Sequence record: MG383452
From: Escherichia phage FEC14
Length of the DNA stretch: 64,000 nt
Direction: 5' to 3' (one strand)
Shown here: in pieces, positions 1 to 64,000 of the stretch
How the letters are laid out: each line of letters begins with the position of its first letter
How positions within the stretch are numbered: the first letter of the stretch is position 1
Made by a program: the position numbers and the translations under genes
The notes under the pieces: generated by a model
The model's database searches: none
The model's input: only the letters and a program-made list of their open reading frames with translations
What the model was told of the DNA's origin: nothing

Positions 1-2742
1 ATGAAAATGCGCAAGTCCGAGCATTTCGTGCGCTCTTCTTCTACCATCGTCGGACAGACATTCAATGTCAAGATGACGGATAAATTATTTGAAACATTAT
101 TTTCAAGTCTCTACAAATATAAAGAGGCGGCGTCTTTGCGTGAGACGTTGTGTAATGGTATAGACTCACATAATATGCGTGATCGCCAACAACGCTGGAT
201 GCCATCGCATTATGCTCCTCTCACTCCTATGCCTCAACGATACAGCAAACATCTTGCCCCCAAGGGAACTCCTGTTGTTGTACATTTACCGGATGTTATG
301 GAACCCTGGCTGGAAATTAAAGATTATGGGGTTGGTCTTCCATTAGAAATGATCATCGGCGAGCCTATTACAGCGCGTGAAGATGAAGTGCTGGTTGAAG
401 GTAATATCGTCGTGAAGGAAGACGAAATCCCTGATAGCACTGCTGTTATTGGTACACCTGGTTATTATAATGGGGTACTGGTATTCCGCGCTGAGGATGG
501 CGAGATCATTCGTGGTCCTGGTTTGTATACAACACTCTTCCATAGTACAAAAGAGGACGACGACGGGCAAATAGGGGCGTTTGGGCTAGGTTCTAAATCC
601 CCATTTGCGGTATCTGATTCATTTACAGTAGAAAGTCGCTATGAAGGGAAACTGTATCGCTTCCTGATGTATCTGAATGCGGACAGAATCCCAACTGTAG
701 ATCTCATTACCAAGGATTTAGATACCCGTGATCCTAAACCGGAAGACACTGATGAGTTCAACGGCCTGACTGTTAAAGTTCCTGTAAAGAATCAGCGTTT
801 TACCGCCTTTGAACAAGAGTTGGTCCGTTTGGGTCGAGTGATGCGACCTTCAATGCGACCGAAGGTTGAAAACGCCAGTTATTCTTTCCGTTGGTCTGAC
901 ATCAACTTCGAAAACCGTGTAGGCAACACATATATCCAACCGAAGTTAGATTCCGACAACATCCACTATGCTGTCATGGGCGGGGTTTCTTACCCGATAG
1001 ATCTCGACCAATTGGACTCTGAAATATGCACCGTGCTGGAAAAATTCCCGAGTTCCTATACCTTCTTCGAACTTGGAGAATTGAATGTTCCTCCATCACG
1101 TGAAGACTTGTCATATGACGAGTTCACCCGTGAAAGCCTGAACCGCGTGTTCAAGCATGTGGCTGACAATATTATGCAGGCGAAGATGTATGAACTTCGC
1201 CAGGCCGAATCTATGGGTCCTCTTATGTTGTATATGAAAAAGACTCAGCTGACTGATATGTTCGGTAGTGGTTTCCGTAAATTGGTCGAACGGGAATTTC
1301 CTGCAGATAACCGTTTCTACAAAGGCACGTTCCGTTATATCGGAGCGCCGGACGTCGTGCGCGATTACTCTTTGGATGCACCTTTCCGGTCTATTGGTAG
1401 TCCTTACGAAATTGAAGTACACGACAACGGTGTAGTACACGACAGCATTTATGTGAACTCTGTCGGAAATTGGTTGAAATCTAAATCAAAAATTGCTGTT
1501 ATTATTGATAACTCGAATCGTGCTCGAAACCTGAAGATACAAACAGCACGCAATAACTTCAATGTCGTTATCGTCGTCAAACCGAATGAAAATTATTTCA
1601 GTAATCGGAATCAGCTGGCGGCACATAAAGAATCATTTACCAACCATGAGGAATTGAAGTCTTATTTTGAATCATGGATCGGTGTACAAGAAACAACGCC
1701 GGACTACCTGGTCTTTGCCGATAAACTGATCGAGGTCTTTGGCGATTTATTCAATCCGGATGAAGTCTATTTCATGCATGAAATGGAATATGTTCGCCCG
1801 ACCGTTGAAAAAGATCCTGGGATGTTTAGTTTCCATTACAATTCATTTAACTTCGACCGCGTTTATGAATTAGATGGAAAAACCGTTTCAGATATTATTG
1901 ATTCGGGCAAAAAGATCGTATATATCGAAGTATCTGGCCGAGAAGGTATCCATAAAATTCATGGTAATACCTTACGACAATCCGCGGCTGGACATTTGCG
2001 TGAAGCGATGGAAAGAACGAAGTTCGGCGAGAATGGAAACGAAAACCTGTTTGATTTGCTGGGAGCACATCCAACAATCGTTCTTGCGCGTCGTAAATCT
2101 GTTCCAATGATGAAGAAATTCCCAGAAGTATTCATCCCCATTGACGCAGTGTTTGATATGTTGCTTGAGCATTATAAAGATGAATTTCAAGCACTTGAAT
2201 CCAAGAAACTTCTGACACTTCGAAAGGGCATAAACATCATGTCTCATCGCATTGATTATGGTGCCAAGCTGTTGATTGATTCCCATGGAAAAGTTACGGA
2301 TGGCTATGCCCATCATCAGCACAGGGTAAAAGCAATCATCAGTTATGCGAAACAACAAATCACTGAAGAAGAATGGAAGATTGTTCGTATGCTGGCCAAA
2401 CGAAATCCGTCTGGATCGGGGTACGGTTATTTCCGCAAGGCTGTTGAGGAATTACATTATCGTATAGAAATGCCTTTCTCAACTACGAGATTTTTCCGCG
2501 CCTGTAACCAGTTAACTCAAGTTGTTGATTTATTGAATGAAAAATTAACTGCTGAAGGATTTGATGAGATAAAGGTCACTAGCACTATATCTCAAAAGCA
2601 AAAGGCCAAAAACCGATACCGAGTTGAATGTCATCGTTTGGTGAAATTCATGATGTCAACATATCAGCCTTCGGCACACAACGCGATTGAAGATGCCACT
2701 AGATTTGTGAAGGCTATTTCAAAACGTATTCTCGGGGCATAA
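1..2742 (+). CDS. rIIA: rIIA-like protein with N-terminal GHKL (Hsp90/GyrB-type) ATPase domain
   Basis: 913-aa ORF. Bergerat-fold motifs visible: N-box 'RETLCNGIDSH', G1 'KDYGVGLP', G2 'IGAFGLGSKSPF'. Followed by a second large ORF and located upstream of the topo II genes, as rIIA/rIIB are in T4. ORF starts at window base 1, so the true 5' end may lie upstream. Confidence 0.5.
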   Translation: MKMRKSEHFVRSSSTIVGQTFNVKMTDKLFETLFSSLYKYKEAASLRETLCNGIDSHNMRDRQQRWMPSHYAPLTPMPQRYSKHLAPKGTPVVVHLPDVMEPWLEIKDYGVGLPLEMIIGEPITAREDEVLVEGNIVVKEDEIPDSTAVIGTPGYYNGVLVFRAEDGEIIRGPGLYTTLFHSTKEDDDGQIGAFGLGSKSPFAVSDSFTVESRYEGKLYRFLMYLNADRIPTVDLITKDLDTRDPKPEDTDEFNGLTVKVPVKNQRFTAFEQELVRLGRVMRPSMRPKVENASYSFRWSDINFENRVGNTYIQPKLDSDNIHYAVMGGVSYPIDLDQLDSEICTVLEKFPSSYTFFELGELNVPPSREDLSYDEFTRESLNRVFKHVADNIMQAKMYELRQAESMGPLMLYMKKTQLTDMFGSGFRKLVEREFPADNRFYKGTFRYIGAPDVVRDYSLDAPFRSIGSPYEIEVHDNGVVHDSIYVNSVGNWLKSKSKIAVIIDNSNRARNLKIQTARNNFNVVIVVKPNENYFSNRNQLAAHKESFTNHEELKSYFESWIGVQETTPDYLVFADKLIEVFGDLFNPDEVYFMHEMEYVRPTVEKDPGMFSFHYNSFNFDRVYELDGKTVSDIIDSGKKIVYIEVSGREGIHKIHGNTLRQSAAGHLREAMERTKFGENGNENLFDLLGAHPTIVLARRKSVPMMKKFPEVFIPIDAVFDMLLEHYKDEFQALESKKLLTLRKGINIMSHRIDYGAKLLIDSHGKVTDGYAHHQHRVKAIISYAKQQITEEEWKIVRMLAKRNPSGSGYGYFRKAVEELHYRIEMPFSTTRFFRACNQLTQVVDLLNEKLTAEGFDEIKVTSTISQKQKAKNRYRVECHRLVKFMMSTYQPSAHNAIEDATRFVKAISKRILGA

Positions 2743-2774
2743 TAGCCCCATTACCCCACAGTGAGAACTACAAG

Positions 2775-4358
2775 ATGAATGCTATAGAAAAACGTATTCT
2801 CAAGCTGTTGAATGAGAACAGAAGTCAAAGTTCAATAGCCAGTGAATTGGGCGTACCGCGCTCAATGATACAACGCGTGTCGGATAAAGAACTGGGAGTG
2901 GATCCGGCTTCGATTAAGTCTCTGACCACTGAACAGATTCAAGAAATACAAACCAAGAGCAGCAAAGGTGAAAGCAATTCTTCTCTGGCATCAGTTTATG
3001 GCGTCAGTGCCAAAACAATTGCCCGCGCCCTGATGGTTCGTATCATCAAAGAATCTAATAACGTGGTCGTGATTTCGCCAATTAAAGAATTGACTGAAGA
3101 AGGGAAAATCCCCGACACCTATGAAGTTCTGGAAGGTTCGGTGTCTGTCGATTCTGAAGGCGAAGAATGGTATGTTGGCCGTTTCCTGGAAAACCAAACA
3201 GTGTTTATCTGTATGCGTTACGATAGCTCTGCTGCTATTCAGGCCAAACTTTTCAGAAGCGAAGAACTGAAACCGTTAGAAACTCGGTCAAGCCGCTTCA
3301 ATGAAGAAAATATTTCTCCGTTGGTCGAATTGGCGACAGCACTGGTTGATGGCGTTACCAAAGTCAATGACGGCGTGGTAATCAGTGTACAACATGACGG
3401 CGAAACATACCCGATGCGCGGTTCCCTTGATGCCCGTCGGCGTGTGGGATACTTTGACGCAATTCTGGGGCGTACACTTCGACTGGCGTTGTCGTCTGTT
3501 GTTTTCTCGGTTAAGACAACGGCTGTTGAGGAAGAGTCTGGCGACAAACAAACTCAAAACTCATTTAAAGAAAAAGATCTGTCAGTGTTCTTGAATGAGC
3601 ACCAGATCATGATTTTACCGGAAAGCATCGTTATCGTTATGGATGGCAAACCGGAAACGATAACCACAAGCCATCAGGCGTATGACCGTATTGTTGAAGC
3701 GATTAAAAATCGTGACGTCAAAACAGCGTACACTCTGATGAAACCGCGTGAAGCCATCAAACAATTCACCACAGGCATGGTTGACCTTTCAGACAATCGT
3801 GTTCGCTGGGGTGGCTATGATATCACCGGAACTTCCGTTGCCAAACGCATTTTGGCTTTGGCATTAAAAGGCGATTATCCAAACTTAGAACGCTTGGGTC
3901 GTTTTCTGGACAAAATGTTCCAAAACCCGAGCGCCGCGCTGGTTCAGTCCGGTCGAATCTATGAATTCATGGCATATTCGGATATCGAAATTCATGAAGA
4001 CGGTGATATCATCCTGTATAAATCCGTTCGCGGTAACTACATGGACAAGCGCACAGGAAAAGTTAGTAATGCTCCTGGCACCATTGTTCGAATGGCTCGC
4101 TCATTCGTGAACGATAACAACAAAGACCTGTGCTCCTATGGTCTTCACGTTTGTTCTCTGGCGTATCTGAAACAATGTTTCGGTAGCCTGGGCCAGCGGG
4201 TTGTGCGTTGTAAGCTGAACCCGAAAGACATCGTGTCTATCACTGATGATTACGGTTCTAGTAAAATCCGCTGCTGTGAATATCTCGTGTTGGATGACTA
4301 TACTACGGAATACAACCGCCAACATAAATCTATTGATGTTGACGGTCTATACAAGTAA
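2775..4358 (+). CDS. rIIB-like partner protein with N-terminal helix-turn-helix-like repeats
   Basis: 527-aa ORF immediately after the rIIA-like gene. N-terminus has two HTH-like segments ('SIASELGVPRSMIQRV', 'LASVYGVSAKTIARAL'). Assignment is by position only. Confidence 0.35.
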   Translation: MNAIEKRILKLLNENRSQSSIASELGVPRSMIQRVSDKELGVDPASIKSLTTEQIQEIQTKSSKGESNSSLASVYGVSAKTIARALMVRIIKESNNVVVISPIKELTEEGKIPDTYEVLEGSVSVDSEGEEWYVGRFLENQTVFICMRYDSSAAIQAKLFRSEELKPLETRSSRFNEENISPLVELATALVDGVTKVNDGVVISVQHDGETYPMRGSLDARRRVGYFDAILGRTLRLALSSVVFSVKTTAVEEESGDKQTQNSFKEKDLSVFLNEHQIMILPESIVIVMDGKPETITTSHQAYDRIVEAIKNRDVKTAYTLMKPREAIKQFTTGMVDLSDNRVRWGGYDITGTSVAKRILALALKGDYPNLERLGRFLDKMFQNPSAALVQSGRIYEFMAYSDIEIHEDGDIILYKSVRGNYMDKRTGKVSNAPGTIVRMARSFVNDNNKDLCSYGLHVCSLAYLKQCFGSLGQRVVRCKLNPKDIVSITDDYGSSKIRCCEYLVLDDYTTEYNRQHKSIDVDGLYK

Positions 4359-4374
4359 CCGCGAACTGACATAA

Positions 4375-4402
4375 AAGAGGGGGCTTCGGCCTCCTTTTCT
4401 TT
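4375..4402 (+). terminator. rho-independent terminator (GC stem, TTCG loop, T-run)
   Basis: 'gagggggcttcggcctcc' followed by 'ttttctttg', 17 nt after the stop of the 2775..4358 gene. Confidence 0.6.
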
Positions 4403-4411
4403 GAGGTTGAT

Positions 4412-4711
4412 ATGGAAACCAGAGATGTTTACTTCGTGTATGAGCAACAGGCATTTGGATCACTGCGCCGAAAAACAAAGTTCCTTGTTGATTCATTCCA
4501 ATTTGAGGGTGAACTCAGAGAATACTCGTTCAGGAATTTTCCTCCTAGAGAAGTCATAGGCGACCAGTTCGTGAAATTATTTTGTCGTTGTGGCGGCTGT
4601 GATTTTAACGACGACGGATATTCCATGCATGTTTATTGCTGCAATTGTTGTGGTAAATATATTACAGTCTATAGGAGAACTGATCATGGCGAAGACACAA
4701 AAGAAAATTGA
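4412..4711 (+). CDS. small cysteine-rich protein
   Basis: 99-aa ORF with GAGG Shine-Dalgarno before the ATG; C-terminal 'CRCGGCDF...CCNCCGKY' cysteine cluster. Overlaps the next ORF start. Confidence 0.4.
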   Translation: METRDVYFVYEQQAFGSLRRKTKFLVDSFQFEGELREYSFRNFPPREVIGDQFVKLFCRCGGCDFNDDGYSMHVYCCNCCGKYITVYRRTDHGEDTKEN

Positions 4712-5099
4712 AAACACCCAAACCATTCAAGAAATCACTGCACAGGAAGAAAATAAACTTCCCAGTTATCTGCAACGCGTGGTGGATAACGTGCCTCAGG
4801 GCGGCGACGGCGGTATTGTCTACGCTGGTGACTACGGTTGGGTGTGTGAATACAAAGACGGCTCTAAGGAGCTTCTAGAGGAACTCACCGGACTTGCCGG
4901 AACTTTGCGCCGTTATGGGTTAGATAAATTCGGTAAGCCGATGAAACCAGGTACTGTGGTATCAACCGATATTACAGTTGAAGTTCTTCTTTTGCTCGAT
5001 ATCAATGATCTTAAAACACTTGCGGAACCCCTGGGTATCGACGCGACTGACCGTAATGAAATAATCTCGCAATTGACTGAAAAACTGCAGATTAAATAA
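4686..5099 (+). CDS. hypothetical protein
   Basis: ORF with 'taggag' SD 8 nt before the internal ATG (MAKTQKK...); the upstream extension in the ORF track lacks an SD. Confidence 0.5.
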   Translation: MAKTQKKIENTQTIQEITAQEENKLPSYLQRVVDNVPQGGDGGIVYAGDYGWVCEYKDGSKELLEELTGLAGTLRRYGLDKFGKPMKPGTVVSTDITVEVLLLLDINDLKTLAEPLGIDATDRNEIISQLTEKLQIK

Positions 5100-5131
5100 T
5101 CCCAGTGTATAACTGCTGATTATAATTCAAT

Positions 5132-5524
5132 ATGGCTATCGTTGACGAAAGCAATTTGATGGAGTACGCTCTAAGACATTATATCACCCCTGGTGTCTCA
5201 AGAGATGATTTGATGGTAGACATTCAGCGAATTTCGCTAATTAATCAATCATTGAAAAGATTTGTGCCAGGGAAAAGTCCTCGCGTACTTATCAATCAAT
5301 TGATTATCCTTTTCAATACCTTTGAAACCGAAGCCGTGTGTCGAATGTTGGTGTTGAAAACGGATAAGAACCAACATCCTCGTCTTAAAGCAGCGCTGTT
5401 GACGTTAGGTGTTTGGCGAGATGATTTATGTTCCGGTTCATACGAACCAGATAACGAGCTGATGATGGCTCTGAACAACGATTTGGATGAGTGGAGGAAA
5501 CCATGCCAACAATCACAGTATTAG
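5132..5524 (+). CDS. hypothetical protein
   Basis: 130-aa ORF, same-strand gene packing. Confidence 0.5.
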   Translation: MAIVDESNLMEYALRHYITPGVSRDDLMVDIQRISLINQSLKRFVPGKSPRVLINQLIILFNTFETEAVCRMLVLKTDKNQHPRLKAALLTLGVWRDDLCSGSYEPDNELMMALNNDLDEWRKPCQQSQY

Positions 5525-6312
5525 TCGCGCCGGAAGTTGTCCGCAACAAACCGGAAACCGAACGCAATCATGTCGTGACGGGTGTTGCAAAGGGTTGGCA
5601 AAAGACCAGCCTCAACCAAGATCCTGATGAGATCCTGACCGAATGTAAAGGTCTTGACGCTCTGCTCACCAAGAGCAATTTACAAGCGGACGGTGTCACC
5701 AAAGTGGATCCCACCAAGCCTATCGGCTTTCAAGTATCTTATGAAATCCACGATCCGAATGCCATTTTAACCACCGGACTTGTGATTACTCCAGCTACAG
5801 CCAGCGGAGAGATCGGACAATTTGTTGAATTGCTAGCGACGGTATCCCCTGCCAATGCCACATATCAAGGCGTTAATTGGTATTCTGGTGATATTACGAA
5901 AGCTGTACATGTCGGTGGTGGTAAATTCAAATTGCTGGCTTCAGGAACTGTAACGGTTTATGGTGTCACGGTTGAAGGGAATCACACAGATTCTACGGTT
6001 ATTACAGTTGCAGGCGCTCTGTCGCTGTCGACTGATTTACCTGCCACCAAAGACGTAACTTCTGGACAAGACGGAACCTTTAGTGTTGTTGCTGCGGGCG
6101 GTACAACTCCATACACTTATGTGTGGCATTTCTCTGATACTCCTGGGGGTGCGGGGTCAGTTATCGATGCTGGCACTAATGCCACCGCCGCCACTGCTAA
6201 CCTGGTTATCACAGCAGTTGAAGCCGCAAATGAAGGCGAATATTGGTGTGTGGTTTCTGATGCAGATGGCCATTCTGTCACGTCTACTCGTTGTGAAATG
6301 GCTGTGGTGTAA
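5503..6312 (+). CDS. Ig-like domain protein (BIG2-like plus Ig-like domain), possible virion decoration protein
   Basis: GGAGG SD before MPTITVL. Beta-rich segments 'GVNWYSGDITKA...TVTVYGVTVEG' and 'GEYWCVVSDADGHSVTSTRCEMAVV' are typical of Ig-like folds. Confidence 0.55.
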   Translation: MPTITVLVAPEVVRNKPETERNHVVTGVAKGWQKTSLNQDPDEILTECKGLDALLTKSNLQADGVTKVDPTKPIGFQVSYEIHDPNAILTTGLVITPATASGEIGQFVELLATVSPANATYQGVNWYSGDITKAVHVGGGKFKLLASGTVTVYGVTVEGNHTDSTVITVAGALSLSTDLPATKDVTSGQDGTFSVVAAGGTTPYTYVWHFSDTPGGAGSVIDAGTNATAATANLVITAVEAANEGEYWCVVSDADGHSVTSTRCEMAVV

Positions 6313-6315
6313 TTT

Positions 6316-6537
6316 ATGAAGAGCTTCCAGGATTTCCTTGAAGACTCTTCTGCTCCGGCAACCACGACCGCCGATGTGGGGAAACCCGAAGGCGGTATGG
6401 TCAAGGAGCCTGTCAAAAAACCAAAAGATCTTGAAGAAGAGTCTGATTTTAAAAAGATCTTTGGCAACATTTTCAAAGATTTGGATTTATCCAAGGCGCG
6501 AAAATGGAATTTCAGGACAGGCCAATACGACGATTAA
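6316..6537 (+). CDS. small protein with capsid-targeting-sequence-like N-terminus (candidate internal head / prohead core protein)
   Basis: N-terminus 'MKSFQDFLED' resembles the T4 internal-protein CTS 'MKTYQEFIAE'; lysine/glutamate-rich 73-aa product. Confidence 0.45.
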   Translation: MKSFQDFLEDSSAPATTTADVGKPEGGMVKEPVKKPKDLEEESDFKKIFGNIFKDLDLSKARKWNFRTGQYDD

Positions 6538-6560
6538 AGAGGCTTCGGCCTCTTTTTCAT
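6538..6560 (+). terminator. rho-independent terminator
   Basis: 'agaggcttcggcctct' followed by 'ttttcattt'. Confidence 0.6.
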
Positions 6561-6624
6561 TTCCAGCATTGGGTGTATAATGAACCCGTTCCCCATGAGC
6601 GGAACCTAACTGAGGATATACCAA

Positions 6625-7134
6625 ATGCAATCTATGATCAAACGTAAAATAGAAATCTCCATGAATGCCCATGTCGATATGATCCAGCAGCTTGTGGCAG
6701 ATGCGTATGAGATACAAAAGGAACGTCAAATTAGGGGAGTGATAGACCCTATTTGCTCCGGCAACATGCTCTACTACAGAATGCTCCGCCAGACCGGACA
6801 TACAGCCGCTCTGAAGAAACTACTTTCTAAAAAGTTTCAGGTCGAAAACGACGCATATGTGTTTGGCGTCTTCCATACTTCTCGTGAACGTGATGCATTC
6901 TTCTATCCTTCCCGCAACCCTCAGACGGGCGAAGAATTACTTATCCCTGATGTCGACAAGAAAGAGAGCACGACGACAATCACCCATTTCATGGGGACCA
7001 GGATCGATAAGGCTAACATAATCGTGTTCTCTGACACTCTACATGATGTAAAACGTTTAGCCGCTGCCCGTGAAATGTTGCAGGATGCTCGGACCAGTCT
7101 CACAAATTTGACTTTAGTAGTGTTTCTGGGCTAG
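6625..7134 (+). CDS. hypothetical protein
   Basis: 169-aa ORF. Confidence 0.5.
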   Translation: MQSMIKRKIEISMNAHVDMIQQLVADAYEIQKERQIRGVIDPICSGNMLYYRMLRQTGHTAALKKLLSKKFQVENDAYVFGVFHTSRERDAFFYPSRNPQTGEELLIPDVDKKESTTTITHFMGTRIDKANIIVFSDTLHDVKRLAAAREMLQDARTSLTNLTLVVFLG

Positions 7135-7181
7135 ATATCTGTGTGGGGAGAGAACTCCCCATTTTGAATCGGAGGTGATTT

Positions 7182-7373
7182 ATGTTACGTTGCAAGAGAG
7201 GTTCCAACTCCTTTAAGTTGGGCATGCTGACTGGAGTAACGTTCATGATTGCTTTAGACAGCCTTGTGGGACTGCTTTCCCTTCCTGATTTCAGGATGGA
7301 ACGATTCATATTGTTAGTTCTATTTGGCGGCGTCTCGGTTATTAGTGCTTTGAAAGCGTACAAAAAGATCTGA
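7182..7373 (+). CDS. small membrane protein
   Basis: GGAGG SD; two hydrophobic segments in 63 aa. Confidence 0.5.
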   Translation: MLRCKRGSNSFKLGMLTGVTFMIALDSLVGLLSLPDFRMERFILLVLFGGVSVISALKAYKKI

Positions 7374-7414
7374 TTTAACTTACACACAGCAATTTTGATT
7401 TGAGACCCTATATC

Positions 7415-7900
7415 ATGCTCCCATTACTCAATGTTCCAAAAGAACGTATGACGCCGGATAGTGAAGGCAAGACCCATTACAACATATACAGTCGAAGCCG
7501 CACAGAACTAGGCAGATTCCTTTCCCATTTTGCATACCATCCCATGGATACTGTTGATGGTAATTTCAATTCGTTAGAAGGCTACTGGTATTGGCTAAAA
7601 TATCGCCACGACGACTTGCGTAGTCTTTATGGGAACGACGCCAAGCAATTTGGACAAACCCTGGCCAAGTCACGCATCGTTGTATTGTCCCCTGATGATC
7701 CCAAATTTAAACGAGACATTATCGCAGCGACGAGTCAAAAATTGCTGACAATGCCATCCAAGTTGAGATTCCAATTGGCCCACAGCCGTCTTCCCCTGAT
7801 TCACGCTTATGAACATCAGGGGAAATACAGTTTTCAAAACTCTATGGATTTTATCATACAGCATATTAACCGCTTCCGTCTAGAAGGATATTTGAAATGA
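7415..7900 (+). CDS. hypothetical protein
   Basis: ORF; first ATG at 7415 (the track start at 7400 is TTG). Confidence 0.45.
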   Translation: MLPLLNVPKERMTPDSEGKTHYNIYSRSRTELGRFLSHFAYHPMDTVDGNFNSLEGYWYWLKYRHDDLRSLYGNDAKQFGQTLAKSRIVVLSPDDPKFKRDIIAATSQKLLTMPSKLRFQLAHSRLPLIHAYEHQGKYSFQNSMDFIIQHINRFRLEGYLK

Positions 7901-8475
7901 ATTTTCTAAAAACTATCTTCAACACATCATATGAACTCAGCCAGCGCGATCCTAATCGTTCTCCTGTGTTTGTATATTGCAAACTCGTGGAAGAGTCTTG
8001 TGAACTATCAGATGTGCTTTATGGAATCGCTGCATCCGAACCCCTGAACGGTGAAGTGGCGGACGTTATCATCTCGGCTCTGGATCTATTATATGTTGTG
8101 GATTATCAACAAGTTCAACAACATGGGTCTATGACCAAAGAAGAAATCTTTGACTCCATGGTGTTTGCTTTGGCTACGGCCAATCACACAACTGATCTCA
8201 GCCAACATACGTTGGAGGATTATTGGTTCTGCAGTGGTGTTGAAACTATAGACAAATATCTTGCGATGGTTAATCATTACAAAGGCCGCATCACTCGTTT
8301 ACTGAACCAACCTCAACGTTCAGAAGATAATATGGTGGACCTGGTTTCAAATCTGATACGCAATACTGCCAAATTGGCGTGTGGATATAATCAAAACCAT
8401 ATCAACACGATCGTTAAAGTGGAACATGCCATAGAACACAAAGTGGAAAAATGGCGCACTAAATTTGGTCTATAA
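7897..8475 (+). CDS. MazG-like all-alpha nucleoside triphosphate pyrophosphohydrolase (putative)
   Basis: 'KLVEESCELSDVL' and 'EVADVIISALDLL' resemble the MazG EExxE...D metal-binding helices. Confidence 0.4.
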   Translation: MNFLKTIFNTSYELSQRDPNRSPVFVYCKLVEESCELSDVLYGIAASEPLNGEVADVIISALDLLYVVDYQQVQQHGSMTKEEIFDSMVFALATANHTTDLSQHTLEDYWFCSGVETIDKYLAMVNHYKGRITRLLNQPQRSEDNMVDLVSNLIRNTAKLACGYNQNHINTIVKVEHAIEHKVEKWRTKFGL

Positions 8476-8524
8476 GCCAACCCCATACATAATCTTGTGT
8501 GTTTACCATTGACGGGATAGGCCG

Positions 8525-10438
8525 ATGTCCAACAAAATTGATATTGAACGCAAATACAAAAAGCTCACTCACATAGAGCATATCCTACTTCGCCCAGAGC
8601 GTCATCTGGGCAGTATCCGTTCGTCTGTGGGGACGGTGTGGGTGTATGACCCAACCAAAGACAAAGTCATCTTCCGTGACAACTTTGAGTACTCCCCTGC
8701 GCTGATCAAACAGTTTGATGAAATCATCACCAACTGTGTTGACCACAGCAAGACCCCTGAGGGTAAAGGCTTGACGGAAATCACCGTCACGGTCTCCCCT
8801 ATGAACGGTCAAATCATCGTTTCTGACAACGGGGGTATCCCTGTGGTCAAGCATGGCGTCACCAATGAGTGGCTCCCTGAGATGTTGTTTGGCTCGCTCT
8901 ATGCGGGCAGCAACTTCAACGATGAGGACGAGGAGTACAACAACCAGAAGTCCGGCGGCCAGAACGGTGAAGGGGCTTCGCTCGTCAACGTGTTCTCAAA
9001 GTGGTTCCGCGTTGCTACCAGTGACGGCAAGAAGTCTTATACTCAGCTGTTTGAAGACAACATGAGCAAGAAGTCCAATCCGGTCATCGGCAATACACCG
9101 AAAGAGTTCGGCACCACTATTGCCTGGATCCCTGATTATGCGCGCCTGGGTGTTAAGGGGCTTGACCAGAACAACCTGCTCATGATTTACCGTCGTGCAT
9201 TCGAAGTGGCGGCATGCAACCCGCGCCTGAAGGTTGTTCTCAACGGCAAGCAAATCCGCATTGATCGATTTGGTCATTTCGTTGATTACTTCTACGCTGG
9301 CTCGGCTGTTGATGAAACGGATGATTGGTCTGTTGCTATCACTCCCTCATCTGGTGCGTTCATGCATGCATCATACGTGAACTCAATCGCCACGCACATC
9401 GGTGGACCTCACGTTGATTATGTTGCTGACCAGATCGTGGCGGCTATACGCCCTCAGCTGGTTAAGAAGTTCAAGACCGAACTGAAGCCAGCGATGATCA
9501 AGAACCACATGTCATTGTTCATCGCCGCCGACATCAACAACCCTCGCTTTGACAGCCAGACCAAGGAGCGCATGACGACTCCTGTGAGCCAGTTTGGTAC
9601 GTCCTACAAGCCCAGCGATAAACTGATTCGCAAGGCGCTTGAGTTCGTGACAGCAGGGCTGAGTAAAGAACTGGCTTCATTACGCAATGAACAAGAAGAT
9701 GCCGAATTTGAAAAGGCGAAGAAGGATATCAGCAAACGGGATTATCGTGAGATTGAGAAGTATTATCCGGCGACCGCCAGAGGCGACCGCAGTGGGTGTT
9801 CGCTGCTACTGACAGAAGGTGATAGCGCATCCAACCCTATCCTGAACGCTCGTGATACCAAGAAAATTGGTTTGTTCCCGCTTCGTGGTAAGTTCATCAA
9901 CTGCCTGAACGCCCCGCGCTCAAAGGTGATGGCGAACGAAGAATTCAAGAATTTATGCACCATTCACGGCGGTGCTGTGCCAGGCCAGCCGCTTGATATC
10001 AGTCGCTATCCACAGACCGTCGTGGCAACAGACGCGGATGACGACGGCATTCATATCCGTGGGTTGTTAATAACTCTGTATTGTACGTTCTGGCCTGAAT
10101 ACGTTCGTCAGGGTAGGCTGAAGCTCCTTCGTACTCCATACATGCGCGTGTGGTGTGGTAATATAATGCACGAATTCATGAACAATGCCGAATATGAGGA
10201 GTTCCTGAAGACACCCGACGCCAAGAAGATCACGAAGAAGAAATATCTGAAAGGTCTTGGCGGTAACAGCACTGAAGACTTCAAGCGTATTCTAAACAAC
10301 CTGGATGCGTATACTACGACGGTCACGCTGGACGATGGATACAAGCAGTCACTGAAGAATGGTTTCGGTGATGAGGCTGCTGATTACCGAAAAACCTGGT
10401 TTAGCGATGTTTGCCTATTTGAAACCGAGGATGAATAA
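8525..10438 (+). CDS. DNA topoisomerase II large subunit (GyrB-like ATPase plus Toprim; gp39/gp60-type fusion)
   Basis: 'HIEHILLRPERHLGS' N-terminus, GHKL motifs, Toprim 'LLLTEGDSA'; 637 aa, consistent with T4 gp39 and gp60 fused. Confidence 0.9.
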   Translation: MSNKIDIERKYKKLTHIEHILLRPERHLGSIRSSVGTVWVYDPTKDKVIFRDNFEYSPALIKQFDEIITNCVDHSKTPEGKGLTEITVTVSPMNGQIIVSDNGGIPVVKHGVTNEWLPEMLFGSLYAGSNFNDEDEEYNNQKSGGQNGEGASLVNVFSKWFRVATSDGKKSYTQLFEDNMSKKSNPVIGNTPKEFGTTIAWIPDYARLGVKGLDQNNLLMIYRRAFEVAACNPRLKVVLNGKQIRIDRFGHFVDYFYAGSAVDETDDWSVAITPSSGAFMHASYVNSIATHIGGPHVDYVADQIVAAIRPQLVKKFKTELKPAMIKNHMSLFIAADINNPRFDSQTKERMTTPVSQFGTSYKPSDKLIRKALEFVTAGLSKELASLRNEQEDAEFEKAKKDISKRDYREIEKYYPATARGDRSGCSLLLTEGDSASNPILNARDTKKIGLFPLRGKFINCLNAPRSKVMANEEFKNLCTIHGGAVPGQPLDISRYPQTVVATDADDDGIHIRGLLITLYCTFWPEYVRQGRLKLLRTPYMRVWCGNIMHEFMNNAEYEEFLKTPDAKKITKKKYLKGLGGNSTEDFKRILNNLDAYTTTVTLDDGYKQSLKNGFGDEAADYRKTWFSDVCLFETEDE

Positions 10439-10439
10439 G

Positions 10440-11771
10440 ATGGTTGCTAAAAGTATTACCGTAACAGAATTTATCAACGGGGATCATAAAGAGTTTTCCG
10501 TGGTTAACAGCATCCGTCAAATCCCTCAGCTGATTGACAGCCTGAAGCCAAGCCAGCGCAAGATACTCTTTGCTGCTCTTGAATACAACAAGGAGGAGAT
10601 TGTTGACCGCCTTGGCATGTTCGCCGCCGCTCGCACGAATTACAAATCCGGTGGTGAGAACATGAGCGGTACGATCGTGAACATGGCTCAGGGGTTCCCA
10701 GGTACGAATAACATCCCATACTTTGACCGCGACGGACAGTTTGGTTCAATCATGGGGCGCGAAGCGTCTTCCGCTCGTTATATTTCAGTGGCAGTGTCTG
10801 AAGTTATCCGTAAGATCTTCCGAAAGGAGGACGATGGGATATTGGAATACAATTATCTTGGGGAAGAGAAACTGGAGCCGAAATTCTTTTTACCCATCCT
10901 GCCCATGTTTCTCGTGAATGGTATCAATGGTATCGGCTCGGGTTATGCCACCGACACCCCATGCCACTGCGTTAAGTCCGTGCTCAGTGCCCTGAGAGCA
11001 CTTCTCCGTGGCGAAGACCCGAAGGACTTAAAACCGTACTGGAATGGTTTCAAAGGAGAGACAGGCTATACTGAGGAAGGAAGAGCATACAGTCGTGGTT
11101 TGTTCACCCGCGTTAATGCAACCACTTTGAACATCACCGAGGTTCCTATTGGTTGGTTCTCTAAAACCTATGAGACCAAAGTGCTGTTGCCTCTGTACAA
11201 GGCGGGTGTCCTCACTGAGTACGCCAACGATACGACCGAAGATGGTTGGGATATCACTGTTGTATTCAAGCGGGGTGAATTGTCTAAGTTGAATGACGAA
11301 CAGGTTGAACAGATGTTCCGTCTCTACTCAGCTAATAAGCCCGTGTGGACAGCTTGGGATGAAGATGGTGTTATTCACCGTTACGATGGTTGGAAAGATA
11401 TGTTGCTTCCATTTTTCAATTATCGCCTGAGTCGCTATGAAGATAGACGTCAGTATCTTATCAAGGAATTGACCGACAAAATACACCGTTTGAACAATCG
11501 TGCCATATTCATTGGGTGGGCTGTCGTTACAGATATGCGCCGGAGCCTCACGGAACTGAAAGCGTTATTCCAGACAGACTATCCTGATTTTGATGGCGAT
11601 CTCGATGATTTATTCAAGATGTCTTTATCATCAATTACACTAGATGCCCGTGAACGTTTGTTGAACCAGATAAAGAATTTAGAAGTTCAACGAGAAGAAT
11701 TAAATAATAAGCAAGACATCGATCTTTATACTGAAGATTTAGATGATCTTGAAAAGGCATTGGGCCTATAA
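10440..11771 (+). CDS. DNA topoisomerase II medium subunit (GyrA-like, gp52-type)
   Basis: Immediately follows the large subunit (stop/start overlap; GAGG SD 9 nt before ATG 10440). GyrA-like N-terminal region. Confidence 0.8.
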   Translation: MVAKSITVTEFINGDHKEFSVVNSIRQIPQLIDSLKPSQRKILFAALEYNKEEIVDRLGMFAAARTNYKSGGENMSGTIVNMAQGFPGTNNIPYFDRDGQFGSIMGREASSARYISVAVSEVIRKIFRKEDDGILEYNYLGEEKLEPKFFLPILPMFLVNGINGIGSGYATDTPCHCVKSVLSALRALLRGEDPKDLKPYWNGFKGETGYTEEGRAYSRGLFTRVNATTLNITEVPIGWFSKTYETKVLLPLYKAGVLTEYANDTTEDGWDITVVFKRGELSKLNDEQVEQMFRLYSANKPVWTAWDEDGVIHRYDGWKDMLLPFFNYRLSRYEDRRQYLIKELTDKIHRLNNRAIFIGWAVVTDMRRSLTELKALFQTDYPDFDGDLDDLFKMSLSSITLDARERLLNQIKNLEVQREELNNKQDIDLYTEDLDDLEKALGL

Positions 11772-11813
11772 ATCCGGAGGGTGAATTCCCTCCAAACAAG
11801 CAAGGGGTTCACC

Positions 11814-12092
11814 ATGTTTGTATATTTCCGCAGTCTCTCATTGCTGACTTTCTTCTATTGGTTGTTCGATATCTTATGCCCTCGTTTTATTAAAGAGGAA
11901 GTTGCTTTTGTCAATCATGAAGGCCAACAAGATTTATGGATACCTCTTTGCGCTCTTTCTGATGTAACCGAATCGGATGAAGTGGGTATGGTTGGCACCA
12001 TGCGTTCATTTAATTTATTTGGATTCGCATTATTCCCTAAGTTAATTGGAGAATTACACCCATACAATCCTGATGAAGAAGTGGAGGCGTGA
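11814..12092 (+). CDS. small membrane protein
   Basis: 'aagggg' SD before ATG; hydrophobic N-terminus 'FVYFRSLSLLTFFYWLFDIL'. Confidence 0.45.
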   Translation: MFVYFRSLSLLTFFYWLFDILCPRFIKEEVAFVNHEGQQDLWIPLCALSDVTESDEVGMVGTMRSFNLFGFALFPKLIGELHPYNPDEEVEA

Positions 12093-12093
12093 T

Positions 12094-12405
12094 ATGTCAA
12101 AATTATTGACTCCAAAATTATTATCAATGGGTGGTTCCATATATTTTCATTGTCCTGGATGTAATATGCTTCATCCTTATCGCATTTCAGGGCAAATGCC
12201 TGGCCCAATATGGCAATGGAATCACGATCTCGAATCACCGACTTTCACTCCTAGTCTGTTGGTGAATCATTCTCATCCGGCGAGTCGTTGTCATTTGTTC
12301 TTGACTGATGGTAAATTACAATTCCTTGGTGACTGTTTCCACGAATTAAAGAATCAAACGGTGGAGATGGTTGATATCCCCGAACCTGAAATATGGATAG
12401 ATTAG
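12094..12405 (+). CDS. small zinc-finger-like protein
   Basis: 'ggagg' SD; 'HCPGCNMLHPY...CHLF...DCFHE' Cys/His cluster. Confidence 0.45.
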   Translation: MSKLLTPKLLSMGGSIYFHCPGCNMLHPYRISGQMPGPIWQWNHDLESPTFTPSLLVNHSHPASRCHLFLTDGKLQFLGDCFHELKNQTVEMVDIPEPEIWID

Positions 12406-12408
12406 ATT

Positions 12409-12822
12409 ATGAAATTACTTGGATATTTTCGTTCTTTACCTACTGGATCTCCTAATGGGTGTCAGTTATACTCTGAAGTGAAAGGGGACGTGAACGACAC
12501 TCACATCGCCTTGTATGCTCGTGATATACCTGACCCAACCAAGTTTGATCGGCGTGTTGTGGCTGCTGCCAACAAATATGGTGATGTGATCGTTGTAAGC
12601 GCCCGACATCACGACAAATTGATGAACACGCAACTCAAACGATTGAAGGAAGCAGGTATTATCGAAACCACCCACACTCGTGAACAAGGGTTTATTGATA
12701 ACTATGGGCAATGGATGTCCCGTGAAGAGGCCGCTGTGGTCGCCCGTGAAGCCGGACAAACTAATCAGGTCCGTTTGAAGAACACTCCTTTCAAAGAACT
12801 CTTTTCCGAAGACCTCTATTGA
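12409..12822 (+). CDS. hypothetical protein
   Basis: 137-aa ORF. Confidence 0.5.
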   Translation: MKLLGYFRSLPTGSPNGCQLYSEVKGDVNDTHIALYARDIPDPTKFDRRVVAAANKYGDVIVVSARHHDKLMNTQLKRLKEAGIIETTHTREQGFIDNYGQWMSREEAAVVAREAGQTNQVRLKNTPFKELFSEDLY

Positions 12823-12871
12823 ATAAATTGGCGGTATAATTGCCGCCTAACCCCATAATGAGACAAATAAC

Positions 12872-13096
12872 ATGGCAAATGAAATTGGTGATATTGCCCA
12901 GTTCCGTGCTATTTCACGCCGCCTGAAATCGTATGGACTCGTCATCGAAGAAATAGATGAAGATGTTCAGGGTGTATTGGAAGGGATGTTTGGGAGTACC
13001 GTTGGAACGGAATTATTTGAACTTTTAAAGATGGCAGCTGATAACCAATTTGTTGAATATATTTCTGAACACGCTATTGATGGCCTGAATAAATGA
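12872..13096 (+). CDS. hypothetical small protein
   Basis: 74-aa ORF. Confidence 0.4.
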   Translation: MANEIGDIAQFRAISRRLKSYGLVIEEIDEDVQGVLEGMFGSTVGTELFELLKMAADNQFVEYISEHAIDGLNK

Positions 13097-13329
13097 ACGA
13101 GTTATATGAATTTGAACGCGTGTATGAGTCCGCTTCAGTTTCAGGATACATGAAACGATTATATCAAGAAATCTGTGTTCGTTTGATGATGCGAGGAATA
13201 TCTGTCAATTGTGTTATGGCACAGACAGACAGTTTTATTATGACACTCACTGACCATCGCCAGAATATGTGTATCATCCAGGTTAGCTGTGTCAACAACG
13301 AAATTATACAATGGAGACGTTACGCATGA
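13093..13329 (+). CDS. hypothetical small protein
   Basis: 78-aa ORF; start overlaps the upstream stop. Confidence 0.4.
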   Translation: MNELYEFERVYESASVSGYMKRLYQEICVRLMMRGISVNCVMAQTDSFIMTLTDHRQNMCIIQVSCVNNEIIQWRRYA

Positions 13330-13931
13330 CCACATATGTTATCACAAACGGCGATTTACTGAAAGCCGCTACGAGTTTTAATCTCATCAATGCTTTCGCT
13401 CATGGCGCAAATTGTTGGTCTGTGATGGGCGCAGGTATCGCCAACCATGTTCGATTGGATTTCCCAGAAATTTACCGCGCCGACCAATTAGATGAACGTG
13501 GTCCGGAACAACGTTTGGGGAACATGTCCTATGCGTTTGATCATGACACTGGTGTCTGGGGATTCAATTTGTATACTCAGTTCTACCCTGGTCCTAACGC
13601 ACGCATGCCTTCCATTATCAGTTCAGTTCAGATTATGTTTGAACAAGTTCACGATATCATTGAGGCAAAAACTGACGAAACAGTCTATGTTGGTTTACCC
13701 GCCATCGGCTGTGGCATCGGTGGATTAAAACTGTTTCACGTGGTGAGTCAGATTAATAAAATCGCGGAGACTATCTTCGAAGATACCAGGCGTCGTGTCG
13801 TACCCGTCTTTTATATCCGACAGGGTGACGGGTTTGAACAAGATTTACAAGAACTTTCCCAGATGGTAGACTACGGAATCTCTGTCGTCGCTAGTGAAGA
13901 AGATATCATCGAAGAGGAAGGTATTGGATGA
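13326..13931 (+). CDS. macro domain protein (ADP-ribose binding / hydrolase-like)
   Basis: Macro signatures: 'VITNGDLLKA...LINAFAHGAN', 'MGAGIANHV', 'GLPAIGCGIGGL'. Confidence 0.65.
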   Translation: MTTYVITNGDLLKAATSFNLINAFAHGANCWSVMGAGIANHVRLDFPEIYRADQLDERGPEQRLGNMSYAFDHDTGVWGFNLYTQFYPGPNARMPSIISSVQIMFEQVHDIIEAKTDETVYVGLPAIGCGIGGLKLFHVVSQINKIAETIFEDTRRRVVPVFYIRQGDGFEQDLQELSQMVDYGISVVASEEDIIEEEGIG

Positions 13932-14272
13932 AGCGTGAAATAACAGAAGAGATGCTCGCCAAAGCCGTTCTTCATCCCAAGGTGCGTTTTGCATTTATCC
14001 CCACACGTTTACACGATGGAAATTGGGTATGGCTGGAGCATTACGTTCGCGCTCCTATCGGCCTATATGCCCAACTCCGTTATGGCGGCGAAGTCGAGTT
14101 AAAACAATATCGCGTCGGCGGGGGATTAGGCGGGTTGGATGACGGGGAATATTTCCCACATCGCAATTTCGCCATGAACGATAATTCATATTTCAAAGTC
14201 GAGTATGCCACCGCTTGTGGGACATATCCTTTGAAACTCCTTTTAGAGAAAGCAGGGGAAACTGATGTATAA
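13928..14272 (+). CDS. hypothetical protein
   Basis: 114-aa ORF overlapping neighbours by 4/8 nt (operon-like). Confidence 0.5.
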   Translation: MKREITEEMLAKAVLHPKVRFAFIPTRLHDGNWVWLEHYVRAPIGLYAQLRYGGEVELKQYRVGGGLGGLDDGEYFPHRNFAMNDNSYFKVEYATACGTYPLKLLLEKAGETDV

Positions 14273-14897
14273 ATCTAATTTCTTGGCCGTCGCTGATAGC
14301 GAAACTCTCGGTCGTTGGGATGATGCTGTCATGTTGTCTTGGGCACAGACTATCGCCGACCTGACCAAGCGTTATACTCTTCAGCAGCTTGTTGTAGAGC
14401 GCACGACATTTATCAAACTGGATGTCAAAGAACAGATTGAACTTGGCCGTGTGAAAGACCAGGGCACTGTGGAATGGTGGCTGGGTACAGGTAAACGCAA
14501 CCCGTGCGACGCCGCCCGAGCTATCAGTCTATATCCGACCGACAAGGATATTTCTATTTTCAAATTGGCCGATGAAATTCGCAAGGGATGCCATCGCCTT
14601 GGGATCGACCCGCGATCGGTTGACTGGTGTGATAGGAATCTGTTTGACCTACGCAAGGCTCAGCACATCATTGAGGTGACGTGTAAGCAAGATTCCAACG
14701 AACCTTGGGACTATCACCACACATTTGACATCGTAAGCTGGCTGAAGGGTATTGGGCAGCAGGATCGATATGCTGGTATCAAGGCGTGGGAACTGGAAGG
14801 TATGATCTATCATGACCCTCGTTATGATGCGGCGCTTGACTGGCTACGCATTCAGAAAACCATGGAAGACCTGATGGGGCTGAAGGTGGAAGGATGA
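14265..14897 (+). CDS. dexA: DEDDh-type 3'-5' exonuclease (DexA-like)
   Basis: Exo I motif 'AVADSETLG' near the N-terminus; Exo III 'YHDPRYDAALD' near the C-terminus; 'TVEWW' resembles T4 DexA as recalled. Confidence 0.55.
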   Translation: MYKSNFLAVADSETLGRWDDAVMLSWAQTIADLTKRYTLQQLVVERTTFIKLDVKEQIELGRVKDQGTVEWWLGTGKRNPCDAARAISLYPTDKDISIFKLADEIRKGCHRLGIDPRSVDWCDRNLFDLRKAQHIIEVTCKQDSNEPWDYHHTFDIVSWLKGIGQQDRYAGIKAWELEGMIYHDPRYDAALDWLRIQKTMEDLMGLKVEG

Positions 14898-14973
14898 ATC
14901 TTTCCTTGTTTCATGGTTGTTTACAATCATAGTTTTCTTCATAGTCTGTGTTCAATATTTTGGAGGTTCTTAA

Positions 14974-15264
14974 ATGTTCTTTCAAATTGTCGGGGTGATC
15001 ACGACCATTGTTTTTGTTGCCATAACGCTTTGGATATTGTATTCTTCATTTATCCATCCGATTTTTCAGGCTCTCAGTATTACGCGTTGGCTCACAGCGT
15101 GTTCTTTGAAATCCGGAAGCGAATGTCCTTCTTTATCGTCCAAATGGAAATTCTTCAAATGGGCGTATGAAGTCGGAGGAGTCCGAACAACCAGATATTC
15201 AAATAATGTGGGGGAATGGTTTAGCATCGGCAATTGGCGTTTGTACGAATCTGAAGACAAATAA
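14974..15264 (+). CDS. membrane protein
   Basis: GGAGG SD; N-terminal TM segment 'IVGVITTIVFVAITLWILY'. Confidence 0.55.
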   Translation: MFFQIVGVITTIVFVAITLWILYSSFIHPIFQALSITRWLTACSLKSGSECPSLSSKWKFFKWAYEVGGVRTTRYSNNVGEWFSIGNWRLYESEDK

Positions 15265-15288
15265 GCCCCGAAAGGGGCTTTTCTATTT
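15263..15288 (+). terminator. rho-independent terminator
   Basis: 'aagccccgaaaggggctt' followed by 'ttctattt'. Confidence 0.6.
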
Positions 15289-15336
15289 GTATAATGTATT
15301 ATCATTGTACCATCATATCTTTATGGCGCACAACAA

Positions 15337-15633
15337 ATGAAAGAGCAAGAAATTATCCAGCATTGTATTCGCTTAGGAACATTAAAACCTCTCTATCAGG
15401 CTTTGCGTTTCAATGCCATTAAATTCAAACCTTTACCAAGAACTATTGCAACGTTCTTTGCCATGCGTTCTGTTGGAAAAACGATTTTCTTTGAGCATGA
15501 CATTTATTTTTATACAAAGATTAATGGCGAAGATTTAGATAAAATGATTTTCGTGAACGACGATAAAAATATGAAGATAAAAGTGGAAAACGAATTGCGC
15601 AGGATAAATGATTCTTTAAGAGGAATATTTTAA
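15337..15633 (+). CDS. hypothetical protein
   Basis: 98-aa ORF. Confidence 0.45.
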   Translation: MKEQEIIQHCIRLGTLKPLYQALRFNAIKFKPLPRTIATFFAMRSVGKTIFFEHDIYFYTKINGEDLDKMIFVNDDKNMKIKVENELRRINDSLRGIF

Positions 15634-16295
15634 TGGAAATTGTTGTCTCAGTATCTGATTGTGATTTTGTATACCGTGTTCTTCAAGGGGATGCTCCATT
15701 GCCGCAGAATAATCAAGAAGTGACGTTGTTCTGGTCTGGTGGGGTGGATAGCACATACATGTTGATTTGGTTGTTATCGAAAGGATATTCAGTTCATACT
15801 GTGTATTGCCACCTCGAAAATAATAAATTTAAATCTAAGCGCGAAAATTGGGCGAGGAATAAAATACACAACTGGATTAATAAAAATGCCCCACTTCTCA
15901 TGTATCGTTGGACACATCATCAAGAACCTATCAGTAGCATCAACGTCCCGAACGGTGGTTTTCGCGCTTGTTTAGCACAAGCCCCGATATGGTTATTAAA
16001 CACGCAATTTAAAGGCAGTGGCTTGCCTTCCACGTATATCTTGGCATATGTTAACGGCGATGACGCAATACACTGGATACCCGCCTTTAATAAAGTCATT
16101 GAAGGGTACAACATGATGACCAGAGACGGGGAAAGACCTATTGAAATTTTATATCCATTGATTAGTCTCAAGAAATCTTGGTTCTATCATCACATGTCCC
16201 CAATACATGACTTAATGACATGGTGTGAATTGCCAATTTTGAAAAAGAATTGTGATTGCCCTGCGTGTGTTCGACATCGCCATGAGTTATCATAG
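15633..16295 (+). CDS. PP-loop ATPase, QueC-like (7-cyano-7-deazaguanine synthase family)
   Basis: PP-loop 'SGGVDS' and a C-terminal 'CDCPACVRHR' cysteine cluster resembling the QueC zinc site; about 220 aa. The N-terminus is ~35 aa longer than canonical QueC, so the start is uncertain. Confidence 0.5.
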   Translation: MEIVVSVSDCDFVYRVLQGDAPLPQNNQEVTLFWSGGVDSTYMLIWLLSKGYSVHTVYCHLENNKFKSKRENWARNKIHNWINKNAPLLMYRWTHHQEPISSINVPNGGFRACLAQAPIWLLNTQFKGSGLPSTYILAYVNGDDAIHWIPAFNKVIEGYNMMTRDGERPIEILYPLISLKKSWFYHHMSPIHDLMTWCELPILKKNCDCPACVRHRHELS

Positions 16296-16297
16296 AG

Positions 16298-16639
16298 ATG
16301 AAATGTTCGGTTGTTGTAAATGACATCACGAGATTGATAAATCTTATCAAAGACGTCTTCCCACAACAGGTGGATGTTGAGTATGTTGGGAAGAACGGAA
16401 AGTGCTATCAGGTTGCTCTGGTTCTGAAGCATGTGTATCCTCAAGCAGAGATCCATTACAGTCAGATCGAAGGTCATGTGTATACTCTGATTGACGGACA
16501 TTACTACGACATCGAAGGCATCCACTTCAGTGTCCCACCAGACACGTGTTTGCTCGAACATAATAGAGGTCACAAACCGCATCGTTGGCATAAAGGGTTT
16601 GTGGACGTGCCGATTTTAGAATGGCTGAGGAAACCATAA
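16298..16639 (+). CDS. hypothetical protein (His-rich)
   Basis: 113-aa ORF. Confidence 0.45.
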
Positions 16640-17222
16640 TGGCGGGAATTGTAAAGCACCTTGGTGACACTCATCTTGGGCATAAGAAGGTCTTTAAACC
16701 GCGTGGATTTGATACACAGGAAGCCCATGACGCTGCGGTCATTGACAGTATCTTTCAGGGGTTGAAGTCTCGGGACGTTCTTGAACTGGCTGGTGATATA
16801 TGCTTCATCGGGGCTGAAGGGTTCATTCGCCTGATGCGGGAGGGTGCCAAGCGAAACATTGATGAGTTTAAGCGACGCCCCGTTCCCGATGACTGGCGTC
16901 CGAACTTTATCATCAAGGTGGCACAAGGCAACCATGACAGCTTTAAGATGTTGTTGTCTCTGTATCTGGACGGCTGGATTAGCTCCTTCGGCGCTATGTA
17001 TGAACGTGACACGCCTGTTGGCCGTGTGTTGACACGCCTGTTGGCCGTGTGTTGACAACACATGTTCCTTATCAATTAGACCGTTGGGCGTATAATATCC
17101 ATGGTCATCTTCACGAAAATATTCGCGAAGAGCGCGAATACCTGAACTGCAGTTGGGAACAATTCAAGCGTCCTGTAACCCTGGCTGAGTTGTTATACAC
17201 AAATTTAGGAATTGTATTATGA
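16639..17222 (+). pseudogene. calcineurin-like metallophosphoesterase, frameshifted by a 23-bp tandem duplication
   Basis: N-terminal part carries 'GDTHLGH', 'GDICF', 'GNHD' motifs and stops at 17053-17055. The 'HGHLHE' motif continues in another frame to a TGA at 17220-17222. Removing one 23-bp copy restores a single ~192-aa ORF. Confidence 0.75.
17008..17053 (+). repeat. perfect 23-bp tandem direct duplication (2 copies) inside the metallophosphoesterase gene
   Basis: 'gacacgcctgttggccgtgtgtt' twice in tandem, followed by a partial 'gaca'. Two track ORFs end in the same 'TRLLAVC*' with stops exactly 23 nt apart (17032, 17055). Confidence 0.9.
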
Positions 17223-17551
17223 AAATATTCTTTCCTGGTCAGAAAGTACCCGAAGAAATAGAAAAGGTCGAGTTATTTGGTTATAAAAGCGGTGATCCGT
17301 TCCTGCGATTTTCTTCACCATGTATCGTGAAGCGCAATCATGAAGGGTATTATGTGCGCCCAATCATTCTCATGGGTTCTATCATGACGCTGAGAGCCAA
17401 AACAGACTCCGTCGTTATTACCGGAAGTCCTAACATACCCAATGGGAAGACCACGCTCAATGGAAAGCCTATCCTGTCGTCTTGGGCGTTAATTGGATTT
17501 CTGTCTATAATCTTGTTTTATCGTTACCTTACCGACTTGGGGATCTTATGA
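17219..17551 (+). CDS. hypothetical protein
   Basis: 110-aa ORF. Confidence 0.45.
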   Translation: MKIFFPGQKVPEEIEKVELFGYKSGDPFLRFSSPCIVKRNHEGYYVRPIILMGSIMTLRAKTDSVVITGSPNIPNGKTTLNGKPILSSWALIGFLSIILFYRYLTDLGIL

Positions 17552-17898
17552 AAAAGCCACGCATCACAGGACATCAACTCTGCGTCCTTTTAGGAATGTT
17601 GAATTTTGAAAAAGGTGAAGCCAGACGCCTTTGTCATTGGTATTTCAATCCCAAATCTTGGACGAACGATAAAGGGAAAACGGTTTGGACTTTTCATGCG
17701 CCACCGATATCTGGCGGGTTTCGTTCTGTAAAGGGTGATCCATGGGATACGCGTTCAGGTCAATCCTTGTTGTCTAAAGGTCTGATCGAACCTGCGTTTA
17801 CAATGGTTCATGACAACTCTGAAGAGTATAAGCATTGGCCGAAGTCTGAAGTAACATTCTATAGACTTACAGACCTCGGTAAAGCATGTACTGAATAA
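17548..17898 (+). CDS. hypothetical protein
   Basis: ORF; internal ATG (MKKPRITGH...) overlaps the upstream stop. Confidence 0.45.
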   Translation: MKKPRITGHQLCVLLGMLNFEKGEARRLCHWYFNPKSWTNDKGKTVWTFHAPPISGGFRSVKGDPWDTRSGQSLLSKGLIEPAFTMVHDNSEEYKHWPKSEVTFYRLTDLGKACTE

Positions 17899-17916
17899 TA
17901 TTTTAGGTTATTGAAG

Positions 17917-17948
17917 AAAGGGGAAGGTATACTTCCCCTTAATTTATT
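17917..17948 (+). terminator. rho-independent terminator
   Basis: 'aaaggggaaggtatacttcccctt' followed by 'aatttatt'. Confidence 0.55.
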
Positions 17949-17961
17949 GGGAGAGACAAAC

Positions 17962-18303
17962 ATGATTTCATTAAAAGAAATGTACGAACGCCTCGAAGAA
18001 CTGAAATCTAAAGAACGTCTGTATTCAGAAGAGAATGCAGAAATGTCAGATCTTATCGAAAAAATTGCGTTGCGTGAAAAGTATCTTCAACGTTATATCA
18101 ATCACCCACCTCACATTGTTGAACGTGTGAACGTTGAACTGGAAAAACTGTCCCCAATCACGTATGACAAATTGGGTATGGATAAAGTCCACACGGCTAT
18201 CTCTGGTGTTGTGAACTCTATGTTGGCGTTGGGACAAGTATTTGGTCGCCAGGACCATGATGATCTTATTTTCTACATTGAGAAAAATGTGGTGGTCAAA
18301 TGA
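17962..18303 (+). CDS. hypothetical protein
   Basis: 'gggagag' SD before ATG (MISLKEMYERL...). Confidence 0.5.
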   Translation: MISLKEMYERLEELKSKERLYSEENAEMSDLIEKIALREKYLQRYINHPPHIVERVNVELEKLSPITYDKLGMDKVHTAISGVVNSMLALGQVFGRQDHDDLIFYIEKNVVVK

Positions 18304-18707
18304 AACGTTATCGCCTGAAGTTTGAGTTAACTCGAAGGGAAGACAACGAACTCATATATGGGGAAATTTTCATATATGATCCTTATGATACGGAATACAC
18401 TGAATGGCTGAAGATAATATTGGCTGGTGAAGTCGATAAAGTATACCGTGCCATTGAAAAGGACGCCAAAGGAGTATTAAGTTTTGGTCATCTTCGAGTC
18501 GCGGCCATGATTGGTTCAGCTTTAGAAATAGTGTCTGAAGCGATAGCCATAGATCTACCAGGGGAACATATCTTCATCCGTGAATCTAAAGTTGATATGG
18601 CAACGAATTATGTGATGAAATTGACCTTGGCAGAAAATATGGAAAATAACAAACCAAGCATTTTCCGCCGTTTCATGAACAAATTAAAGGGTGTTAAAAA
18701 TGATTAA
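18300..18707 (+). CDS. hypothetical protein
   Basis: 135-aa ORF with 4-nt overlaps on both sides. Confidence 0.5.
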   Translation: MKRYRLKFELTRREDNELIYGEIFIYDPYDTEYTEWLKIILAGEVDKVYRAIEKDAKGVLSFGHLRVAAMIGSALEIVSEAIAIDLPGEHIFIRESKVDMATNYVMKLTLAENMENNKPSIFRRFMNKLKGVKND

Positions 18708-19218
18708 ACCACGAATGATGTTCGCCCATATGCGATCAGCTGCAGCATATGGTGTAACCAGTTATGCTCGGCGTCTGCAAGTCGGTTGTGTTATCGTAAA
18801 CCCTGAAACTGATCAGCCTGTGGCTATCGGATGGAACGGAACGCCTCCTGGCATGCCGAATGTTTGTGAGATGGAACAACACGGGCAAATTGTTACAAAC
18901 CCGTGTGTCATTCATGCGGAGGAAAATGCTCTAATGCGTATCCCCGAAAATGCAGATGATTTCACAGGGTTGGTTATGTTTGTGACACATAGCCCATGCC
19001 CTGATTGCACTCAGAAGATCATCGACAACGGCAAGATCGATAAAGTATATTATCAAGAGCCATATCGTATCATGGATGGAATCAAAAGATTGATGAACTC
19101 CGGAATTGAAGTTTACCGGATGGTGGGCGATATGGCAATCCTTAAACACGTTTTCGACGATCAAGGCGAAGTCGGATACGAACAAATCTTATCCAACCCA
19201 GACAAAGTAAGGAATTAA
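18700..19218 (+). CDS. cd: dCMP deaminase (zinc-dependent cytidine/deoxycytidylate deaminase family)
   Basis: 'HAEENAL' and 'PCPDC' zinc-binding motifs; 'aaggg' SD before ATG 18700. Confidence 0.8.
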   Translation: MIKPRMMFAHMRSAAAYGVTSYARRLQVGCVIVNPETDQPVAIGWNGTPPGMPNVCEMEQHGQIVTNPCVIHAEENALMRIPENADDFTGLVMFVTHSPCPDCTQKIIDNGKIDKVYYQEPYRIMDGIKRLMNSGIEVYRMVGDMAILKHVFDDQGEVGYEQILSNPDKVRN

Positions 19219-19219
19219 A

Positions 19220-19627
19220 ATGCGTTATGTAGACCGCATGCTCGGCGAAAATGAACATGTCATCGCTTTCACCCGCCCGACTTGGTGGAGCGGTTTTTGG
19301 ATTTATGTTCTGGTTATTTTAACGATTATCCCAACATTTGGATTCAGTTTGTTATTTCTGATACCAACAATTTTAAATGTATTGACAACTGAATTCGCAG
19401 TCACCAACAAGCGTGTTATTGTCAAACGAGGATTTATTCGTCGTGATGCTGATGAACTCCGTCTTGGTAAAGTAGAAACCATTAAGGTGGACCAGTCTAT
19501 TACAGGCCGTATCCTGAAGTTTTCGACCATCAGTGTTATTGGTACGGGCGGTACTCGCCTGTTGGCTACAGGTTGTTCTAAAGGGAACGAATTCCGTCAA
19601 AAAATTTATGATCATCTGGGTGACTAA
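19220..19627 (+). CDS. membrane protein with bacterial PH-like (bPH_2) domain
   Basis: Two TM helices followed by 'TNKRVIVKRGFIRRDADELRLGKVETIKV'. Confidence 0.45.
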   Translation: MRYVDRMLGENEHVIAFTRPTWWSGFWIYVLVILTIIPTFGFSLLFLIPTILNVLTTEFAVTNKRVIVKRGFIRRDADELRLGKVETIKVDQSITGRILKFSTISVIGTGGTRLLATGCSKGNEFRQKIYDHLGD

Positions 19628-19846
19628 ATGATTACTGCAGGATACACCGTCGATTTGTATTGTGAGTGTGTTGAATGCAAATCTTGTAATTGGGCTTGGG
19701 AAGAACATCACCCCAGATGTGGGATGAAGTCTTATGCTGGTGAATCTTGGGGAGACTGTGCTAGACAAGCCCGTGCTGATGGATGGATGATATGCAGGGA
19801 CAAACAAACTTGCTTTGCCCCTGGACATCCAAGGAAATCAGGGTAG
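19628..19846 (+). CDS. small cysteine-rich protein
   Basis: 'CECVECKSCNWAWEEHHPRCG...C...C' in 72 aa. Confidence 0.4.
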   Translation: MITAGYTVDLYCECVECKSCNWAWEEHHPRCGMKSYAGESWGDCARQARADGWMICRDKQTCFAPGHPRKSG

Positions 19847-20458
19847 TAACAAACCATCATCTTCCGATTGCGTTGGTTGTTTATTAGCAGTTTCCTTCTT
19901 CATTTGCTCTTTCAACGCATTAATCCTTTGAGCGCGGCGTCGATCTTCCATTTCGACTTCGCGCTTTTTCTTAGAACGAAGAGCAAATTGTTTTTTAACT
20001 TCTGGGTCTTCACCTGGCACCAAATGTTCTTCTGTCCAGATAATGAATTTCCAACCCACCTTTGCACAATGTTCTTTAGTTGCTGTCCACTTTGCCTGAT
20101 TTACCAACCAAGTGCGCATTGAATTATTGAATGTTGATTCCTTCATCGTTTTAGTTTTGCGAGGTTCTTTAATCTGGTCTTTGGGTTTTATTTCAATAAG
20201 AGTAATTTGTAATTCATCGGAATCCTGCCGACGAGTCCAAACCTTCAAATCCATGAAATAACGATGGGCGCGGCCATCAACCGGAGATATGTAAGGGATT
20301 ACAGTTTCTTCTGAAGACCAATAGACGATAGCAGGATTCATATCACAAAATTTAAAGGCGACAAGTTCTAGCGAAGAACGAAATACTATTTTGTTCACGT
20401 CGCCTTTATATTTCTTGGGATTTACGGGAACATACTTCCCCTGCAAATACATAGCCAT
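19838..20458 (-). CDS. PD-(D/E)xK nuclease-fold-like protein with lysine-rich C-terminus
   Basis: 'RYFMDLKV...ITLIEIKPK' resembles a D...ExK core. Function not established. Confidence 0.35.
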   Translation of the reverse strand: MAMYLQGKYVPVNPKKYKGDVNKIVFRSSLELVAFKFCDMNPAIVYWSSEETVIPYISPVDGRAHRYFMDLKVWTRRQDSDELQITLIEIKPKDQIKEPRKTKTMKESTFNNSMRTWLVNQAKWTATKEHCAKVGWKFIIWTEEHLVPGEDPEVKKQFALRSKKKREVEMEDRRRAQRINALKEQMKKETANKQPTQSEDDGLLLP

Positions 20459-20511
20459 ATTCTAGTCCTAAATAGTGTCATCACTCTATTCTAATTAAAG
20501 GGCTTCAGACC

Positions 20512-21480
20512 ATGGCGAATTTCAAGTCGACCATCGATAAGATCAAAGTTCTGAACACAAAAGGCTTGGCCAAGTCTCAGAAGCAATTGGTCTATCCATT
20601 AGACATAACAGGGGGTAAAACCCTCGGCCATTATGTTCTATTCAACATCAACCGAATATCTGGTTCTTCATATGGGGACACCACAACCCAAACCGTCGAA
20701 AATCCGATACAAAATCCATTGGGTAAGACTCCTGTGGTTTATGGTTCTAAATCGGGTTCTATTAGCAAATATGCTTGGGCGCGTCATGTCCGCTCTAACG
20801 AGTCAATTGTGTTGTGTATGCCCGAATCCATTACAACCAACTATGGCGTTGGCTGGAACGGCTCCGAGTTGGGATTAGCAGGTATGGGTGCCCAATTCTT
20901 ATCACGCGCCGCCCAAGATATGAGTCAATTCAAACTTGGGGATGCTTTGAATGTTGGGAAAGAAATGGGGAGATTTGCGGCGACAAAGGCCATCCAATCT
21001 GCTTCGGAAGCAATTCCTTTCTTGCCGACAATTAATGCTCATGATACATTAGAATTGTTTACAGGTACGATGACCAACCCGTATGTGGAAATGATTTTCC
21101 AAGGGGTGCGCAACCGAGAAATCCCGTTCACATTCAAATTCACTCCAAGATCGCAAAAAGAGGCGAAAATGGTGCGGGAGATTATCCGTTTATTCAAGAT
21201 GCACATGTATCCAGAATACAAATACAACAAGAATTCCAGCGCATTCTATCTTCATCCATCCACGTTTGATATCACGTTCATGGTCCAGGGAGAACGCAAC
21301 AAATGGTTGCATCGGATATCGACTTGCGTCCTATCAAATATGTTTGTCAACGAGACGCCTGACTCTTCATATGCTGTACACAAAGATGACAGCATCGTGT
21401 CGACACAAATCGACATGACGTTTATAGAACTAGAACCGTTGCACAAAGGCCGCTTTGATACCGAAGGCGACAGCTTCTAA
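20512..21480 (+). CDS. putative baseplate/tail module protein
   Basis: 322-aa ORF opening a co-oriented block that ends with the gp29-like gene; assignment by context only. Confidence 0.3.
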   Translation: MANFKSTIDKIKVLNTKGLAKSQKQLVYPLDITGGKTLGHYVLFNINRISGSSYGDTTTQTVENPIQNPLGKTPVVYGSKSGSISKYAWARHVRSNESIVLCMPESITTNYGVGWNGSELGLAGMGAQFLSRAAQDMSQFKLGDALNVGKEMGRFAATKAIQSASEAIPFLPTINAHDTLELFTGTMTNPYVEMIFQGVRNREIPFTFKFTPRSQKEAKMVREIIRLFKMHMYPEYKYNKNSSAFYLHPSTFDITFMVQGERNKWLHRISTCVLSNMFVNETPDSSYAVHKDDSIVSTQIDMTFIELEPLHKGRFDTEGDSF

Positions 21481-21492
21481 GGAGAAGATGCC

Positions 21493-22050
21493 ATGAAATA
21501 TTTTGAGAAATTTCCACTCGTATGGCATCAACTAATTGGTGTCAAAGAGGATGACCAAGTCCTGTTGCAGAACTTAACACGACGGGTTATGGTTGTTAAG
21601 AAAATTAGGGACATAGAAGGGCTTCTCCTGCCGTATACTGTTTTTGATGGGGAAACCCCAAGGTCTTTTACCGAACGCGTCTACGGTTCCTTCGAGCTGT
21701 TTTGGATCCCATGTCTTATCAATGGTATCATGGACATCGCAGAGGACTGGCCGAAACCGGAGCGCCGTATCATTGAAGAACTGACTGCTCGATACGGCCT
21801 TGACGGAATGTGGGATGTGAAATACTATGTTGACGAATTCGGTCATGAAACAGATCCTAGAGCAATACGTTTAGCATATGGCCTTGGTTCTATGGATGAT
21901 TCCACGATTATCGCCAACTATGGTCTGACAGGTATTACATATCATGATGATGCTATAAACAAAAACGAAGCCAAACGGAATATTCAGGTTCTAGACCCAG
22001 ATTATGTTTCTTCCTTTGTTAATCAGCTGGAACAGGAGCTGACCAAATGA
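21493..22050 (+). CDS. putative baseplate hub module protein
   Basis: 185-aa ORF, translationally coupled to the next gene. Confidence 0.3.
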   Translation: MKYFEKFPLVWHQLIGVKEDDQVLLQNLTRRVMVVKKIRDIEGLLLPYTVFDGETPRSFTERVYGSFELFWIPCLINGIMDIAEDWPKPERRIIEELTARYGLDGMWDVKYYVDEFGHETDPRAIRLAYGLGSMDDSTIIANYGLTGITYHDDAINKNEAKRNIQVLDPDYVSSFVNQLEQELTK

Positions 22051-23435
22051 TCGAAAATAAAGAATCCCAGGACGGAATTTTAACTCCGTCCACAACATTT
22101 GATTTGAAATATATGGCGATATTACCGCACACACCTGAAGGCGGTACTCCCAAGCCTTATGACCTTTCATCGTTGTTTCAAGAATTCAACGTATATCAGG
22201 ATCTTGGTCTGGAAGGGAATGCTTCACCGTCGCTGACAGCTAATATTCTGATCAAAGAAGGCTGGGATATATTGGATACAATGCCAATCCTCGGAGGTGA
22301 GGAAGTAGTGGTATCGTTCAAATCACCTGCGGCTTCCGACTACACTACGCTTTCATTGCGAGTCAGTCGGGTGGGGAGAGTTGCTGACGAATCGAACTCT
22401 TCTTCGAAAAAGGCATTCTGGTTGCACTTGGTGACAACAGACGCGTATCGAGATAGCATGTTGCGTAAATCTGTTGGATTAAGCGGTTCTTATTCTGAGA
22501 TGGCAGCTAAAATCTTTGAGCAACTGAATTCACGCACCAAATTTGAAGACATAGATCCTTCATATGGGATACAAGAAAGGTTCGCTACCCCTCTTTGGCC
22601 TGTACTCCGCTCCATAGATTATATGGCCAGCCGTGCATATGACGAATTATTCATGCCATTCGTTTTCTATGAAGACTTTACGGGTTATCACTTCAAAAGC
22701 ATGACGACGTTGTTCAACCAGGGCAACCAGTCTATGACTGCTGAAGAGAAGCAAGAGGCTTCTATTGAAAAGAAATTCTTCCGAGACCCTCAAGACGCGC
22801 CGTTGATGCAGGATAACAATTTCAACTCAGAACGTTTCATGCGGACTATCATCAAGGCTGAAAAGAAACTGGCGCGTGATCAGTACATGGCGAACTATCG
22901 GGATATATTGGCTGTAAACGAACGTGTCTATGATTTCAGTACAAAATCCACTACAGCAACGCAACGCATTTATTCGGAATGGTTTGATAGCACGGCTCAC
23001 CTTGATCCGTTCCCTTTGTTCTCTGATCAATTCGACCGCGAGAACGTTAGGTACATTGAAGCGCAACCGGATGGTGCCGAACAAATAGATTACGCACGAC
23101 GCGTTATAGAATTCAGCCTCGCGTCAACGGTTATGCGTTTACTGGTCGTGGGGGATAACCGTCTGAATGTTGGGCAGGTTTATTATATTGAAGATTTGTC
23201 GAACCGCCCGAAATCTAATGAAAACATTGCCGAGTTAAGTAAGTTATCAACAGGCCATTATATCGTCACAAAGATACGCCACAAGATTTCACGCCTGACA
23301 AATGATTATCAATGCGTCGCCGAGATTGCCAAAGATAGTATGATCCAGAAGGTCTTACCGCCTCAGACTGGTCAAACTGTGGCTTCTACACCAACTCCGA
23401 CGCCAATAGAGAAAGGACAAGCCCAGAAGGTCTGA
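22047..23435 (+). CDS. putative baseplate hub module protein
   Basis: 462-aa ORF within the same operon-like block. Confidence 0.3.
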   Translation: MIENKESQDGILTPSTTFDLKYMAILPHTPEGGTPKPYDLSSLFQEFNVYQDLGLEGNASPSLTANILIKEGWDILDTMPILGGEEVVVSFKSPAASDYTTLSLRVSRVGRVADESNSSSKKAFWLHLVTTDAYRDSMLRKSVGLSGSYSEMAAKIFEQLNSRTKFEDIDPSYGIQERFATPLWPVLRSIDYMASRAYDELFMPFVFYEDFTGYHFKSMTTLFNQGNQSMTAEEKQEASIEKKFFRDPQDAPLMQDNNFNSERFMRTIIKAEKKLARDQYMANYRDILAVNERVYDFSTKSTTATQRIYSEWFDSTAHLDPFPLFSDQFDRENVRYIEAQPDGAEQIDYARRVIEFSLASTVMRLLVVGDNRLNVGQVYYIEDLSNRPKSNENIAELSKLSTGHYIVTKIRHKISRLTNDYQCVAEIAKDSMIQKVLPPQTGQTVASTPTPTPIEKGQAQKV

Positions 23436-23445
23436 GAGGTGACAA

Positions 23446-25386
23446 ATGGCAGATAACAATCAACCGACACCAGGGCAGCAAGACATCGTCAAGGTTTTGG
23501 ATAAAATCAAAAAAGAAATGATGGAGCGCAAGCAATTGCGCGCCCAATCCGAGACGAATAAACAGCTCGCAGATGTCAACAAACAACTGCAATCTCTGAA
23601 GACACGCCAGGCGTCTAATCAGGAGCAGAAAGTCCCGCCAATTAAATTCCCATCGGTGAATGATATTGTTGGTGGGTTTGTCCGCGTCAGTCCTATTTTC
23701 ACAAGGGATTACAGCACTTGGATGAAAGACACCGTCAGTCTTTCCAAGGACGGAAATGAAGAACTGATGCGAATCGCAACCAAAATAGAAAAATTTGGCG
23801 AAGCGGCGAATGGTCCGGTTGACGACATGTCAGTTGAATATCTTGACATGATATCAGATCAATTGGGCGCGGCCAACGAAGATAGTCTTGAACGCCTTGA
23901 TGGATTAAAGGATAAGCTGGCGTTGGTCGGAGGGGAGATCGTAAACCTGACTGACATAATGCTTCAAACGCATAAGGACACGCTGGATTTCAATAAAGAT
24001 GCCAGTAACGAAACTGTTACCCGCCTCGACAGCATTGATGACAAATTGGGATACATGAACGAAGATCTTAATGATACTCTGACACGTATCTATGAAAGTG
24101 ATCAAAAATATAGAGAAGAAGAGAAATTCCGTCGTGGCGAAGAAGGTAAGGAAAACAAGAACAACCCAGAGGCTGGTTCTATCCCTCCGTCTGAGCCTAA
24201 ACAAGATGGTCAATCTTCTGGGTTAGGCGCGGCGCTGGGGGCACTCCTTGGACTGGGTGCGTTAAAACTCCTGATGTCCCCATTAAAACTTGTTGGTGGC
24301 TTCATTAAATTATTCATGGGGTTTGGTGCTGGGATCGGCGGGTTACTTGCGCCTCTGAAAGCAGCAACCAAGATGCTTCGAGTTGGACCTCTGGCGTTAA
24401 TAACATCTGTATTTGAATTCGGTAAAGGTTTCTTTAATGCTAAAGAAATCCTTGGTAAAGCGCAAGTATCGATCGTTGATCGGGTTCAGGCAGGGATAAC
24501 AGAGCTGGTCGGTAGTTTCGGGGATCTCGCTGATTGGGTTGCTGAAATATTCGGATGGAACAATGCTGGGTTTGGAAAGGCGTTCCGTGAACAAGTGCTG
24601 AAAATGACCGAAGCGCCCGTGCGTTGGTTGAACTCGATTGTTGATTGGGTCACCAACGATTTGTTTGCGGGTATCGGGAAGAGTACATCACTGACCGAAA
24701 TCCCTGGTAAACTTGCAGACAACTTACAAGGCCAATTGATAAAATTGGTTGATTGGGTAACGGGCGGGATATCGGGATTGATTGATGATGGCATGGCGGC
24801 TGCAAATAAAGTCGTTGAAGATATGAAGAAAGGATTTGCGGAAAACGTGAAGAAACCATTCTTTAATATGTTGAATGCCATAACCAATGCCATGTTTGAT
24901 ATCGTGGATAAATTCGTGAGTATCATACCTGATGCTCTGGGTGGTGAAGCAGCCAGGAACAAAATGGCGGAAGCAAGACAGTCTATGCTAATCAGCCAAG
25001 ACGATAAGGCTCCTGAGAATGCGTCTACGCCGCCAAGCAGCCAATCACCAGCACAACCCAATGCCAATATCAGCACGTTAACTCCAATGCCTTCTGGGGT
25101 GTCCTCAGACGCTGTCAACGTTACGGATAGAACTTCACAATTGAAAGACGCATACGCAGGGATTGGGGGAGGTACTCTGGGCGGGGCTTATCCGGTTCAA
25201 GGAAGAGCAGCCAATAACATCGAAGAAGTTAAATCCGCCTATGCTAACCCGCCAGCCAGTGTTGTGGTTCCAGTACAACAAAATGTGGACAACTCGAAGA
25301 AAGTCAGTACGACGAACAACTTCAATAGTTCACAGTTGGAGCCGTCCAACCGTACTGATACAGGGCGCATTCTCTGGGATTGGTAA
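23446..25386 (+). CDS. gp29-like baseplate hub / tail-length determining protein (putative)
   Basis: 646 aa; N-terminal coiled-coil; central Gly/Ala/Leu-rich hydrophobic segment 'GLGAALGALLGLGALKLL...GFGAGIGGLLAPL'; size close to T4 gp29. Confidence 0.4.
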   Translation: MADNNQPTPGQQDIVKVLDKIKKEMMERKQLRAQSETNKQLADVNKQLQSLKTRQASNQEQKVPPIKFPSVNDIVGGFVRVSPIFTRDYSTWMKDTVSLSKDGNEELMRIATKIEKFGEAANGPVDDMSVEYLDMISDQLGAANEDSLERLDGLKDKLALVGGEIVNLTDIMLQTHKDTLDFNKDASNETVTRLDSIDDKLGYMNEDLNDTLTRIYESDQKYREEEKFRRGEEGKENKNNPEAGSIPPSEPKQDGQSSGLGAALGALLGLGALKLLMSPLKLVGGFIKLFMGFGAGIGGLLAPLKAATKMLRVGPLALITSVFEFGKGFFNAKEILGKAQVSIVDRVQAGITELVGSFGDLADWVAEIFGWNNAGFGKAFREQVLKMTEAPVRWLNSIVDWVTNDLFAGIGKSTSLTEIPGKLADNLQGQLIKLVDWVTGGISGLIDDGMAAANKVVEDMKKGFAENVKKPFFNMLNAITNAMFDIVDKFVSIIPDALGGEAARNKMAEARQSMLISQDDKAPENASTPPSSQSPAQPNANISTLTPMPSGVSSDAVNVTDRTSQLKDAYAGIGGGTLGGAYPVQGRAANNIEEVKSAYANPPASVVVPVQQNVDNSKKVSTTNNFNSSQLEPSNRTDTGRILWDW

Positions 25387-26049
25387 TCAAATTCCGTGGG
25401 CAAGGATTAGCTCACGGAGTTTTCCTTTTGTGTATTCTGTGTTTTCATCAGGAACAACTGAATTGGTTTTCTTTAATAAAAAAGACTCAGAGTTCCAATA
25501 GATGTCATCCTTGAGTATTGTATCATATAAATGGATGAACCCCACTACTTTATTCAATCCAACGAGAAACCAAATTGGATAGCGTTTAACAATAATATCT
25601 GTCAGTAAAGGTGGATGCCCATTACCATTTCCTTTGATATATTGGATAAAATTCACGCCTCTTTCTTTTATCTCAGGGATCATATATCTCTCAAAATGTT
25701 CAAGAAAATTATATGAGAAGTTGTCATACAGGCGGCGATATTCATTATAATTTTCTTGGGCCTGTCTTGTAAGTAATGTTGTCACCCATGTTTTTGGTGA
25801 TTTAACAAAGTTGGCGATGATATAATTTTCCACCACTTCACCCTGGGAAGATTCAAACCGACGAGCAAGTTTGGCAAATTGTTTGGCCACACCCTGTTTA
25901 GAATAGAACGTTTCAAACTTGTAATTGTTCATCGGCCCATACAGGCCATAATCAAAGTCTTTTGTGGTGAAATGCAATTTGATCGCCATATAGATGCAAT
26001 AAACGTTGAATGCCCTTTCATATTGCATTTTCTCCCACTCAGTTATCAT
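25387..26049 (-). CDS. gp59-like helicase loader (putative)
   Basis: 220 aa. Local resemblance to T4 gp59 as recalled ('VENYIIANFV' vs 'ALIFISNLVAN'); adjacent to ligase. Confidence 0.45.
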   Translation of the reverse strand: MITEWEKMQYERAFNVYCIYMAIKLHFTTKDFDYGLYGPMNNYKFETFYSKQGVAKQFAKLARRFESSQGEVVENYIIANFVKSPKTWVTTLLTRQAQENYNEYRRLYDNFSYNFLEHFERYMIPEIKERGVNFIQYIKGNGNGHPPLLTDIIVKRYPIWFLVGLNKVVGFIHLYDTILKDDIYWNSESFLLKKTNSVVPDENTEYTKGKLRELILAHGI

Positions 26050-26192
26050 GGCGTTTCTCCCTGCTTTTCTGTTTCTGTAATCTGCGGCGTTCAGAACAGA
26101 ACTGATTGAACTCCGTCACCAAGCCTTTCTCCTTTATAAAGAGAATGGCGTTTCGAAAAGCAATTCCAATCTTGGCATATGACGGCGGATTT

Positions 26193-26456
26193 TTACCAAC
26201 CACGTGATCTCTCCTCTGTGCGAACGAAACGTTGAAACTCTTCTGTCTTCCCTTGTCGGTGAATAAAAACCAACGCCAGAATAAAACGCCGAAAAGATTT
26301 TGGGATAAGACGATAACCGTTTGTCCAATTATAGACAACGTCAGAACAATTCATCATCTTCATCATCTGTAATTCAGAAACTCCCAATTCCCTCATAATG
26401 TTTATGAGATTAAGAGAATCATTGTCTTTCCTTGGTTTCTTATCAATAAGTTTCAT
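26193..26456 (-). CDS. small HTH-like DNA-binding protein (putative)
   Basis: 87-aa ORF; overlaps a second same-strand ORF (26039..26338) in another frame, so the gene model is uncertain. Confidence 0.35.
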   Translation of the reverse strand: MKLIDKKPRKDNDSLNLINIMRELGVSELQMMKMMNCSDVVYNWTNGYRLIPKSFRRFILALVFIHRQGKTEEFQRFVRTEERSRGW

Positions 26457-26533
26457 AATAACACCTGGTAATGATTTCTTGGAATTATACTGCTACTGTC
26501 TTTATTGAATGGGGTTCCGAAGAACCCCAATTT

Positions 26534-27961
26534 TCATGCCGCTTCCAACAACACCAAAATATTTTCGATATATGCTTTCTGGATAGCATAGACTTCAGCC
26601 AGTGTATTAGCGACTTTCTTGTCTGTGCGTACTTCAACGAGACGTGGAAGGAATAGAGACTTCATGGCGTCATCGGTTTTATCCTGTACGCCATTAGAGA
26701 GCACGGCGGCAATCTTACCAATGAAGTCCTCTTGGTTTTCCCACATTCGTAGTCTCAACTCATCCGAGATCCCCGATACGCCAACAACTAAGAGGCTATC
26801 AGAGGTCTTGCAGAGGAGAGATCCAAATGTCTTGGCGTGCTTCCCTTTCTTATCGGCCTCGTTGAAGCCAACGATTTCAAGGTCACATTCTACTTCCATT
26901 TTTAGCTTTAACCCTTCAGATGATGTTCCATCTTCCCAAGGCATATCTGCGGCCTTACAAATCGTGCCTTCTTCCCGACGAGACAAAGCGTCTTTGAAGT
27001 GTTCGACAGCTTCTTCAAATGAATGAACAACACGGGTTTCTTGAACCTGAACCAGTCCGTCATCCCCTTCGAACAACTGTTGTATGATATCAAAACGGCG
27101 CTCATATGGGGTGTCCACACGCTGAGCATTGAACCAATTATCATACGGCACAACGTCCCATACCCGATAGATCACCTTGTAACGATCTTCCAGGGGTTCA
27201 CCCGTTTGGATAACACTGTTGAGCTTACCATTGCCGATAGCCCGAGGCAACACTGTATTCGTTTTCAGATCAATGACGAGCAGTTCACCATGGAAGACGC
27301 TTTCACCAATCCCCGCATCGTAGATCAGGTCTTTGAAAACCAATGATAGGTTATCAACGGAACCACCCGCAATAAGAGAACCGGAACGAGAACGAATCTC
27401 TGGGTCTCTTCCATAACGACAGATGATGTTGGCAAACATGCCATCTGACTTCAGCTGGCTGAAGACGCCGCGCTTGAAGTCCATCTTCTTCAGCAAGTCA
27501 ATCGTCATGTTATCATAACGGTGATATGGAAGGATATTAATCAGACGCCCTGTACCACCTGCTGCGTTGAATGCTGCGTTTATACCTTTTTCGGCAATTC
27601 CCGCTTTGATGTCTCTGTCGAGTATAATTTGTATCAGGGTATGGTAATCCGGATGGATGTTGGTCGCGGCCTTCGCAAGTTCTTGATCTGCCTTCATCCC
27701 ACCGATCTTGCGTTCGGCCATCATATCGAGAACATCATAAACCTGATCCCAGCTACCGACAACGCCGCGCGAGAGCATGCGAGGGAATGCATTCAGATTG
27801 AATTGAGTGCGGTAATAAGAACGCATCGGGTCGTAGACGTATTGAAGGAAATCAACCAGTTCCGGATTGGTTCTGAACGCTTCGGTCAACACGGCTTTCT
27901 TAGCATTAGTGCCTTTGGTATCACGAAGATTTTGGATTATTTCTAAGAGAGGAAGCATCAT
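26534..27961 (-). CDS. ATP-dependent DNA ligase
   Basis: N-terminus 'MMLPLLEIIQNLRDTKGTNAKKAVL...YVYDP' parallels T4 gp30; adenylation motif 'FSQLKSDG' (KxDG). Confidence 0.85.
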   Translation of the reverse strand: MMLPLLEIIQNLRDTKGTNAKKAVLTEAFRTNPELVDFLQYVYDPMRSYYRTQFNLNAFPRMLSRGVVGSWDQVYDVLDMMAERKIGGMKADQELAKAATNIHPDYHTLIQIILDRDIKAGIAEKGINAAFNAAGGTGRLINILPYHRYDNMTIDLLKKMDFKRGVFSQLKSDGMFANIICRYGRDPEIRSRSGSLIAGGSVDNLSLVFKDLIYDAGIGESVFHGELLVIDLKTNTVLPRAIGNGKLNSVIQTGEPLEDRYKVIYRVWDVVPYDNWFNAQRVDTPYERRFDIIQQLFEGDDGLVQVQETRVVHSFEEAVEHFKDALSRREEGTICKAADMPWEDGTSSEGLKLKMEVECDLEIVGFNEADKKGKHAKTFGSLLCKTSDSLLVVGVSGISDELRLRMWENQEDFIGKIAAVLSNGVQDKTDDAMKSLFLPRLVEVRTDKKVANTLAEVYAIQKAYIENILVLLEAA

Positions 27962-28014
27962 GTGTCTCCAGGGTTATTCGTCTTGTTATTATAACCCCAG
28001 AGACTTCAATAGAT

Positions 28015-28197
28015 TTATTTGCTGCGTCTTTTTCTAGCCTTATCTACAATCTGAAGAACATCCACTCCATATTTGCGCATTCTTCTATTATTGATCCATT
28101 CGGCCCAAAACGGTTGAAAAAGAATAATCAAGATCCCGAAAAATAATATTGCAGACCAAATATAAAATGAAATATCTTTCATATGTCTTCCTTCCAA
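28015..28197 (-). CDS. small membrane protein
   Basis: 60 aa with one TM helix 'IWSAILFFGILIILF' and a basic C-terminus. Confidence 0.4.
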   Translation of the reverse strand: MEGRHMKDISFYIWSAILFFGILIILFQPFWAEWINNRRMRKYGVDVLQIVDKARKRRSK

Positions 28198-28757
28198 ACA
28201 AATCCATACTTGGAAAGATAATCTGGTTTCGTTCCATTACGAGTTCGAGCACGATACACGATAGATTCTACAGTTTCTGCCTTGTGAATAGGGACATTTC
28301 CGTTGTTCATATACTCTTTAAACAACCTGTGAAGATATATCAAAAATTGTTTATTGTGAGTGTCGTTGTAATTCCAAAACCATACAACCTGATATTCATC
28401 TTTACGTGCTATTTTCGCATAAAAACCATTTGATTTTGATTTTAATTCACACGATTCTATGAACGGCCAACCCAAACCTTTCATGAAATATTGAAAATAT
28501 TCTTCAGGAGTAGTGTCTGGGTCTTTGTGTTCTAAGTTGAAATCATCTATGCTCGGAACCAAACTTTTGGACACACGACTACTCAGAATAAGTTTTATGT
28601 CTTTAACATTTTTCGTGGTATTTTCTGGTTGTAAATCTGAGGAGACGGCCTCAACAACCCGTTTTCCCAAAGATTTTTTGATTCTCATAACGAGAACACA
28701 GACCCCAACCATACTAAGAACAGCAATCAAAATATCTGTTGAGTCAATAATGACCAT
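28179..28757 (-). CDS. membrane-anchored protein
   Basis: Internal ATG with 'GGGGGA' SD, placed after the intercistronic hairpin; N-terminal signal-anchor 'ILIAVLSMVGVCVLV'. The longer track ORF (to 28901) reads through the hairpin and overlaps the upstream gene. Confidence 0.45.
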   Translation of the reverse strand: MVIIDSTDILIAVLSMVGVCVLVMRIKKSLGKRVVEAVSSDLQPENTTKNVKDIKLILSSRVSKSLVPSIDDFNLEHKDPDTTPEEYFQYFMKGLGWPFIESCELKSKSNGFYAKIARKDEYQVVWFWNYNDTHNKQFLIYLHRLFKEYMNNGNVPIHKAETVESIVYRARTRNGTKPDYLSKYGFVWKEDI

Positions 28758-28770
28758 AAATCCCCCAAAT

Positions 28771-28790
28771 GAAGGGGCATATGCCCCTTC
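28771..28790 (-). terminator. perfect 20-bp palindrome (intercistronic hairpin / possible terminator)
   Basis: 'gaaggggcatatgccccttc', 5 nt past the stop of the PspA-like gene and directly upstream of the next SD. Confidence 0.45.
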
Positions 28791-28794
28791 TATA

Positions 28795-29403
28795 TTATTT
28801 TGATAAACTTGCCAGATAATTGTCCGCTTCTGTTGATGAAGGGCTATTGGTAGAATAATTGGAATCAGCGATTTCAGCTTCCCGCAGGATAGCATCAACA
28901 TCTACATTAATCATTCCAGCCGCGTAATCGATGTCTTCCGGTAAAGTTAACCCAAGATCATTTGATTCTTTCTGAATTCGGACCAATTCGAGATTAGACT
29001 TAACAGCGTCCAGTTTGTCACCTAATTCAACAATTGCCGAATTCAATTTCACGCTGCCAGATTCGATCTCTTTGACTTTATCCAGCAGAGCTTCACCAAT
29101 ACGACGACGGTGGAGTATGATCAAGGCTTCAGCGCGGGTAGGAGTTACTCCGCGAGCGATCGCATCTTTCAAAATGGTTTCTCGCTTGATGGCTTCAGCC
29201 AGATTTTCATCAGCGGTCTTCTTCATCTTAACGCCATGGTGGACATTGGTTACACGGGCTTCTTCTAAACGCCGGATTTCATCAGATAGTTTCCGTGCAG
29301 CCAGATTCAAACGCTTCTCAGTATCTGTGAGTTTATCCAAACCTGCAGTTAAATTGGCCTCGACAGTGCTGAACAGGCGGTTTAAAAAGGTTTTCAGTGA
29401 CAT
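28795..29403 (-). CDS. PspA/IM30 (phage-shock protein A)-like coiled-coil protein (putative)
   Basis: 'gaggaa' SD before ATG 29403. N-terminal amphipathic helix 'MSLKTFLNRLFSTVEANLTAGLDKL' and a long coiled-coil resembling PspA. Confidence 0.45.
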   Translation of the reverse strand: MSLKTFLNRLFSTVEANLTAGLDKLTDTEKRLNLAARKLSDEIRRLEEARVTNVHHGVKMKKTADENLAEAIKRETILKDAIARGVTPTRAEALIILHRRRIGEALLDKVKEIESGSVKLNSAIVELGDKLDAVKSNLELVRIQKESNDLGLTLPEDIDYAAGMINVDVDAILREAEIADSNYSTNSPSSTEADNYLASLSK

Positions 29404-29418
29404 TAATATATTCCTCAA

Positions 29419-29760
29419 TTATTTCTTAGGTGGTGTGACAGAGGTGAAGGATTCCTTCCAACTCTTGAATTTTTCAATCAGGGATTCTTTCCCCATCTCG
29501 CCGTTGGAAACATCATGGATATAAGCAAATGCGTCATACCCATATCCTGGTAAAGCAGAACAGATTCGAAGGTGAACCAAAGATTCTCCCACAGAAACCA
29601 AATAATGATCGCGACGATCATTCAGAGCATAATGATTGTCGTGAAACTTGTCGATGATGGTGCAGTTTTTAGGCTCAACATCAATCGCTAACCCATTGGC
29701 CTCAGAGCCGCCGCGCCCAAGCGTACAACCTGGGAATAATGTTTCTACGAGTGTGGGCAT
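29419..29760 (-). CDS. hypothetical protein
   Basis: 113-aa ORF. Confidence 0.45.
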   Translation of the reverse strand: MPTLVETLFPGCTLGRGGSEANGLAIDVEPKNCTIIDKFHDNHYALNDRRDHYLVSVGESLVHLRICSALPGYGYDAFAYIHDVSNGEMGKESLIEKFKSWKESFTSVTPPKK

Positions 29761-29814
29761 TGTTTATTCCTTCTGTTTAATTCCCATGTATTATATGGGT
29801 AAACGTTTATTGAA

Positions 29815-30162
29815 TTATTTGTTGTGATAGCCAAGAGCTTTGCGGACTTTTTCACGGTCATATGTATCGACCTGAATTGCTTCACGATTAATCCGACGCC
29901 TGTGATGTCGGGTGAGCGCTTTATACACGGCCTTGGCCTCATGGTATGGCAGACAATCGAAACAAAAACCGATATCGACTCTATACCCTGCGCTGCTATT
30001 GACTGTATATGCACATACCCTTACGCCGTTATAGATGACAGCATCGATACCGACAAAGCGTTCACCATTCCATTCAACGTCATCAGCGTCGACAGCATCA
30101 ATAAGACAACGGATTTCGACGCTTAGGGGTTTCCCCAACAACCAGTTAAAATATTTGCGCAT
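29815..30162 (-). CDS. hypothetical protein
   Basis: 115-aa ORF. Confidence 0.45.
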   Translation of the reverse strand: MRKYFNWLLGKPLSVEIRCLIDAVDADDVEWNGERFVGIDAVIYNGVRVCAYTVNSSAGYRVDIGFCFDCLPYHEAKAVYKALTRHHRRRINREAIQVDTYDREKVRKALGYHNK

Positions 30163-30163
30163 G

Positions 30164-30376
30164 TCATTTACTCATCAGTGAAAGAAGATTGACTTTATCT
30201 GAACGTGCGTTTGGTGAGTAATGCACGTCCTGAGAGTGCCTCTTACAGCACGGACAATCCTTGGTGGCAATTACACAGGGAGCCTTATCCACGGCATATC
30301 CGGCTTCTTCGGCTTCCTTCACGGTGTTAAATGGCAAGTATGCACTTGTGCCTTGCCCTCCGCATGAACATTCCAT
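30164..30376 (-). CDS. small cysteine-rich protein
   Basis: 'MECSCGG...CPCCKRH' in 70 aa. Confidence 0.4.
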   Translation of the reverse strand: MECSCGGQGTSAYLPFNTVKEAEEAGYAVDKAPCVIATKDCPCCKRHSQDVHYSPNARSDKVNLLSLMSK

Positions 30377-30576
30377 TAGAAATCCTCCTTGGTAATGAAG
30401 AGCAAATCAGATTTCAGATTTTGGCGCTTGACACGGCGGACATGTCGATGCTCCTTTTTAATACCGTCTGAACGTTTTGATTTAGAGCGGCGATTTTTGT
30501 ATGTGTCCGCTGGGTACTTGTCATGGCCTGGACAACAAGATCCAGGGTAGTAAACATCCAAGATTTCCCGTTTCAT
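30376..30576 (-). CDS. small basic protein
   Basis: 66-aa Lys/Arg-rich ORF. Confidence 0.35.
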   Translation of the reverse strand: MKREILDVYYPGSCCPGHDKYPADTYKNRRSKSKRSDGIKKEHRHVRRVKRQNLKSDLLFITKEDF

Positions 30577-30688
30577 TAACGTTTCCTCTTAAATGGGATG
30601 ATCAGGGCTATGATTAACAGCATAGCTGTGATCACTCCGCATGCGATAAGACCGAATGCAAATGCTTTCAAAACAAATTGTAAAAGAA

Positions 30689-31882
30689 TCATAATTTCCT
30701 CAGTTTTGCCCTTGTAATCTGAGTTTGTTTAATACCTTTGAATTCGGTCAATTCTTTGACACGACCTCGAATGATCATATCGCCTTCTAAAAACTCGGTT
30801 TCCATATAGGAAGTCTTCCATGTAATGGTATTGCCTTCCTTGGTTTTGAAAGTATACAGATACGTGTCACCATAATCAGATGAATACAGGAAAATCCTTG
30901 CTTCAAATTTGACCTGTGCTTCTAACATTTCACCAACTTCACCAACCCAATTTGATACAGTGCGCGTTTGGCGGGGGGTGTGGATATAATCATAATACTT
31001 TGCTGCTCCCCAACGAACTGTTGTTGAGTCTTTAACAAGGTGATAACCAGGTTCGCACATACGTTTCAGCCGGACGTTGAAATCGTTATTTTCAGACAAC
31101 GATGCGATGAAAAGCATCATATGATACATCTCTGATTGAGCATCTTCACGGGCTTTAACAGCCTTGTTATAGAATATATCAATGTCAGAACCTTTCTCCG
31201 GACGAGTCCCGCTAGAGATATGACCAAGAACTCGACCAAAATCATCACTTTTAATGCTCATGCCCGACAGCAAAACCTGAAAGCATTTACACAAATATCC
31301 TTCTGTGTCAACATAATCTGGTTCATTAACCCGATAAATCCCTTCTGGGTCATCTTCATCGGGGGTAAACATTTCGTGAATAGACATGTAATAAGACATA
31401 ACCGCATCAAGGGATTTCTGATGCGGGACATAATGATGCATACAGCTGCTACCCACGAGCATCTGTGCGCCAGATTGTTCGTTACGAACGACATATGTGT
31501 TATGACGACGCACAGATTTGTTGCAATGCTCGCACCAAGATACGTTTTCAGCTTCAAATCTTTGAACGAAATTTGGGTGGATGTCATCTGACAGTTTATT
31601 CAGAATGACTTTTGGATACTGGTGGTTGAATTGTCCAATAATGCTCCACCCGCCGTAGGAAACGGGGCGGTCGATGCCTTCACCAGTGAGTGTACAATCC
31701 TGCCACCACCGATAGAATTTTTCACCAGTGATAGAATCGCGGTGTTGTGTTTTGTATGGTTCACTGAACTCAACAAGAGGGAACTCGAGTTTCAGGCGGT
31801 TTGCCGTTCTTTCAAGTTTGGCAAGACGTTCCTTGACACGACCAATGTTATCAATTGGGATGCTGAAGGTCTTGGCTTTCAT
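30689..31882 (-). CDS. hypothetical protein
   Basis: 397-aa ORF with 'GAGAGG' SD; central 'SWCEHCNKS...H' Cys/His segment. Confidence 0.6.
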   Translation of the reverse strand: MKAKTFSIPIDNIGRVKERLAKLERTANRLKLEFPLVEFSEPYKTQHRDSITGEKFYRWWQDCTLTGEGIDRPVSYGGWSIIGQFNHQYPKVILNKLSDDIHPNFVQRFEAENVSWCEHCNKSVRRHNTYVVRNEQSGAQMLVGSSCMHHYVPHQKSLDAVMSYYMSIHEMFTPDEDDPEGIYRVNEPDYVDTEGYLCKCFQVLLSGMSIKSDDFGRVLGHISSGTRPEKGSDIDIFYNKAVKAREDAQSEMYHMMLFIASLSENNDFNVRLKRMCEPGYHLVKDSTTVRWGAAKYYDYIHTPRQTRTVSNWVGEVGEMLEAQVKFEARIFLYSSDYGDTYLYTFKTKEGNTITWKTSYMETEFLEGDMIIRGRVKELTEFKGIKQTQITRAKLRKL

Positions 31883-31919
31883 TTTTGCCTCTCATGATGT
31901 AGTGAAACTTTTCAATGTA

Positions 31920-31970
31920 GGTTAAATGATAGCCGCAAGTTTTATTGAAGTAAAGTTTTATTGAAGTAAA
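31920..31970 (-). promoter_or_regulatory. putative T4-early-type promoter with duplicated -35 region (coordinates approximate)
   Basis: Minus strand reads 'CTTTACTTCAATAAAAC' x2, then 17 nt, then 'TATCAT', upstream of the 30689..31882 gene. Confidence 0.4.
31938..31969 (-). repeat. perfect 16-bp tandem direct repeat (2 copies)
   Basis: 'agttttattgaagtaa' twice in tandem, directly abutting the hairpin 'aaagcccaacaaatgttgggcttt' (31967-31990). Confidence 0.85.
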
Positions 31971-31999
31971 GCCCAACAAATGTTGGGCTTTAACCGATA

Positions 32000-32302
32000 T
32001 TATTCATCCGTGCGATCAGGCGCGGCGTTAGGATACAGCGACTCATAAAGATCTTGGTATTTGGCGCTGGTCTCGATGGTCTTGGTATAAGTTCCACCAG
32101 CGCGATCGGTAACGACTTTGCGCAGATCAACGGCTTTGATGCCTGTTTCTTTTGCCAATTCAGCCAGGGCTTCGGTAACAAAGGTCTGTTCAGACTTGAT
32201 ACGGATCTGGGCGGCGCGACAATTTTCTAAAGTCTGCATCATCTTTTGACGCAGTTTTGGATCAGAAGGGAGTTGATAAAAACCAATTTGTTCAACTGAC
32301 AT
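32000..32302 (-). CDS. hypothetical protein
   Basis: 100-aa ORF. Confidence 0.45.
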   Translation of the reverse strand: MSVEQIGFYQLPSDPKLRQKMMQTLENCRAAQIRIKSEQTFVTEALAELAKETGIKAVDLRKVVTDRAGGTYTKTIETSAKYQDLYESLYPNAAPDRTDE

Positions 32303-32314
32303 AATATATCCTCA

Positions 32315-32647
32315 TTAATGACGAGAACCGAGTGGACCGATACTGGTTCCCAAACGGCGCAGGAAGAAATAAACGATACTGTGAAAACCAAACTTAGGAA
32401 TAATATCAACGCCTTCAACATTGTAATATTCCTGAGTGTTGGTCTGTACTGGCAACGGAAAAGACGGAAGATCAAGCTGAACCAATTCACCTGGTTCGCA
32501 ATGTATCTTGACATTCTTACCCCAATGCCGACGATTCTTATAAAATTCTAGAGTCTGCTCTGTAGTGAGTTTGAGACTGGTTTCTCCAGACTGGCACACC
32601 TGTTGTGCCGCCCGAATCAGGTCAGCTATAAATGCAACATCCGACAT
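32315..32647 (-). CDS. hypothetical protein
   Basis: 110-aa ORF. Confidence 0.45.
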   Translation of the reverse strand: MSDVAFIADLIRAAQQVCQSGETSLKLTTEQTLEFYKNRRHWGKNVKIHCEPGELVQLDLPSFPLPVQTNTQEYYNVEGVDIIPKFGFHSIVYFFLRRLGTSIGPLGSRH

Positions 32648-32710
32648 GATGTGCTCCTGGGTTAATATTCAGATCATAGAGATTATACCCTATGATCACC
32701 ATTATTGAAG

Positions 32711-34141
32711 TTAACCGAAATTCCAATTATTCACGGTCTCGGCTTTCTTGACATCATTTACGTCGCCTGTTTTGTTTAAGTCATGTTTGATATGAACATT
32801 CTCAACATAACGGGCTTCCTCTTCTGTCAGGTCTCGCTTGACTTCATTCCAATCCAAGTCAAACAATATCTGTTTATCTTGATCCATACCGAACAAGAAC
32901 GATTTGAGTTTCTGTTTATTGGCATAACGGTTTTTCAAGATAGACGCTCGGGCTTTCTTAACAGCCGCCAGTTCATCAGGGGCATAGAACGCCATGATGA
33001 AGTCTGCAACCTTCGGAATACCGATAGCATCTGCCAGGTCGCTAATATTACCATCAGTCGCCGATTGTTTTTCACGGATAAATTGCATACCTGTCCATAC
33101 AGGGCAATCAAATTCAAATCCAAGCGCACGGAATTCACGCGCCACCGACGTATAATACACGTTGGTGTTCTGCATTAAATGGGCAGGAAGGCGAGAAGAC
33201 GCTGATTCACCCAAGTAGTCTATAATAATGACGTCCGGCGTAATTCCCGTGGATGTCGCATAATCAAGGATATCGCGGCGATATAGTCCTGTATGCCCAG
33301 CGCCTGAAGGATATTCCTTGATAACAATATCACCCTTCATGGAACCGTCTTGACGAGTTCGCAACTTTTGTATCGTGGCGACATATTCATGTCGTGAGAG
33401 CTTCTCTAAGGACTCGAAGTCCCTGCGCATCATACGGGCATCAAGGCGGTGACGCCAGACGTTCTCAGCCACTTCTAGGGTGAATACGAATACGTTCAAC
33501 CCTTGCTCGGAGTAACCAGCAGCCAAATCAATCAGAGTTGTTGTCTTACCCGCATTAATTGCACCCGTCACGATGTTCAGCGTTTTCTTACCAACACCAC
33601 CACGAGTCGCTTTGTTGAATATCTCTACAGCGAAAGGAATCTTCGCTTCATTAGAGTTCATGTGGTCGTATTGTTGTTCAGCCATTTCCCAATAGATATG
33701 GCCAAGATAAGAATCAAAACTTATCGCCAACGCCTCTTGTAGGAGAGTTGGAATCGTGTTCATCTCATCTTTACGTTTCTCATCACCATAGATGTTGACG
33801 GCGTGTTTGATCGCATTATGAACAGCTTTCTGCCGCGCCCAACTTTCTGTTTCTTTTACAAGCCATTCCTGATGGAATGTGTTGTCATTGATATTCTCAA
33901 GAGCAGAAATAGCTTGTTCAAATACGTGTTCGTTGAGCGAAGTCTTTTCCAGCATAATAGACAACGCTTCAACCGAAGGACGAGCATTATATTCGCAAGT
34001 GTAATGGTCAATGAGACCGAATATAATTTTCTCGCCTTCGTTATCGAAATAATCGGCTTTCAAATACGGCTGGATCTTTCTTTGATATTCTTCGTTATAG
34101 ATTAATTGGGAAAGCACGACAGATTCGAGTAACATTGGCAA
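32711..34141 (-). CDS. replicative DNA helicase (DnaB family, gp41-like)
   Basis: Walker A 'GAINAGKTT'; N-terminus 'VLSQLIYNEEYQ' and 'WLVKETE' parallel T4 gp41; 476 aa. Confidence 0.85.
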   Translation of the reverse strand: MPMLLESVVLSQLIYNEEYQRKIQPYLKADYFDNEGEKIIFGLIDHYTCEYNARPSVEALSIMLEKTSLNEHVFEQAISALENINDNTFHQEWLVKETESWARQKAVHNAIKHAVNIYGDEKRKDEMNTIPTLLQEALAISFDSYLGHIYWEMAEQQYDHMNSNEAKIPFAVEIFNKATRGGVGKKTLNIVTGAINAGKTTTLIDLAAGYSEQGLNVFVFTLEVAENVWRHRLDARMMRRDFESLEKLSRHEYVATIQKLRTRQDGSMKGDIVIKEYPSGAGHTGLYRRDILDYATSTGITPDVIIIDYLGESASSRLPAHLMQNTNVYYTSVAREFRALGFEFDCPVWTGMQFIREKQSATDGNISDLADAIGIPKVADFIMAFYAPDELAAVKKARASILKNRYANKQKLKSFLFGMDQDKQILFDLDWNEVKRDLTEEEARYVENVHIKHDLNKTGDVNDVKKAETVNNWNFG

Positions 34142-34471
34142 CTACCCCACCAAAATTTTGTTGTAATCCTGAGCATTTTGCTGTATCAGATCAACTAAGA
34201 TATCCCCAGACACCACAGTGAACAAGTCATTTTCTTTCAAATTAACAAATAACAAACGCCATGGTTTCTTCAATATATCTGTTGTAAAGGATAACCGAGG
34301 CTCTCCATTGTCTAAATGGACACCCACTTTCCCTATACGAAATTGAACGCCACGGAATTTGCCTTCCGTTATTTCGATTATTGCTAACTGATCAGAACCA
34401 GGGTCGATGATTTTGTAATTAACGGGGGAGTCTCCTCCCCCTGCAATATTACTCGGTTGTTTTGATGACAT
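34142..34471 (-). CDS. hypothetical protein
   Basis: 109-aa ORF between uvsX and the helicase gene. Confidence 0.45.
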   Translation of the reverse strand: MSSKQPSNIAGGGDSPVNYKIIDPGSDQLAIIEITEGKFRGVQFRIGKVGVHLDNGEPRLSFTTDILKKPWRLLFVNLKENDLFTVVSGDILVDLIQQNAQDYNKILVG

Positions 34472-35534
34472 TATCGAGGCGCTCCAGCATATCTGCAGGC
34501 ATAACCGAACTCTGAGAGATACCGAACATGTTGTTCACATCGTCAACAAAGTCTGGGTTTTCCAGCAGCGGATACCAGAAGTCATCCCCCAGCTCTGCCT
34601 TACGATATTTCTTTTCTTTTTCTGGATCAAACCCGCCTTTGGCAGTGCGTTGATACCAAGAACCACTCACCAAATCCACATACCCCAGCATGCGCGCAAT
34701 TTCTAACATACCGGACCAACGGTCAATACCGCCTTCATACAACACAGTGACAGGGAACTTGGCTTTTTCACGGACAAAGCGGCCTTTCATAATGTTGACT
34801 GTAAACTGCCATCCCAAAAGGTCTTTGTCTTCTTTAACTTGAGAACGCGTGATGAACCACAATTGGTTAGAAGACAGGAACCCCTGTTTACCGCCTTTGA
34901 TGTTCGGCTCGGCGTATTGGTTCCCGATTTCATCATAGTACGAGTTGATCCATACCAAAACGAATTTCTTTTCAGTGACCAACGGGGTGATAACACGCCA
35001 AAAACTATTGAGAGCGCGAGCGCGGGTCATATCTTGTGTGTCTTTGCCCGCGATGGCATCATCAACTTCTTTGGTAGACGGCAACTGGCTGATTGAGTCA
35101 ATGAATACGATGATCTTGTCACCTTTCTGTGCATCGTTCAGAAGCTGTGTCAGCTTGATCTTCGTCTTTTCAACGTTTTCAATTGGCAGATACAAGACAC
35201 GGTCCATGTCAATACCCATAGATGTCCAGTAGTTTTCATTCGCACCGCCTTCTGAATCCGCGAAGATACAAATTGCATCAGGAAACTTATCCATGTAAGC
35301 CTTAACATCCACCAGCCCAAACATGGTTTTGAATGTACGAGAATCCCCCACCAACTGTTTGATGCCTGATATCAGACCACCATCAATACGACCGGACCAG
35401 GCCAAATTCAGAATAGGAATACCCGTACTGCAAATAATGTCAGGCTTCAGCGCATCGGTCTTTGACAGCACTTCGGCATTCGGGTCCAGTTTCTTTGCTG
35501 TCTTGAGCATGCGAGCCATCAATGAATCGGCCAT
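34449..35534 (-). CDS. uvsX: RecA-like recombinase UvsX
   Basis: 'PILNLAWSGRIDGGL', 'VFIDSISQL' and 'DMTRARAL' parallel T4 UvsX. Confidence 0.85.
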   Translation of the reverse strand: MADSLMARMLKTAKKLDPNAEVLSKTDALKPDIICSTGIPILNLAWSGRIDGGLISGIKQLVGDSRTFKTMFGLVDVKAYMDKFPDAICIFADSEGGANENYWTSMGIDMDRVLYLPIENVEKTKIKLTQLLNDAQKGDKIIVFIDSISQLPSTKEVDDAIAGKDTQDMTRARALNSFWRVITPLVTEKKFVLVWINSYYDEIGNQYAEPNIKGGKQGFLSSNQLWFITRSQVKEDKDLLGWQFTVNIMKGRFVREKAKFPVTVLYEGGIDRWSGMLEIARMLGYVDLVSGSWYQRTAKGGFDPEKEKKYRKAELGDDFWYPLLENPDFVDDVNNMFGISQSSVMPADMLERLDNVIKTTE

Positions 35535-36049
35535 TTCGTTTCCTCTTGCTTGTTGATCGTAATTAATAAATCGGTGCCCAAGACTTTCTTGGACAATATA
35601 TTGATTGCTTCGTGAATCGCCATTATTGACGGGAGTTTTTCATCGTTAATTTCGGAACCCCCGCGTTCTGTTAAATACATATTACGCAGACGATTGTGCT
35701 GTGCCCTGTTGACACAAGAAACATTCAATGCGATATTCAGGATATACATCATTTGTTCAGTTGTAACATCCTTTGGAATAGCATGAACATAATATATCGC
35801 ATCTTCAAAATAGATATGCTGTAATGACTCTGGAATTTCTTCCCCGCCAAAAGCAAAATCTTCAATGCGTTTAAATAGTGTTTCCGGCTCTGGTGTTGTA
35901 ATATGTTGTGTTACAGTAGCCGCACCATCTGGCTCTTTCTTGAAATTGGTCGCAATAACGACATGACCGCCTGGTTTAATAAACTCAGCGAAGTTCTCTG
36001 CCATGTACGGGGCATGTTCCGCATAATATGATACGACAACTGTAAACAT
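35519..36049 (-). CDS. hypothetical protein
   Basis: 176-aa ORF in the nucleotide-metabolism operon. Confidence 0.5.
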   Translation of the reverse strand: MFTVVVSYYAEHAPYMAENFAEFIKPGGHVVIATNFKKEPDGAATVTQHITTPEPETLFKRIEDFAFGGEEIPESLQHIYFEDAIYYVHAIPKDVTTEQMMYILNIALNVSCVNRAQHNRLRNMYLTERGGSEINDEKLPSIMAIHEAINILSKKVLGTDLLITINKQEETKWPIH

Positions 36050-36600
36050 TAGAACTCCAGAGTCAGAGGGGTTTCGGCAGACTTGTCATAGTTCGCACCG
36101 CCAGCAGCACGTAGACGATTGCGATCGTTCTTGCGCTTGTGGGCCAGCATATAGGTTTCGGTGTCCAGATCCAAATAACCACAAGCCTTTGATAAAAACC
36201 GCACAAAACGGATAACATCTGGTTGAACCATAAATGACGTAAAACATTCTGTGACCGATTCCAGATTGGCCGATTTGTCTATCACTCGTCCGTCCTTGAA
36301 GAAAAGGTCAATCTGCATTTCAACTGGGAAAGCAGAACCAAATCCAGATAAAATGGAAGACAACATAAAATGTACCACGTCCACCAATTCGTAGACAGCT
36401 GCTTCTCGGTCATATTGTATCCCACCGCCATAGATTTTCCAGTCCTGGGTTGTTTCGTCAAGAAACTCTGCCCACTCACGATAGATGGAGTTCACCACCG
36501 CCACATGAGTCCAATGTTTACGCCACTCTTCCCCAAAATAGGCCACGTTGGTGGCCTTTTGAAGTTCGAGCAGACTTTTGATATGCTCTGCTGTGATCAT
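36049..36600 (-). CDS. all-alpha NTP pyrophosphatase-like protein (MazG / dimeric dUTPase-dCTPase-like, putative)
   Basis: 'REWAEFLDETTQD' and 'ELVDVVHFMLS' helices resemble the all-alpha NTP-PPase fold. Confidence 0.35.
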   Translation of the reverse strand: MITAEHIKSLLELQKATNVAYFGEEWRKHWTHVAVVNSIYREWAEFLDETTQDWKIYGGGIQYDREAAVYELVDVVHFMLSSILSGFGSAFPVEMQIDLFFKDGRVIDKSANLESVTECFTSFMVQPDVIRFVRFLSKACGYLDLDTETYMLAHKRKNDRNRLRAAGGANYDKSAETPLTLEF

Positions 36601-37166
36601 TTCCGTTCCCTATAAAATTTGACGAATGGTTGCCAACCTTCAAATGGGTTAACAAATTCATAATCAACTTTCATCTCATCAATGAAAGCCTCTATGTCGT
36701 CCTCTATGATACCGCCGCGATCTGCCTTTGAAATGCGGGTGATGGGACATTTAGTGCTCAGCGCCCATTCATATTCTTGAGGCGTCCGTAGATCACTCAC
36801 AATATAATGAATGTTAGGATTCTGTTCAACTAATGGGAGTTGGTAACGCTTAAAGAAAGACAAAAACAGATCCGGTTGGACATAACGAAGCCCCGTATCG
36901 CTGCCGAGATGAAGCCAGATCTGCCTTGGGGTTAATCCCTTGGGGTTATCTGGGTGAACATATGGCAAGTCCTTGATATCGTCCTCTACTTCCTCTGGCA
37001 ACCAAGGATAGATGTAATGAGCCACCCGACGCAACTCGTCCGAGAAAGATAAGCGCTGGATGTCCATATCACCCTGTAAATGGTGATAGCTGATGAGGGA
37101 CTCCAAACAGAAGTCCTTGCCGGAGCGCTTGCGCCCCGTAAAGAATTCAAGGTTCGGATACATCAT
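36597..37166 (-). CDS. deoxynucleoside monophosphate kinase (gp1-like)
   Basis: P-loop 'FTGRKRSGKD' matches T4 gp1 'LSGVKRSGKD'. Confidence 0.7.
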   Translation of the reverse strand: MMYPNLEFFTGRKRSGKDFCLESLISYHHLQGDMDIQRLSFSDELRRVAHYIYPWLPEEVEDDIKDLPYVHPDNPKGLTPRQIWLHLGSDTGLRYVQPDLFLSFFKRYQLPLVEQNPNIHYIVSDLRTPQEYEWALSTKCPITRISKADRGGIIEDDIEAFIDEMKVDYEFVNPFEGWQPFVKFYRERK

Positions 37167-38212
37167 ACTGCACCTTCCAAGAACTTGGGATCAACGATCT
37201 TGCGGTCAATCGGAGAATGGGCGAGCGCGATGTTCAAACCATGATCCTGAATCAGGTTCATGTTGATGAGCTTGTCGTTCAGTTTGCAGTACAGGCAGTA
37301 CGCCATCTGCACGATCAGGCCGCGATCCGCGCCGTACTCCTTCAGGTGAGCGACAACAGTTTCCCACGGGCTGCCGATATCACAGTGATGAAGCACACCA
37401 GTGAACAGATTGCGGATATGGTTCTGGTTGGTCACGTTCGTGAAGTAGATCATGGAGTTGATGAAACCACCAGTGACTTTTGTGTCTTTGGTGATCTTGC
37501 CAAGCTGCTTCTGGCTGACTTCATTGTTGTAGTAATGAAGATTGTTAGAGAATAGCTTGTACTGACCGACATCAACATCTAACACCTGAGCAATCACTTC
37601 CTGAAGAATAGAGAACTCAATGAAGTTGATTGAACTCATCCCCCACAGAACATCCTGTGAGCGGTTGATGACCGTCAGGTTCAGACGACCTTCAACGATG
37701 GCGAACAACAGAGCCAGGTTACACACCATGTCCTTAGTCTTTGCTTCGCCGCTCTCGCTGAACTTCGCCAGACCAGCATCCGAATCTAGAGCCGGATCAT
37801 AGATGGTGAGGTACGCTTGACGAGTATTTGGGTTCTTGCGTAGGCGGTTGATAACGCTATCCAGCTGGCCATGGGCGTACAGACGCGGACCATAAGCGGC
37901 TCGCCATGTATGGCCATTATCAGAGAAGTTGGCGGCGCGAGGGAGGACACGGGACAAGAAGCGCACATCATCGCGCCCAGACAGAACCCAGAAGGTCTCG
38001 CCGATGGCAGCAATAGCCGATGAGTTGCGTCCTTCAACAGACAGCCAACGGTCGCGGATGTCAGAGACGGTGATCGTCACGCCATCAATAAAACGAGTGC
38101 CGTCTGTGTTGATCTCCGCGTTACCAGGGTCAGATTCAATCCCGTGCTCACGGATAGCCAAGACAGCCTGTTTCAGCATGTCGTTGTTGTTAATTGCTTT
38201 GATTTCCATCAA
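37163..38212 (-). CDS. thymidylate synthase-family enzyme (ThyA-like or pyrimidine hydroxymethylase) with C-terminal extension
   Basis: TS-fold motifs 'AYGPRLYAHG', 'NPNTRQAYLTIYDP', Cys-containing 'DMVCNLALLF', 'LTVINRSQDVLWGMSSINF'; 349 aa, longer than ThyA (~264-286) or T4 gp42 (246). Confidence 0.65.
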   Translation of the reverse strand: MMEIKAINNNDMLKQAVLAIREHGIESDPGNAEINTDGTRFIDGVTITVSDIRDRWLSVEGRNSSAIAAIGETFWVLSGRDDVRFLSRVLPRAANFSDNGHTWRAAYGPRLYAHGQLDSVINRLRKNPNTRQAYLTIYDPALDSDAGLAKFSESGEAKTKDMVCNLALLFAIVEGRLNLTVINRSQDVLWGMSSINFIEFSILQEVIAQVLDVDVGQYKLFSNNLHYYNNEVSQKQLGKITKDTKVTGGFINSMIYFTNVTNQNHIRNLFTGVLHHCDIGSPWETVVAHLKEYGADRGLIVQMAYCLYCKLNDKLINMNLIQDHGLNIALAHSPIDRKIVDPKFLEGAV

Positions 38213-38883
38213 TAAATACTCCCAAAATCACGATTGAGAAACGCAAAAACAGCCTGCTCTACAGTCAGGCCATCGGACTTCATCATACCTGCGGGAACGG
38301 TAGGGAACAAGCCTTTATGCCGTTGACGATGATCATGAACTCTCTCCCACTTCTCGACCACCAGACTTTCATTGAAGTCTGCGCCACCGTTACGCGATTT
38401 GACACGGGCAATACAGGTTTCAAGAGGGGTATCCATAAAGAGGACGACCAATTCACGTGGTGGGCGTGTCAGGCGGGGAATCCAAGAACTCAATAATGTA
38501 GACGGAATGATGCCTTCGAAAATCACATCATATTTCAGGTATTCTGGTTGGTCAGCAATAGACAACGCGAACAACATCTGCTCAGTATCCTTCAGAGAAT
38601 CAACCCCTTTGGACTTAGACTTGTCATATTTACCGACACAGACAATATTGTAAGATGGACAAACCGTGAGCATGATCTTACTGTTATGGGTTACGACATA
38701 CGCCTGAGGATCATTCTCCGCCAAATAAGAGGGCACAGTAGACTTACCACTACCATTGGAGCCTTTAATGTAATACAACTCTCCTCGTGCCGAATATTCC
38801 CCTTCTACAGTAGGTGGTTTGACAAACAAATGCACAGGGCGCTTCAACAGCCCTTTGAGCGAATAAGACATGACATGCTCCAA
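38209..38883 (-). CDS. P-loop kinase-like protein
   Basis: Walker A 'GSNGSGKST'; 4-nt overlap with the TS-family gene. Confidence 0.5.
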   Translation of the reverse strand: MEHVMSYSLKGLLKRPVHLFVKPPTVEGEYSARGELYYIKGSNGSGKSTVPSYLAENDPQAYVVTHNSKIMLTVCPSYNIVCVGKYDKSKSKGVDSLKDTEQMLFALSIADQPEYLKYDVIFEGIIPSTLLSSWIPRLTRPPRELVVLFMDTPLETCIARVKSRNGGADFNESLVVEKWERVHDHRQRHKGLFPTVPAGMMKSDGLTVEQAVFAFLNRDFGSIY

Positions 38884-38943
38884 TAAACAAAAGGAGCTGC
38901 TATTATAGCAGCCCCTTTATCTATTGAACGCTTCTGAATTAAA

Positions 38944-39903
38944 TTACGCAGCAGCTTTCGCTTCGGCCAACGCCTGAGGCAACCATTCATTGATTGCTTT
39001 CACCAGAGATTCGGCATCAGTTTCTTTGATTTTCTGGCGTTTGGTGAATGATTTACCATTCACATACAGACTGAACCCCCAGCCGCCGGAAACGATCGGC
39101 GCCAGATCAACATAAGTATTGGTGCGGGCGTGTGGATTGGCTTCATCTGCCAGTTCGGTAACAGGGAACTGGAACCAGCGCATATCCGGATTCACATAGC
39201 TCAAATAAACCCCAGGCACAACCCCTGATTCAACCGCAGCCAGGATAGGACCATAATTGGATGCGCGAGCCGCTTCAACCATTTCTTCACGCTTGTTATG
39301 ACGACGCTTGCGTTCTTCGGTAGAAGATGCAGGGCGCATTTCAGAAGATTTCTTGGCCAGAACCGCCTTCGCGTTCGCTAAAGCCTGATCATCCTTCGGA
39401 TTTTCAACGTCGGCGATTGCTTCAGCAACGGTTGTGCCCAGCATACGACGGCGAACTTCTTCAGCACGGGCTTGCGCTTCTTCGTCAAGAACTTCTTCGC
39501 CTTCAACTACCAGGGAAATGGAACCGTCTTTGTTGACTTCAAGAGAACCGTCTTCGACGGTCTGGGAATTTTGATCACCGACAGGTTGCCCAACCGTTTC
39601 TTCGGCGTCAATCACCGGATTTGATTCACCGTCGCCCTGTTTAACCCCCGCATCTTCGGTCGGTTTAACTTTTTCGGCTTCAGCGCGGTCAAGAGCTTCG
39701 AGAGTCTCTTCTTTCTCTTCCTGGCTCAGACCTTCGATGAGTTCAAAGCCATTGGCTGACTGGAGGACGCCTTCCATCATACGGCGTAACGTGACGTTGC
39801 CGATGATAAGGTCTGCACCTTTGATTTCTGCTTGAAGATCAGCAGCGGTTTTACCATCAATTTCAAATTTCAGGCCGGACTCGATATGAAGAATATAGGA
39901 CAT
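38944..39903 (-). CDS. hypothetical acidic protein
   Basis: 319-aa ORF with a long Glu/Asp-rich central region; early-type promoter upstream. Confidence 0.55.
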   Translation of the reverse strand: MSYILHIESGLKFEIDGKTAADLQAEIKGADLIIGNVTLRRMMEGVLQSANGFELIEGLSQEEKEETLEALDRAEAEKVKPTEDAGVKQGDGESNPVIDAEETVGQPVGDQNSQTVEDGSLEVNKDGSISLVVEGEEVLDEEAQARAEEVRRRMLGTTVAEAIADVENPKDDQALANAKAVLAKKSSEMRPASSTEERKRRHNKREEMVEAARASNYGPILAAVESGVVPGVYLSYVNPDMRWFQFPVTELADEANPHARTNTYVDLAPIVSGGWGFSLYVNGKSFTKRQKIKETDAESLVKAINEWLPQALAEAKAAA

Positions 39904-39964
39904 AATAAAAACCCTTTTGTGTAGTAACCTTCTTTGGCAGTTTAATGTTCAACTGTGCGTCTGG

Positions 39965-40000
39965 AACATTAATATACTGCCTTTTTAGAAGATGTAAACC
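39965..40000 (-). promoter_or_regulatory. putative T4-early-type promoter (coordinates approximate)
   Basis: Minus strand reads 'GTTTACA', 16-17 nt, 'TATATT', preceded by A/T-rich 'ttcaataaaaa'. Confidence 0.45.
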
Positions 40001-40076
40001 ACTTTTTATTGAAAAGTTGGTTAACACTTCTGTGTTAGACAACGGAACGCTGTATCAGCGCGGACTGGCGTGAATA

Positions 40077-40364
40077 TTAACTTTGTATATCAATATTGAA
40101 AACTGTTTCAGGTGGCCACATGGCAGACAACTCGATTTGTGTGAATTTGGGTTGAACATACTGGTCCAAAACTTCGTCCCAGAGAGCATGTTCTATGTTG
40201 GCAATCAACAATTCGTCGTCCACTATTTCGACGGAATGAACCACTATCCGGTGGTCATAAGTCAAAGCATCGCTCACATGATCATTTTCTGCTCTCAGGT
40301 GCTGCATTATGAAATATTCGATTACAGATTCCAGTACCGTGTTCAGGCGAACATATTTCTTCAT
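40077..40364 (-). CDS. hypothetical protein
   Basis: 95-aa ORF. Confidence 0.4.
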   Translation of the reverse strand: MKKYVRLNTVLESVIEYFIMQHLRAENDHVSDALTYDHRIVVHSVEIVDDELLIANIEHALWDEVLDQYVQPKFTQIELSAMWPPETVFNIDIQS

Positions 40365-40381
40365 ACAGCCCCCTGCTTGTG

Positions 40382-41128
40382 CTACAGATAGAAATTAGGG
40401 ATTTCGCCGGATTCACAACCAAACCCGTTAAAATTCTGCTCAACGTGTAAGCGAATTTTATTCACCACTACCTGACGATGCTCTTCTTCCATACAACGTT
40501 CAATCAAAGAATACGCTGTATATGACAGACTGTTGAACAATCTGGAAATAACAAGGCAATTCTCTTCATTGTAAACGACTTCAGTATGGATTGCGAAAGC
40601 GTGGTCTTCGTCGGTAAGAATTTTACAGCCTTTGACCACAAATGGTTTTTCAAAGAAATCACGAGCTGAATCAGTGCCAGATTCTGGCATTAAACGGAAA
40701 TCGCCTTCTTCGCCGAAAACCGCTTTCAGATTTTCTTTACTGAATTCCGCTTCCATCTGTATACGTTTGTCGGCAAGATATTTCGCCGCAAAGTAGAATT
40801 TACCCACTGCATCATTAGCAGCGCGGCGGTTCGTAGCGGCTTGGGTATAACCAGAAACGAAGTCTTCAATGAATTCCAATGCTTCTGGTTTGCCAAAACG
40901 AATTTCGTCGCCCAGATCCAAGCTGGCTTCGGAATCAAGTTCAATACCCATAACCTTAAGAAGATCCGTTTCATTCAGCCTGTGCTGATTAAACAATTGT
41001 TCCTTGGAATATCCCAACTGGCTACCGAGTTCATATCCGGTTTTACCACCCGAATCTTTATGGGTGCGATCATATCGAACGCAATTAGAACTGAATTCAA
41101 TACCAAAAATACGATGTAGCTGTGACAT
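40382..41128 (-). CDS. hypothetical protein
   Basis: 248-aa ORF. Confidence 0.5.
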   Translation of the reverse strand: MSQLHRIFGIEFSSNCVRYDRTHKDSGGKTGYELGSQLGYSKEQLFNQHRLNETDLLKVMGIELDSEASLDLGDEIRFGKPEALEFIEDFVSGYTQAATNRRAANDAVGKFYFAAKYLADKRIQMEAEFSKENLKAVFGEEGDFRLMPESGTDSARDFFEKPFVVKGCKILTDEDHAFAIHTEVVYNEENCLVISRLFNSLSYTAYSLIERCMEEEHRQVVVNKIRLHVEQNFNGFGCESGEIPNFYL

Positions 41129-41189
41129 ATCATAACCTCATGTTTATAGAAAGCCGTTCGCGAATTATCACGTAGAACGGCTTTTAGAA

Positions 41190-41894
41190 CTAACCATTTT
41201 TGTGTTTACGACGTGCGTCCTTCCAAACAGACATCTGACTCTGTTTCTGGAATCGAGCAGTACGCATAAACAAAACGACCTCCCAATATTGCGGTTCAAT
41301 TTCATAAAGTTGTGAACGAAATTGATCTGCGCGGTATAATTTGACACAATGATTGTACAAAGGGTGATTCGCAAACCGCTTTAGCGCATCCCAGGTAAGT
41401 CTCAAACGTGTTTTAGAACGATATGCCCGTTCATTTCTCAATTTAATGAGATCTTCAAATACCAACAATCTGAGTTTAGGCGGTAAATAATGGAGGTTTA
41501 GGCCATAAAGATAGGTCACACCACGTTCACCGAATTTCACCCCATCCCCCTTCACAAAATTGAAGAAGAACACCAGAGGATACATATCCCAATACGGGAG
41601 TTCATCTTTAGTCAGCGCATCATATTTGAAATAATACATGCGACCAACAATATAACGCACACCCTGAACAGGACGTTTATTTTCAGCGAATGCTTTCATC
41701 ATGTGATTCGGAGATAAGTTAGCATCTTTCGACACGCGCTCCATAAACCACACATGAGAACGACGGATATTACGCTTCGCTTCCGGCCCAAAATGTTGAC
41801 GATATTTGCGGATGTAACGCTTGACCAGTTCTGGGGCGTCCATCTCGGCGGGAAGCAACAACGGGTCTTCTTCACCCATAGCGTTCTTAGCCAT
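41190..41894 (-). CDS. hypothetical protein
   Basis: 234-aa ORF. Confidence 0.5.
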   Translation of the reverse strand: MAKNAMGEEDPLLLPAEMDAPELVKRYIRKYRQHFGPEAKRNIRRSHVWFMERVSKDANLSPNHMMKAFAENKRPVQGVRYIVGRMYYFKYDALTKDELPYWDMYPLVFFFNFVKGDGVKFGERGVTYLYGLNLHYLPPKLRLLVFEDLIKLRNERAYRSKTRLRLTWDALKRFANHPLYNHCVKLYRADQFRSQLYEIEPQYWEVVLFMRTARFQKQSQMSVWKDARRKHKNG

Positions 41895-41906
41895 TTGTCA
41901 ACTCCT

Positions 41907-41914
41907 TATAAATA
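41907..41914 (+). promoter_or_regulatory. T4-type late promoter box TATAAATA
   Basis: Exact 'tataaata' about 35 nt upstream of the 41949 start. Confidence 0.45.
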
Positions 41915-41948
41915 TCAACAGATATATTATTTAAATGGAGTCCTCATC

Positions 41949-42893
41949 GTGGAAGACTATCGCAATTTTCTAACGCAACTGCTTCAACGGGGTATTTCCC
42001 GCAAGAACAGATTTCGTGTTACAATTCCGTTGCCGCCTGGGATATTTGATTCCAATGCAACACTAGCAAATGATGGGAACGCGTATCCTTCATCTTCATC
42101 ATTTGGGGATCTGTTCAAACAAAGCGCCCGTATTGTAAACGCATTCTTTGGAGGGACAAACCAAACATCTCGTTCCCTGCAAATGATGTGTATGGTCGCA
42201 TCTTTACCTGGTACAGGGATTGACACTACTCCCATGACCAACAACGGCAACCACATTAAAATGCCGAACAACAAGACGAACATTGATCTGGAGTTGTCGT
42301 TCCTCCTCGCCAACGATTATTATGAAAAGTCGGTCATGGACAAATGGAAGAATCTGATATTCGACCCATACACAACCAAGATGGGTTATTATGAAGATTT
42401 CGTGACCGATATTTGTATAGAACAAATGGATACAGAAGATCAGGTTGTTCATCGCGTTTATGTGACTGAGGCTCACCCCATCAACTTCAGTTCTATAGAT
42501 CTGGATAAAAGCGCCGCCGATCAATTTAATCAGTACAACATTTCCTTTTCTTATAACAAAGTATTATCGGAGACTGAATATGAAACGCGCAGCCTCGCCA
42601 GCGATTTTCTTCCTTTGGGTATTACTGATGCTCTTGCTTCCGGAGACTGGGAAACCGCTGCGTCAAAAGCCGGACAGCTGTATAAAAAGATCAAAGAAGG
42701 AAACTTCACAGGTGAAGCCCTGCTGGCTTATAAGCAACTCGATCAGCTTGTAAACAATCTGGCTGGTATCAGCCTGGCTGATTTCGAAAGGATCTCTATC
42801 GGCATCCAGAGGGATATCTTAGGCAATGATAACCTGACGGCGTCTGAGAAGAGTAGTCTGTTGGGATTGTTACAGGATGTTGTCAAAAACTAA
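41949..42893 (+). CDS. hypothetical late protein (GTG start)
   Basis: 'GGAG' SD 8 nt before GTG 41949; the track ORF start (41754) lies inside the opposing gene; late promoter box upstream. Confidence 0.45.
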   Translation: MEDYRNFLTQLLQRGISRKNRFRVTIPLPPGIFDSNATLANDGNAYPSSSSFGDLFKQSARIVNAFFGGTNQTSRSLQMMCMVASLPGTGIDTTPMTNNGNHIKMPNNKTNIDLELSFLLANDYYEKSVMDKWKNLIFDPYTTKMGYYEDFVTDICIEQMDTEDQVVHRVYVTEAHPINFSSIDLDKSAADQFNQYNISFSYNKVLSETEYETRSLASDFLPLGITDALASGDWETAASKAGQLYKKIKEGNFTGEALLAYKQLDQLVNNLAGISLADFERISIGIQRDILGNDNLTASEKSSLLGLLQDVVKN

Positions 42894-42912
42894 AAAGCCC
42901 CCGAAGGGGCTT
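42893..42912. terminator. bidirectional rho-independent terminator between convergent genes
   Basis: 'aaagcccccgaaggggcttt' between the 42893 stop (+) and the 42921 stop (-). Confidence 0.6.
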
Positions 42913-42920
42913 TAGCGAAA

Positions 42921-43952
42921 TTAGTCTTGCTTCAGGAACTGCTCGAACTCATCAATGGAAGCCGTCTGTTTCGCATCGGCACCACCATTATTGGCTGGAA
43001 CAGATTGCTGTGCATTAGAAGGCTGAGATTGTTGTTGGTTCAGACTTTCCTGCGCTGTTGGGCGCTGTGGTTCCTGAGACTGGGTAGGCGCATGTGCCAT
43101 AGTAGAAGCACCACCTTCAACCAGAGGCTGATTATCAGGGATGGCCAGAACTTTGCGCAAACGTTTTTCCAGATCTTCGTACGATTTGAAGTTGGCCGGA
43201 TTAAAGAACTCAAACAAGCTGTGCTCTTTTTCCCAGATCTCTTCAATGTATTCGTCTGTCCCCAAAGGTGCCGGAGTATCCCACTTCACATTGGTGAAGT
43301 TGGCCACCAGGCCTTTCCAGTTTCCGAACTCTTTCTCTTCGCCGTACAGATTCAGAATCAGATTCGCGCCTTCCCACATATCGAACGGGTCGAATTTCGG
43401 GTCAGTTGAGAACTTAGGATTCTGAGCCGAATCCAGGATTTTCTTGACGGCATTACCGAACTCAAGCAAGAAGACCTTGCCGTTGTTTTCCGGATTGTTG
43501 CCATCTTTGATCACCAGGATGTTGGCGTAGTATTTGGTGTCCGGCAGACGTTTTTTGAGAACTGTTTTCAGCTTTTCATCATTCGTTTCTTTCTGTTGTG
43601 CCCACAGAGGACGGTCATGGTCACGAACAGGATCATCGTTACCGAAAGTCTGAGGAGAGTTTTCGATATACCAACCACCAGCACCCTGGAATGCGTGTTT
43701 CATGATCATGGCACACGGAGTTAACACAGCATCTTCAGGGATGGTGCCTTCTTCTTTAGCCTTCATGTCCACCAAAGGGATCGACAGGAAACGAATGATG
43801 TTTTCAGAAGTACCCTTATCATTCCAGGTCCACTTCCAGATGCGTGGGTCACGACCGCCACCAACACGCTGGCCTTGCTGAGCGAGTCGCTGTTGCATAG
43901 CTTCGGCTTGTTGGCCACGAGATTGTTTAAGACGATCAAATAAATTACCCAT
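42921..43952 (-). CDS. single-stranded DNA-binding protein (gp32-like)
   Basis: 'IIRFL', 'YANILVIKDGNNPENNGKVFLLEFG' and 'WEGANLILNL' parallel T4 gp32; acidic/Gln-rich C-terminus. Confidence 0.8.
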   Translation of the reverse strand: MGNLFDRLKQSRGQQAEAMQQRLAQQGQRVGGGRDPRIWKWTWNDKGTSENIIRFLSIPLVDMKAKEEGTIPEDAVLTPCAMIMKHAFQGAGGWYIENSPQTFGNDDPVRDHDRPLWAQQKETNDEKLKTVLKKRLPDTKYYANILVIKDGNNPENNGKVFLLEFGNAVKKILDSAQNPKFSTDPKFDPFDMWEGANLILNLYGEEKEFGNWKGLVANFTNVKWDTPAPLGTDEYIEEIWEKEHSLFEFFNPANFKSYEDLEKRLRKVLAIPDNQPLVEGGASTMAHAPTQSQEPQRPTAQESLNQQQSQPSNAQQSVPANNGGADAKQTASIDEFEQFLKQD

Positions 43953-44048
43953 TTTAATATTCCTCTATAATCCGCCCCTTCGGGCTATTCTGTAAATGTA
44001 TTTGTCAATTATTCCGACGGTGTAATTATACTGCGTTTTGCTATTGAG

Positions 44049-44288
44049 TTAACCCGCAATCATTTGTTTTGCTGGGTCTATTTCAATAATGTCGTACACA
44101 TCCGAGAAGGTTTTGTGTCCTTCCAAGAATGTATGGTATTCGATGACATAGGATTTACCTTCCGGCGTCGTGTAACGTACACGATCCATATCATCAGCAT
44201 GTTCATTGAGGCTACCGTGACGCCAGCGGATAGAACCTGGCAGATACTCTTGCGCCTTCAACATTTTATAGATTTGCTCTTTGCTCAT
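44049..44288 (-). CDS. hypothetical protein
   Basis: 79-aa ORF. Confidence 0.45.
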   Translation of the reverse strand: MSKEQIYKMLKAQEYLPGSIRWRHGSLNEHADDMDRVRYTTPEGKSYVIEYHTFLEGHKTFSDVYDIIEIDPAKQMIAG

Positions 44289-44297
44289 GTTACAACC

Positions 44298-44540
44298 TTA
44301 AATGAGTTTTTTAGATTTCAATTCACCCTTCAACAACCGAGCATCAGAACATTCAGCTGTTAGCCTTGACAGAAGAGGAGGCGTGATCAATTTTTTGACC
44401 TTTGCTTCTTCGATGTCATACTCTTCACAAACACTGGCCATCGTTTCAAGGATTGATTCCTTGCGTTGGCTTGCTCTCATCAACACCAATTCGGAAAAAG
44501 AATCTGGTGTGAGCACTTGTGCTATTTGTTGATCAGACAT
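44298..44540 (-). CDS. hypothetical protein
   Basis: Internal ATG (MSDQQIAQ...) chosen to give an 8-nt overlap with the FmdB-like gene. Confidence 0.4.
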   Translation of the reverse strand: MSDQQIAQVLTPDSFSELVLMRASQRKESILETMASVCEEYDIEEAKVKKLITPPLLSRLTAECSDARLLKGELKSKKLI

Positions 44541-44778
44541 CGATTGTATTCCCCTTCCCTGATTGCTTCTTAATATGACGCAAAACGTCTTTGAAGCCAT
44601 CAGGCGCGGACTGAGGACCACGAACACCAGATACGATCTTTGGTGCTCCGATAATCATTTTTATTTCGCCGCCACATTCAGAACATGGCTCTAATTCAGG
44701 CGTGTGACGTTCAGCACAAGATTTTCGAGCACTAAACGAATTTCCACAACCTGTACAGGCATAATCATAAAACGGCAT
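44533..44778 (-). CDS. FmdB-family zinc-ribbon protein
   Basis: 'MPFYDYACTGCGNSF...CSECGG' matches the FmdB 'MPxYxYxCxxCG' pattern; 'GGAGG' SD. Confidence 0.6.
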   Translation of the reverse strand: MPFYDYACTGCGNSFSARKSCAERHTPELEPCSECGGEIKMIIGAPKIVSGVRGPQSAPDGFKDVLRHIKKQSGKGNTIDV

Positions 44779-45061
44779 GAATCGCCTCCAATACGTGTCG
44801 TAGAAATATAATAACTGCTCCCACCAGCGTAGAAAACAGGACAATCCTGCTTGCTTTATCACGCAGCAAAACATATTCGGCCAACATATCAGATTGATTT
44901 GCAGCTCTTACATTGACGTCACTATGTGGTGAAACCGCATAGAAAGATACCATGGCACTTAATGAATGAAGGAATGTCAAGAATCCCTTAATCCAAACAA
45001 ACGCCGTCATCAACAGCAAGGCGAAAAGCAGTATATCTGCCAGCAGCCAGTAGTTAATCAT
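44765..45061 (-). CDS. membrane protein
   Basis: 98 aa with 2-3 hydrophobic helices. Confidence 0.4.
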   Translation of the reverse strand: MINYWLLADILLFALLLMTAFVWIKGFLTFLHSLSAMVSFYAVSPHSDVNVRAANQSDMLAEYVLLRDKASRIVLFSTLVGAVIIFLRHVLEAIHAVL

Positions 45062-45665
45062 TTCTTACACCTCTATTGAAATCAGGATAATTTTCTATGA
45101 AGTAAGGACCAGAAACCATATTTGCAAACGAATCCACGAGGTCATCGATTGGCTTTGGATCCTTCACATCCAACATGTCCATTATACCGCGCATCTTAAC
45201 GTTGAACAGCTTCTCAAAGTGATCTATCATGACCAATTTGTCGGCATTTCCTTTACCACAAAAATGTTTCTTAACAAAAGACGGGGTAACAATCTGAAAT
45301 TCCATATTGTTACGGCGCATCGCTTGTTTCAATAGAGATGTGTTCTCGGCGGTTTGGCATATGTTGTTGGAGTTTTTTGAATTCCCCATAGCATAGCCTT
45401 CTAGGGTGATGAAATCCGGCTTCTCTGTAAGAAGTACGGCTTCAGCCCATTTGGAAATGTTATAAAACCGTTCTTCGGGGGATTCATATTTGGGTTGACG
45501 TAAAATAAGAATATTGTGTCGCACTTGACGACAGTGCTTCTCAACGGTATGATGTGCATAGAAATGAAGATGATCAAAATCCAGAGGATCTTTGTCGTCC
45601 CAGAAGCACATGGCTGGACAGCCGTAAGAATAGTCGATTCCGCAAAATTTCATAAAAATACCCAT
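45054..45665 (-). CDS. RNase H-fold (RuvC/YqgF-like) nuclease (putative)
   Basis: N-terminal 'KFCGIDYSYGCPAMCF' resembles the hGhDxG motif of RuvC-like resolvases. Weak evidence. Confidence 0.3.
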   Translation of the reverse strand: MGIFMKFCGIDYSYGCPAMCFWDDKDPLDFDHLHFYAHHTVEKHCRQVRHNILILRQPKYESPEERFYNISKWAEAVLLTEKPDFITLEGYAMGNSKNSNNICQTAENTSLLKQAMRRNNMEFQIVTPSFVKKHFCGKGNADKLVMIDHFEKLFNVKMRGIMDMLDVKDPKPIDDLVDSFANMVSGPYFIENYPDFNRGVRND

Positions 45666-45702
45666 AACGAAGTTTCATTGTGTTATGGGTATTTAGACCG
45701 GA

Positions 45703-46188
45703 TTATCTGGTGACGATTTTGCTTTCCGGTAAAATCAGGCGAGGTTTGGAGTCCATTTCTTCTTGCATCTGACGTATCTGTTGCAGTAATGCAGAAGTGT
45801 CCACATGACGTTTGATCCCCCGCGCTTCATCACCATATGACACATGGCCGTTGGCGTCCACATAATGCGCGGTGCAAACCATCAAAACATAACCCAACTC
45901 ACCGACGGCAACTGTCAGATCGACCACTTCGGAAGCCAAAGACTCACCATCAACACTGAGATTGGGAGAATAATGGATTTTACCATCAGCCATAAATTCG
46001 CTATTCAGCATAATCATGCCAGCGATCGTTTGTACAACGGGGTTCCCCTGATCATCAGCAACGAAACCGTCGAATGCGCCTTCAAACCCTGGCGCAATTT
46101 CTCCCTTTTCATTTGTGATCACAGCGCGAAGGCGTTGAAGGATGACGTCTTGTACCTGCTGAATATCAGCGCGTTCTACGTTTGGCAT
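45703..46188 (-). CDS. hypothetical protein
   Basis: Internal ATG with 'GGAGAACAATA' upstream selected to avoid a 92-nt overlap with the upstream gene. Confidence 0.4.
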   Translation of the reverse strand: MPNVERADIQQVQDVILQRLRAVITNEKGEIAPGFEGAFDGFVADDQGNPVVQTIAGMIMLNSEFMADGKIHYSPNLSVDGESLASEVVDLTVAVGELGYVLMVCTAHYVDANGHVSYGDEARGIKRHVDTSALLQQIRQMQEEMDSKPRLILPESKIVTR

Positions 46189-46690
46189 TATTGTTCTCCA
46201 GTTCATAATCCCGTTCTTTAACATATTCATAAAGACGAGAAGTAATTCGGTCGGCATTGCCTGTGGTATTCTTCACAACCCAACCGCTCGTAAGGACATC
46301 CATTTTATATCCGTCATCGCTATCTTGAAAATAACTTTTAATTGATTCAAGCCGACGACGTTTATGAAAATATGGTATTAATTCGCCAATGATGACACAC
46401 TCGGGATAATGCTTATCCAGAGTGTTTATGTCTCGTTGTACCCAAACCGGAATAACATCATCCTCTTCAATTGGGCTGTACGTTGGATCAACGATAATCA
46501 CATTGAATCCATAATTCAATAAATCTTTAACTCCCAGCCACCCGAATTTCATATCGGACACGGTCATGGCGACATTCTTTATCCCCAATTTATTTGCAAA
46601 ATCTGTGAGTAATACAAAAAAGTCCGTGTTTGCATCCGGATAATTAATTGCGAGTTGCTCCCCCACTTTACTGAAACAGAACGCGTGCAT
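46166..46690 (-). CDS. hypothetical protein
   Basis: 174-aa ORF. Confidence 0.45.
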   Translation of the reverse strand: MHAFCFSKVGEQLAINYPDANTDFFVLLTDFANKLGIKNVAMTVSDMKFGWLGVKDLLNYGFNVIIVDPTYSPIEEDDVIPVWVQRDINTLDKHYPECVIIGELIPYFHKRRRLESIKSYFQDSDDGYKMDVLTSGWVVKNTTGNADRITSRLYEYVKERDYELENNNAKRRTR

Positions 46691-46703
46691 TTTCAGTCCT
46701 CGT

Positions 46704-46711
46704 TATAAATA
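46704..46711 (+). promoter_or_regulatory. T4-type late promoter box TATAAATA
   Basis: Exact 'tataaata' about 30 nt upstream of ATG 46740. Confidence 0.45.
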
Positions 46712-46739
46712 CAATTACAATATACCGTGGAGATACATT

Positions 46740-47546
46740 ATGAATTTACCATCATTGCCCAAAACTGAGAGAACACATAAAAGTGATTTCTGGCCGACTG
46801 TGATCAAATACCGCGCCTTTACAGCAGGGCAACAGACCATGTTACTTCAGGTTGCTGATCCGAACACTCCTATGAGTGAGCGCGTGGCAACATTGGAGCA
46901 ACTATTTGACAGTTGTGTTGATGCTGGCGTTCCCTTTAGTAAACTGCCAATCGGTGTTACTGAAGAAGTATTTTTAAAGATGCGCTGTATATCTATCGGC
47001 GAGGTCATGAAGATACGTTACAAATGTAATAACAAAGTTCAAGCCGAAACCAATGAAGGTGGTGAAGAACCAGTTTCTGGCCTTAAAGATTGTGGTCAAG
47101 AGCTTGTGTTACCGATCCCGCTCAATCAAGTAAAATGCGTGTCCCCAGAAGGCTTCAGGGAGACGTTTGATCTACCAGGTGGTTATCATATAAAGATGCG
47201 CCAGCCGTCCTTCTCGGATGCCTCAGTGCTTAATGAAGCATCCTCTGTTGAACAAATGATTGCCACCTTTATCGATTGTCTGTATGACGACGATGGTCAG
47301 GTTTGGAAGGTGGAAAATCCGGCTGAACCTGGTATCGATCCAGAAGTTGCTAAAGAACGCCAACGCATTAAGGATGAATTTGTCAAATGGGTTGGGGACA
47401 ATATTGAATCCGAGATTGTTCAGGACATTTCGAATGATTTCTTTAAAAAGATTCCGCGTATTCGTTACGCGACAAAAATTAAATGCCCTTCGTGTGGGAA
47501 AGAACACGAAGTCAAATTTAACAGTGTCACTGAGATTTTCATTTAA
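46740..47546 (+). CDS. late protein with C-terminal zinc ribbon (possible baseplate assembly protein)
   Basis: 268 aa; C-terminal 'KCPSCGKEHE'; late promoter box upstream; 'GGAGATACATT' before ATG. Confidence 0.5.
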   Translation: MNLPSLPKTERTHKSDFWPTVIKYRAFTAGQQTMLLQVADPNTPMSERVATLEQLFDSCVDAGVPFSKLPIGVTEEVFLKMRCISIGEVMKIRYKCNNKVQAETNEGGEEPVSGLKDCGQELVLPIPLNQVKCVSPEGFRETFDLPGGYHIKMRQPSFSDASVLNEASSVEQMIATFIDCLYDDDGQVWKVENPAEPGIDPEVAKERQRIKDEFVKWVGDNIESEIVQDISNDFFKKIPRIRYATKIKCPSCGKEHEVKFNSVTEIFI

Positions 47547-47694
47547 TTTTTGAAATTGATTTACTCTCCTATTTTGTGATGTGTGACGAATTAAAGGCAC
47601 ACGGCTATAGCATATTTGAAATCAGTGAATCGATGCCGTGGCATCTTGATTTGCTTACCGAGACACTGAAAATTAGATTGTCTAAGAAATCTTC

Positions 47695-47722
47695 CAACCC
47701 CACGTAATGTGGGGTTTTCTTT
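47695..47722 (+). terminator. rho-independent terminator
   Basis: 'aaccccacgtaatgtggggtt' followed by 'ttctttg'. Confidence 0.6.
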
Positions 47723-48064
47723 GCTTACCTGTATTACCGTTTAAGAAAGGATTGTTTAACCCGAAATTGCTATAACACCATTGTTCCTGATATGAATGTT
47801 GTGTAAATCTGTTTTGAATTTGTTTTGAAACAAAAATAATGCTTTTCTACGCATGTTCTGAGGTGTACAGTATTTTCCTCGCCTTTATGCCTCCATGGCA
47901 TTGGAATGGGACTGCCTGTCAAGGCGGTGTTACGAGCTTCAGCGAGTAGGAACGAAAAGAATAAAGGTTGAACGGAAGCAGAGCTTCCTATAATATATTA
48001 TTCGACAGATTTCAAATCCCCGCCATAAATATCACATGATTCTAATTGACTAATGGGTTTCAAT

Positions 48065-49678
48065 ATGTTAGACAACTTGCGTTGGTTTTACGGGCGCGTT
48101 GAAGACGTGAATGATCCCGATCAAAACGGGCGCGTCGCAGTACGCATCTATGGGGTACACACGGAGGATACCACTCTCCTGCCTACCGAATTATTGCCTT
48201 GGGGTAAAATGCTTATGCCAGCATCTAACGCCTCCTCGGCAGGTTTAGGCTGGTCTCCGACGGGTATCACTGTCGGCTCTGACGTTATGGGGTTTGCTTT
48301 GGATGAAGCATATCAGAACATCCGTATTGCATGGGTATGGCCAGCAGCAACACCAACAGATGGGTCAGATACAAACCCATTGGCGCTGGGTCAGGTCGTT
48401 CAATCTATAGAAAGGCAGAAGTATAATGCCGTCGAGAATGTTCCTGTTAAGATTGAGGATGAACCACAACCGGATCCACAACCACCAGTAGACGGATATG
48501 ATCCTGAGAAGTGGATGACCGTGGCTCGTGGGGAATTGGGTGTCAAAGAATATTCTGGTAAGTTCAATAACAACCCAAGGATATTGGAATATCATAAGAC
48601 AACTTCCCTGGGGGCTTCAGAAGATGAAGTTAGTTGGTGCGCGTCGTTTGTCGGATGGGTTCTGATACAGGCCGGATATACATCAACACGTTCTGCTTTG
48701 GCTCGTTCATATTTACAATGGGGATCTCCTCTGTCAGAACCACGTTACGGCGCTGTTGTTGTATTCCGGCGTGGGAACAACCCAACATTTGGTCACGTCG
48801 CATTCGTTCAGAAATTTGACGCCAACTACGTCTGGTGTATCGGGGGAAACCAATCCGATTCTGTGAAGGTGAGTCGCTTCAGCCGCTCATCTGTGTTGGG
48901 TTATCGTTGGCCTGGTCCTGCTACGACAGCATCGGCGGCTCCTGCGCAACAAAATGGTAAATGGTCTGAGCCAATCCCTGATCGTACACCAAAAGTTCAG
49001 GAAACTCCGCCTCCTTCTGGCCGTGTTCAGGATATTGACAACACAGGAGAGGTATCGGTTCCTTCGGCTGGAGGGTCTCGTTATCCATACAACAATGTTA
49101 TGGCTTCTCGAGCTGGGCATATTATGGAGGTCGATGACACTCCAGGCGGGGAACGTTTGCATTGGATGCACTCTTCTGGGTCTTACAAGCAAATGCTTCC
49201 TGACGGTGATGTTGTTAATAAATCAGTCAAAGATCATTATGACCTGACGATGTTCGACAAACGTTATTATGTGGGGGGTGATCATAACCTGACAATTGGT
49301 GGGACTGAAGTACAGCGCAAGAAAGGAGAAGTTTACCACTTACACTCTTCTAACTATTCCAATGTGGTCGCTGGAACAGCGTTGATGAAATTTTCCCAAT
49401 TGGCTGAGATACAGGCACAGAACGTGTTGCGTCTCATCTGTGAAATGTTGGAAGTTTCCAATACTTTGAAAGTGCCTAAAATACTGGCTAGTGAAATAGT
49501 TTGTGATAAGTTGTCGGTGGCGCAGACTATTGAAGGCAACATCAAATATGCTGAAGGCGCTGGTCGCGCCGCCTCACGTGCGGGGGCAACTCCTGTAACA
49601 ACTACAGGCCCAGGTCCAATTGATATAAAACCGGAGTTAGAGGATAACGGTGGCAATTTTGGTGGTAAAGGCGCATGA
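48065..49678 (+). CDS. baseplate hub/central spike protein (gp5-like) with CHAP peptidoglycan hydrolase domain
   Basis: N-terminus 'MLDNLRWFYGRVEDVNDPDQNGRVAVRIYGVHTED' parallels the T4 gp5 OB domain; CHAP-like 'SWCASFVGWVL...GHVAFV'. Confidence 0.65.
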   Translation: MLDNLRWFYGRVEDVNDPDQNGRVAVRIYGVHTEDTTLLPTELLPWGKMLMPASNASSAGLGWSPTGITVGSDVMGFALDEAYQNIRIAWVWPAATPTDGSDTNPLALGQVVQSIERQKYNAVENVPVKIEDEPQPDPQPPVDGYDPEKWMTVARGELGVKEYSGKFNNNPRILEYHKTTSLGASEDEVSWCASFVGWVLIQAGYTSTRSALARSYLQWGSPLSEPRYGAVVVFRRGNNPTFGHVAFVQKFDANYVWCIGGNQSDSVKVSRFSRSSVLGYRWPGPATTASAAPAQQNGKWSEPIPDRTPKVQETPPPSGRVQDIDNTGEVSVPSAGGSRYPYNNVMASRAGHIMEVDDTPGGERLHWMHSSGSYKQMLPDGDVVNKSVKDHYDLTMFDKRYYVGGDHNLTIGGTEVQRKKGEVYHLHSSNYSNVVAGTALMKFSQLAEIQAQNVLRLICEMLEVSNTLKVPKILASEIVCDKLSVAQTIEGNIKYAEGAGRAASRAGATPVTTTGPGPIDIKPELEDNGGNFGGKGA

Positions 49679-49742
49679 TTACGCTGGTGAGGGCAGATAA
49701 TGCCCTCTCGTGCTGGAGAGGCAATATCCAAAGGGGTTTAAC

Positions 49743-50123
49743 ATGAAAGAGTACAAGGACATTGACCTGAAGTTTGGCATGCATCCGGTCACCAAAGATG
49801 TCACTAAGAAAACAGGCATTTATGCTGTACTACAATCTGTGCGTAATATAGTGATGTCGACGGTAGGTGATTGGCCGACGTATCCGAGTATTGGGGCGGG
49901 GTTGTATACCATGCTGGGAGAAAACACAAATCCCACGATACAGGTCGACGTGAAGAACAAAGTTGAAGATGCCATTGCTCTTTTTGAGCCAAGAGCTGAA
50001 TTGCAATCTGTTGATGTATCATTGTCGGACGATTATCATTCTCTGGGCGTAACCATCACGTTCTATGTGGTCAACAACCCAGAGCCGATAACAGACACCA
50101 TATGGTTGAAACGGACAAATTGA
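49743..50123 (+). CDS. baseplate wedge protein (gp25 / GPW family)
   Basis: 'aagggg' SD; pattern 'LFEPRAELQSVDV...VTITFYVVNNPE' parallels T4 gp25 'NYEPRIDKLAVNV...IVEIRFSVIDNPD'. Confidence 0.7.
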   Translation: MKEYKDIDLKFGMHPVTKDVTKKTGIYAVLQSVRNIVMSTVGDWPTYPSIGAGLYTMLGENTNPTIQVDVKNKVEDAIALFEPRAELQSVDVSLSDDYHSLGVTITFYVVNNPEPITDTIWLKRTN

Positions 50124-50462
50124 TTAAAGAACGTCCGTGGCAGAGCATTTTGTCACCAACTCAAAATGAGTTAATAAACGATATAATATTTTCCCACCCG
50201 TTCTGTGGACTATGGTGGTTGGTTTCAGATTAACCACCATACCGTCCAGATTACCTGTCAACACAAATGTCAGACGGATGCGTAAGACGTTGGTGCCTTC
50301 AGAACGCATTATTTGGCAGTCATGGCTATATCCTATTTGCTTTCCCTTTAGAACCAGAGGGATACGGACATTTTCCTTTAACAGAATATCCAAATTTTCA
50401 AATAATGGACCTTCCTTTTTGTGAACAGAGTACACTGTTTCTAATATCGGGAATTTGTACAT
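50124..50462 (-). CDS. hypothetical protein (weak gene model)
   Basis: 112-aa ORF whose stop abuts the gp25-like stop and whose start sits 1 nt from the upstream ORF stop in another frame. Confidence 0.3.
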   Translation of the reverse strand: MYKFPILETVYSVHKKEGPLFENLDILLKENVRIPLVLKGKQIGYSHDCQIMRSEGTNVLRIRLTFVLTGNLDGMVVNLKPTTIVHRTGGKILYRLLTHFELVTKCSATDVL

Positions 50463-50463
50463 A

Positions 50464-50925
50464 TCACGGCACCAAAGTAATGACGATCATATTGAGTACT
50501 GTATCAACCGCGACACCAGAATCTTCTTCATGGATAGTTGATGCACGTAAATGAATGTCAGAAATATAATTGTCTATATGCATCGACGTCAAATAAGGAC
50601 GGTGTTGATACACAGGACGGTTGACCTGAACATATTCACGCAGAATGCTGAATGAAAAGTCTTCACATTGAGTGGTGTCAATGCGCAAAAATCTTTGAGC
50701 ATGGCAGGTCTTTAACTCGGTCACTTTCCCCAAATAATGGAGGTCTCCGGATGAACCGATGCGGAACATCACGTCTACTTCAGATTTGAAAATTTCGCGT
50801 TCAATAAGGGTCGCTGGTGCCCAACAAACTTCTTCCTTGTCTTCAGCAAACAACGTGTCTATCACTTCTGGTAATTGGATATAACCAAAGTTGTGGCGGG
50901 GGTTGGTGAGTAATTTGTTGGACAT
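50464..50925 (-). CDS. hypothetical protein
   Basis: 153-aa ORF. Confidence 0.45.
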   Translation of the reverse strand: MSNKLLTNPRHNFGYIQLPEVIDTLFAEDKEEVCWAPATLIEREIFKSEVDVMFRIGSSGDLHYLGKVTELKTCHAQRFLRIDTTQCEDFSFSILREYVQVNRPVYQHRPYLTSMHIDNYISDIHLRASTIHEEDSGVAVDTVLNMIVITLVP

Positions 50926-50926
50926 G

Positions 50927-51160
50927 TTATGCTCCTATTACGTGCTGTTTGGCTTGTTCATAGGCTGTGCGGAGTTCAAGATAAGAATCTGCCAACAACG
51001 GTGATTTGTCGTTTTTCCGATTCATGATTATTTGGTGGTTAACGACAGCACGGCGTAATCTGAGTTCTGCCACCCAGAATGCTTTTTGTTTTGCGTGTCC
51101 TGGACGGGCGCGTAGGTCGTGATAATGCATAGAAGCATGATATATTTCAGAGTTGGTCAT
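50927..51160 (-). CDS. hypothetical small protein
   Basis: ATG preceded by 'AGCAGGAACTATATC'. Confidence 0.45.
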   Translation of the reverse strand: MTNSEIYHASMHYHDLRARPGHAKQKAFWVAELRLRRAVVNHQIIMNRKNDKSPLLADSYLELRTAYEQAKQHVIGA

Positions 51161-51237
51161 GATATAGTTCCTGCTATTCAATTTGTGGCGTTTGCCAATA
51201 AATTACTGGGAAGTATAGGCGGAAAGGTTTCAAAAGT

Positions 51238-51260
51238 AAAGCCCCTCATTGAGGGGCTTT
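51238..51260. terminator. rho-independent terminator
   Basis: 'aaagcccctcattgaggggcttt', 7 nt downstream of the glutaredoxin gene stop. Confidence 0.6.
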
Positions 51261-51266
51261 GAAAGA

Positions 51267-51491
51267 TCAGCGTTTCAAACTTGCGGCGAGTCCAGTAACG
51301 TCGGTCACGGTTTGATCAGCCAGGACAATCACGGGCATAGACATGCGCTGTTTACCAGTGATTTTCTGTAATTCTTCCAGCTTGTAATCTTTGTCTAGCT
51401 TCAGAATTTGGTGTTCAATACCGCGAATGCGACAGATGTTTTCAGCTTGTAAACATTGCGCACAACCTTGTTTGGAATAAATCGTAATCAT
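51267..51491 (-). CDS. glutaredoxin/thioredoxin-like protein (NrdC/NrdH-type)
   Basis: 74 aa, 'CAQC' redox motif near the N-terminus; adjacent to nrdB. Confidence 0.65.
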   Translation of the reverse strand: MITIYSKQGCAQCLQAENICRIRGIEHQILKLDKDYKLEELQKITGKQRMSMPVIVLADQTVTDVTGLAASLKR

Positions 51492-51500
51492 TTCTCACCT

Positions 51501-52604
51501 TTAGGCAAATTTCAGACCGTCGGAGACTGATCCAGTAAGGACACCAGTCAGATAATCAGGGGCTTCCGCTTCCTGTAATGCATATTGCATTGTTTTATTA
51601 TCTAGCCACTCATTTATCCATGGCACCGGATTGTCTTTACGGGCTTGTCCTGGATATGGGTGGCCAATGGCTCCCATACGGTGTGTTGCCAACCAGTCCA
51701 CCATTTGATGAAGGATATTTGCATTCAGTCCCAGCATTGAGCCGTCTTTGAACAGATAATTCGCCCATTCTTTTTCTTGGTTGACAACGTCGACATACAT
51801 CTGGGTCATTTCGCCGCGCAGTTCTTCTCTAATAATGGCAAAATCAGGGTCCATCAGTGGCAGACGGTTCAGGAAAGTCTGGGTCAGGATGAGGTGATCT
51901 TGCTCATCACGAGCAATCTGACGGATGATTTTAGCGTTGCCTTCCATTTTGTTGAGGAATTGCATGAAAGCCCAAGAACACGCGAATGAAACATAGAAAC
52001 GAACGCCTTCGAGGGAGTTAGCAGCAAACAGAGCACGCCAGAATGCACGCTTGGCGTTCATGATGTCTTCACGGGTGAACGCGCGTCCAGCCATACGCAT
52101 CCCGCTGTAACGCACCATGTCGTCGTAGTATACGCTGATCTGTCCGGCGCAATCGACGATCTCCTGAACGTCCAGAACATGGTCAAAAACGATACCAGGA
52201 TCATTCACTGTGTTACGAAGGATATGCGTGTAAGATAGTGAGTGGATGGCTTCTTGGCGCGTCCACTCCAGAATAGCAAATTGCGCTTCTGGTGTTGATG
52301 CCCATGGGCCAAACGCTTCGAACGGAGCAGCACCCTGGATAGAATCCAGCATGGTCTGTCGTTTCAGGTTGCTGAAGTAGATGTGTTGTTCCGCAGCGGA
52401 TAGAGTGGCAAAGTCTGCTTTGTCTTTGGTGACATCCACTTCTTCCGGACGCCAGAATTGGCTGAGGCCTTTTTCATACCATTTTTGAACAAAAGGCCAA
52501 GCCACTTTGTCATAACGCTGGATACTTACAGGGTCGCCAAAGAATGGCAGTCCTGTATTATTTGAAGATGGATCGAATACTGAGAATTGCTTTTGTTCGT
52601 TCAT
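51501..52604 (-). CDS. nrdB: ribonucleotide reductase small (beta) subunit
   Basis: 367 aa; di-iron/tyrosyl-radical family features (e.g. 'EAIHSLSY', 'FAANSLEGVRFYVSFACSWAF'); directly downstream of nrdA. Confidence 0.85.
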   Translation of the reverse strand: MNEQKQFSVFDPSSNNTGLPFFGDPVSIQRYDKVAWPFVQKWYEKGLSQFWRPEEVDVTKDKADFATLSAAEQHIYFSNLKRQTMLDSIQGAAPFEAFGPWASTPEAQFAILEWTRQEAIHSLSYTHILRNTVNDPGIVFDHVLDVQEIVDCAGQISVYYDDMVRYSGMRMAGRAFTREDIMNAKRAFWRALFAANSLEGVRFYVSFACSWAFMQFLNKMEGNAKIIRQIARDEQDHLILTQTFLNRLPLMDPDFAIIREELRGEMTQMYVDVVNQEKEWANYLFKDGSMLGLNANILHQMVDWLATHRMGAIGHPYPGQARKDNPVPWINEWLDNKTMQYALQEAEAPDYLTGVLTGSVSDGLKFA

Positions 52605-52623
52605 GTTTCTTTCCTGATGAATA

Positions 52624-52643
52624 AGGGGTGACGAATCACCCCT
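52624..52643 (-). other. intercistronic hairpin between nrdA and nrdB
   Basis: 'aggggtgacgaatcacccct' lying between the nrdA stop and the nrdB SD. Confidence 0.5.
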
Positions 52644-52674
52644 GATATTAAACGTTTGTGTTGTATAGACCTAA

Positions 52675-54951
52675 TCAAACAACACAGGTATCACAAATTT
52701 CTTCAACTTGTTTCAACTCTTCATCTTCCTTGGAGTCTTTGTTGGTGTTGTAATACAGAGTTTTACCACCCCACATGTAGAAAGACAGAATATCCTGCAT
52801 CATAAGAGAGCGCGGGATCTTGCCTTCTGGATATTTCTCTGGGTCATACCATGTGTTGGTGCTGATAGATTGATCTACCCAACGTTGTATGACCGCAGCC
52901 GTCTTCAGGTATTCAATACAATCCAGATTCCATTTCAGGTCATATAGAGGACCAAGGGTTTCTACATCCGGAACGATCTGTTTATAGACGCCGTCCTTGC
53001 TGCCTTTGATGCTGATGAGACCTTTTGGTGGCTCTATACCGTTCGTTGCGTTCAGCACCTGAGAGGAGCTTTCAGTTGGTGCTACGGCTAACAACGTGGC
53101 GTTACGGATCCCATACTCGGATAGGTTCTGCTTAAGACCTTCCCAGTCAAGACCATAGGCTTGCCCAACAGGCTTTTTGCCATTGGGTAGGATGTCCAGC
53201 GGGAGAGGCTGAAGGTCGGCTGTTACAAATCCGGAATCATGGATAGTTGATTTCTTACAAGATCCGAAACGCATGGCCAGACGGTTGGACGCTTTGACCA
53301 AGTAGAAATGAAGATGCGCCATCCACTTGTCTAGAAGTTCTAATCCGATAGGCGATCCATAACCCGTGAAATTCTTGGCCAGGAAATGTGCGACGTTGAC
53401 GATACCGATACCCAGAGGACGATATTCTTCTACGGCCAAACGGGCTTGGCGAGCTGGGTAGTCCTGATATTCCAACAACATATCCAAAGCTGAAACCAGA
53501 ACGAAAGCAACATCTTCCATTTCTGTTGGATCTTCAAATGCCGTCAGGTTAAATGATGCGAGTGTACACAGGGCAATGCGACCATCTTCATCATCATACT
53601 GTTGGAACTCACGAGTCGGGAGCGCGATTTCTAAACACAGATTAGAGCTATAAATCGTGTCCAAATTGAACGGACTATACTCGTTCATGTGATCAACGAA
53701 TGCGATGTAGATCCGTCCAGTGTCAGAACGCTGGTCTAGTAGCATTTGGAACACTTCTTCAGCTTGCAGCTTTTTGGAACGACATAACCCGGCGTCGGCG
53801 GCCTTGATCATATTGTCGTACATTTCGCGGAATTTATTGACGTCTGCGAAAAATGCTTCATACATTTCGCGGTTGTCTTTTGGATCAAACAGGTATAGAG
53901 GCTGTTTGTTCACCAGGCGCTCGAACATGACGCGGTTAATCTGAATCCCATAGTCGATACGGCGTTCACGGTTCTCTTCCAATCCACGGTTGTTTTTGAG
54001 AACAACGACATCATCAAATTGATAATGCCAGATGGGAACATAGCATGTTGCCGATCCACCACGGATACCGCCTTGAGAGCAAGACTTCAGGGCACCAGTC
54101 AAATACTTGATGAATGGAACCAGACCTGTATGGACCATTTCCCCTTTACGGATAGGGCTACCGATGCCACGAATTGCTCCAACATCGAATCCGATGCCAG
54201 CACGTTTGGAAACATAATCCACGATGCTTTTCGCAGTGGCATTAATTGAGTCCAATGTATCACCAGTTTTGATCAATACACAAGAGCTGAACTGTCGGGT
54301 CGGGGTGCGGACGCCGGACATAATAGGTGTTGGAAGACTGAATTTGCCTGTACTGGCGTATTCATAGAACTTCTTCACCATTGTCAGTCTGCTTTCTTTA
54401 TCCCACGCTGAGAATAATGCCATAGCGATTGCCATGTACATGACTTGAGGGGTTTCATAATACACTTTGCTGTCAGAAGAACGATCACGCAAAAGATATT
54501 TTTGAGTCAGCTGGCCCATTGCTGCCCAAGTGAAATTCTTGTCGCGTTTGTGGTTGATGACTGTGTTAAGTTCTTCGAATTCTTCTTTAGAGTAAAGTTC
54601 GAGGAATTCGCGGTCATAAACACCCAGCTTGGTGTTCTTTGCAAAGATATCCAGCAAATGAGGTGGCTTGTACTGACCATAGACAACCTTGCGCAGGTCA
54701 TACGACTTCAGGCGGGCAGCAACATATTGATAATTGGGTTTATCAACAGAAATTAAGGTGGCCGCAGCTTGGATAATGATATCCTGAATGCGTTCGGTTT
54801 TCATGTTATCGGTGAATTGAATCTTCGATGCAGCTTCCACCTCAGACACTGATACTCCTTCAAGGCCGTCACATGCTCGTTCAATAACGGTATGGAGTTT
54901 TTCAATGTCAAAGGGGACAGAAGATCCGTCCCGCTTTATGATGTTAATCAT
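52675..54951 (-). CDS. nrdA: ribonucleotide reductase large (alpha) subunit, class I
   Basis: ATG with 'GAGGA' SD gives 'MINIIKRDGSSVPFD' (ATP-cone N-terminus); about 758 aa. Confidence 0.85.
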   Translation of the reverse strand: MINIIKRDGSSVPFDIEKLHTVIERACDGLEGVSVSEVEAASKIQFTDNMKTERIQDIIIQAAATLISVDKPNYQYVAARLKSYDLRKVVYGQYKPPHLLDIFAKNTKLGVYDREFLELYSKEEFEELNTVINHKRDKNFTWAAMGQLTQKYLLRDRSSDSKVYYETPQVMYMAIAMALFSAWDKESRLTMVKKFYEYASTGKFSLPTPIMSGVRTPTRQFSSCVLIKTGDTLDSINATAKSIVDYVSKRAGIGFDVGAIRGIGSPIRKGEMVHTGLVPFIKYLTGALKSCSQGGIRGGSATCYVPIWHYQFDDVVVLKNNRGLEENRERRIDYGIQINRVMFERLVNKQPLYLFDPKDNREMYEAFFADVNKFREMYDNMIKAADAGLCRSKKLQAEEVFQMLLDQRSDTGRIYIAFVDHMNEYSPFNLDTIYSSNLCLEIALPTREFQQYDDEDGRIALCTLASFNLTAFEDPTEMEDVAFVLVSALDMLLEYQDYPARQARLAVEEYRPLGIGIVNVAHFLAKNFTGYGSPIGLELLDKWMAHLHFYLVKASNRLAMRFGSCKKSTIHDSGFVTADLQPLPLDILPNGKKPVGQAYGLDWEGLKQNLSEYGIRNATLLAVAPTESSSQVLNATNGIEPPKGLISIKGSKDGVYKQIVPDVETLGPLYDLKWNLDCIEYLKTAAVIQRWVDQSISTNTWYDPEKYPEGKIPRSLMMQDILSFYMWGGKTLYYNTNKDSKEDEELKQVEEICDTCVV

Positions 54952-54990
54952 AGCGATCCTCGGTTTGTGTTTATGCAGGCTGTTATTATA

Positions 54991-55017
54991 CACCGCCTCC
55001 ATGGATTGAAGGCGGTG
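54991..55017 (-). terminator. hairpin (possible terminator) between phoH and nrdA
   Basis: 'caccgcctccatggattgaaggcggtg'; on the minus strand it is followed by 'TATAAT'. Confidence 0.4.
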
Positions 55018-55035
55018 GGGAAGTTCGTGTGGTAT

Positions 55036-55875
55036 TTAAATGTTGTACAGGTCGTTAATTTCTAACATTAGGCGGGTGAAGTTGCCGCGACCATTACGAT
55101 CAGACTTATCGAATTCGATGATGCTGAATGGTTGAACCCACTCTGGATATTCATCTCCGATTTCTACGCCGTCAATTTGCAAGGAACCTGTTTCCAGCTT
55201 GTTGTTGAAGTCTTTAAAGGAATCCACATACGTCTGTAACGCACTATCACGCAGTCTCTTGTTAGACTGTTTGATATCTCCATTCACGAAGATGTACGAA
55301 GAATCTGAAGCACGGGTCAGTAAGTTCTTCAGCTGCTCCATATCGCATTCCTGCGCCTCTTCGATAATCAGGAAACAATCATCGAAAGTCATCCCTTTTA
55401 CAGTTTCAAGGTCTTGAATTTCTATGATGCGTTTCTCCCACAGATAGTTGAAGAAACCGTCGGAACCCGTATCTGTTTTGAGAACCTTTTTAAATGTCTG
55501 TATGAGCGGCATCAAATAAGGCATCAGCTTTTCATATGTGTCACCAGGCCGGAACCCTGCTGTGGTGCCAGTTGGAAGGGGAGAACGTGTGATGATGATC
55601 TTGTTGATTGTTTTGTCTATCAGATGTTTTGCTGCAGCAGATGCACCACAATAGGATTTGCCTGTACCTGCCGGACCGATAGCGATAGTGAGGTGTTCGT
55701 TTAATGCGGATTGATATGCGAGGTTCTGATTTTCTGAGAGGCCATTGAACGGAGCAATTTTGAAATCACCTTTAGAAAATTTCATCCAGTCTTCTTCCTT
55801 CTGGATGGTGTCTTTCTTACGAGCAGATTTTGTCTTCGCTGGCTTCATGGATACAACTTTAGACGCAGATTGCAT
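55036..55875 (-). CDS. phoH: PhoH-family ATPase
   Basis: Walker A 'GPAGTGKSY'; 'aggaagg' SD before ATG 55875. Confidence 0.75.
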   Translation of the reverse strand: MQSASKVVSMKPAKTKSARKKDTIQKEEDWMKFSKGDFKIAPFNGLSENQNLAYQSALNEHLTIAIGPAGTGKSYCGASAAAKHLIDKTINKIIITRSPLPTGTTAGFRPGDTYEKLMPYLMPLIQTFKKVLKTDTGSDGFFNYLWEKRIIEIQDLETVKGMTFDDCFLIIEEAQECDMEQLKNLLTRASDSSYIFVNGDIKQSNKRLRDSALQTYVDSFKDFNNKLETGSLQIDGVEIGDEYPEWVQPFSIIEFDKSDRNGRGNFTRLMLEINDLYNI

Positions 55876-55954
55876 GTTGAACCTTCCTATATCTACAGGG
55901 GTTGTCGACACCTTTAATTAAGCGACACGCCCAGCATACCTGTATATCAGATAA

Positions 55955-55978
55955 AGAAAAAGGCCGTTTCCGGCCTTG
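55955..55978 (-). terminator. rho-independent terminator
   Basis: Minus strand 'aggccggaaacggcct' followed by 'ttttctttat', just past the endolysin stop. Confidence 0.6.
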
Positions 55979-55982
55979 AGGA

Positions 55983-56777
55983 TTAGCAGAAACTCTTGTA
56001 TGCTGCCGCCAGTTTAGTATCATACTGGTTTTTCGCATATGCCGGACCATTGTACCGACGAGCAAACTCGGCCCAATTCTTGTTCTTCAGGGCTTTCCAC
56101 ATATTGGCATCAGCCTTGATGAACTTGACAAATGCCAGAAGATGAGCGCGTTCACCAGTCAGGAAATCAGTGAACATCTCTTTGGCATTTGAATAGCCAC
56201 AGATTTGGCAGTTGAACCCCATGATCTGGAATAGGCCGTAGGAAGCACTCTCGTAAGCGCAGTCCTCGTCAAGGGCGATTGCACCCTGAAGGCGTTCCAA
56301 CTCCGCGTCTCCGCCGATATACCCGCCAGAATTGGGGTTAACCAATGTTGGGTAGAGTTGGTACAGAGCATTGGCTCTTGCTTGCCCGAATTTGGCCGTC
56401 ACCTTTTTGTACATGATGTGGCGCTCAAACAGAGTTTTGATCTTGCCAGTTTTGGTAAAACCCGTGCCACGGGATTCTACCTGGTTCACCGCTTTCATAC
56501 TGGCCAGCTCAACACCAAGTTCACGTGCTGCGTCAACCAAGTCCGCTTCGGTCAGATGTTCCTGGTGAGCGTCTCCAGCGTTGCGGATAGCATAGAAGGT
56601 CTTTGGCCCAGCAATACCATCAATAACCAATCCAGCACCTGCCTGAACGGATTTGACGGCATTCTCTGTTGCCTTACCAAATATGCCATCGGCTGTAAGA
56701 GAGAAACCGATTTTGTTGAGGCTTTGTTGAAGTGCTTTGACTTCAGAACCTCGGTTGCCAAGTTTTAGAATGGCCAT
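55983..56777 (-). CDS. endolysin: peptidoglycan-binding domain plus N-acetylmuramidase-like catalytic domain
   Basis: N-terminal PG-binding repeat 'LKLGNRGSEVKALQQSLNKIGF...DGIFGKATENAVKSVQ'; C-terminal 'ASYGLFQIMGFN' muramidase-like motif. Confidence 0.65.
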   Translation of the reverse strand: MAILKLGNRGSEVKALQQSLNKIGFSLTADGIFGKATENAVKSVQAGAGLVIDGIAGPKTFYAIRNAGDAHQEHLTEADLVDAARELGVELASMKAVNQVESRGTGFTKTGKIKTLFERHIMYKKVTAKFGQARANALYQLYPTLVNPNSGGYIGGDAELERLQGAIALDEDCAYESASYGLFQIMGFNCQICGYSNAKEMFTDFLTGERAHLLAFVKFIKADANMWKALKNKNWAEFARRYNGPAYAKNQYDTKLAAAYKSFC

Positions 56778-56846
56778 AAGAAAATACCTCCGCAATGTAT
56801 GCGAAGGTATTTAAAGTGAAAGTCGAACTTGAGGATTTAGTGTCGA

Positions 56847-57035
56847 TTATCTGACTACGACGATAGGCATGATTTCTTTGAAGGAAGTCCTAACTTCGGA
56901 ATCATACCCATATTTTTCAAATATTTTCAACATCGCTTGTTCCAGTTCCTCTTGGAACTGAGGAAAGTGCGCGTTGGGAATTCGGTCGGCAACCCATAGA
57001 GCGCCAGGAGAGGCTTGGATAATTGCTCTACTCAT
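56847..57035 (-). CDS. hypothetical small protein
   Basis: 62-aa ORF. Confidence 0.4.
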   Translation of the reverse strand: MSRAIIQASPGALWVADRIPNAHFPQFQEELEQAMLKIFEKYGYDSEVRTSFKEIMPIVVVR

Positions 57036-57065
57036 GTCTCATTCTCCTACCAAAACTTTGAAAGG

Positions 57066-57086
57066 GGGAGGTTTCCCCCTTGCGGT
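57066..57086 (-). terminator. rho-independent terminator
   Basis: 'agggggaggtttccccct' at the 3' end of the 57086..57574 gene. Confidence 0.5.
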
Positions 57087-57574
57087 TAAGCCAGTTTGTT
57101 CACCAGAGTTTCTACTGCGTCGGCGCTCAGTTTACCCATTTTGACATACTGGGATTTCGCTTCACCGCCAGCGGCTTTCACGATATCGCTGTTGTCATAA
57201 CCCTTTTTCGGGAATACCATCACGGAGAAGGTTCCGTTGTTCAGCGGGTTCAGCTGAATGCGACCTTTACCGACTACGATGGTGCCGTAAGTTTCGGTGT
57301 TCGCTTCGACAACGTGGATGTCATGGCCCAGGTCTTTCAGCATGCCAACCTTGTCAGCAGTCTTGGCAACCACGGCTTTGTCTACGACAACCTGCTCTAC
57401 CAGGGTGAAGCCGTTGGTCGCTTTCACTTTGCCGTTCAGCAGATTCATGAAGGAAGTTTTGCCACCAGTGAAGCCAGCTGCCTGAGCGATGCGGAACATT
57501 TCAACTTTTGCAACTTCGGTGTTCAGTTCAAAAGAGATGGTGCCGTTGGTGATCAGAGTTTTGGTAGTAGCCAT
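57086..57574 (-). CDS. hypothetical protein
   Basis: ATG with 'GAGGAATTACATC' upstream; early-type promoter ('CTTTACT', 17 nt, 'TATTAT') about 60 nt upstream. Confidence 0.55.
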   Translation of the reverse strand: MATTKTLITNGTISFELNTEVAKVEMFRIAQAAGFTGGKTSFMNLLNGKVKATNGFTLVEQVVVDKAVVAKTADKVGMLKDLGHDIHVVEANTETYGTIVVGKGRIQLNPLNNGTFSVMVFPKKGYDNSDIVKAAGGEAKSQYVKMGKLSADAVETLVNKLA

Positions 57575-57724
57575 GATGTAATTCCTCATAATGTAGTTGG
57601 GTCGTTTCACTTTTCATTCGGCGGGGTGTTGTGTACCGCCCTATGTGAACTATAATAGTGCATGATTATTGAAGAGTAAAGTCTTTTTCAATAAATTTTT
57701 AAATTATTTTTGAAGTATTTTAAA

Positions 57725-57747
57725 AGGCCTCGTAGAATGAGGCCTAG
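57725..57747 (-). terminator. rho-independent terminator
   Basis: 'aaggcctcgtagaatgaggcct'; on the minus strand followed by 'tttt'. Confidence 0.55.
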
Positions 57748-57773
57748 AGAGAAGGTTTTTGAGTTAAAAAGTT

Positions 57774-57983
57774 TTAGGTCGGCTTCTTTTTCAAATACTG
57801 GCGAGCCAAATTCATTTGTTCTTCAGTGATAGGACAACCGCCGAAGTCCACCATTCCGTTCCTCCAACCATGGATGAAACTCTTAGATTCTAAACCAGAT
57901 AGGACATATCCTTCACGGGCTTGCATATACCCGCGAAGAATCTCTTCATCGTCCATACTATTCAGTTCTTTCAAATCCATCAT
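57774..57983 (-). CDS. hypothetical small protein
   Basis: 69-aa ORF overlapping the primase stop by 4 nt. Confidence 0.45.
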   Translation of the reverse strand: MMDLKELNSMDDEEILRGYMQAREGYVLSGLESKSFIHGWRNGMVDFGGCPITEEQMNLARQYLKKKPT

Positions 57984-59044
57984 ATCTTCCTCAAGTCAGA
58001 AAATCGTAAGGACGCCGACAGTCCCTGATATACGTTCTTGGCTATGATCTGAAGCAGATCCCGTATCGGGATATTTCCCTTGTCGGGGCGAACCATATCA
58101 TTGATATCCTTCCACGGTATTTCCGGTGGAAACAGAACGACTTTGACTCCGCTGTCTATCATCTTCTGTATACCGTCACAAACTTGTTTGTTCCTGTATT
58201 GGTTATCGGGGATATAGATGTCTCCCTTAGCACTTAATAAGTCGGCATCGGCAGTCGCAAGACAATTAGGTAGAAACAAGCTATCAATTGGACCTTCTAC
58301 TACCAACTTTGTTTTGTTCCAAATGATGCGCTCTTCCCCGTAGATTTTAGTGTCTTCGTTCTTAGGCTTGACAGTGGCATACCGTAATACCCCATCAGGA
58401 AGGTTATCGCCGAATGCGCGCCCCTGAACTATCTTCATGCGCCCGTCTTGGGTCCAGAATGGGATTACCAGCCGCTCATCTTCGGGTATCTTCTTTTGCT
58501 TCTCAACATCCGTTTCGAAACTCAGAAGATCTTGACGAAAATTCCTGCTGTAATACAACAAAGATAACGTGCTCTCCGGCATTCCCCTGCCTTCAACGTA
58601 ACGACGGGCGATATGATCACGGTCAAGAAGATCAAGGCGTATCATATTCCCAAGGTGCTCTTCATCTCGTTTGGCGACCTGAGAACCGATACGCGCTGTC
58701 TGGGTCAGGCGCTGTAGTGGTTTGAGTTTTTGTAACGGGCGGGAACTGGTATCCCCCATGATCCTGAATTTTTCAAGGTTGTATTCATTATACAGACGCT
58801 CGTCAAACTTCTTCAACCAGAATTCAAACGCCCAACCGCTCATTTCATTACAGTTGTGGCACTTGAAACGAAACACATCGTCATCACGATCATAAAAGAA
58901 GTGACCACGACGCTTGTTGGCACTCTTCTTAGAATCCCCGCATAATGGGCAACGAAATTTGGCGACAGCGCCAACACGTTCCCAGCTGAATTTATCAAGT
59001 CGGGGGGCGAGAAAATTGATGTATTGTTCGTCCAAGAATTTCAT
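57980..59044 (-). CDS. DNA primase (gp61-like)
   Basis: Zinc ribbon 'FRCPLCGDSKKS...CHNC'; 'KIYGEERI', 'EGPIDSLFLP' and 'WKDINDM' parallel T4 gp61. Confidence 0.85.
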   Translation of the reverse strand: MKFLDEQYINFLAPRLDKFSWERVGAVAKFRCPLCGDSKKSANKRRGHFFYDRDDDVFRFKCHNCNEMSGWAFEFWLKKFDERLYNEYNLEKFRIMGDTSSRPLQKLKPLQRLTQTARIGSQVAKRDEEHLGNMIRLDLLDRDHIARRYVEGRGMPESTLSLLYYSRNFRQDLLSFETDVEKQKKIPEDERLVIPFWTQDGRMKIVQGRAFGDNLPDGVLRYATVKPKNEDTKIYGEERIIWNKTKLVVEGPIDSLFLPNCLATADADLLSAKGDIYIPDNQYRNKQVCDGIQKMIDSGVKVVLFPPEIPWKDINDMVRPDKGNIPIRDLLQIIAKNVYQGLSASLRFSDLRKI

Positions 59045-59661
59045 TAGATATTTGGCCTCTGGAACACTTCTGTCACATTATAATCCACCCCGCGACTTTG
59101 AGCTATGCAAAGCTGTCGCCAAGCCCCATACAGAATATTTTGTTCCGCAACCTGATTGCGTTCAAAGTGGGCGAATTCTTCCAGCATCTGTTTGTACCCT
59201 AATAGATAATGAGGGATATCTGTAGGACTTCTTTTGCCCAAAGATTTAGACAAATATGATGCATAATGTTCCGGTGAAGACAAAGAGGAATATTGCATAT
59301 TTGGAACGTGAACGGGCTTCAAAGATTTTCTAGGGGTGAAGTACAACAAACCCCATTTGGGAGGGAGGTCTTCAATTTTAATAACATCTGCTGGGCAAAC
59401 ATAGAAACGATATGCTCCCATGCCTATGGAAGGATTCATGCGATGAGGTTTCTTTTTGTCTGTCAGGAAGTCGGCGCGGGAGACTTTAACTTCCATTAAT
59501 ATAGAACAACCCCCAGGTCTGAACCCGATGGCGTCAGGGGATTCACGATTATCGAATGAATTTGGTTCTACGAACACAGCACCACAATTCATTTGTTTGT
59601 GTAGAAATTTTGCAGCGATTTGACAACCTTCTGAGTGAGAAGGTATAAAGATTTTGCCCAT
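59044..59661 (-). CDS. PD-(D/E)xK nuclease-like protein (putative)
   Basis: 'PDAIGFRPGG...LMEVKVS' resembles the D...ExK catalytic core. Confidence 0.35.
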   Translation of the reverse strand: MGKIFIPSHSEGCQIAAKFLHKQMNCGAVFVEPNSFDNRESPDAIGFRPGGCSILMEVKVSRADFLTDKKKPHRMNPSIGMGAYRFYVCPADVIKIEDLPPKWGLLYFTPRKSLKPVHVPNMQYSSLSSPEHYASYLSKSLGKRSPTDIPHYLLGYKQMLEEFAHFERNQVAEQNILYGAWRQLCIAQSRGVDYNVTEVFQRPNI

Positions 59662-59724
59662 TGTTATCTGTATCCTATTGATGACGAATGGGCAAAATTA
59701 TAACCTGACGATGATCCTATTGAG

Positions 59725-60078
59725 TTAGGACAATTGCTTCAGTTTGTAAATCGTTTGATAGCACAAAGTTTTGATTTCGTCAAGCGTGTTTTGTAAATGG
59801 CTATCACACTGATTGTAGATCCCATTAACGTCGATGACCACGCTGTTGATATACGATATCGGTTCAGGATTGTATAATTTGATGTTCTCGAATCCTGGAA
59901 TGTATATACCACCCGCACCAATATACGCTTCCGTAAAGGTGTCTAGCAAGTCCTCCAGTTCCCCGTAGAACTCCCCGAGTGCCTTGTGCTTGGCGTAGGA
60001 CGTTGTAACGAAGTGCAGGGCATGAGAGTGGGCTATAGCAAGCAGTCCACGGTTGATGAAAATACTCGCGTTAACCAT
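59725..60078 (-). CDS. hypothetical protein
   Basis: 117-aa ORF. Confidence 0.45.
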   Translation of the reverse strand: MVNASIFINRGLLAIAHSHALHFVTTSYAKHKALGEFYGELEDLLDTFTEAYIGAGGIYIPGFENIKLYNPEPISYINSVVIDVNGIYNQCDSHLQNTLDEIKTLCYQTIYKLKQLS

Positions 60079-60167
60079 GATTTGTTTCCTGTATTGTGAA
60101 CCATCTAGTATTTAGTGTTAATGGGTTCATGAGGTACTATATAGAATAATATAACTGGAGAAAGAAA

Positions 60168-60773
60168 ATGAAAACTTTTCAAGACTTTTTGACCGAAGCC
60201 GCGCCGCCGATGTCTGTTCATATCAAGGCAGACAAGATCGGCAAATCCACCGAAGACAATATCGGTACTTTCTTGCGAGTTAGTGTTAGTGGCGACAAAG
60301 CCACCTTTGAAACCCCTGATGGTCGTAAGATAATCCTGACGGGTGCCAGAGACATCATTTCCGCATCTGGTCTGAAAGATGGACAGTTTGCCAGTGCCCA
60401 GATGATTGACAAGGTTGATACTGACACCGCTGTCAAGTACAACAAATCAGGCAAATATATTGACTTGTTGGATGTCAAATCAGGTATGGGCAATTCCTTT
60501 ATCTCCATTGACGGCAACAAGCAATGGAAAGAAATGACTGAAGGTGGTTGGTATGCGTATAAAGGCGGTCGCCCCGGCTTGGCTCGTTATAAGATCGCCA
60601 TGGTTATGGGACCTCATGCGGGTATGCCATCTCCTGGGGAAGATATTGAATACGAGTTACCGAATGGCGGCAAAGAACGCGGAACCGTCATGAAACTGAA
60701 TGGTGCATCCAAGCTGATGGACGTCAAAAACGAAAAAGGTAAGAAAGTACAAGTCAGTATGTATGTGAAATAA
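60168..60773 (+). CDS. protein with capsid-targeting-sequence-like N-terminus (candidate internal head protein)
   Basis: N-terminus 'MKTFQDFLTEA' closely resembles the T4 CTS 'MKTYQEFIAEA'; 201 aa. Confidence 0.55.
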   Translation: MKTFQDFLTEAAPPMSVHIKADKIGKSTEDNIGTFLRVSVSGDKATFETPDGRKIILTGARDIISASGLKDGQFASAQMIDKVDTDTAVKYNKSGKYIDLLDVKSGMGNSFISIDGNKQWKEMTEGGWYAYKGGRPGLARYKIAMVMGPHAGMPSPGEDIEYELPNGGKERGTVMKLNGASKLMDVKNEKGKKVQVSMYVK

Positions 60774-60775
60774 CA

Positions 60776-60798
60776 AAACCCCGCGAAAGCGGGGTTTC
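60776..60798. terminator. bidirectional rho-independent terminator
   Basis: 'aaaaccccgcgaaagcggggttt' followed by 'cttttat', between convergent genes. Confidence 0.6.
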
Positions 60799-60800
60799 TT

Positions 60801-61040
60801 TTATGGCTTGACCAGAGTCATCTTGACGGTTTCACCCGTGTCGGTGTCTGTCAGGGTCATGACGTCTTGTGCGTTCACAGACTTCACTTTCCCCTGCCGC
60901 TTGTCGCCGTTGCGGTTGTAGTAGTCGATCAGTTCGCCTTTGGTTGGGCGGCCAACATCGGTGATGTCATACTGACCGCGCTTCCCCAGCGCCCGATGGT
61001 CTGTTGCTTCCTTCAGCAGGAAGTCCTGGAACCCTTTCAT
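60801..61040 (-). CDS. small protein with capsid-targeting-sequence-like N-terminus
   Basis: N-terminus 'MKGFQDFLLKEA'; 79 aa. Confidence 0.5.
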   Translation of the reverse strand: MKGFQDFLLKEATDHRALGKRGQYDITDVGRPTKGELIDYYNRNGDKRQGKVKSVNAQDVMTLTDTDTGETVKMTLVKP

Positions 61041-61048
61041 ACATCCCC

Positions 61049-61618
61049 CTAGACAGGCTTAACGCCGAGGAACTTGGCGATATCAGCAGCCAGGTTTTTA
61101 CCCTTGCTGATGTCCTGCTCTTTGCCGTTGCAGGTGACGATCACATATGGGTCGTCTTCGCCGCCGAAGTTCACGGTGATCGCCTTGCCGATGCCTGGGA
61201 TACCAGAGTATTCGAACTCAGTGCGACCACTTTTGCGGGACTTGCCAACACCCAGTGCTTTACCGATCATCTTGTCCATGTTCGCCAGTTCCTGAGCATA
61301 GGCTTCGGTCACCTGGCCTTTGTCAGCAGACTTGCCAAAGAAGAATTCGAAACCGTCATGGACAGCAACGACTTCCTGACCTTGGGAGATACCGTGAGTC
61401 TGGTCTGGGGTTAGTTTGACTTTTGCTGTGTTACCGTCAGTGAGTTCCAGGTTGTAGACATCCGCCTGATTGTCAGGGGTGATCTGGGTGATGACAGCTC
61501 CAGAGCACCACAATGTTCCATCAGCTTGGCTTTTGATGGATATACTCTTGCCCTGGATGCCAGCATGGGTCTGAGGCTGAGCGGCTTGTTCTTTGAAATA
61601 TTGAAGGAACGGTTTCAT
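61049..61618 (-). CDS. protein with CTS-like N-terminus (candidate internal head protein)
   Basis: N-terminus 'MKPFLQYFKEQA'; 189 aa. Confidence 0.45.
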   Translation of the reverse strand: MKPFLQYFKEQAAQPQTHAGIQGKSISIKSQADGTLWCSGAVITQITPDNQADVYNLELTDGNTAKVKLTPDQTHGISQGQEVVAVHDGFEFFFGKSADKGQVTEAYAQELANMDKMIGKALGVGKSRKSGRTEFEYSGIPGIGKAITVNFGGEDDPYVIVTCNGKEQDISKGKNLAADIAKFLGVKPV

Positions 61619-61649
61619 CTTAATCTCCTCGGGGATTTCAGTTATTTAT

Positions 61650-61667
61650 AAGCCCCCGAAGGGGCTT
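61650..61667 (-). terminator. rho-independent terminator
   Basis: 'aagcccccgaaggggctt', 8 nt past the stop of the 638-aa gene. Confidence 0.55.
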
Positions 61668-61674
61668 TCGATGA

Positions 61675-63591
61675 TCAGATCTTAATCTGCATATTGCCGC
61701 CCAGGGACTGCTCGTACTCGCTGTACGCGCTTTCCCCGTTGCTTGCAGCCCATTCGTCAGACTGCTGAGCGCGAGACAGAGTCATCAGGTTTGGTTCAGT
61801 CGGGTTGTATCCCTTGGACTTAGCATCCTGGTACAGAGTCTGCAGGTACTGGTTAGCGCGATCGATTTGAGCCTTGAACTCGCGATATGCACCTTCGGTT
61901 GTGTTACGACGGAAGGTGATATCCCAGTCCACGTTCAGAGTCTGACCATCACGGCTTGCATAGATCTGCCAATCCAGGTCGCGACCTTTTGGAGCGTTGT
62001 CGCGGATGGAGCCTGCATATGTTGCCAGGTCTACACCAGTCTTTTTAGCGGTCGCTAAAACCAAGGGTGCCAAGCGATCAATAGCGGTTTGCACTATTGC
62101 GGTCAGTTTGGACGGTTTGGTGATGTCGATGTCTCGGATGACGATAGGCTGGCCGATGGTCTTCCCATTCGGTCCATATTCGGTAATTGCTTTGACAGTC
62201 AGCACAATAGGATCACTTCCTTTGGTGATACCACGGTTGATCGTCGCTGTTACAGCCCCTTTCGCGCCAAAAGAGACACTACCGGAGGCCATCGTAGAAG
62301 AAGACACACCACGAAGTTCATTTACTTTGTAGAATGCGTTCACCAGAGCACGCCAGCGGTCTGTTGTGAGTTCGGCTGCCGTGGTTTGAGCAGGAGCCAC
62401 AGCCCCAACGCCAAATTCAACATAAGCCACAATCTTGCCACCCGACTTCAGTTCCCAACCCATACCCTGACGGTCAGAAGCCGCCATGAGTTTACGATCC
62501 ACTTCCCCACGACCAACATATTCTTTGTTGAATACGGTCACCTGAGCGATAGATTGGGAGCGGGCAATCTTCGCCATTGCGCCATCTTTGACCATGATGG
62601 CCAGATCATTGGAACTCAGAGTCACGTCGTTGGCACCGACTACCTTCACAACAGAACTGAAGATGCCGTTGGATTTCGCCATGACGGAAATGTTCCAGTC
62701 AGGGTTGGCATCACTGGTCGGGAAGTTAATTTCACGCCAGTCTTTGACGCGTTGGTTGAAATTATTGAGCAGATCCGAAGGAGGAACAGGAACACCAAAT
62801 TCACGACAAATATCTTCTACGGTCGGTTCTACCACCTGCTTTCTACCGTTCTGACCAACGAGGACATCGGCCTCACTCAGGCTTGGGGTAATGTCCAAGT
62901 CAAATGTGCCACGCTGATAATAGTTGATGCGAGGAGGCTGACCGATCTTACCACGCCATGACCAGGTTGCGGGATTGTTGGTAGTAGCGCCAACATTAGT
63001 GTCTTGAGTATCGTTCTGAACCGGAACGTCGCCGACCTTGTCTGGATCATCCCATGTGACACCTTTCATTTTCGGACCATCGAATACCTGAGCAGGATCC
63101 TTACCTTTACGCACAACCCATACGAATGCACGATCAGGGATAGGGGTATACGTCAGGTCCATGACATTGAGCTTCTGCTTCAGGCCGGACTGACGGATGA
63201 TCTTCGGCAGGAGGGTAACACCACGTTCCAATGCTTTCTTGGAGAAGTTAATTGCAAAGCCGTCAATGGTTTTCCCCAAAGGCGTCGCCATGAATTGCTT
63301 TGTTGCTTCGATCATGGATGCGATGACACGCATTGGGTTTTTGAAACGACCGATTGCGTCTGGATAGGTCGAACCACGTTTCTGGCCTATGAAGACCTGA
63401 CGAACGTTCTTGCCCAGCCCCTGCGGGGTATAAAATTGGATGCGGAATTCTTTTTCGTCTTCATCAACAAATGTGAAGAAAATGTCACCAGCGTTCTTCT
63501 TACCGAATGTCAATTCATACGGGGATGAGTTAAACGCTTCGTCTAATTGTTTAGACTCTTCAAGAAAGTTCAAGAAAGATGGGATGGCCAT
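61675..63591 (-). CDS. large protein with CTS-like N-terminus (candidate packaged protein, Alt-like size)
   Basis: 638 aa; N-terminus 'MAIPSFLNFLEES' has the hydrophobic-x-Glu pattern of gp21-cleaved CTS. No catalytic motif identified. Confidence 0.45.
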   Translation of the reverse strand: MAIPSFLNFLEESKQLDEAFNSSPYELTFGKKNAGDIFFTFVDEDEKEFRIQFYTPQGLGKNVRQVFIGQKRGSTYPDAIGRFKNPMRVIASMIEATKQFMATPLGKTIDGFAINFSKKALERGVTLLPKIIRQSGLKQKLNVMDLTYTPIPDRAFVWVVRKGKDPAQVFDGPKMKGVTWDDPDKVGDVPVQNDTQDTNVGATTNNPATWSWRGKIGQPPRINYYQRGTFDLDITPSLSEADVLVGQNGRKQVVEPTVEDICREFGVPVPPSDLLNNFNQRVKDWREINFPTSDANPDWNISVMAKSNGIFSSVVKVVGANDVTLSSNDLAIMVKDGAMAKIARSQSIAQVTVFNKEYVGRGEVDRKLMAASDRQGMGWELKSGGKIVAYVEFGVGAVAPAQTTAAELTTDRWRALVNAFYKVNELRGVSSSTMASGSVSFGAKGAVTATINRGITKGSDPIVLTVKAITEYGPNGKTIGQPIVIRDIDITKPSKLTAIVQTAIDRLAPLVLATAKKTGVDLATYAGSIRDNAPKGRDLDWQIYASRDGQTLNVDWDITFRRNTTEGAYREFKAQIDRANQYLQTLYQDAKSKGYNPTEPNLMTLSRAQQSDEWAASNGESAYSEYEQSLGGNMQIKI

Positions 63592-63669
63592 TGTAATTCT
63601 CCTGATTATAAAATCGGTGCGGTTTCCCTTAATTAGCGAAAAGAAAGGGATGCTAACACCCCTTTATTC

Positions 63670-63945
63670 TTAACGACGGAACGGGCGAGACGCGTTTTGG
63701 CGATTGTTGTAATTCTTATCAAATTGTGCCAACGCCGCCGGACTCCATTCGCGTTCCCATTCTTTGTCAACTTCGGTTTGGTTGGCAGGTTCAATCATTT
63801 CAGCAGTAGGAAAATCGCGTTTCATAATTTCACGCAATTGTTCAGAAGGGGCGGTTTGGGCGTGGACTAATTCTTCACCGTCGTAAACTTTGGCCATCAA
63901 CCATTTGCTGCCGTAACGGATATATGCGTCGAGGATGATTTTCAT
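63670..63945 (-). CDS. hypothetical small protein
   Basis: ATG preceded by 'AGCAGGAACTACATT'. Confidence 0.45.
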   Translation of the reverse strand: MKIILDAYIRYGSKWLMAKVYDGEELVHAQTAPSEQLREIMKRDFPTAEMIEPANQTEVDKEWEREWSPAALAQFDKNYNNRQNASRPFRR

Positions 63946-64000
63946 AATGTAGTTCCTGCTTTTCAAGTTGGTGTCGTACTGCTTATGTTTAGAATTATAC

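Follow-up and report, generated by a model that had tools for sequence, protein, structure and literature searches.

Analysis of a 64,000-nucleotide stretch of the genome of Escherichia phage FEC14 (the window) indicated that a block of overlapping genes very probably encodes the pre-replicative half, together with the first post-replicative enzyme, of a ViI-type thymidine hypermodification pathway. Modules of this type have already been described (Kutter et al. 2011; Lee et al. 2018, 2021), and the published picture of the pathway is unchanged. The DNA of phages ViI and CBA120 carries 5-(2-aminoethoxy)methyluridine (5-NeOmdU) at ∼40% of T positions, and experiments demonstrated that ViI gp67 is an active DNA kinase, established the later pathway steps, and detected the modified base in virions of both phages (Lee et al. 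2018, 2021). Moreover, it was reported that 3H-thymidine is not incorporated by CBA120, and that the thymidylate synthase (TS) homologue of this phage clusters with dUMP hydroxymethylases (Kutter 2011).

The block occupies positions 35519-38871 on the minus strand and contains five genes, each overlapping the next. The presence of four of these genes had been claimed in a preliminary description of this DNA; all four were confirmed on the minus strand with strong profile matches, and thus are not chance open reading frames. The junctions between these four genes overlap (TGATG, ATGA, and ATGA), which makes the translational coupling that had also been proposed plausible. The fifth gene meets the pyrophosphatase gene at a TAATG junction and appears to be coupled like the other four; beyond it, a gap-free run of genes continues into uvsX and a gp41-type helicase gene. 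At the other end, a terminator-like hairpin (38890-38918, minus strand), consisting of a 13-bp stem followed by TTTTGTTT, delimits the block upstream, and no sigma-70-like promoter was found between this hairpin and the start of the first gene. The genome belongs to a Kuttervirus (ViI-like Ackermannviridae). Over the block, phages LPEK22, S8, and S117 were 99.7% identical to the window at the nucleotide level and SFP10 was 99.6% identical; this allele of the block is common to SFP10, S117, and LPEK22. The block was found in 268 Ackermannviridae-type records, and Salmonella phage Vi01 is colinear with the window.

The TS homologue (37163-38209, minus strand, ATG at 38209) contains 348 aa, compared with 264 aa for E. 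coli ThyA and 246 aa for T4 gp42, in keeping with the unusual length remarked upon in the preliminary description. A catalytic core (approximately residues 1-240) is followed by a helical C-terminal domain (approximately residues 260-340). The protein, a member of phrog_3676, matched PF00303 (Thymidylat_synt) above threshold (E=4e-16) over residues 65-235 only; the match stops at position 218 of the 266-position profile, and the helical domain stands in place of the TS tail. When the protein was scored against seven NCBIfam ThyA equivalog models, all scores fell below the cut-offs (at most 56.5 bits, versus 108-427); the best-scoring model, at 56.5 bits, has a cut-off of 327. BLASTP analyses matched the protein to SPO1 gp29 at E=6e-32 and to E. 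coli ThyA at E=6e-14, and detected no significant similarity to T4 gp42, kinship with which was visible only at the profile level (hhalign, 98%). When an AlphaFold2 model (pLDDT 94.4) was compared with solved structures using Foldseek, Streptomyces MilA was the best match (342 columns, TMq 0.75), versus ∼240 columns and TMq ∼0.53 for ThyA entries. The long C-terminal extension is ordinary for this branch of the family, in which SPO1 gp29 has 383 aa and MilA carries an extra five-helix C-terminal domain. Most GenBank records label the TS homologue "thymidylate synthase".

Residue equivalences were established through MAFFT and hhalign alignments with ThyA, SPO1 gp29, T4 gp42, and MilA, and conservation was assessed over 50 homologues. 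The nucleophile, base, and phosphate-binding residues were all kept (C163, E71, Y106, R183-S184-Q-D186, and H225-Y-Y227) and, with the exception of S184, were invariant in the 50 homologues. According to the MilA paper, the base-specificity position is Asn in uracil enzymes and Asp in cytosine enzymes. In both the MAFFT and hhalign alignments, N195 was paired with E. coli N177 and SPO1 N194. The corresponding loop, GMSSINF, has no acidic residue, conserves the Asn, and carries one residue more than its counterparts in ThyA and T4 gp42; in a gap-free alignment with T4, Asp179 is set against Ile194, not Asn195. In the motif D160-M-V-C163, D160 aligned with E. coli L143 and T4 D145. D-x-x-C is a hydroxymethylase signature, its first residue being the water-activating Asp145 in T4 dCMP hydroxymethylase and Leu in TS (PMC6400193). 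Both D160 and N195 were at least 90% conserved across the 50 homologues. The other half of the T4 signature, a Ser/Thr at position -2 relative to the catalytic Tyr, was not kept (A104-A105-Y106 instead); given that SPO1 gp29 also has Ala there, this half seems to be specific to cytosine hydroxymethylases. As for ThyA features, among the residues that shield the ThyA active site Trp80 is deleted, Trp83 is replaced by F95, and Leu143 by D160; the protein also has no C-terminal tail to close on the folate.

From the sequence and profile alignments, N195 is identified as the putative uracil-specificity residue and D160 as the putative hydroxymethylase Asp. Comparison of the specificity residues, proposed as a check in the preliminary description, thereby yielded a uracil-type N195 and a hydroxymethylase-type D160; the clear ThyA-type active site that had been named there as counter-evidence was not borne out (Trp80 deleted, Leu143 changed to Asp, and tail absent). 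The view that sequence cannot tell a TS from a hydroxymethylase also proved too pessimistic, in light of the D-x-x-C motif, the loss of Trp80 and the tail, the similarity to SPO1 gp29, and the MilA fold. The TS homologue thus reads as a predicted dUMP hydroxymethylase. The literature searched contained no enzyme assay of any Kuttervirus TS homologue.

The gene upstream of the predicted hydroxymethylase gene (38209-38871, minus strand) was read from an ATG at 38871 and encodes 220 aa; a TTG start at 38883, given by the mechanical open reading frame, is probably unused. The protein matched Pfam PF18748 (HMUDK_HMUD1) over all 196 profile positions (1-196; E=3.7e-113, 376 bits, cut-off 27), and was 94% identical to ViI gp67, which is encoded at the same locus (Vi01_061c = YP_004327432; Lee et al. 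2021, Table 1). ViI gp67 was demonstrated biochemically to phosphorylate 5-hmdU DNA (Lee et al. 2021). The 220-aa protein is, by homology, the orthologue of ViI gp67, namely a 5-hmdU DNA kinase (5-HMUDK), with 5-hmdU in polymerised DNA as its predicted substrate. The Walker A motif GSNGSGKST noted in the preliminary description was confirmed; however, of the two P-loop kinases described there, only the dNMP kinase held up as a nucleotide kinase, and the PF18748 score of 376 bits together with the 94% identity to ViI gp67 ruled out a second nucleotide kinase. Searches for solved structures related to the DNA kinase or the dNMP kinase returned no useful match. In public annotation, the DNA base kinase is often mislabelled "terminase small subunit".

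The dNMP kinase (36597-37166, minus strand, 189 aa) matched phrog_139 (deoxynucleoside monophosphate kinase; E=7.6e-49) and was 91% identical to Vi01_059c. Its P-loop, GRKRSGKD, resembles GVKRSGKD of T4 gp1 (G-x-K-R-S-G-K-D); BLASTP similarity to gp1 was confined to this motif (E=0.003) and was otherwise not significant. In CBA120, the dNMP kinase also adjoins the TS homologue (Kutter 2011), and the enzyme is predicted to convert 5-hmdUMP to 5-hmdUDP. The next protein (36049-36600, minus strand, 183 aa) matched PF08761 dUTPase_2 (31.6 bits, cut-off 22.9) and phrog_173 (E=7e-38), and weakly matched the Campylobacter dimeric dUTPase 1w2y; the match to T4 gp56 was limited to a short local ELVDxxHF motif, and there was no match to SPO1 gp22.1. 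These profiles place it in the all-alpha dimeric-dUTPase/MazG-like class of NTP pyrophosphatases. In line with what Kutter 2011 proposed, its predicted role is the removal of dUTP and, probably, dTTP from the nucleotide pool. Two more genes are annotated as MazG-like in ViI-like genomes. The last gene of the block (35519-36049, minus strand) encodes an ACT_phage-domain protein of unknown function, which matched PF24021 over its full length (E=6e-88) and phrog_3839; no relative with a solved structure was found. Elsewhere in the window, a dCMP deaminase gene (18691-19218, plus strand; PF00383, E=5e-17) corresponds to Vi01_030, annotated as dCMP deaminase, and a role for such enzymes in hmU phages has been described (Lee 2021).

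In the proposed pathway, dUMP supplied by the dCMP deaminase would be used by the hydroxymethylase, together with methylene-tetrahydrofolate, to form an exocyclic-methylene dUMP intermediate on Cys163. Rather than being reduced, this intermediate would be attacked by a water activated by Asp160, yielding 5-hydroxymethyl-dUMP and tetrahydrofolate. The dNMP kinase would then produce 5-hmdUDP, which host NDP kinase would convert to 5-hmdUTP, while the all-alpha pyrophosphatase would deplete the pool of competing dUTP and probably also of dTTP. DNA synthesized by the phage polymerase would consequently contain 5-hmdU in place of T. Subsequently, 5-HMUDK would phosphorylate the hydroxymethyl group of a subset of the 5-hmdU bases in DNA, giving 5-PmdU, the activated intermediate for hypermodification. 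Finishing enzymes would be encoded outside the window; in ViI, the serine transferase gp247 and the PLP decarboxylase gp226 convert 5-PmdU to 5-(2-aminoethoxy)methyl-dU.

Other readings of the block were also weighed. An ordinary, dTMP-making thymidylate synthase with generic nucleotide-salvage enzymes as neighbours would agree with the above-threshold Pfam Thymidylat_synt match, the label in most GenBank records, and the presence of the uracil-type Asn. However, the NCBIfam scores lay far below the ThyA equivalog cut-offs (at most 56.5 bits versus 108-427), Leu143 is changed to Asp, Trp80 and the folate-closing tail are missing, SPO1 gp29 and MilA are closer than ThyA, the only known substrate of the adjoining kinase is 5-hmdU in DNA, and thymidine is excluded from CBA120 DNA; we regard this reading as highly improbable. 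Plain ThyA was rejected on the NCBIfam cut-offs and the active-site residues. Still harder to sustain was a T4-like module in which a dCMP hydroxymethylase serves hydroxymethyl-dCTP synthesis. Its gene order would fit, in that the gene is placed as T4 gene 42 is relative to genes 41 and uvsX, and the dNMP kinase and all-alpha pyrophosphatase parallel T4 gp1 and gp56. But the GMSSINF loop conserves Asn and has no acidic residue, BLASTP similarity to T4 gp42 was not significant, hmC substitution is absent in CBA120, and the adjacent kinase falls within the family of 5-hmdU DNA kinases. Together, the specificity loop and the missing gp42 similarity led to the rejection of a dCMP hydroxymethylase of the T4 type. 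Of the possibilities raised in the preliminary description, a base-modification module and, within it, thymidine hypermodification were upheld, whereas the hydroxymethyl-dCTP option fell on the Asn loop and the nonsignificant gp42 BLASTP.

It is also conceivable, though very unlikely, that the phage stops at 5-hmdU or bears some other final modification, the late genes being missing from, or different in, its genome. When the 64-kb window was searched with tblastn for ViI gp226, gp243, and gp247, none was found, and gp160 was also absent there; moreover, the C-terminal domain of the TS homologue and the pyrophosphatase have diverged markedly from those of ViI. In Vi01, however, gp226, gp243, and gp247 are located at ∼140-152 kb, and SFP10, nearly identical over the block, has orthologues of all three (86-93% identity). 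The pathway genes are reported in the literature to be conserved across Ackermannviridae, and a 5-hmdU DNA kinase itself implies processing past 5-hmdU. Given that the late genes lie outside the window, the final modification of the ViI-type pathway is inferred from near-identical genomes.

For the ViI-type pathway, the value of the module is practical and annotational rather than one of discovery. Its genes account for the resistance of ViI-like phage DNA to many restriction enzymes and for its failure to take up thymidine. Its public annotation is often wrong, the hydroxymethylase being listed as "thymidylate synthase" and the base kinase as "terminase small subunit". A far more speculative, and rather doubtful, idea is that the fast-evolving C-terminal domain of the hydroxymethylase and the coupled ACT_phage protein might do more than assist folding and form a docking and regulatory module, bringing the hydroxymethylase together with the dNMP kinase and the pyrophosphatase in a channelled complex that makes 5-hmdUTP and in which the pyrophosphatase would be the long-postulated dTTPase. 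Such a putative complex would have a parallel in the dNTP synthetase complex of T4.

Among known systems, Salmonella phage ViI (Vi01_058c-061c) has the same gene order, orientation, coordinates, and pathway role, and its gene annotated thyA corresponds to the dU hydroxymethyltransferase described by Lee et al. (2018, 2021). Identity to ViI was 94% for the DNA kinase, 91% for the dNMP kinase, and 95% for the ACT_phage protein, but only 69% for the pyrophosphatase; the TS homologue was 77% identical overall (core, 83-93%; C-terminal domain, 43-57%), and positions 36186-36360 and 37166-37371 failed to align with ViI at the nucleotide level. The dUMP hydroxymethylase gp29 of Bacillus phage SPO1 was 33% identical to the TS homologue over 221 aa. 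Both proteins have the one-residue-longer loop with Asn and the D-x-x-C motif, both carry Ala where T4 has Ser94, and both possess a long, helical C-terminal region. The two C-terminal regions could not be aligned by BLASTP, however, and SPO1 halts at 5-hmdU and lacks 5-HMUDK. MilA, a CMP 5-hydroxymethylase (PDB 5jnh, 5b6d), was the best solved-structure relative both by sequence (E=5e-17) and by fold, with a match that takes in the extra C-terminal helical domain and D-x-x-C. MilA uses CMP: Asp186 occupies its specificity position, and Lys133 and Ala176 are its ribose residues. The TS homologue, unlike MilA, has Asn and the deoxyribose-type residues R130 and S184. Finally, T4 gp42, gp1, and gp56 (dCMP hydroxymethylase, dNMP kinase, and dCTPase-dUTPase) follow the same logic, whereby a dNMP is hydroxymethylated and phosphorylated and the competing dNTP is destroyed, and are similarly positioned beside uvsX and gene 41. 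The T4 system differs in that its base is C rather than U, its sequence similarity is very weak, and its post-replicative step is glucosylation rather than base phosphorylation.

The gene block was present on the minus strand in both the ORF listing and the raw sequence, which confirms the preliminary description, with start codons being the sole correction. From its first gene onwards, it encodes a 220-aa P-loop protein (38209-38871; ATG at 38871, with GGAG in front), a 348-aa thymidylate synthase (TS) homologue (37163-38209), a 189-aa dNMP kinase (36597-37166), a 183-aa all-alpha NTP pyrophosphatase (36049-36600), and a 176-aa ACT_phage-domain protein (35519-36049). The mechanically called TTG starts (38883 and 38212) are unlikely to be the real ones. 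The five genes form a run without gaps, with successive stop/start overlaps of TGATG, ATGA, ATGA, and TAATG, and the run continues gap-free downstream into uvsX, a small ORF, and a gp41-type helicase gene. A terminator-like hairpin with a 13-bp stem (38918-38890) precedes the first gene by about 20 nt. The G+C content of 36001-40000 was 0.48, above that of the flanking 2-kb bins (0.42-0.45).

In the TS homologue, only residues 65-235 matched Pfam (TS profile positions 51-218 of 266), and all seven NCBIfam ThyA equivalog models scored far under their cut-offs (best, 56 bits vs 327). BLASTP gave 33% identity over 221 aa (E=6e-32) with SPO1 gp29, a classical dUMP hydroxymethylase of 383 aa, and 22% identity (E=6e-14) with E. 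coli ThyA. Among solved relatives found by sequence, the CMP hydroxymethylase MilA was best (E=5e-17; top ThyA, 3e-9). An AlphaFold2 model built from 50 homologues was confident (pLDDT 94.4, pTM 0.93) and comprised a TS core followed by helices 262-277, 282-291, 298-310, and 323-336. When this model was compared with the PDB by Foldseek, MilA ranked first (342 columns, TMq 0.75), whereas ThyA entries covered only about 240 columns (TMq about 0.53). As its structure paper reports, MilA has an additional five-helix C-terminal domain that is remote from the active site and required for solubility. Given this domain and the length of SPO1 gp29, the long C-terminal extension remarked on earlier is real, but is typical of the MilA / SPO1 gp29 branch and therefore no oddity. 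Many metagenomic and actinophage homologues (P0050-P0105) are 490-600 aa long (e.g., 517 aa in Brevibacterium phage LuckyBarnes), with a C-terminal region far longer than that of the Kuttervirus protein.

An alignment of the specificity residues, proposed in the preliminary description, was obtained with MAFFT and hhalign, and revealed a uracil-type Asn195, a hydroxymethylase-type Asp160, and the loss of Trp80. The catalytic set was complete (C163, E71, and Y106, equivalent to C146, E58, and Y94 of E. coli ThyA), and R183-S184-x-D186 and H225/Y227 corresponded to R166-S167-x-D169 and H207/Y209. Asn195, at the base-specificity position, is equivalent to N177 of E. coli ThyA and N194 of SPO1 gp29; according to the MilA structure paper, uracil users have Asn here and cytosine users have Asp (D179 in T4 dCMP hydroxymethylase, D186 in MilA). 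Asp160, three residues ahead of the nucleophile, aligned to Asp145 of the T4 enzyme and Leu143 of E. coli TS. In the work of Park et al. (2019), the substrate water was shown to be activated by Asp145, D145N abolished activity, and D-x-x-C set hydroxymethylases apart from TS. Both D160 and N195 were conserved at 90% or more in the 50-member family alignment. Moreover, Trp80 of TS was deleted and Trp83 was replaced by Phe95. The Ser two residues ahead of the Tyr, part of the T4 signature, was Ala104, and SPO1 gp29 likewise lacks this Ser. Compared with that of ThyA or T4 gp42, the specificity loop contains one extra residue, and its register relative to T4 is therefore ambiguous.

The 220-aa protein, whose P-loop motif is GSNGSGKST, covered the whole Pfam PF18748 (5-hmdU DNA kinase) profile (E=3.7e-113) and was 94% identical to Vi01_061c (YP_004327432) of Salmonella phage Vi01 (ViI). 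Lee et al. (2021) list YP_004327432 as ViI gp67, the 5-hmdU DNA kinase, and showed that it turns 5-hmdU in DNA into 5-phosphomethyl-dU. On this match and identity to an assayed enzyme, the 220-aa protein is predicted to be a DNA base kinase, and its earlier reading as a second nucleotide kinase is ruled out. The label "terminase small subunit", attached to the 5-hmdU DNA kinase in PHROGs (phrog_800) and RefSeq (Vi01, SFP10, and others), is a propagated mis-annotation; in Vi01, the genes for the true small terminase and the large terminase are adjacent, at about 111 kb.

Two pathways had been suggested for the block, T4-like hmC synthesis and thymidine hypermodification. The former is wrong: the specificity loop (GMSSINF) has no acidic residue, and BLASTP against T4 gp42 gave no significant match. 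The latter held, and we conclude that the block comprises the nucleotide-level module of ViI-type thymidine hypermodification together with the first enzyme that acts on DNA, with the hydroxymethylase being predicted. Such a module is already known. Kutter et al. (2011) observed no 3H-thymidine incorporation by the related phage CBA120, grouped its "thymidylate synthase" with the dUMP hydroxymethylases of phiW-14, SPO1, and YuA, and noted the adjoining dNMP kinase. Lee et al. (2018) established that ViI DNA contains 5-(2-aminoethoxy)methyluridine, noted that the 5-hmdU DNA kinase and dU hydroxymethyltransferase co-occur, and reconstituted the modification with gp67, gp160, gp226, gp243, and gp247; of these, gp67 and gp243 act as kinases, gp247 as the serine:DNA transferase, and gp226 as the PLP decarboxylase (Lee et al. 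2021). A 2024 review gives about 40% replacement of T in Vi01 and CBA120, with modification genes conserved across the family. The late genes (gp226, gp243, and gp247) lie at 140-152 kb in Vi01, and none was found within the 64-kb window; SFP10, near-identical to the window over the block, has orthologues of 86-93% identity. A dCMP deaminase gene in the window (18691-19218) may supply dUMP to the hydroxymethylase. A 220-aa protein encoded at 15633-16295 (plus strand) has a PP-loop (SGGVDS) and weak QueC, ThiI, and tRNA_Me_trans matches confined to the N-terminal ATP-binding motif; its Vi01 counterpart is annotated "QueC-like queuosine biosynthesis".

The dNMP kinase matched phrog_139 (E=8e-49). 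Its similarity to T4 gp1 is largely confined to an unusual P-loop, GxKRSGKD. The pyrophosphatase exceeded the Pfam dUTPase_2 threshold and matched phrog_173; comparison with T4 gp56 gave no more than a short shared motif, and that with SPO1 gp22.1 gave no match. We infer the substrates of this pair; according to a proposal by Kutter et al. (2011), the CBA120 dUTPase would double as a dTTPase. A 192-aa ORF at 7897-8475 (plus strand), the counterpart of Vi01_011 (annotated as a MazG-like pyrophosphatase), had no Pfam match at E<=0.01. With this ORF, the 36049-36600 gene, and a counterpart of Vi01_131c (adjoining gp160, outside the window), the genome has three candidate NTP pyrophosphatases. The ACT_phage protein corresponds over its whole length to Pfam PF24021 (E=6e-88), and a search for solved relatives found none. 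Its gene, coupled to the pyrophosphatase gene through TAATG, overlaps uvsX by 16 nt, and its product may regulate the nucleotide module by binding a small molecule.

The 4.4-kb block was 99.7% identical to those of Escherichia phage LPEK22 and Salmonella phages S8, S117, and kage, and 99.6% identical to that of SFP10; it matched 268 phage records, chiefly from Salmonella, Klebsiella, Escherichia, and Dickeya phages. Vi01 (Kuttervirus, Ackermannviridae) and the window are colinear, nearly coordinate for coordinate, at 76-91% nucleotide identity. Two short stretches of the block, 36186-36360 and 37166-37371, were unaligned by blastn, although their flanks were 84-90% identical. The former lies inside the pyrophosphatase gene (69% overall protein identity to Vi01), and the latter encodes the hydroxymethylase C-terminal helical domain (43-57% identity to ViI vs 83-93% in the core), which suggests mosaic or fast-evolving segments. 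Two other sites in the window, ~52605-52612 (small ORF Vi01_083c, between nrdB and nrdA) and ~56829-56857 (the Vi01_087c region), each lack about 280-300 bp relative to Vi01; these appear to be ordinary indels affecting small accessory ORFs. Finally, the order of window 32711-38871 (minus strand; gp41 helicase, small ORF, uvsX, and then the TS-family hydroxymethylase) mirrors that of T4 20612-26219 (genes 41, 40, uvsX, (segA, beta-gt), and 42), and the position of the pyrimidine hydroxymethylase is therefore conserved in both phage groups, despite the different base.

Follow-up and report, generated by a model that had tools for sequence, protein, structure and literature searches.

A small gp51-like gene, a terminator, and a conserved structured cassette upstream of the gp5-like baseplate gene of Escherichia phage FEC14

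Composition of the region upstream of gp5

The "gap" between the gp26-like and gp5-like baseplate genes of Escherichia phage FEC14 (MG383452; positions 47547–48064 of the window, i.e., the entire 64,000-nt stretch of DNA that was analyzed) does not represent 500 bp of non-coding DNA but consists of a small gene, a terminator, a structured cassette, and a late promoter. The cassette is conserved across genera, its helices covary, and it occurs in exactly three copies per genome, which are located before gp5 (cassette A), gp6 (cassette B), and gene 45 (cassette C). The interpretation favored here, which has about an even chance of being correct, is that the cassette represents a structured leader RNA that acts in cis and heads three operons.

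The window belongs to the genus Kuttervirus (Ackermannviridae) and shares ~99.8% identity with Salmonella phages PM10 and KE31. Only ~4 stretches of at least 450 nt in the 64-kb window, the gap among them, are free of any open reading frame (ORF) of at least 90 aa, and the first-pass annotation had described the gap as ~500 bp of non-coding sequence that has no credible ORF on either strand and might encode a small structured RNA or a regulatory leader. Although all sequence features named in that annotation are present at or near their reported positions, the absence of an ORF does not hold for the first 160 nt, where positions 47546–47707 form a conserved protein-coding frame. The 5' third of the gap is therefore a protein gene with its own terminator and not RNA-regulatory sequence, and the non-coding part proper is limited to positions 47708–48064 (~357 nt). 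Conservation, compensatory changes, and the presence of paralogs support the notion of a structured RNA or leader in the 3' two-thirds of the gap, but not in the 5' third.

The gp51-like gene and its terminator

The 5' part of the region and its upstream neighbor comprise the following features:

46740..47546, + strand: gp26-like baseplate hub gene (Pfam T4_baseplate PF12322, E = 1e-51; PHROG phrog_150 'baseplate hub')
47546..47707, + strand: small gp51-like gene, conserved at the protein level, with matches to phrog_9633 and phrog_634
47632..47645, + strand: palindrome GATGCCGTGGCATC inside the small gene, in the codons for S-M-P-W-H-L
47696..47725, + strand: intrinsic terminator T1, a G+C-rich stem of 8–9 bp followed by a T-run, overlapping the stop codon of the small gene

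The upstream neighbor carries a gp26 annotation in the records of relatives. The frame that follows it, listed as a hypothetical protein in the records of Det7, KE31, PMBT18, and LIMEstone1, is kept at the protein level in nine genera of Ackermannviridae and in the distant Vibrio phage K361, and holds the most conserved 100 nt of the neighborhood (86–88% identity across genera). Its product matches phrog_9633 over the full length (E = 5.6e-37) and none of the Pfam families. Six of seven homologs also match phrog_634 (best E = 5e-08; window protein, E = 0.0016), but only at profile positions 60–107 of 121, without full-length similarity to gp51. By profile match, the gene is a homolog of the gp51-like 'baseplate hub assembly catalyst', which is its predicted function. 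Its location agrees with that of gene 51 in T4, which lies directly downstream of gene 26, as does the small gene with respect to the gene 26 homolog. By contrast, T4 gp51 is far longer than the homologs of the small-gene product, which comprise only 48–58 aa, and in Kuttervirus the conserved start position holds no AUG.

In Aglimvirinae and Vibrio phage K361, the ATG of the small gene overlaps the stop codon of gp26 (TAATG). In Kuttervirus, the same position is occupied by AUU, and the start codon appears to be non-AUG; the frame comprises 53 codons from this AUU, which overlaps the gp26 stop, and 42–43 codons from GTG 47576 or ATG 47579. The small gene would be translationally coupled to gp26. 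A −1 frameshift that fuses gp26 to the small ORF was rejected; the lack of a canonical slippery heptamer and the overlapping ATG in Aglimvirinae and K361 make reinitiation the likelier mechanism.

The short palindrome recorded in the first-pass annotation is present but incidental. Its arms arise from the ATG-CC and GG-CAT codons of the invariant MPWH motif (ATG-CCN-TGG-CAT) of the small gene; the palindrome is therefore a by-product of coding and no independent signal, and a role as terminator or operator was rejected. The terminator hairpin that had been placed at 47695–47722 is genuine. The hairpin proper (47696–47716; AACCCCAC-GTAAT-GTGGGGTT, then TTTCTTTGCTT) has a 9-bp stem with five G-C pairs followed by TTCTTTGCTT, the hallmarks of an intrinsic terminator, and folds as RNA with −13.2 kcal/mol (z = −3.9). 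The stem shows compensatory changes between genera (CCCCAC/GTGGGG, TCCCGC/GCGGGA, and CCCCGC/GCGGGG), and a terminator is annotated at the same position in LIMEstone1, Magnus, and Mutine. T1 would end the transcription unit of the gp26-like and gp51-like genes.

Structure and conservation of the cassette

The region downstream of T1 comprises the following features:

47768..47776, + strand: extended −10-like box TGCTATAAC, a conserved island in an otherwise diverged spacer
~47832–47994, + strand: structured cassette, consisting of 5' box, H-type pseudoknot, hairpins P3 and P4, an A+T-rich spacer, and a terminal hairpin with TATAAT
47832..47851, + strand: 5' box AAAAATAATGCTTTTCTACG, common to cassettes A, B, and C of the genome in alignments
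47885..47953, + strand: covariance-model core (pseudoknot, P3, and P4), the sole copy in the window
47887..47909, + strand: H-type pseudoknot (S1, 47887–47891/47897–47901; S2, 47893–47896/47906–47909)
47911..47928, + strand: hairpin P3, 7 bp with a variable loop and a conserved internal U·G wobble
47932..47947, + strand: hairpin P4 with tandem G·A pairs (A-C-[GA]-G-C / loop / G-C-[GA]-G-U)
47968..47994, + strand: terminal hairpin TTGAAC-[GGAAGC-AGA-GCTTCC]-TATAAT, abutting the conserved TATAAT

Conservation in relatives is pronounced, with ~110–150 nt of the gap conserved across genera as strongly as the flanking coding sequence. The cross-genus identity of the cassette amounts to 76–78%, compared with 40–46% for the adjacent spacers and 62–78% for gp26 and gp5. 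Paired cells make up 97% of 399, and five pairs changed on both sides (28 cells), although these cell counts are inflated by sequence exchange between copies A and B (identical P3 variants within one genome) and the covarying pairs, given the small phylogenetic depth, trace to few events. The covariation score was reached by none of 500 shuffles, and slid controls pair only in 30–48%. The terminal hairpin also covaries, as does P2 in cassettes B and C. G·U pairs account for 42 of the 399 cells and include the wobble of P3, which is kept in 19 of 21 sequences; because the opposite strand would turn these 42 cells into A·C mismatches, the sense strand is favored. The examination of secondary structure and conservation, which the first-pass annotation had recommended, thus gave a divided picture: the helices covary across genera, but the fold energy of the whole cassette is, in copy A, ordinary and no better than that of shuffles (z = −0.68; copy B, z = −2.3).

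In the pseudoknot, S1 differs between paralogs A and B by A-U to C-G and U-A to A-U changes, with one covarying pair represented by U-A in 11 sequences and by A-U in 10. S2 carries an A-U to C-G change in Taipeivirus and CRW-SP2 (A-U in 14 sequences, C-G in 7). The covariation of both helices fits an H-type pseudoknot, whose geometry (L1 = 1 nt, L3 = 4 nt) would be sterically feasible. In P3 (−11.1 kcal/mol, z = −3.7), every cell is paired; changes affect both sides of two pairs and one side of two others. Within the cassette, P4 forms the core with the widest conservation and is found also in MAM1, phiEa2809, K361, and cassettes B and C. Its GAGC...GCGA is invariant, the flanking pair covaries from C-G to U-A, and the loop varies (UUCA, GAA, GUA, AUA, AAC, or a long inserted hairpin); in Vibrio phage K361, P4 directly follows a TATAAT within the 5' leader of gp5. 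Pseudoknot and P3 are absent in Miltonvirus and Nezavisimistyvirus, suggesting that they were not essential to the ancestral function.

The stem of the terminal hairpin (−8.1 kcal/mol, z = −3.0) covaries among GGAAGC/GCTTCC, GGATGC/GCATCC, GGCTGC/GCAGCC, and GGCGGC/GCCGCC, and the adjoining CCTATA(A/G)TAT is invariant across the aligned sequences. Its U-tract (UAUAAUAU) is poor for an intrinsic terminator. The long-range complementarity noted in the first-pass annotation does exist (GAGCTTC at 47934 and GAAGCAGAGCTTCC at 47975–47988), but it is specific to Kuttervirus and incidental; conservation, with compensatory changes, is confined to the local hairpin GGAAGC-AGA-GCTTCC (47974–47988). The minimum-free-energy pairings UUUCUAC/GUAGGAA and CUGAGG/CUUCAG were rejected together with GAGCTTC/GAAGC, as none is conserved beyond Kuttervirus and CRW-SP2, and so was a hairpin P1 (CUG...CAG, 47859–47871), which shows wobble-type changes but lacks thermodynamic support.

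The −10-like box upstream of the cassette is replaced by TGTTATAAT or TGCTATAAT in other genera, and in phiEa2809 and Vibrio phage K361 the hairpins likewise come after TATAAT boxes. The box is a candidate promoter of a cassette RNA, albeit a weak one in FEC14 (TATAAC, no conserved −35), and no obvious sigma-70 promoter is seen at cassette B. The 5' box does not represent a general promoter motif (4 matches genome-wide, 4.0 expected).

The cassette could not be assigned to a known RNA family. The Rfam scan proposed in the first-pass annotation matched no family: a search of positions 47300–48300 against Rfam 15 (cmscan, E ≤ 10) returned only four snoRNA-type chance matches far below threshold, and a scan of 11 related loci at the gathering thresholds gave no match. 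A scan of the window for tRNA and tmRNA was negative. Candidate HDV-like (GGAAUGGGAC) and hammerhead (CUGAGG...GAAA) ribozymes were rejected because they lack covariance-model support; in the latter, the core is also not conserved in Taipeivirus. A riboswitch would be compatible with the compact conserved fold and the hairpin after it, but no known class matches, and the downstream genes (encoding baseplate proteins and the sliding clamp) suggest no ligand. Literature on Ackermannviridae transcriptomes, transcription start sites, and small RNAs yielded nothing relevant.

Copies and phylogenetic range

The covariance model identifies the core in the window with 81 bits (cassette A; cmsearch, E = 4e-20), far above the next-best match in the window (8.6 bits), and scores 73.7 bits at cassette B. 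All three cassettes point to the downstream operon, which in the case of gp6 is a ~40-kb structural operon headed by this gene, and each is followed by a hairpin and an ATAAAT(A/G) box within the next 50–90 nt.

Pattern scans of IMG/VR, metagenomes, and GTDB genomes and a blastn search of E. coli found the cassette only in Ackermannviridae; all other hits were chance matches. A generic search for tandem-G·A hairpins was too permissive (120 found, compared with 97 ± 10 in shuffles) and was replaced by specific patterns. The P4 hairpin is part of a 17-mer shared by 64 diverse viral contigs, where its position is mostly intergenic.

The late promoter and the start of gp5

The 3' end of the region comprises the following features:

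48024..48031, + strand: T4-type late promoter box CATAAATA, a TATAAATA-like −10 element 33 nt before ATG 48065
48065..49678, + strand: gp5-like baseplate hub/cell-puncturing protein with CHAP domain (Pfam Gp5_OB and CHAP; PHROG phrog_430)

Both the late-promoter-like box and the TATAAT (47989–47994) of the first-pass annotation were recovered. The ATAAATA of the late box is invariant in nine genera, and the same box is listed as 'putative late promoter' in the record of LIMEstone1. In phage AG3, late promoters were predicted upstream of both gp5 and gp6 (PMC3121705). The word is rarer than expected in the window (5 vs. 10.9) and precedes also other virion genes. Of the cognate factors, gp55 and gp45 carry annotations in phage 38, a near-identical relative of the window, and homologs of gp55, gp33, and gp45 have been reported for CBA120, ViI, and AG3 (PMC3184105). 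The N-terminus of gp5, MLDN(L/M)RWFYG, is conserved from ATG 48065 in all genera, suggesting that the true start is probably ATG 48065 and not 48053, i.e., 12 nt downstream of the common annotation. Since the late promoter is located downstream of the cassette, the main late mRNA of gp5 would not contain the cassette, a point against the leader reading.

Possible functions of the cassette

The gap may be viewed as a composite expression-control region with four layers (small gene, terminator, cassette, and late promoter). We infer that the cassette is transcribed, either from the TGnTATAAY box at 47768–47776 or with its start close to the 5' box, and that its RNA acts in cis on transcription entering gp5. 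Most likely, the G·A hairpins would bind a factor or RNA polymerase itself, which would then decide between a stop at the terminal hairpin and read-through in a manner resembling the antitermination leaders of the put/nut type. The late promoter at 48024–48031 would give rise to a late gp5 mRNA with a short leader that bypasses the cassette. The presence of the same cassette before gp6 and gene 45 suggests that it is a shared control module of three operons.

Alternatively, though with low probability, the cassettes may be independent genes of trans-acting small RNAs, i.e., stable transcripts of ~150–210 nt with their own promoter that end at the next hairpin and target the host, the phage, or a protein, in which case their location before gp5, gp6, and gp45 would merely reflect free intergenic space. 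The conserved −10-like box upstream and the conserved, covarying hairpin downstream would delimit such a gene, but the terminal hairpin lacks a proper U-tract, and P4 of K361 resides within a gp5 leader without a terminator. Strongly conserved unpaired nucleotides (e.g., UUGGAA) are typical of partner-binding RNAs, and the three paralogs evolve in concert; however, neither a complementary target nor a host homolog (E. coli blastn) was identified. That the cassette is not the 5' untranslated region of a late mRNA, the late promoter being downstream, agrees with a separate small RNA, but it is unlikely by chance that all three copies head operons in the same orientation and are each followed by a late-type box.

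It is similarly improbable that the signal resides in the DNA, with + strand hairpins in single-stranded or supercoiled DNA serving as a site of priming, as an origin, or as an R-loop or gp45-clamp loading site; in the last case, the loaded clamp would activate nearby late promoters. Y-GA-R contexts favor sheared tandem G·A pairs, and every G·A pair of the cassette is found in such a context. Downstream of each cassette lie an A+T-rich stretch and a late-type promoter box, one cassette precedes the gene of the clamp itself (gene 45), and the mostly intergenic occurrence of the hairpin-containing 17-mer in diverse viral contigs points in the same direction. By contrast, a pseudoknot backed by covariation and an internal G·U (G·T) wobble that has been retained are features typical of RNA rather than DNA, no mapped origin is known for Ackermannviridae, and T4-type phages are not known to need a hairpin for priming. 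Mini-hairpin DNA of the sequence GCGNAGC is extraordinarily stable and occurs at initiation sites of phage replication and transcription (PMC13037366). In most relatives, including copy A of Aglimvirinae, most copies of B and C, and K361, the tip of P4 is exactly GCGAAGC or GCGTAGC and flanked by further sheared-type G·A pairs. However, the tip in the window (GCTTCAGC) differs from the exact mini-hairpin sequence (GCGNAGC/GCGNNAGC), as do those of several Taipeivirus copies (GCAACGC or GCATAGC), and the surrounding pseudoknot and the G·U pairs again point to RNA.

A third unlikely explanation is that the cassettes consist only of promoter and terminator DNA, i.e., of protein-binding blocks and terminating hairpins resembling the promoter-early stem-loop (PeSL) cassettes of T4-type phages, whose similarity results from gene conversion and whose fold has no function beyond termination; the region would then represent ordinary intergenic architecture. 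The TTGAAC-N15-TATAAT with a stem-loop in its spacer matches a described PeSL subclass, but the −35-like hexamer is not conserved. The sequence exchange between copies and the weak folding z-score would be accommodated, and hairpins are common at the intergenic boundaries of this genome (e.g., at 61649). Gene conversion, however, explains neither the coding-like conservation of each copy across genera nor the compensatory changes in five helices, and the other late promoters in the window are not accompanied by a cassette.

It is highly improbable that the 3' part of the gap contains small protein genes, namely the ORFs of 36 aa (47839–47949) and 32 aa (47895–47993) that the records of KE31 and PMBT18 list as hypothetical proteins: neither these nor the minus-strand ORFs are conserved, substitutions show no three-base periodicity, and indels of 1–2 nt that break the frames and the loss of the ATGs in Vi01 (AATAATCC), Taipeivirus, and CRW-SP2 (CCCTGG) rule out coding in the cassette.

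Implications

Biocontrol and therapy make wide use of members of Ackermannviridae (ViI, CBA120, Det7, LIMEstone, and relatives). The early and middle regulation of ViI-like phages has not been identified; they possess neither MotA nor AsiA (PMC3184105). The cassette, located before the clamp, the gp5 hub, and the gp6 structural operons, is a candidate for this missing regulatory layer and for a new RNA family.

A more speculative proposal, to which only a modest probability is assigned, is that the three cassettes represent an undescribed class of cis-acting nucleic acids that couples the clamp operon of gene 45 with the operons of gp5 and gp6. It is possible that this coupling involves a put-like antitermination RNA with tandem-G·A hairpins and a pseudoknot that is either independent of proteins or dependent on a phage factor. 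Alternatively, the cassettes could be R-loop or hairpin sites where the gp45 clamp is loaded beside selected late promoters, which would free these promoters in part from their dependence on replication forks. If either form is true, it would provide a first handle on the early and middle regulation of ViI-like phages.

The results also bear on the annotation of existing genomes. Many records of the family, including those of Vi01 and CBA120, lack the gp51-like gene, and corrections would extend to its apparent non-AUG start in Kuttervirus and to the probable start of gp5.

Comparison with known systems

The arrangement at gp5 resembles that of the T4 late genes e, soc, and 49, where a late promoter near the gene is located downstream of a longer leader transcribed from upstream promoters. 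Because of these dual promoters, the long and short mRNAs of the T4 genes differ in their 5' structure, and the long leader sequesters the ribosome-binding site. The late promoter of gp5 is likewise close to the gene and would lie downstream of a longer leader. In contrast to the T4 genes, however, the cassette lies 75–180 nt from the start codon, with an unconserved spacer (40% identity) in between.

The PeSL cassettes of T4-type phages (PMC2839356, PMC4122927) comprise a subclass with the stem-loop between −35 and −10 (PMC2839356). As in PeSLs, a stable stem-loop is combined with a putative sigma-70-like promoter in the TTGAAC-[hairpin]-TATAAT at 47968–47994, and the copies exchange sequence among themselves. 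The −10 element (TATAAT/TATAGT) is conserved, but the position of the −35 element is occupied by TTGAAC in the window and by ATGAAC, CTGAAC, TACAAC, or AAGAAC in other genera, and TTGAAC-N15-TATAAT was not called by a promoter scan. The spacer of 15–16 nt differs from the PeSL norm of ~17 nt, and the cassette adds ~110 nt of conserved structure. Whereas PeSLs are present in ~50–100 copies per genome and concentrated in hyperplastic regions beside ORFans (PMC2839356), there are only three cassettes, all before core genes (gp5, gp6, and gp45).

The regulatory reading favored here, a cis-acting leader RNA, has parallels in phages of another kind. The put RNAs of HK022 and the nut sites of lambda are cis-acting antitermination leaders that occur as several paralogs per genome, head long operons in the orientation of the operon, and consist of hairpins with conserved non-Watson–Crick internal features that are followed by terminator-like hairpins. 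The cassette differs from them in having no similarity to any Rfam family, in its pseudoknot and tandem G·A pairs, and in a promoter that is only a candidate; moreover, the family of FEC14 is T4-related, and antitermination by the cassette is only proposed, by analogy. The cassette has the hairpin build and the following terminator-like hairpins in common with these leaders; for an action on RNA polymerase that suppresses downstream terminators, only copy number, position at the heads of operons, and orientation are analogous.

A conserved gene between the gp26- and gp5-like genes

The region 47400–48200 shares 99.8% identity with the Salmonella phages PM10, 3384-D8, and KE31 and is matched by 285 phage records, almost all of them Ackermannviridae (Kuttervirus, Agtrevirus, Limestonevirus, Taipeivirus, Miltonvirus). 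Two GenBank records of “Enterococcus phage Efm 3-10” (OR844942.1 and OR844944.1; UNVERIFIED_ORG) are 98–100% identical to Kuttervirus DNA in the regions examined; they are almost certainly contigs of Salmonella phages that were mislabelled or arose by contamination. The first-pass annotation described 47547–48064 as a non-coding gap that might encode a small structured RNA or a regulatory leader; all strings that it quoted are present in the window sequence at or near their reported positions. About four stretches of the window, this gap among them, extend over at least 450 nt without an ORF of at least 90 aa. The gap is non-coding in 47708–48064 but not in 47546–47707, where the presence of a missed, conserved protein gene is firmly supported.

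Features of the region (coordinates and strand as in the window)
46740–47546, gp26-like baseplate hub gene, left flank of the gap (Pfam T4_baseplate, E = 1e-51)
47546–47707, small gp51-like gene
47696–47716, hairpin of terminator T1, followed by a T-run (-13.2 kcal/mol, z = -3.9)
47768–47776, extended -10-like box TGnTATAA(T/C), conserved island
47832–47851, 5' box AAAAAnnnnnTTTTC of the cassette, conserved island
47885–47953, cassette core, conserved island
47974–47988, terminal hairpin GGAAGC-AGA-GCTTCC, fused to an invariant CCTATA(A/G)TAT
48025–48031, ATAAATA, invariant across genera
From 48053 (as annotated) or 48065, gp5-like hub/CHAP gene, right flank of the gap

In an alignment of nine genus-level representatives, the first 160 nt of the gap show the highest identity of the neighbourhood (86–88%, versus 62–78% in the interiors of gp26 and gp5). 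The frame starts with the final nucleotide of the gp26 stop and reads (M/I)FE(I/T/V)DLLSYFVMCDELKxHGYSIFEIxESMPWHLDLLTExLK... in all genera; Vibrio phage K361, a distant relative, carries this gene at the same position. The protein matches phrog_9633 (PHROG) over its full length (E = 5.6e-37), and six of seven homologues match phrog_634, “baseplate hub assembly catalyst” (T4 gp51 family; best E = 5e-08). The gene directly follows the gp26-like gene, and in T4, gene 51 follows gene 26.

The ATG of the small gene overlaps the gp26 stop (TAATG) in Aglimvirinae and K361; the same codon is ATT, ATC, or ATA in Kuttervirus, Taipeivirus, Miltonvirus, and phage phiEa2809. At the start position in Kuttervirus, an AUU overlaps the stop (UAAUU) and there is no AUG (window 47544–47580). 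The next ten codons nevertheless remain open, with only synonymous or conservative changes, and this protein-level conservation suggests termination–reinitiation at a near-cognate codon, or else a start at GTG/ATG 47576/47579. In most Kuttervirus records, the gene is either absent or annotated from ATG 47579. A palindrome noted in the first pass (47632–47645) exists but is not a separate signal, as it arises from the codons that encode the invariant MPWH motif. The arms of cassette helix S1 (ATGCC...GGCAT, 47887–47901) reappear in these codons 250 nt upstream (47633–47644), which is probably a coincidence.

Terminator, late promoter, and start of gp5

That T1 is a good intrinsic terminator is firmly supported: its stem shows compensatory changes between genera, and it is annotated in several GenBank records. 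Just downstream lies a conserved box, CTTAnnTGTnnnAnnGGT (47722–47746), about 25–50 bp upstream of the TGnTATAAT box, which forms a near-palindrome in Agtrevirus (TTAAC-TGTAAAACAG-GTTAA) and may be a protein-binding site. A predicted late promoter upstream of gp5 is likewise firmly supported; the ATAAATA motif had been proposed for this role in the LIMEstone1 annotation and in the AG3 paper (PMC3121705). Although gp5 is commonly annotated from ATG 48053 (MGFNMLDNL...), the true start probably lies 12 nt further downstream, because ATG 48065 (MLDNLRWFYG) is the only one common to all genera.

A conserved structured cassette

Conservation of 47708–48064 across genera is patchy. The interval 47850–47949 reaches the level of the flanking genes (76–78% identity), and the spacers 47800–47849 and 48000–48049 show 46% and 40%. 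Some records annotate two small ORFs here; their coding is excluded by indels of 1–2 nt and the loss of their ATGs. The conserved islands from the 5' box to the terminal hairpin with its TATAAT box make up cassette A (about 47832–47994), whose proposed fold comprises four helices.

Helices of the proposed fold
S1, AUGCC/GGCAU
S2, CCAU/AUGG, forming a pseudoknot with S1
P3, 7 bp
P4, A-C-[G·A,A·G]-G-C

In an alignment of 21 sequences of cassette A and its paralogue B, 97% of 399 cells are paired, compared with 30–48% in controls with partners slid by 1–3 columns. Changes on both sides occur in five pairs (28 cells), and the observed covariation was reached by none of 500 shuffles, although such statistics overstate the count of independent observations because the covariation traces to few events and copies A and B exchange sequence. 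The terminal hairpin occurs in four differing, compensated stem versions. G·U pairs account for 42 of the 399 cells, including one U·G retained in 19 of the 21 sequences; on the complementary strand these positions would be A·C mismatches, which assigns the fold to the sense strand. Folding energies of the individual hairpins support P3 and T1 as well as the terminal hairpin (z between about -3 and -4); for the whole cassette, the minimum free energy is not unusual in copy A (z = -0.68) and moderate in copy B (z = -2.3).

Paralogous cassettes and their evolution

BLAST located a second site for 47888–47936 in each genome. A covariance model trained on copies A and B scored cassette A at 81 bits and cassette B at 73.7 bits, with no further match above 8.6 bits in the window and none in its other stretches of about 490–575 nt without an ORF of at least 90 aa (12823–13310, 30163–30688, 50926–51500). 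A weak third match in the rest of the near-identical genome of phage 38 led on inspection to cassette C. Whole-genome pattern searches found cassettes A, B, and C and no others.

Paralogous cassettes outside the window
Cassette B, phage 38 (KR296692.1; retrieved sequences L005 1820–2067 and L168 22400–22653), upstream of the gp6 baseplate wedge gene
Cassette C, phage 38 at about 65.1–65.4 kb (L169 17100–17372) and LIMEstone1 (L170 360–640), upstream of gene 45 (sliding clamp)

Cassette B lies in the intergenic region between divergent genes and heads a long structural operon (gp6, tail-spike, neck, terminase, sheath, head) and has an additional 15-bp hairpin, P2, with two tandem G·A motifs. 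Cassette C is a shorter relative with the same 5' box and P4 and a 13-bp version of P2 that likewise carries two tandem G·A motifs, without the pseudoknot and P3; in Limestonevirus and Taipeivirus it is 74–79% conserved, with compensatory changes. P2 of both cassettes also covaries. It is firmly supported that a conserved, structured sense-strand cassette occurs three times per genome, in each case at the head of an operon and pointing into it, with a hairpin and an ATAAAT(A/G) box downstream.

In the phage 38 record, a minus-strand “hypothetical protein” (SP38_47) annotated over cassette B is probably spurious, and gene 45 probably starts 91 nt ahead of its annotated CDS, at ATG 17373 of L169 (MQEITLSERTLQLLANFETI). 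Many core genes of this record, among them DNA polymerase, gp6, gp18, gp20, gp23, and gp46, are annotated in pieces, which suggests frameshift-type sequencing errors rather than biology.

Miltonvirus MAM1 and Nezavisimistyvirus phiEa2809 have a C-like version upstream of gp5 (P2, P4, hairpin/TATAAT, and late box). K361, which retains the layout gp26, small ORF, terminator, gap, and gp5, has only the hairpin GGGGU-GA-GC-GAA-GC-GA-ACCCC (GGGGTGAGCGAAGCGAACCCC; L099 1735–1757), immediately 3' of TATAAT and 20 nt ahead of the gp5 start. Judged from these sequences, P4 is the ancient core, and the pseudoknot–P3 module was gained in Kuttervirus, Aglimvirinae, and Taipeivirus.

Distribution

In IMG/VR, the core pattern is confined to contigs of Ackermannviridae, with two copies per genome, and only two occurrences were found in JGI metagenomes. 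It is absent from E. coli genomes and, apart from two chance matches, from GTDB genomes. No Rfam family matches the cassette, and no description of it was found in the literature searched. The founding papers on ViI-like genomes list early and middle promoters as unknown and MotA and AsiA as absent (PMC3184105, PMC3121705).

A 17-mer, GGTGAGCGAAGCGAACC, is present in 64 highly diverse viral contigs of IMG/VR, giant-virus MAGs among them. Its sites are mainly intergenic, and many of them form the tip of a long G+C-rich hairpin or lie just 3' of a TATAAATA-like box. In a subset of G+C-rich contigs, the 17-mer belongs to a longer, common repeat motif, ...GGTGAGCGAAGCGAACC-GAGGnCGAGGAC...CGAAGCC, at times twice per contig. 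The motif has no match in Rfam.

Possible nature of the cassette

The likeliest nature of the cassette is that of a cis-acting structured RNA leader, a reading to which we give about even chances. A hairpin signal at the DNA level is improbable; it draws support from the agreement of many P4 tips with the mini-hairpin consensus GCGNAGC and from the wide occurrence of the related 17-mer in viral contigs. It is just as improbable that the cassette is a trans-acting small RNA, or plain promoter/terminator DNA of the type of the promoter-early stem-loop (PeSL) cassettes of T4-type phages. As a cis-acting leader, the cassette RNA would most plausibly control termination versus read-through at the terminal hairpin; such control, by analogy with the antitermination leaders put of HK022 and nut of lambda, is at best a doubtful proposal.

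Follow-up and report, generated by a model that had tools for sequence, protein, structure and literature searches.

Which peptidoglycan bond is cut when Escherichia phage FEC14 enters its host is the question raised by one of its tail genes, which was described in an earlier note, made from the sequence alone, as a gp5-like baseplate spike with a CHAP domain. The gene lies in a window of 64,000 nucleotides from sequence record MG383452, the whole stretch of DNA that was analysed. The source phage is a Kuttervirus (family Ackermannviridae) and belongs to the Salmonella/E. coli phages of the ViI/CBA120 type. Kutterviruses such as CBA120, ViI, Det7 and SFP10 are in wide use, both in biocontrol and as models for the study of tailspikes.

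The gene itself is already known: it is annotated, conserved and ordinary for Ackermannviridae. In Salmonella phage SFP10 its counterpart has a sequence 100% identical to the encoded protein, and conserved versions are known from ~270 phage genomes. Among the public names of these proteins are "tail lysozyme", "cell wall-associated hydrolase", "TIGR02594 family protein" and "CHAP domain-containing protein", the third being the NCBI name for the identical proteins. The name "tail lysozyme" is a misnomer; it has also passed to endolysins of ~160 aa from the lysis cassettes of unrelated phages, and these endolysins have only the peptidase module in common with the spike. Homologues were found in virions by mass spectrometry, namely ORF61 of LIMEstone1 (PMC3296691) and gp13 of Sajous1 (PMC10892097). 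A literature search found no enzymatic assay, structure or genetics for the Ackermannviridae spike enzyme, and no explicit description of it either. Here we present the domain architecture, the predicted catalytic site and the genomic surroundings of the protein, which is likely to be the central cell-puncturing spike of the Kuttervirus contractile tail, a counterpart of T4 gp5 with a periplasm-acting peptidoglycan peptidase or amidase.

Gene and domain architecture

The positions of the gene, its domains and the related genes in the window are summarized in Table 1. The open reading frame, with the stop codon included in its coordinates, encodes 541 aa. The earlier note had chosen the internal Met5 of this frame as the start; the resulting 537-aa protein is also the RefSeq choice for close relatives and starts where most homologues do. 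A match to PHROG 430 was obtained with E=5.5e-158.

Table 1. Spike gene of phage FEC14, its domains and predicted catalytic residues, and related features of the window
Feature	Position	Strand	Basis or remark
Central spike protein CDS	48053..49678	+	541 aa from ATG 48053 / 537 aa from ATG 48065
gp5-type OB-fold domain, N-terminal, residues ~5-100	48065..48352	+	Gp5_OB, 42% identity to T4-like gp5, PDB T4 gp5 chains
Linker 1, residues 101-146, low model confidence, Pro/Ser/Thr/Ala/Gly/Gln-rich	48353..48490	+	
CHAP/TIGR02594 cysteine peptidase module, residues 147-292, at the place of the T4 lysozyme domain	48491..48928	+	Profiles, model, LysPM2 identity
Cys196 codon, predicted nucleophile, motif SWC196ASFV	48638-48640	+	Invariant; aligns with LysPM2 C47
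His248 codon, predicted general base, motif GH248VAFV	48794-48796	+	Invariant; aligns with LysPM2 H96
Gly-Gly-Asn-Gln motif, residues 264-267; Asn266 as predicted third triad member	48842..48853	+	Invariant; Asn266 aligns with LysPM2 N115
Linker 2, residues 293-338, Pro/Ser/Thr/Ala-rich, at the place of the T4 gp5*/gp5C maturation cleavage	48929..49066	+	
Proximal needle, residues 339-436; homology to the first part of the triple beta-helix of T4 gp5C	49067..49360	+	
Distal C-terminal region, residues 437-541, Gly/Pro/Thr-rich tail at the end	49361..49675	+	No known repeats or family
T4-type late-promoter-like box CATAAATA, one mismatch from TATAAATA	48024..48031	+	21 nt ahead of ATG 48053, 33 nt ahead of ATG 48065
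Baseplate hub gene (T4 gp26-type)	46740..47546	+	T4_baseplate PF12322 E=1e-51; PHROG 150 'baseplate hub'
Baseplate wedge gene (gp25-type)	49710..50123	+	GPW_gp25 E=1.2e-8; PHROG 261 and 43
Probable gp27-type hub partner of the spike	22047..23435	+	PHROG 350 'tail protein', E=2e-102
Separate endolysin, PG_binding_1 + Muramidase	55983-56795	-	Domain content

The alignment of the N-terminal OB fold with T4 gp5, claimed in the earlier note, is borne out by Pfam, where Gp5_OB (PF06714) matches residues 39-98 with E=6.2e-10 and 39.9 bits (gathering score 25), and by BLASTP, which aligns residues 3-81 with residues 6-89 of a T4-like gp5 at 42% identity over 84 aa and E=4e-15. T4 gp5 chains in the PDB (1K28, 1PDL and 5IV5) were matched too. 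The strands of this domain (10-96) are modelled with a pLDDT of ~76-82 in the full-length AlphaFold model. The domain is presumed to dock the spike on the hub.

The enzyme module had been read as a CHAP peptidase or amidase rather than a T4-type lysozyme, and the profile searches agree: CHAP (PF05257) matches residues 191-266 with E=3.3e-10 and 40.7 bits (gathering score 26), whereas no lysozyme family was matched in the spike protein at E<=0.1 in Pfam. A more specific profile, TIGR02594 of NCBIfam, matches residues 154-286 with E=8.5e-39 and 132.9 bits, the curated cut-off being 70.55, and the alignment spans positions 2-132 of the 132 in the profile. The module is set off by two linkers with a P/S/T/A/G/Q fraction of 0.50 (residues 97-146) and 0.61 (linker 2), the latter modelled with a pLDDT of ~30. 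The order of OB domain, enzyme and needle is that of T4 gp5, from which the FEC14 protein differs in having a CHAP/TIGR02594 cysteine peptidase where T4 has a T4-type lysozyme.

Catalytic module

The motifs quoted from the sequence in the earlier note, 'SWCASFV...GHVAFV', are real, and the codons of their cysteine and histidine were verified, as were those of the GGNQ motif. The domain model (pLDDT 91.5) has a papain-like NlpC/P60–CHAP fold that keeps the Cys/His pair, with Cys196 as residue 1 of helix 50-60 and His248 at the start of strand 101-109 (domain numbering), an arrangement known from papain-like peptidases. Neither observation that the earlier note had named as refuting its reading, a missing CHAP profile match or a model lacking the Cys/His pair, was made. 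Foldseek returned probabilities of 1.00 for MepS, LytE, Acd24020 and LysK, and also matched viral CHAP/TIGR02594 proteins. Every CHAP-bearing homologue in the alignment has Cys196, His248 and Asn266. Triad and GGNQ motif alike stay unchanged in Ackermannviridae homologues down to 60% overall identity as well as in remoter OB-CHAP proteins, which argues for selection on catalysis. We reject a chance origin of the Cys/His motifs, since homologues with as little as 34-37% identity keep them without change and the profile E values are 1e-10 to 1e-39. A catalytic cysteine that is exposed on the virion and acts in the oxidising periplasm would need protection.

The module shares a papain-like fold and Cys/His motifs in register with the NlpC/P60 DL-endopeptidases MepS, LytE, CwlO and Acd24020 and with the classical CHAP enzymes LysK (CHAPK) and LysGH15; Cys196 is in register with the catalytic cysteine motif of the NlpC/P60 proteins 4hpe and CwlO. 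It differs from these enzymes in sequence, with 10-22% identity, and the TM scores of the Foldseek matches to MepS, LytE, Acd24020, LysK and LysGH15 are ~0.55-0.6. A search of PDB sequences with a profile of the module gave only marginal NlpC/P60 and Tae4 (4hz9) matches and no solved structure of the TIGR02594 subfamily. Given this low identity and the lack of a solved TIGR02594 structure, the bond specificity of NlpC/P60 or CHAP enzymes is not transferable to the module. The module is more precisely assigned to the TIGR02594 subfamily, and its predicted fold resembles that of NlpC/P60 DL-endopeptidases no less than that of classical CHAP domains. It can soundly be predicted from the sequence to be a cysteine peptidase or amidase and not a glycosidase, so that the bond cut would differ from that cut by T4.

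Close relatives of the module are stand-alone TIGR02594/CHAP endolysins from phages that infect Gram-negative bacteria (LysPM2, PaMx11 gp35, phiARM81ld p58 and ICP1 gp207), which are 34-46% identical to it and share the Cys/His/Asn triad and GGNQ. These soluble proteins of ~160-240 aa are products of lysis cassettes and work from inside the cell when infection ends; the FEC14 module belongs to a spike of the virion, and its action would come from outside, during entry. LysPM2 (158 aa) of Proteus phage PM-CJR is 38% identical to the module (E=2e-29), and its C47, H96 and N115 align with Cys196, His248 and Asn266. It was found to be lytic on Proteus by experiment, its triad C47/H96/N115 being a prediction (PMC13461873). 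The activity of LysPM2 needs a reductant or Ca2+.

From the inactive papain-like domains known from other protein families it might be supposed that the module lacks activity and only binds peptidoglycan or plays a structural part in the spike. That the triad is common to this active endolysin, that all three residues are kept and invariant in the spike and that the score is well above the TIGR02594 cut-off make this very improbable.

A substrate other than peptidoglycan was also considered, such as the Lpp-peptidoglycan link, another envelope protein or the spike's own linker, cleaved in a maturation like that of gp5*/gp5C. Linker 2 stands where T4 gp5 is cleaved in maturation and is rich in Pro, Ser, Thr and Ala, and in one uncultured relative the gene is split exactly at its boundary. 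T4 gp5, however, matures without any cysteine peptidase. Moreover, the stand-alone homologues PaMx11 gp35, phiARM81ld p58 and PM-CJR LysPM2 hold the endolysin position in holin-endolysin-spanin cassettes and one of these homologues lyses permeabilised cells, which points to peptidoglycan as the substrate of the family. We therefore give little credence to self-cleavage or another envelope substrate, and peptidoglycan is retained as the predicted target.

Needle and C-terminal region

Behind linker 2 the similarity to gp5 resumes. Residues 340-435 match residues 387-480 of T4-like gp5 in BLASTP at 38% identity (E=2e-18), and a PDB search aligned residues 339-436 with gp5 residues 383-477 (entries 1k28, 1pdl and 5iv5), the alignments skipping the lysozyme part of gp5. 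The statement of the earlier note that the C-terminus lacks obvious beta-helix repeats holds for the distal part; the first ~100 residues of the needle, however, are conserved and clearly homologous to gp5C. In the distal part the FEC14 spike differs from T4 gp5: no Gp5_C repeats were matched by Pfam in the spike protein, and the hydrophobicity of residues 392-505 has no period of eight (z=-0.4, versus z=5.1 for T4 gp5 436-575). A profile of the last 106 residues gave only chance-level matches in PDB and Pfam (Top7, LysM). The distal region is conserved within Ackermannviridae.

The full-length AlphaFold model places beta-strands of the needle at 347-430 with low confidence, because an obligate trimer was modelled as a monomer. 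As the mean pLDDT of this model is only 51, we infer the trimeric needle from homology only. In a further difference from T4, no gp5.4/PAAR-type tip gene was found after the spike gene, or elsewhere in the window, below E=2 by tblastn with T4-like gp5.4, a weak test for a small and fast-evolving protein.

The needle homology to gp5C would suffice for membrane puncture, and many of the gp5_OB proteins listed as homologues have, by their Pfam domains, a different enzyme module or none that can be recognised, so that the enzyme may be seen as an exchangeable accessory. The spike could accordingly be mainly mechanical, the CHAP module being an auxiliary for heavily cross-linked or stationary-phase walls or for 'lysis from without' that is dispensable in normal entry. 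This is unlikely in view of the triad and GGNQ, which are invariant over the same range of Ackermannviridae and remoter OB-CHAP proteins as given above, and a peptidase that takes part in ordinary entry is preferred.

Genome context and expression

The spike gene sits between the gp26-like and the gp25-like baseplate genes. As with T4 gp5, the gene is thus found among baseplate hub and wedge genes, and the homologues of the FEC14 spike are virion components. The probable hub partner is encoded far upstream; in size and in its place just before a 646-aa tape-measure gene it matches ORF26 of LIMEstone1, which was described as 'baseplate hub subunit (T4 gp27)' (PMC3296691). A phmmer search of PDB with this candidate gave no match to T4 gp27. 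That the spike protein is itself the endolysin of the phage was ruled out by its OB and needle domains, its baseplate neighbours, the presence of homologues in virions and the separate muramidase endolysin.

The late-promoter-like box ahead of the spike gene may, judged only by its position, act as a promoter. The other YATAAATA boxes on the + strand likewise precede structural genes by a short distance, at 41907 (tail-tube-type) and 46704 (gp26-like hub); the number of such boxes in the window (4 found, 4.8 expected) is not above chance. Rfam gave no matches in the whole window, and the 338-nt non-coding stretch upstream of the spike gene folds no better than its shuffles (z=0.02).

Proposed mechanism and comparison with other systems

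The spike would be expressed late, apparently from its own promoter. Three copies probably assemble, with their OB domains docked on a gp27-type hub and their C-terminal parts intertwined into a needle that is gp5C-like over its first ~100 residues; the three CHAP/TIGR02594 modules would be carried on the flank, where T4 has its lysozyme. Contraction of the sheath would drive the needle through the outer membrane and bring the peptidase modules into the periplasm, where they may cut the peptide part of peptidoglycan locally by means of Cys196, His248 and Asn266. Candidate bonds are those of the stem peptide, the cross-link or the MurNAc-L-Ala amide. Such local cutting would open a hole for the tail tube, and exit of the phage would be left to a different enzyme, the muramidase endolysin. 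The current understanding of contractile-tail action is unchanged by the finding.

Two known types of peptidase delivery resemble this arrangement. In the type VI secretion system, with its Tae amidase effectors, a spike complex of the contractile-tail kind likewise carries a papain-like wall peptidase into the Gram-negative periplasm, and TIGR02594 domains were reported in VgrG-associated effectors of Stenotrophomonas (PMC13055248). Such effectors are separate cargo proteins with an immunity partner, whereas the FEC14 enzyme is built into the polypeptide of the spike itself, with no immunity gene; the sequence match of the module to Tae4 is the marginal one noted above. Tail-associated lysins of myoviruses of Gram-positive hosts, such as ORF56 of phage K, are also virion-borne CHAP-type peptidases for entry (PMC5380687), but their targets are thick Gram-positive walls, and they do not belong to the spikes of the gp5_OB and gp5C type. 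In the same review, from 2017, P5 of phi6 was the sole endopeptidase-type virion lysin then demonstrated for a phage infecting Gram-negative bacteria (PMC5380687).

Against this background we tentatively raise a bolder reading, which we think rather doubtful: that the central spike of Ackermannviridae is the first entry lysin of peptidase and not glycosidase type on a contractile-tail axis directed against Gram-negative bacteria, cutting stem peptides or cross-links instead of glycan strands, and that its last ~105 residues, which are free of repeats and match nothing, form a new tip replacing both the regular gp5C helix and the gp5.4/PAAR cap. The module, as a relative of LysPM2, is in addition a compact candidate enzyme for Gram-negative walls.

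Domain architecture of the spike protein

The spike protein, the probable counterpart of T4 gp5, matches the Pfam families Gp5_OB (residues 39-98) and CHAP (residues 191-266) above their gathering scores, and the Pfam search yielded neither a lysozyme family nor Gp5_C repeats at E<=0.1. NCBIfam TIGR02594 is matched over its entire profile at residues 154-286 (132.9 bits, cut-off 70.55). T4-type gp5 chains are the sole real matches among solved structures; the alignment covers the OB domain and, separately, residues 339-436 (gp5 383-477), with the lysozyme of gp5 left unaligned. BLASTP against a T4-like gp5 gave 42% identity in the OB region and 38% where residues 340-435 align with 387-480. 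Together these matches define the order of domains listed in the table. The observation, made from the sequence alone, of an N-terminal OB fold alignable with T4 gp5 and a CHAP module in place of a T4-type lysozyme is confirmed, and its interpretation as a gp5-like baseplate spike is supported with refinements.

One refinement concerns the C-terminus, for which the earlier note reported no obvious beta-helix repeats. This holds for the distal part, where neither periodicity nor Gp5_C is found, and fails for residues 340-435. Their homology to the beginning of gp5C is clear, and a trimeric needle spanning at least these residues can reasonably be predicted from it. The hydrophobicity of residues 392-505 shows no period-8 or period-2 signal (z=-0.4), with z=5.1 for the same test on T4 gp5 436-575. 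Neither Pfam nor the solved structures yielded a match to the profile of residues 436-541, and tblastn across the window, a weak test, detected no gp5.4-like protein. Limestonevirus-type and related Ackermannviridae spikes (e.g. Serratia phage 3M and Erwinia phage phiEa2809) carry an extra C-terminal extension of about 70 residues (alignment columns ~770-856, homologues P0014-P0022), which ends in a conserved '...LP.AS...VIILRQ.GSKPQMMLSNG.TWE' segment and is absent from the Kuttervirus spike in the window.

Features of the window, the spike protein (residues counted from the ATG at 48053) and related loci
Feature	Position	Strand	Remarks
gp27-like hub protein, probable	22047-23435		PHROG 350
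YATAAATA box	41907-41914	+	
YATAAATA box	46704-46711	+	
gp26-type hub gene	46740-47546		Pfam T4_baseplate, E=1e-51; flanks spike gene
Terminator-like hairpin	47696-47716		closes unit upstream of spike gene
CATAAATA box	48024-48031	+	YATAAATA box just upstream of spike gene
Spike CDS	48053-49678	+	ORF, 541 aa
OB	residues about 5-100		
Linker	residues 101-146		Pro/Ser/Thr/Ala-rich, very low model confidence
CHAP/TIGR02594	residues 147-292		
Linker	residues 293-338		Pro/Ser/Thr/Ala-rich, very low model confidence
gp5C-like proximal needle	residues 339-436		
Distal region	residues 437-541		no family match
gp25-type wedge gene	49710-50123		flanks spike gene, other side
ORF, 84 aa	50927-51181	-	
Endolysin	55983-56795	-	PG_binding_1 + N-acetylmuramidase (PF11860), separate gene
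PaMx11 gp35	L005:3986-4492		adjoins holin
phiARM81ld p58	L006:2492-2971		between holin and Rz/Rz1
PM-CJR gene 062 (LysPM2, QYC51792)			order holin, hypothetical, 062, i-spanin
Uncultured phage, first spike gene	within L008:1967-4997		OB + CHAP, 330 aa
Uncultured phage, second spike gene	within L008:1967-4997		547 aa; weak GH19/chitinase-like region (22.2 bits, below Pfam cut-off) + needle homology

Spike gene and its surroundings

The ORF proposed at 48065-49678 is real; its start is the second in-frame ATG (Met5) of a longer ORF that opens at 48053. The Met5 start (537 aa) is the RefSeq choice for close relatives, and most homologues in the alignment begin with the corresponding 'MLDN...'. 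All three plus-strand YATAAATA boxes in the window directly precede tail or baseplate genes, a placement consistent with T4-type late promoters. Since the motif is no more frequent in the window than chance predicts, it is position only that suggests late expression of the spike gene from its own promoter. The stretch between hairpin and spike gene (47717-48052) is unusually long, about 340 nt without a convincing ORF; Rfam gave no match to it, and its predicted folding is on a par with that of shuffled sequence (z=0.02). The annotation of one relative places a 36-aa ORF in the equivalent stretch.

Elsewhere in the window there are gp48-like and gp53-like genes and a tape measure gene. The assignment of the probable gp27-like hub protein draws on its PHROG match and on a size and gene order that agree with LIMEstone1 ORF26; its product has no direct PDB match to gp27. 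Homologues of the spike were detected by mass spectrometry in purified virions of LIMEstone1 (ORF61; PMC3296691) and Sajous1 (gp13; PMC10892097).

Catalytic module

Cys196, His248 and Gly264-Gly265-Asn266-Gln267 are invariant across 21 aligned homologues, comprising Ackermannviridae proteins of >=60% identity and more distant metagenome OB-CHAP proteins (34-37%). In a broader set of modules from other protein architectures the His and GGNQ are conserved and the Cys occurs in 18 of 19. Residues 147-292 were modelled with AlphaFold from the alignment; the model reached a mean pLDDT of 91.5 and a pTM of 0.88 and retains the predicted catalytic pair Cys196/His248. A helix begins at Cys196, the next long beta-strand near His248, and Asn266 follows the adjacent strand, a predicted placement typical of papain-like peptidases.

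A Foldseek search of the PDB returned first NlpC/P60 DL-endopeptidases (bacterial peptidase 7v6t, Acd24020, MepS, LytE) and next the CHAP domains of LysK (CHAPK), LysIME-EF1 and LysGH15, with TM values of about 0.55-0.6 and sequence identities of 10-22%. The modelled fold is nearest to DL-endopeptidases and cross-link endopeptidases, whose bond specificity is not transferable to the module at such identity. The sequence profile of the module gave marginal PDB matches alone (4hpe, CwlO, Tae4), with Cys and His motifs in register, which points to a TIGR02594 subfamily without a solved structure. Among predicted viral structures, the module matched best the Ackermannviridae spike from Serratia and phage proteins that bear the names CHAP, Peptidase C51, NlpC/P60 or TIGR02594.

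Stand-alone relatives of the module

With the module alone, tblastn matched 565 phage records; the 284 with less than 60% identity belong to phages that infect Vibrio, Pseudomonas, Rhizobium, Proteus, Caulobacter and other hosts. At the three loci examined, a small stand-alone homologue takes the place of the endolysin in the lysis cassette. Purified LysPM2 of Proteus phage PM-CJR lyses Proteus cells once the outer membrane is permeabilised; its activity is Ca2+-dependent and its predicted triad is C47/H96/N115 (PMC13461873). Over an alignment of 137 residues the spike module and LysPM2 are 38% identical (E=2e-29), and Cys196/His248/Asn266 fall exactly on the LysPM2 triad. These lysis-cassette homologues and the lytic LysPM2 independently support, by homology, an activity of the module on Gram-negative walls; that the CHAP module is a dead domain is one of the less probable readings.

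ICP1 gp207 combines PG_binding_1 and CHAP, an architecture that it shares with the characterised Vibrio endolysin Lysqdvp001 (PMC9180635). PaMx11 gp35, phiARM81ld p58 and many other matches bear a name apparently propagated from the Ackermannviridae spike, with which they have only the peptidase module in common; they are most likely endolysins. A 627-aa NCBI protein (P0024) carries tandem TIGR02594 modules (residues 234-373 and 456-593), each about 50% identical to the spike module, and has the precomputed Pfam matches PF00877, PF00959 and PF01476; it looks like a wall hydrolase with several enzymes.

Proposed mode of action

The best-supported model, which we consider probable, is a T4 gp5-like trimeric spike that delivers three peptidase modules to the periplasm. 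The OB domains would seat the trimer on the hub, the C-terminal part would serve as membrane-piercing needle, and tail contraction would carry the modules into the periplasm, where they would locally cut the peptide part of murein. The smaller remaining probability is shared by the dead domain, by a spike enzyme that is auxiliary and non-essential, and by a peptidase whose substrate is non-murein or which acts in self-processing. With its separate muramidase endolysin the phage pairs a glycosidase for exit with a predicted cysteine peptidase on the entry spike, two unrelated wall-degrading chemistries. For phages that infect Gram-negative bacteria, a 2017 review names phi6 P5 as the sole endopeptidase-type virion lysin demonstrated (PMC5380687). 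In the literature searched, no biochemical or structural study of an Ackermannviridae spike enzyme was found.

Occurrence and variety

The 3.5 kb around the spike gene share 98-99% identity with many genomes of Kuttervirus (Ackermannviridae) and match 273 phage records, mostly Salmonella, Klebsiella, Escherichia and Dickeya; the spike protein is 100% identical to an ORF of Salmonella phage SFP10. Because the OB-CHAP-needle architecture is conserved throughout the Ackermannviridae and can be read from domain annotations in public databases, it is not new as far as sequence and annotation go, and the gene is an ordinary, already deposited one for its phage family. The remaining value lies in correcting the name 'lysozyme' and in the bond specificity.

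Exchange of the enzymatic module is common among gp5_OB proteins, whose precomputed Pfam domains in the homologue list include PF13539, PF08291, PF00959 and PF18013, families of M15-type peptidases and lysozymes. In an uncultured relative the spike protein is encoded by two genes, divided at the CHAP-needle boundary and followed by a gp25-like gene; the needle homology of the second product amounts to 29% identity (E=1e-23). The two genes would encode a split spike that may carry two enzymes, and the division coincides with the T4 gp5*/gp5C cleavage position.

The 158 kb record MN871475.1, 'Pseudomonas phage Pa-sanjiao' (P. aeruginosa PAO1 host), contains a module 100% identical to that of Kuttervirus; the record has either a doubtful host label or an unexpected host range. 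Salmonella phage KE27 carries an 830-bp homing endonuclease gene (L003:24306-25136) between small unknown ORFs 3' of gp25 and glutaredoxin/nrdB, at the place where the window has the 84-aa ORF alone, which looks like a presence/absence polymorphism of a mobile element.
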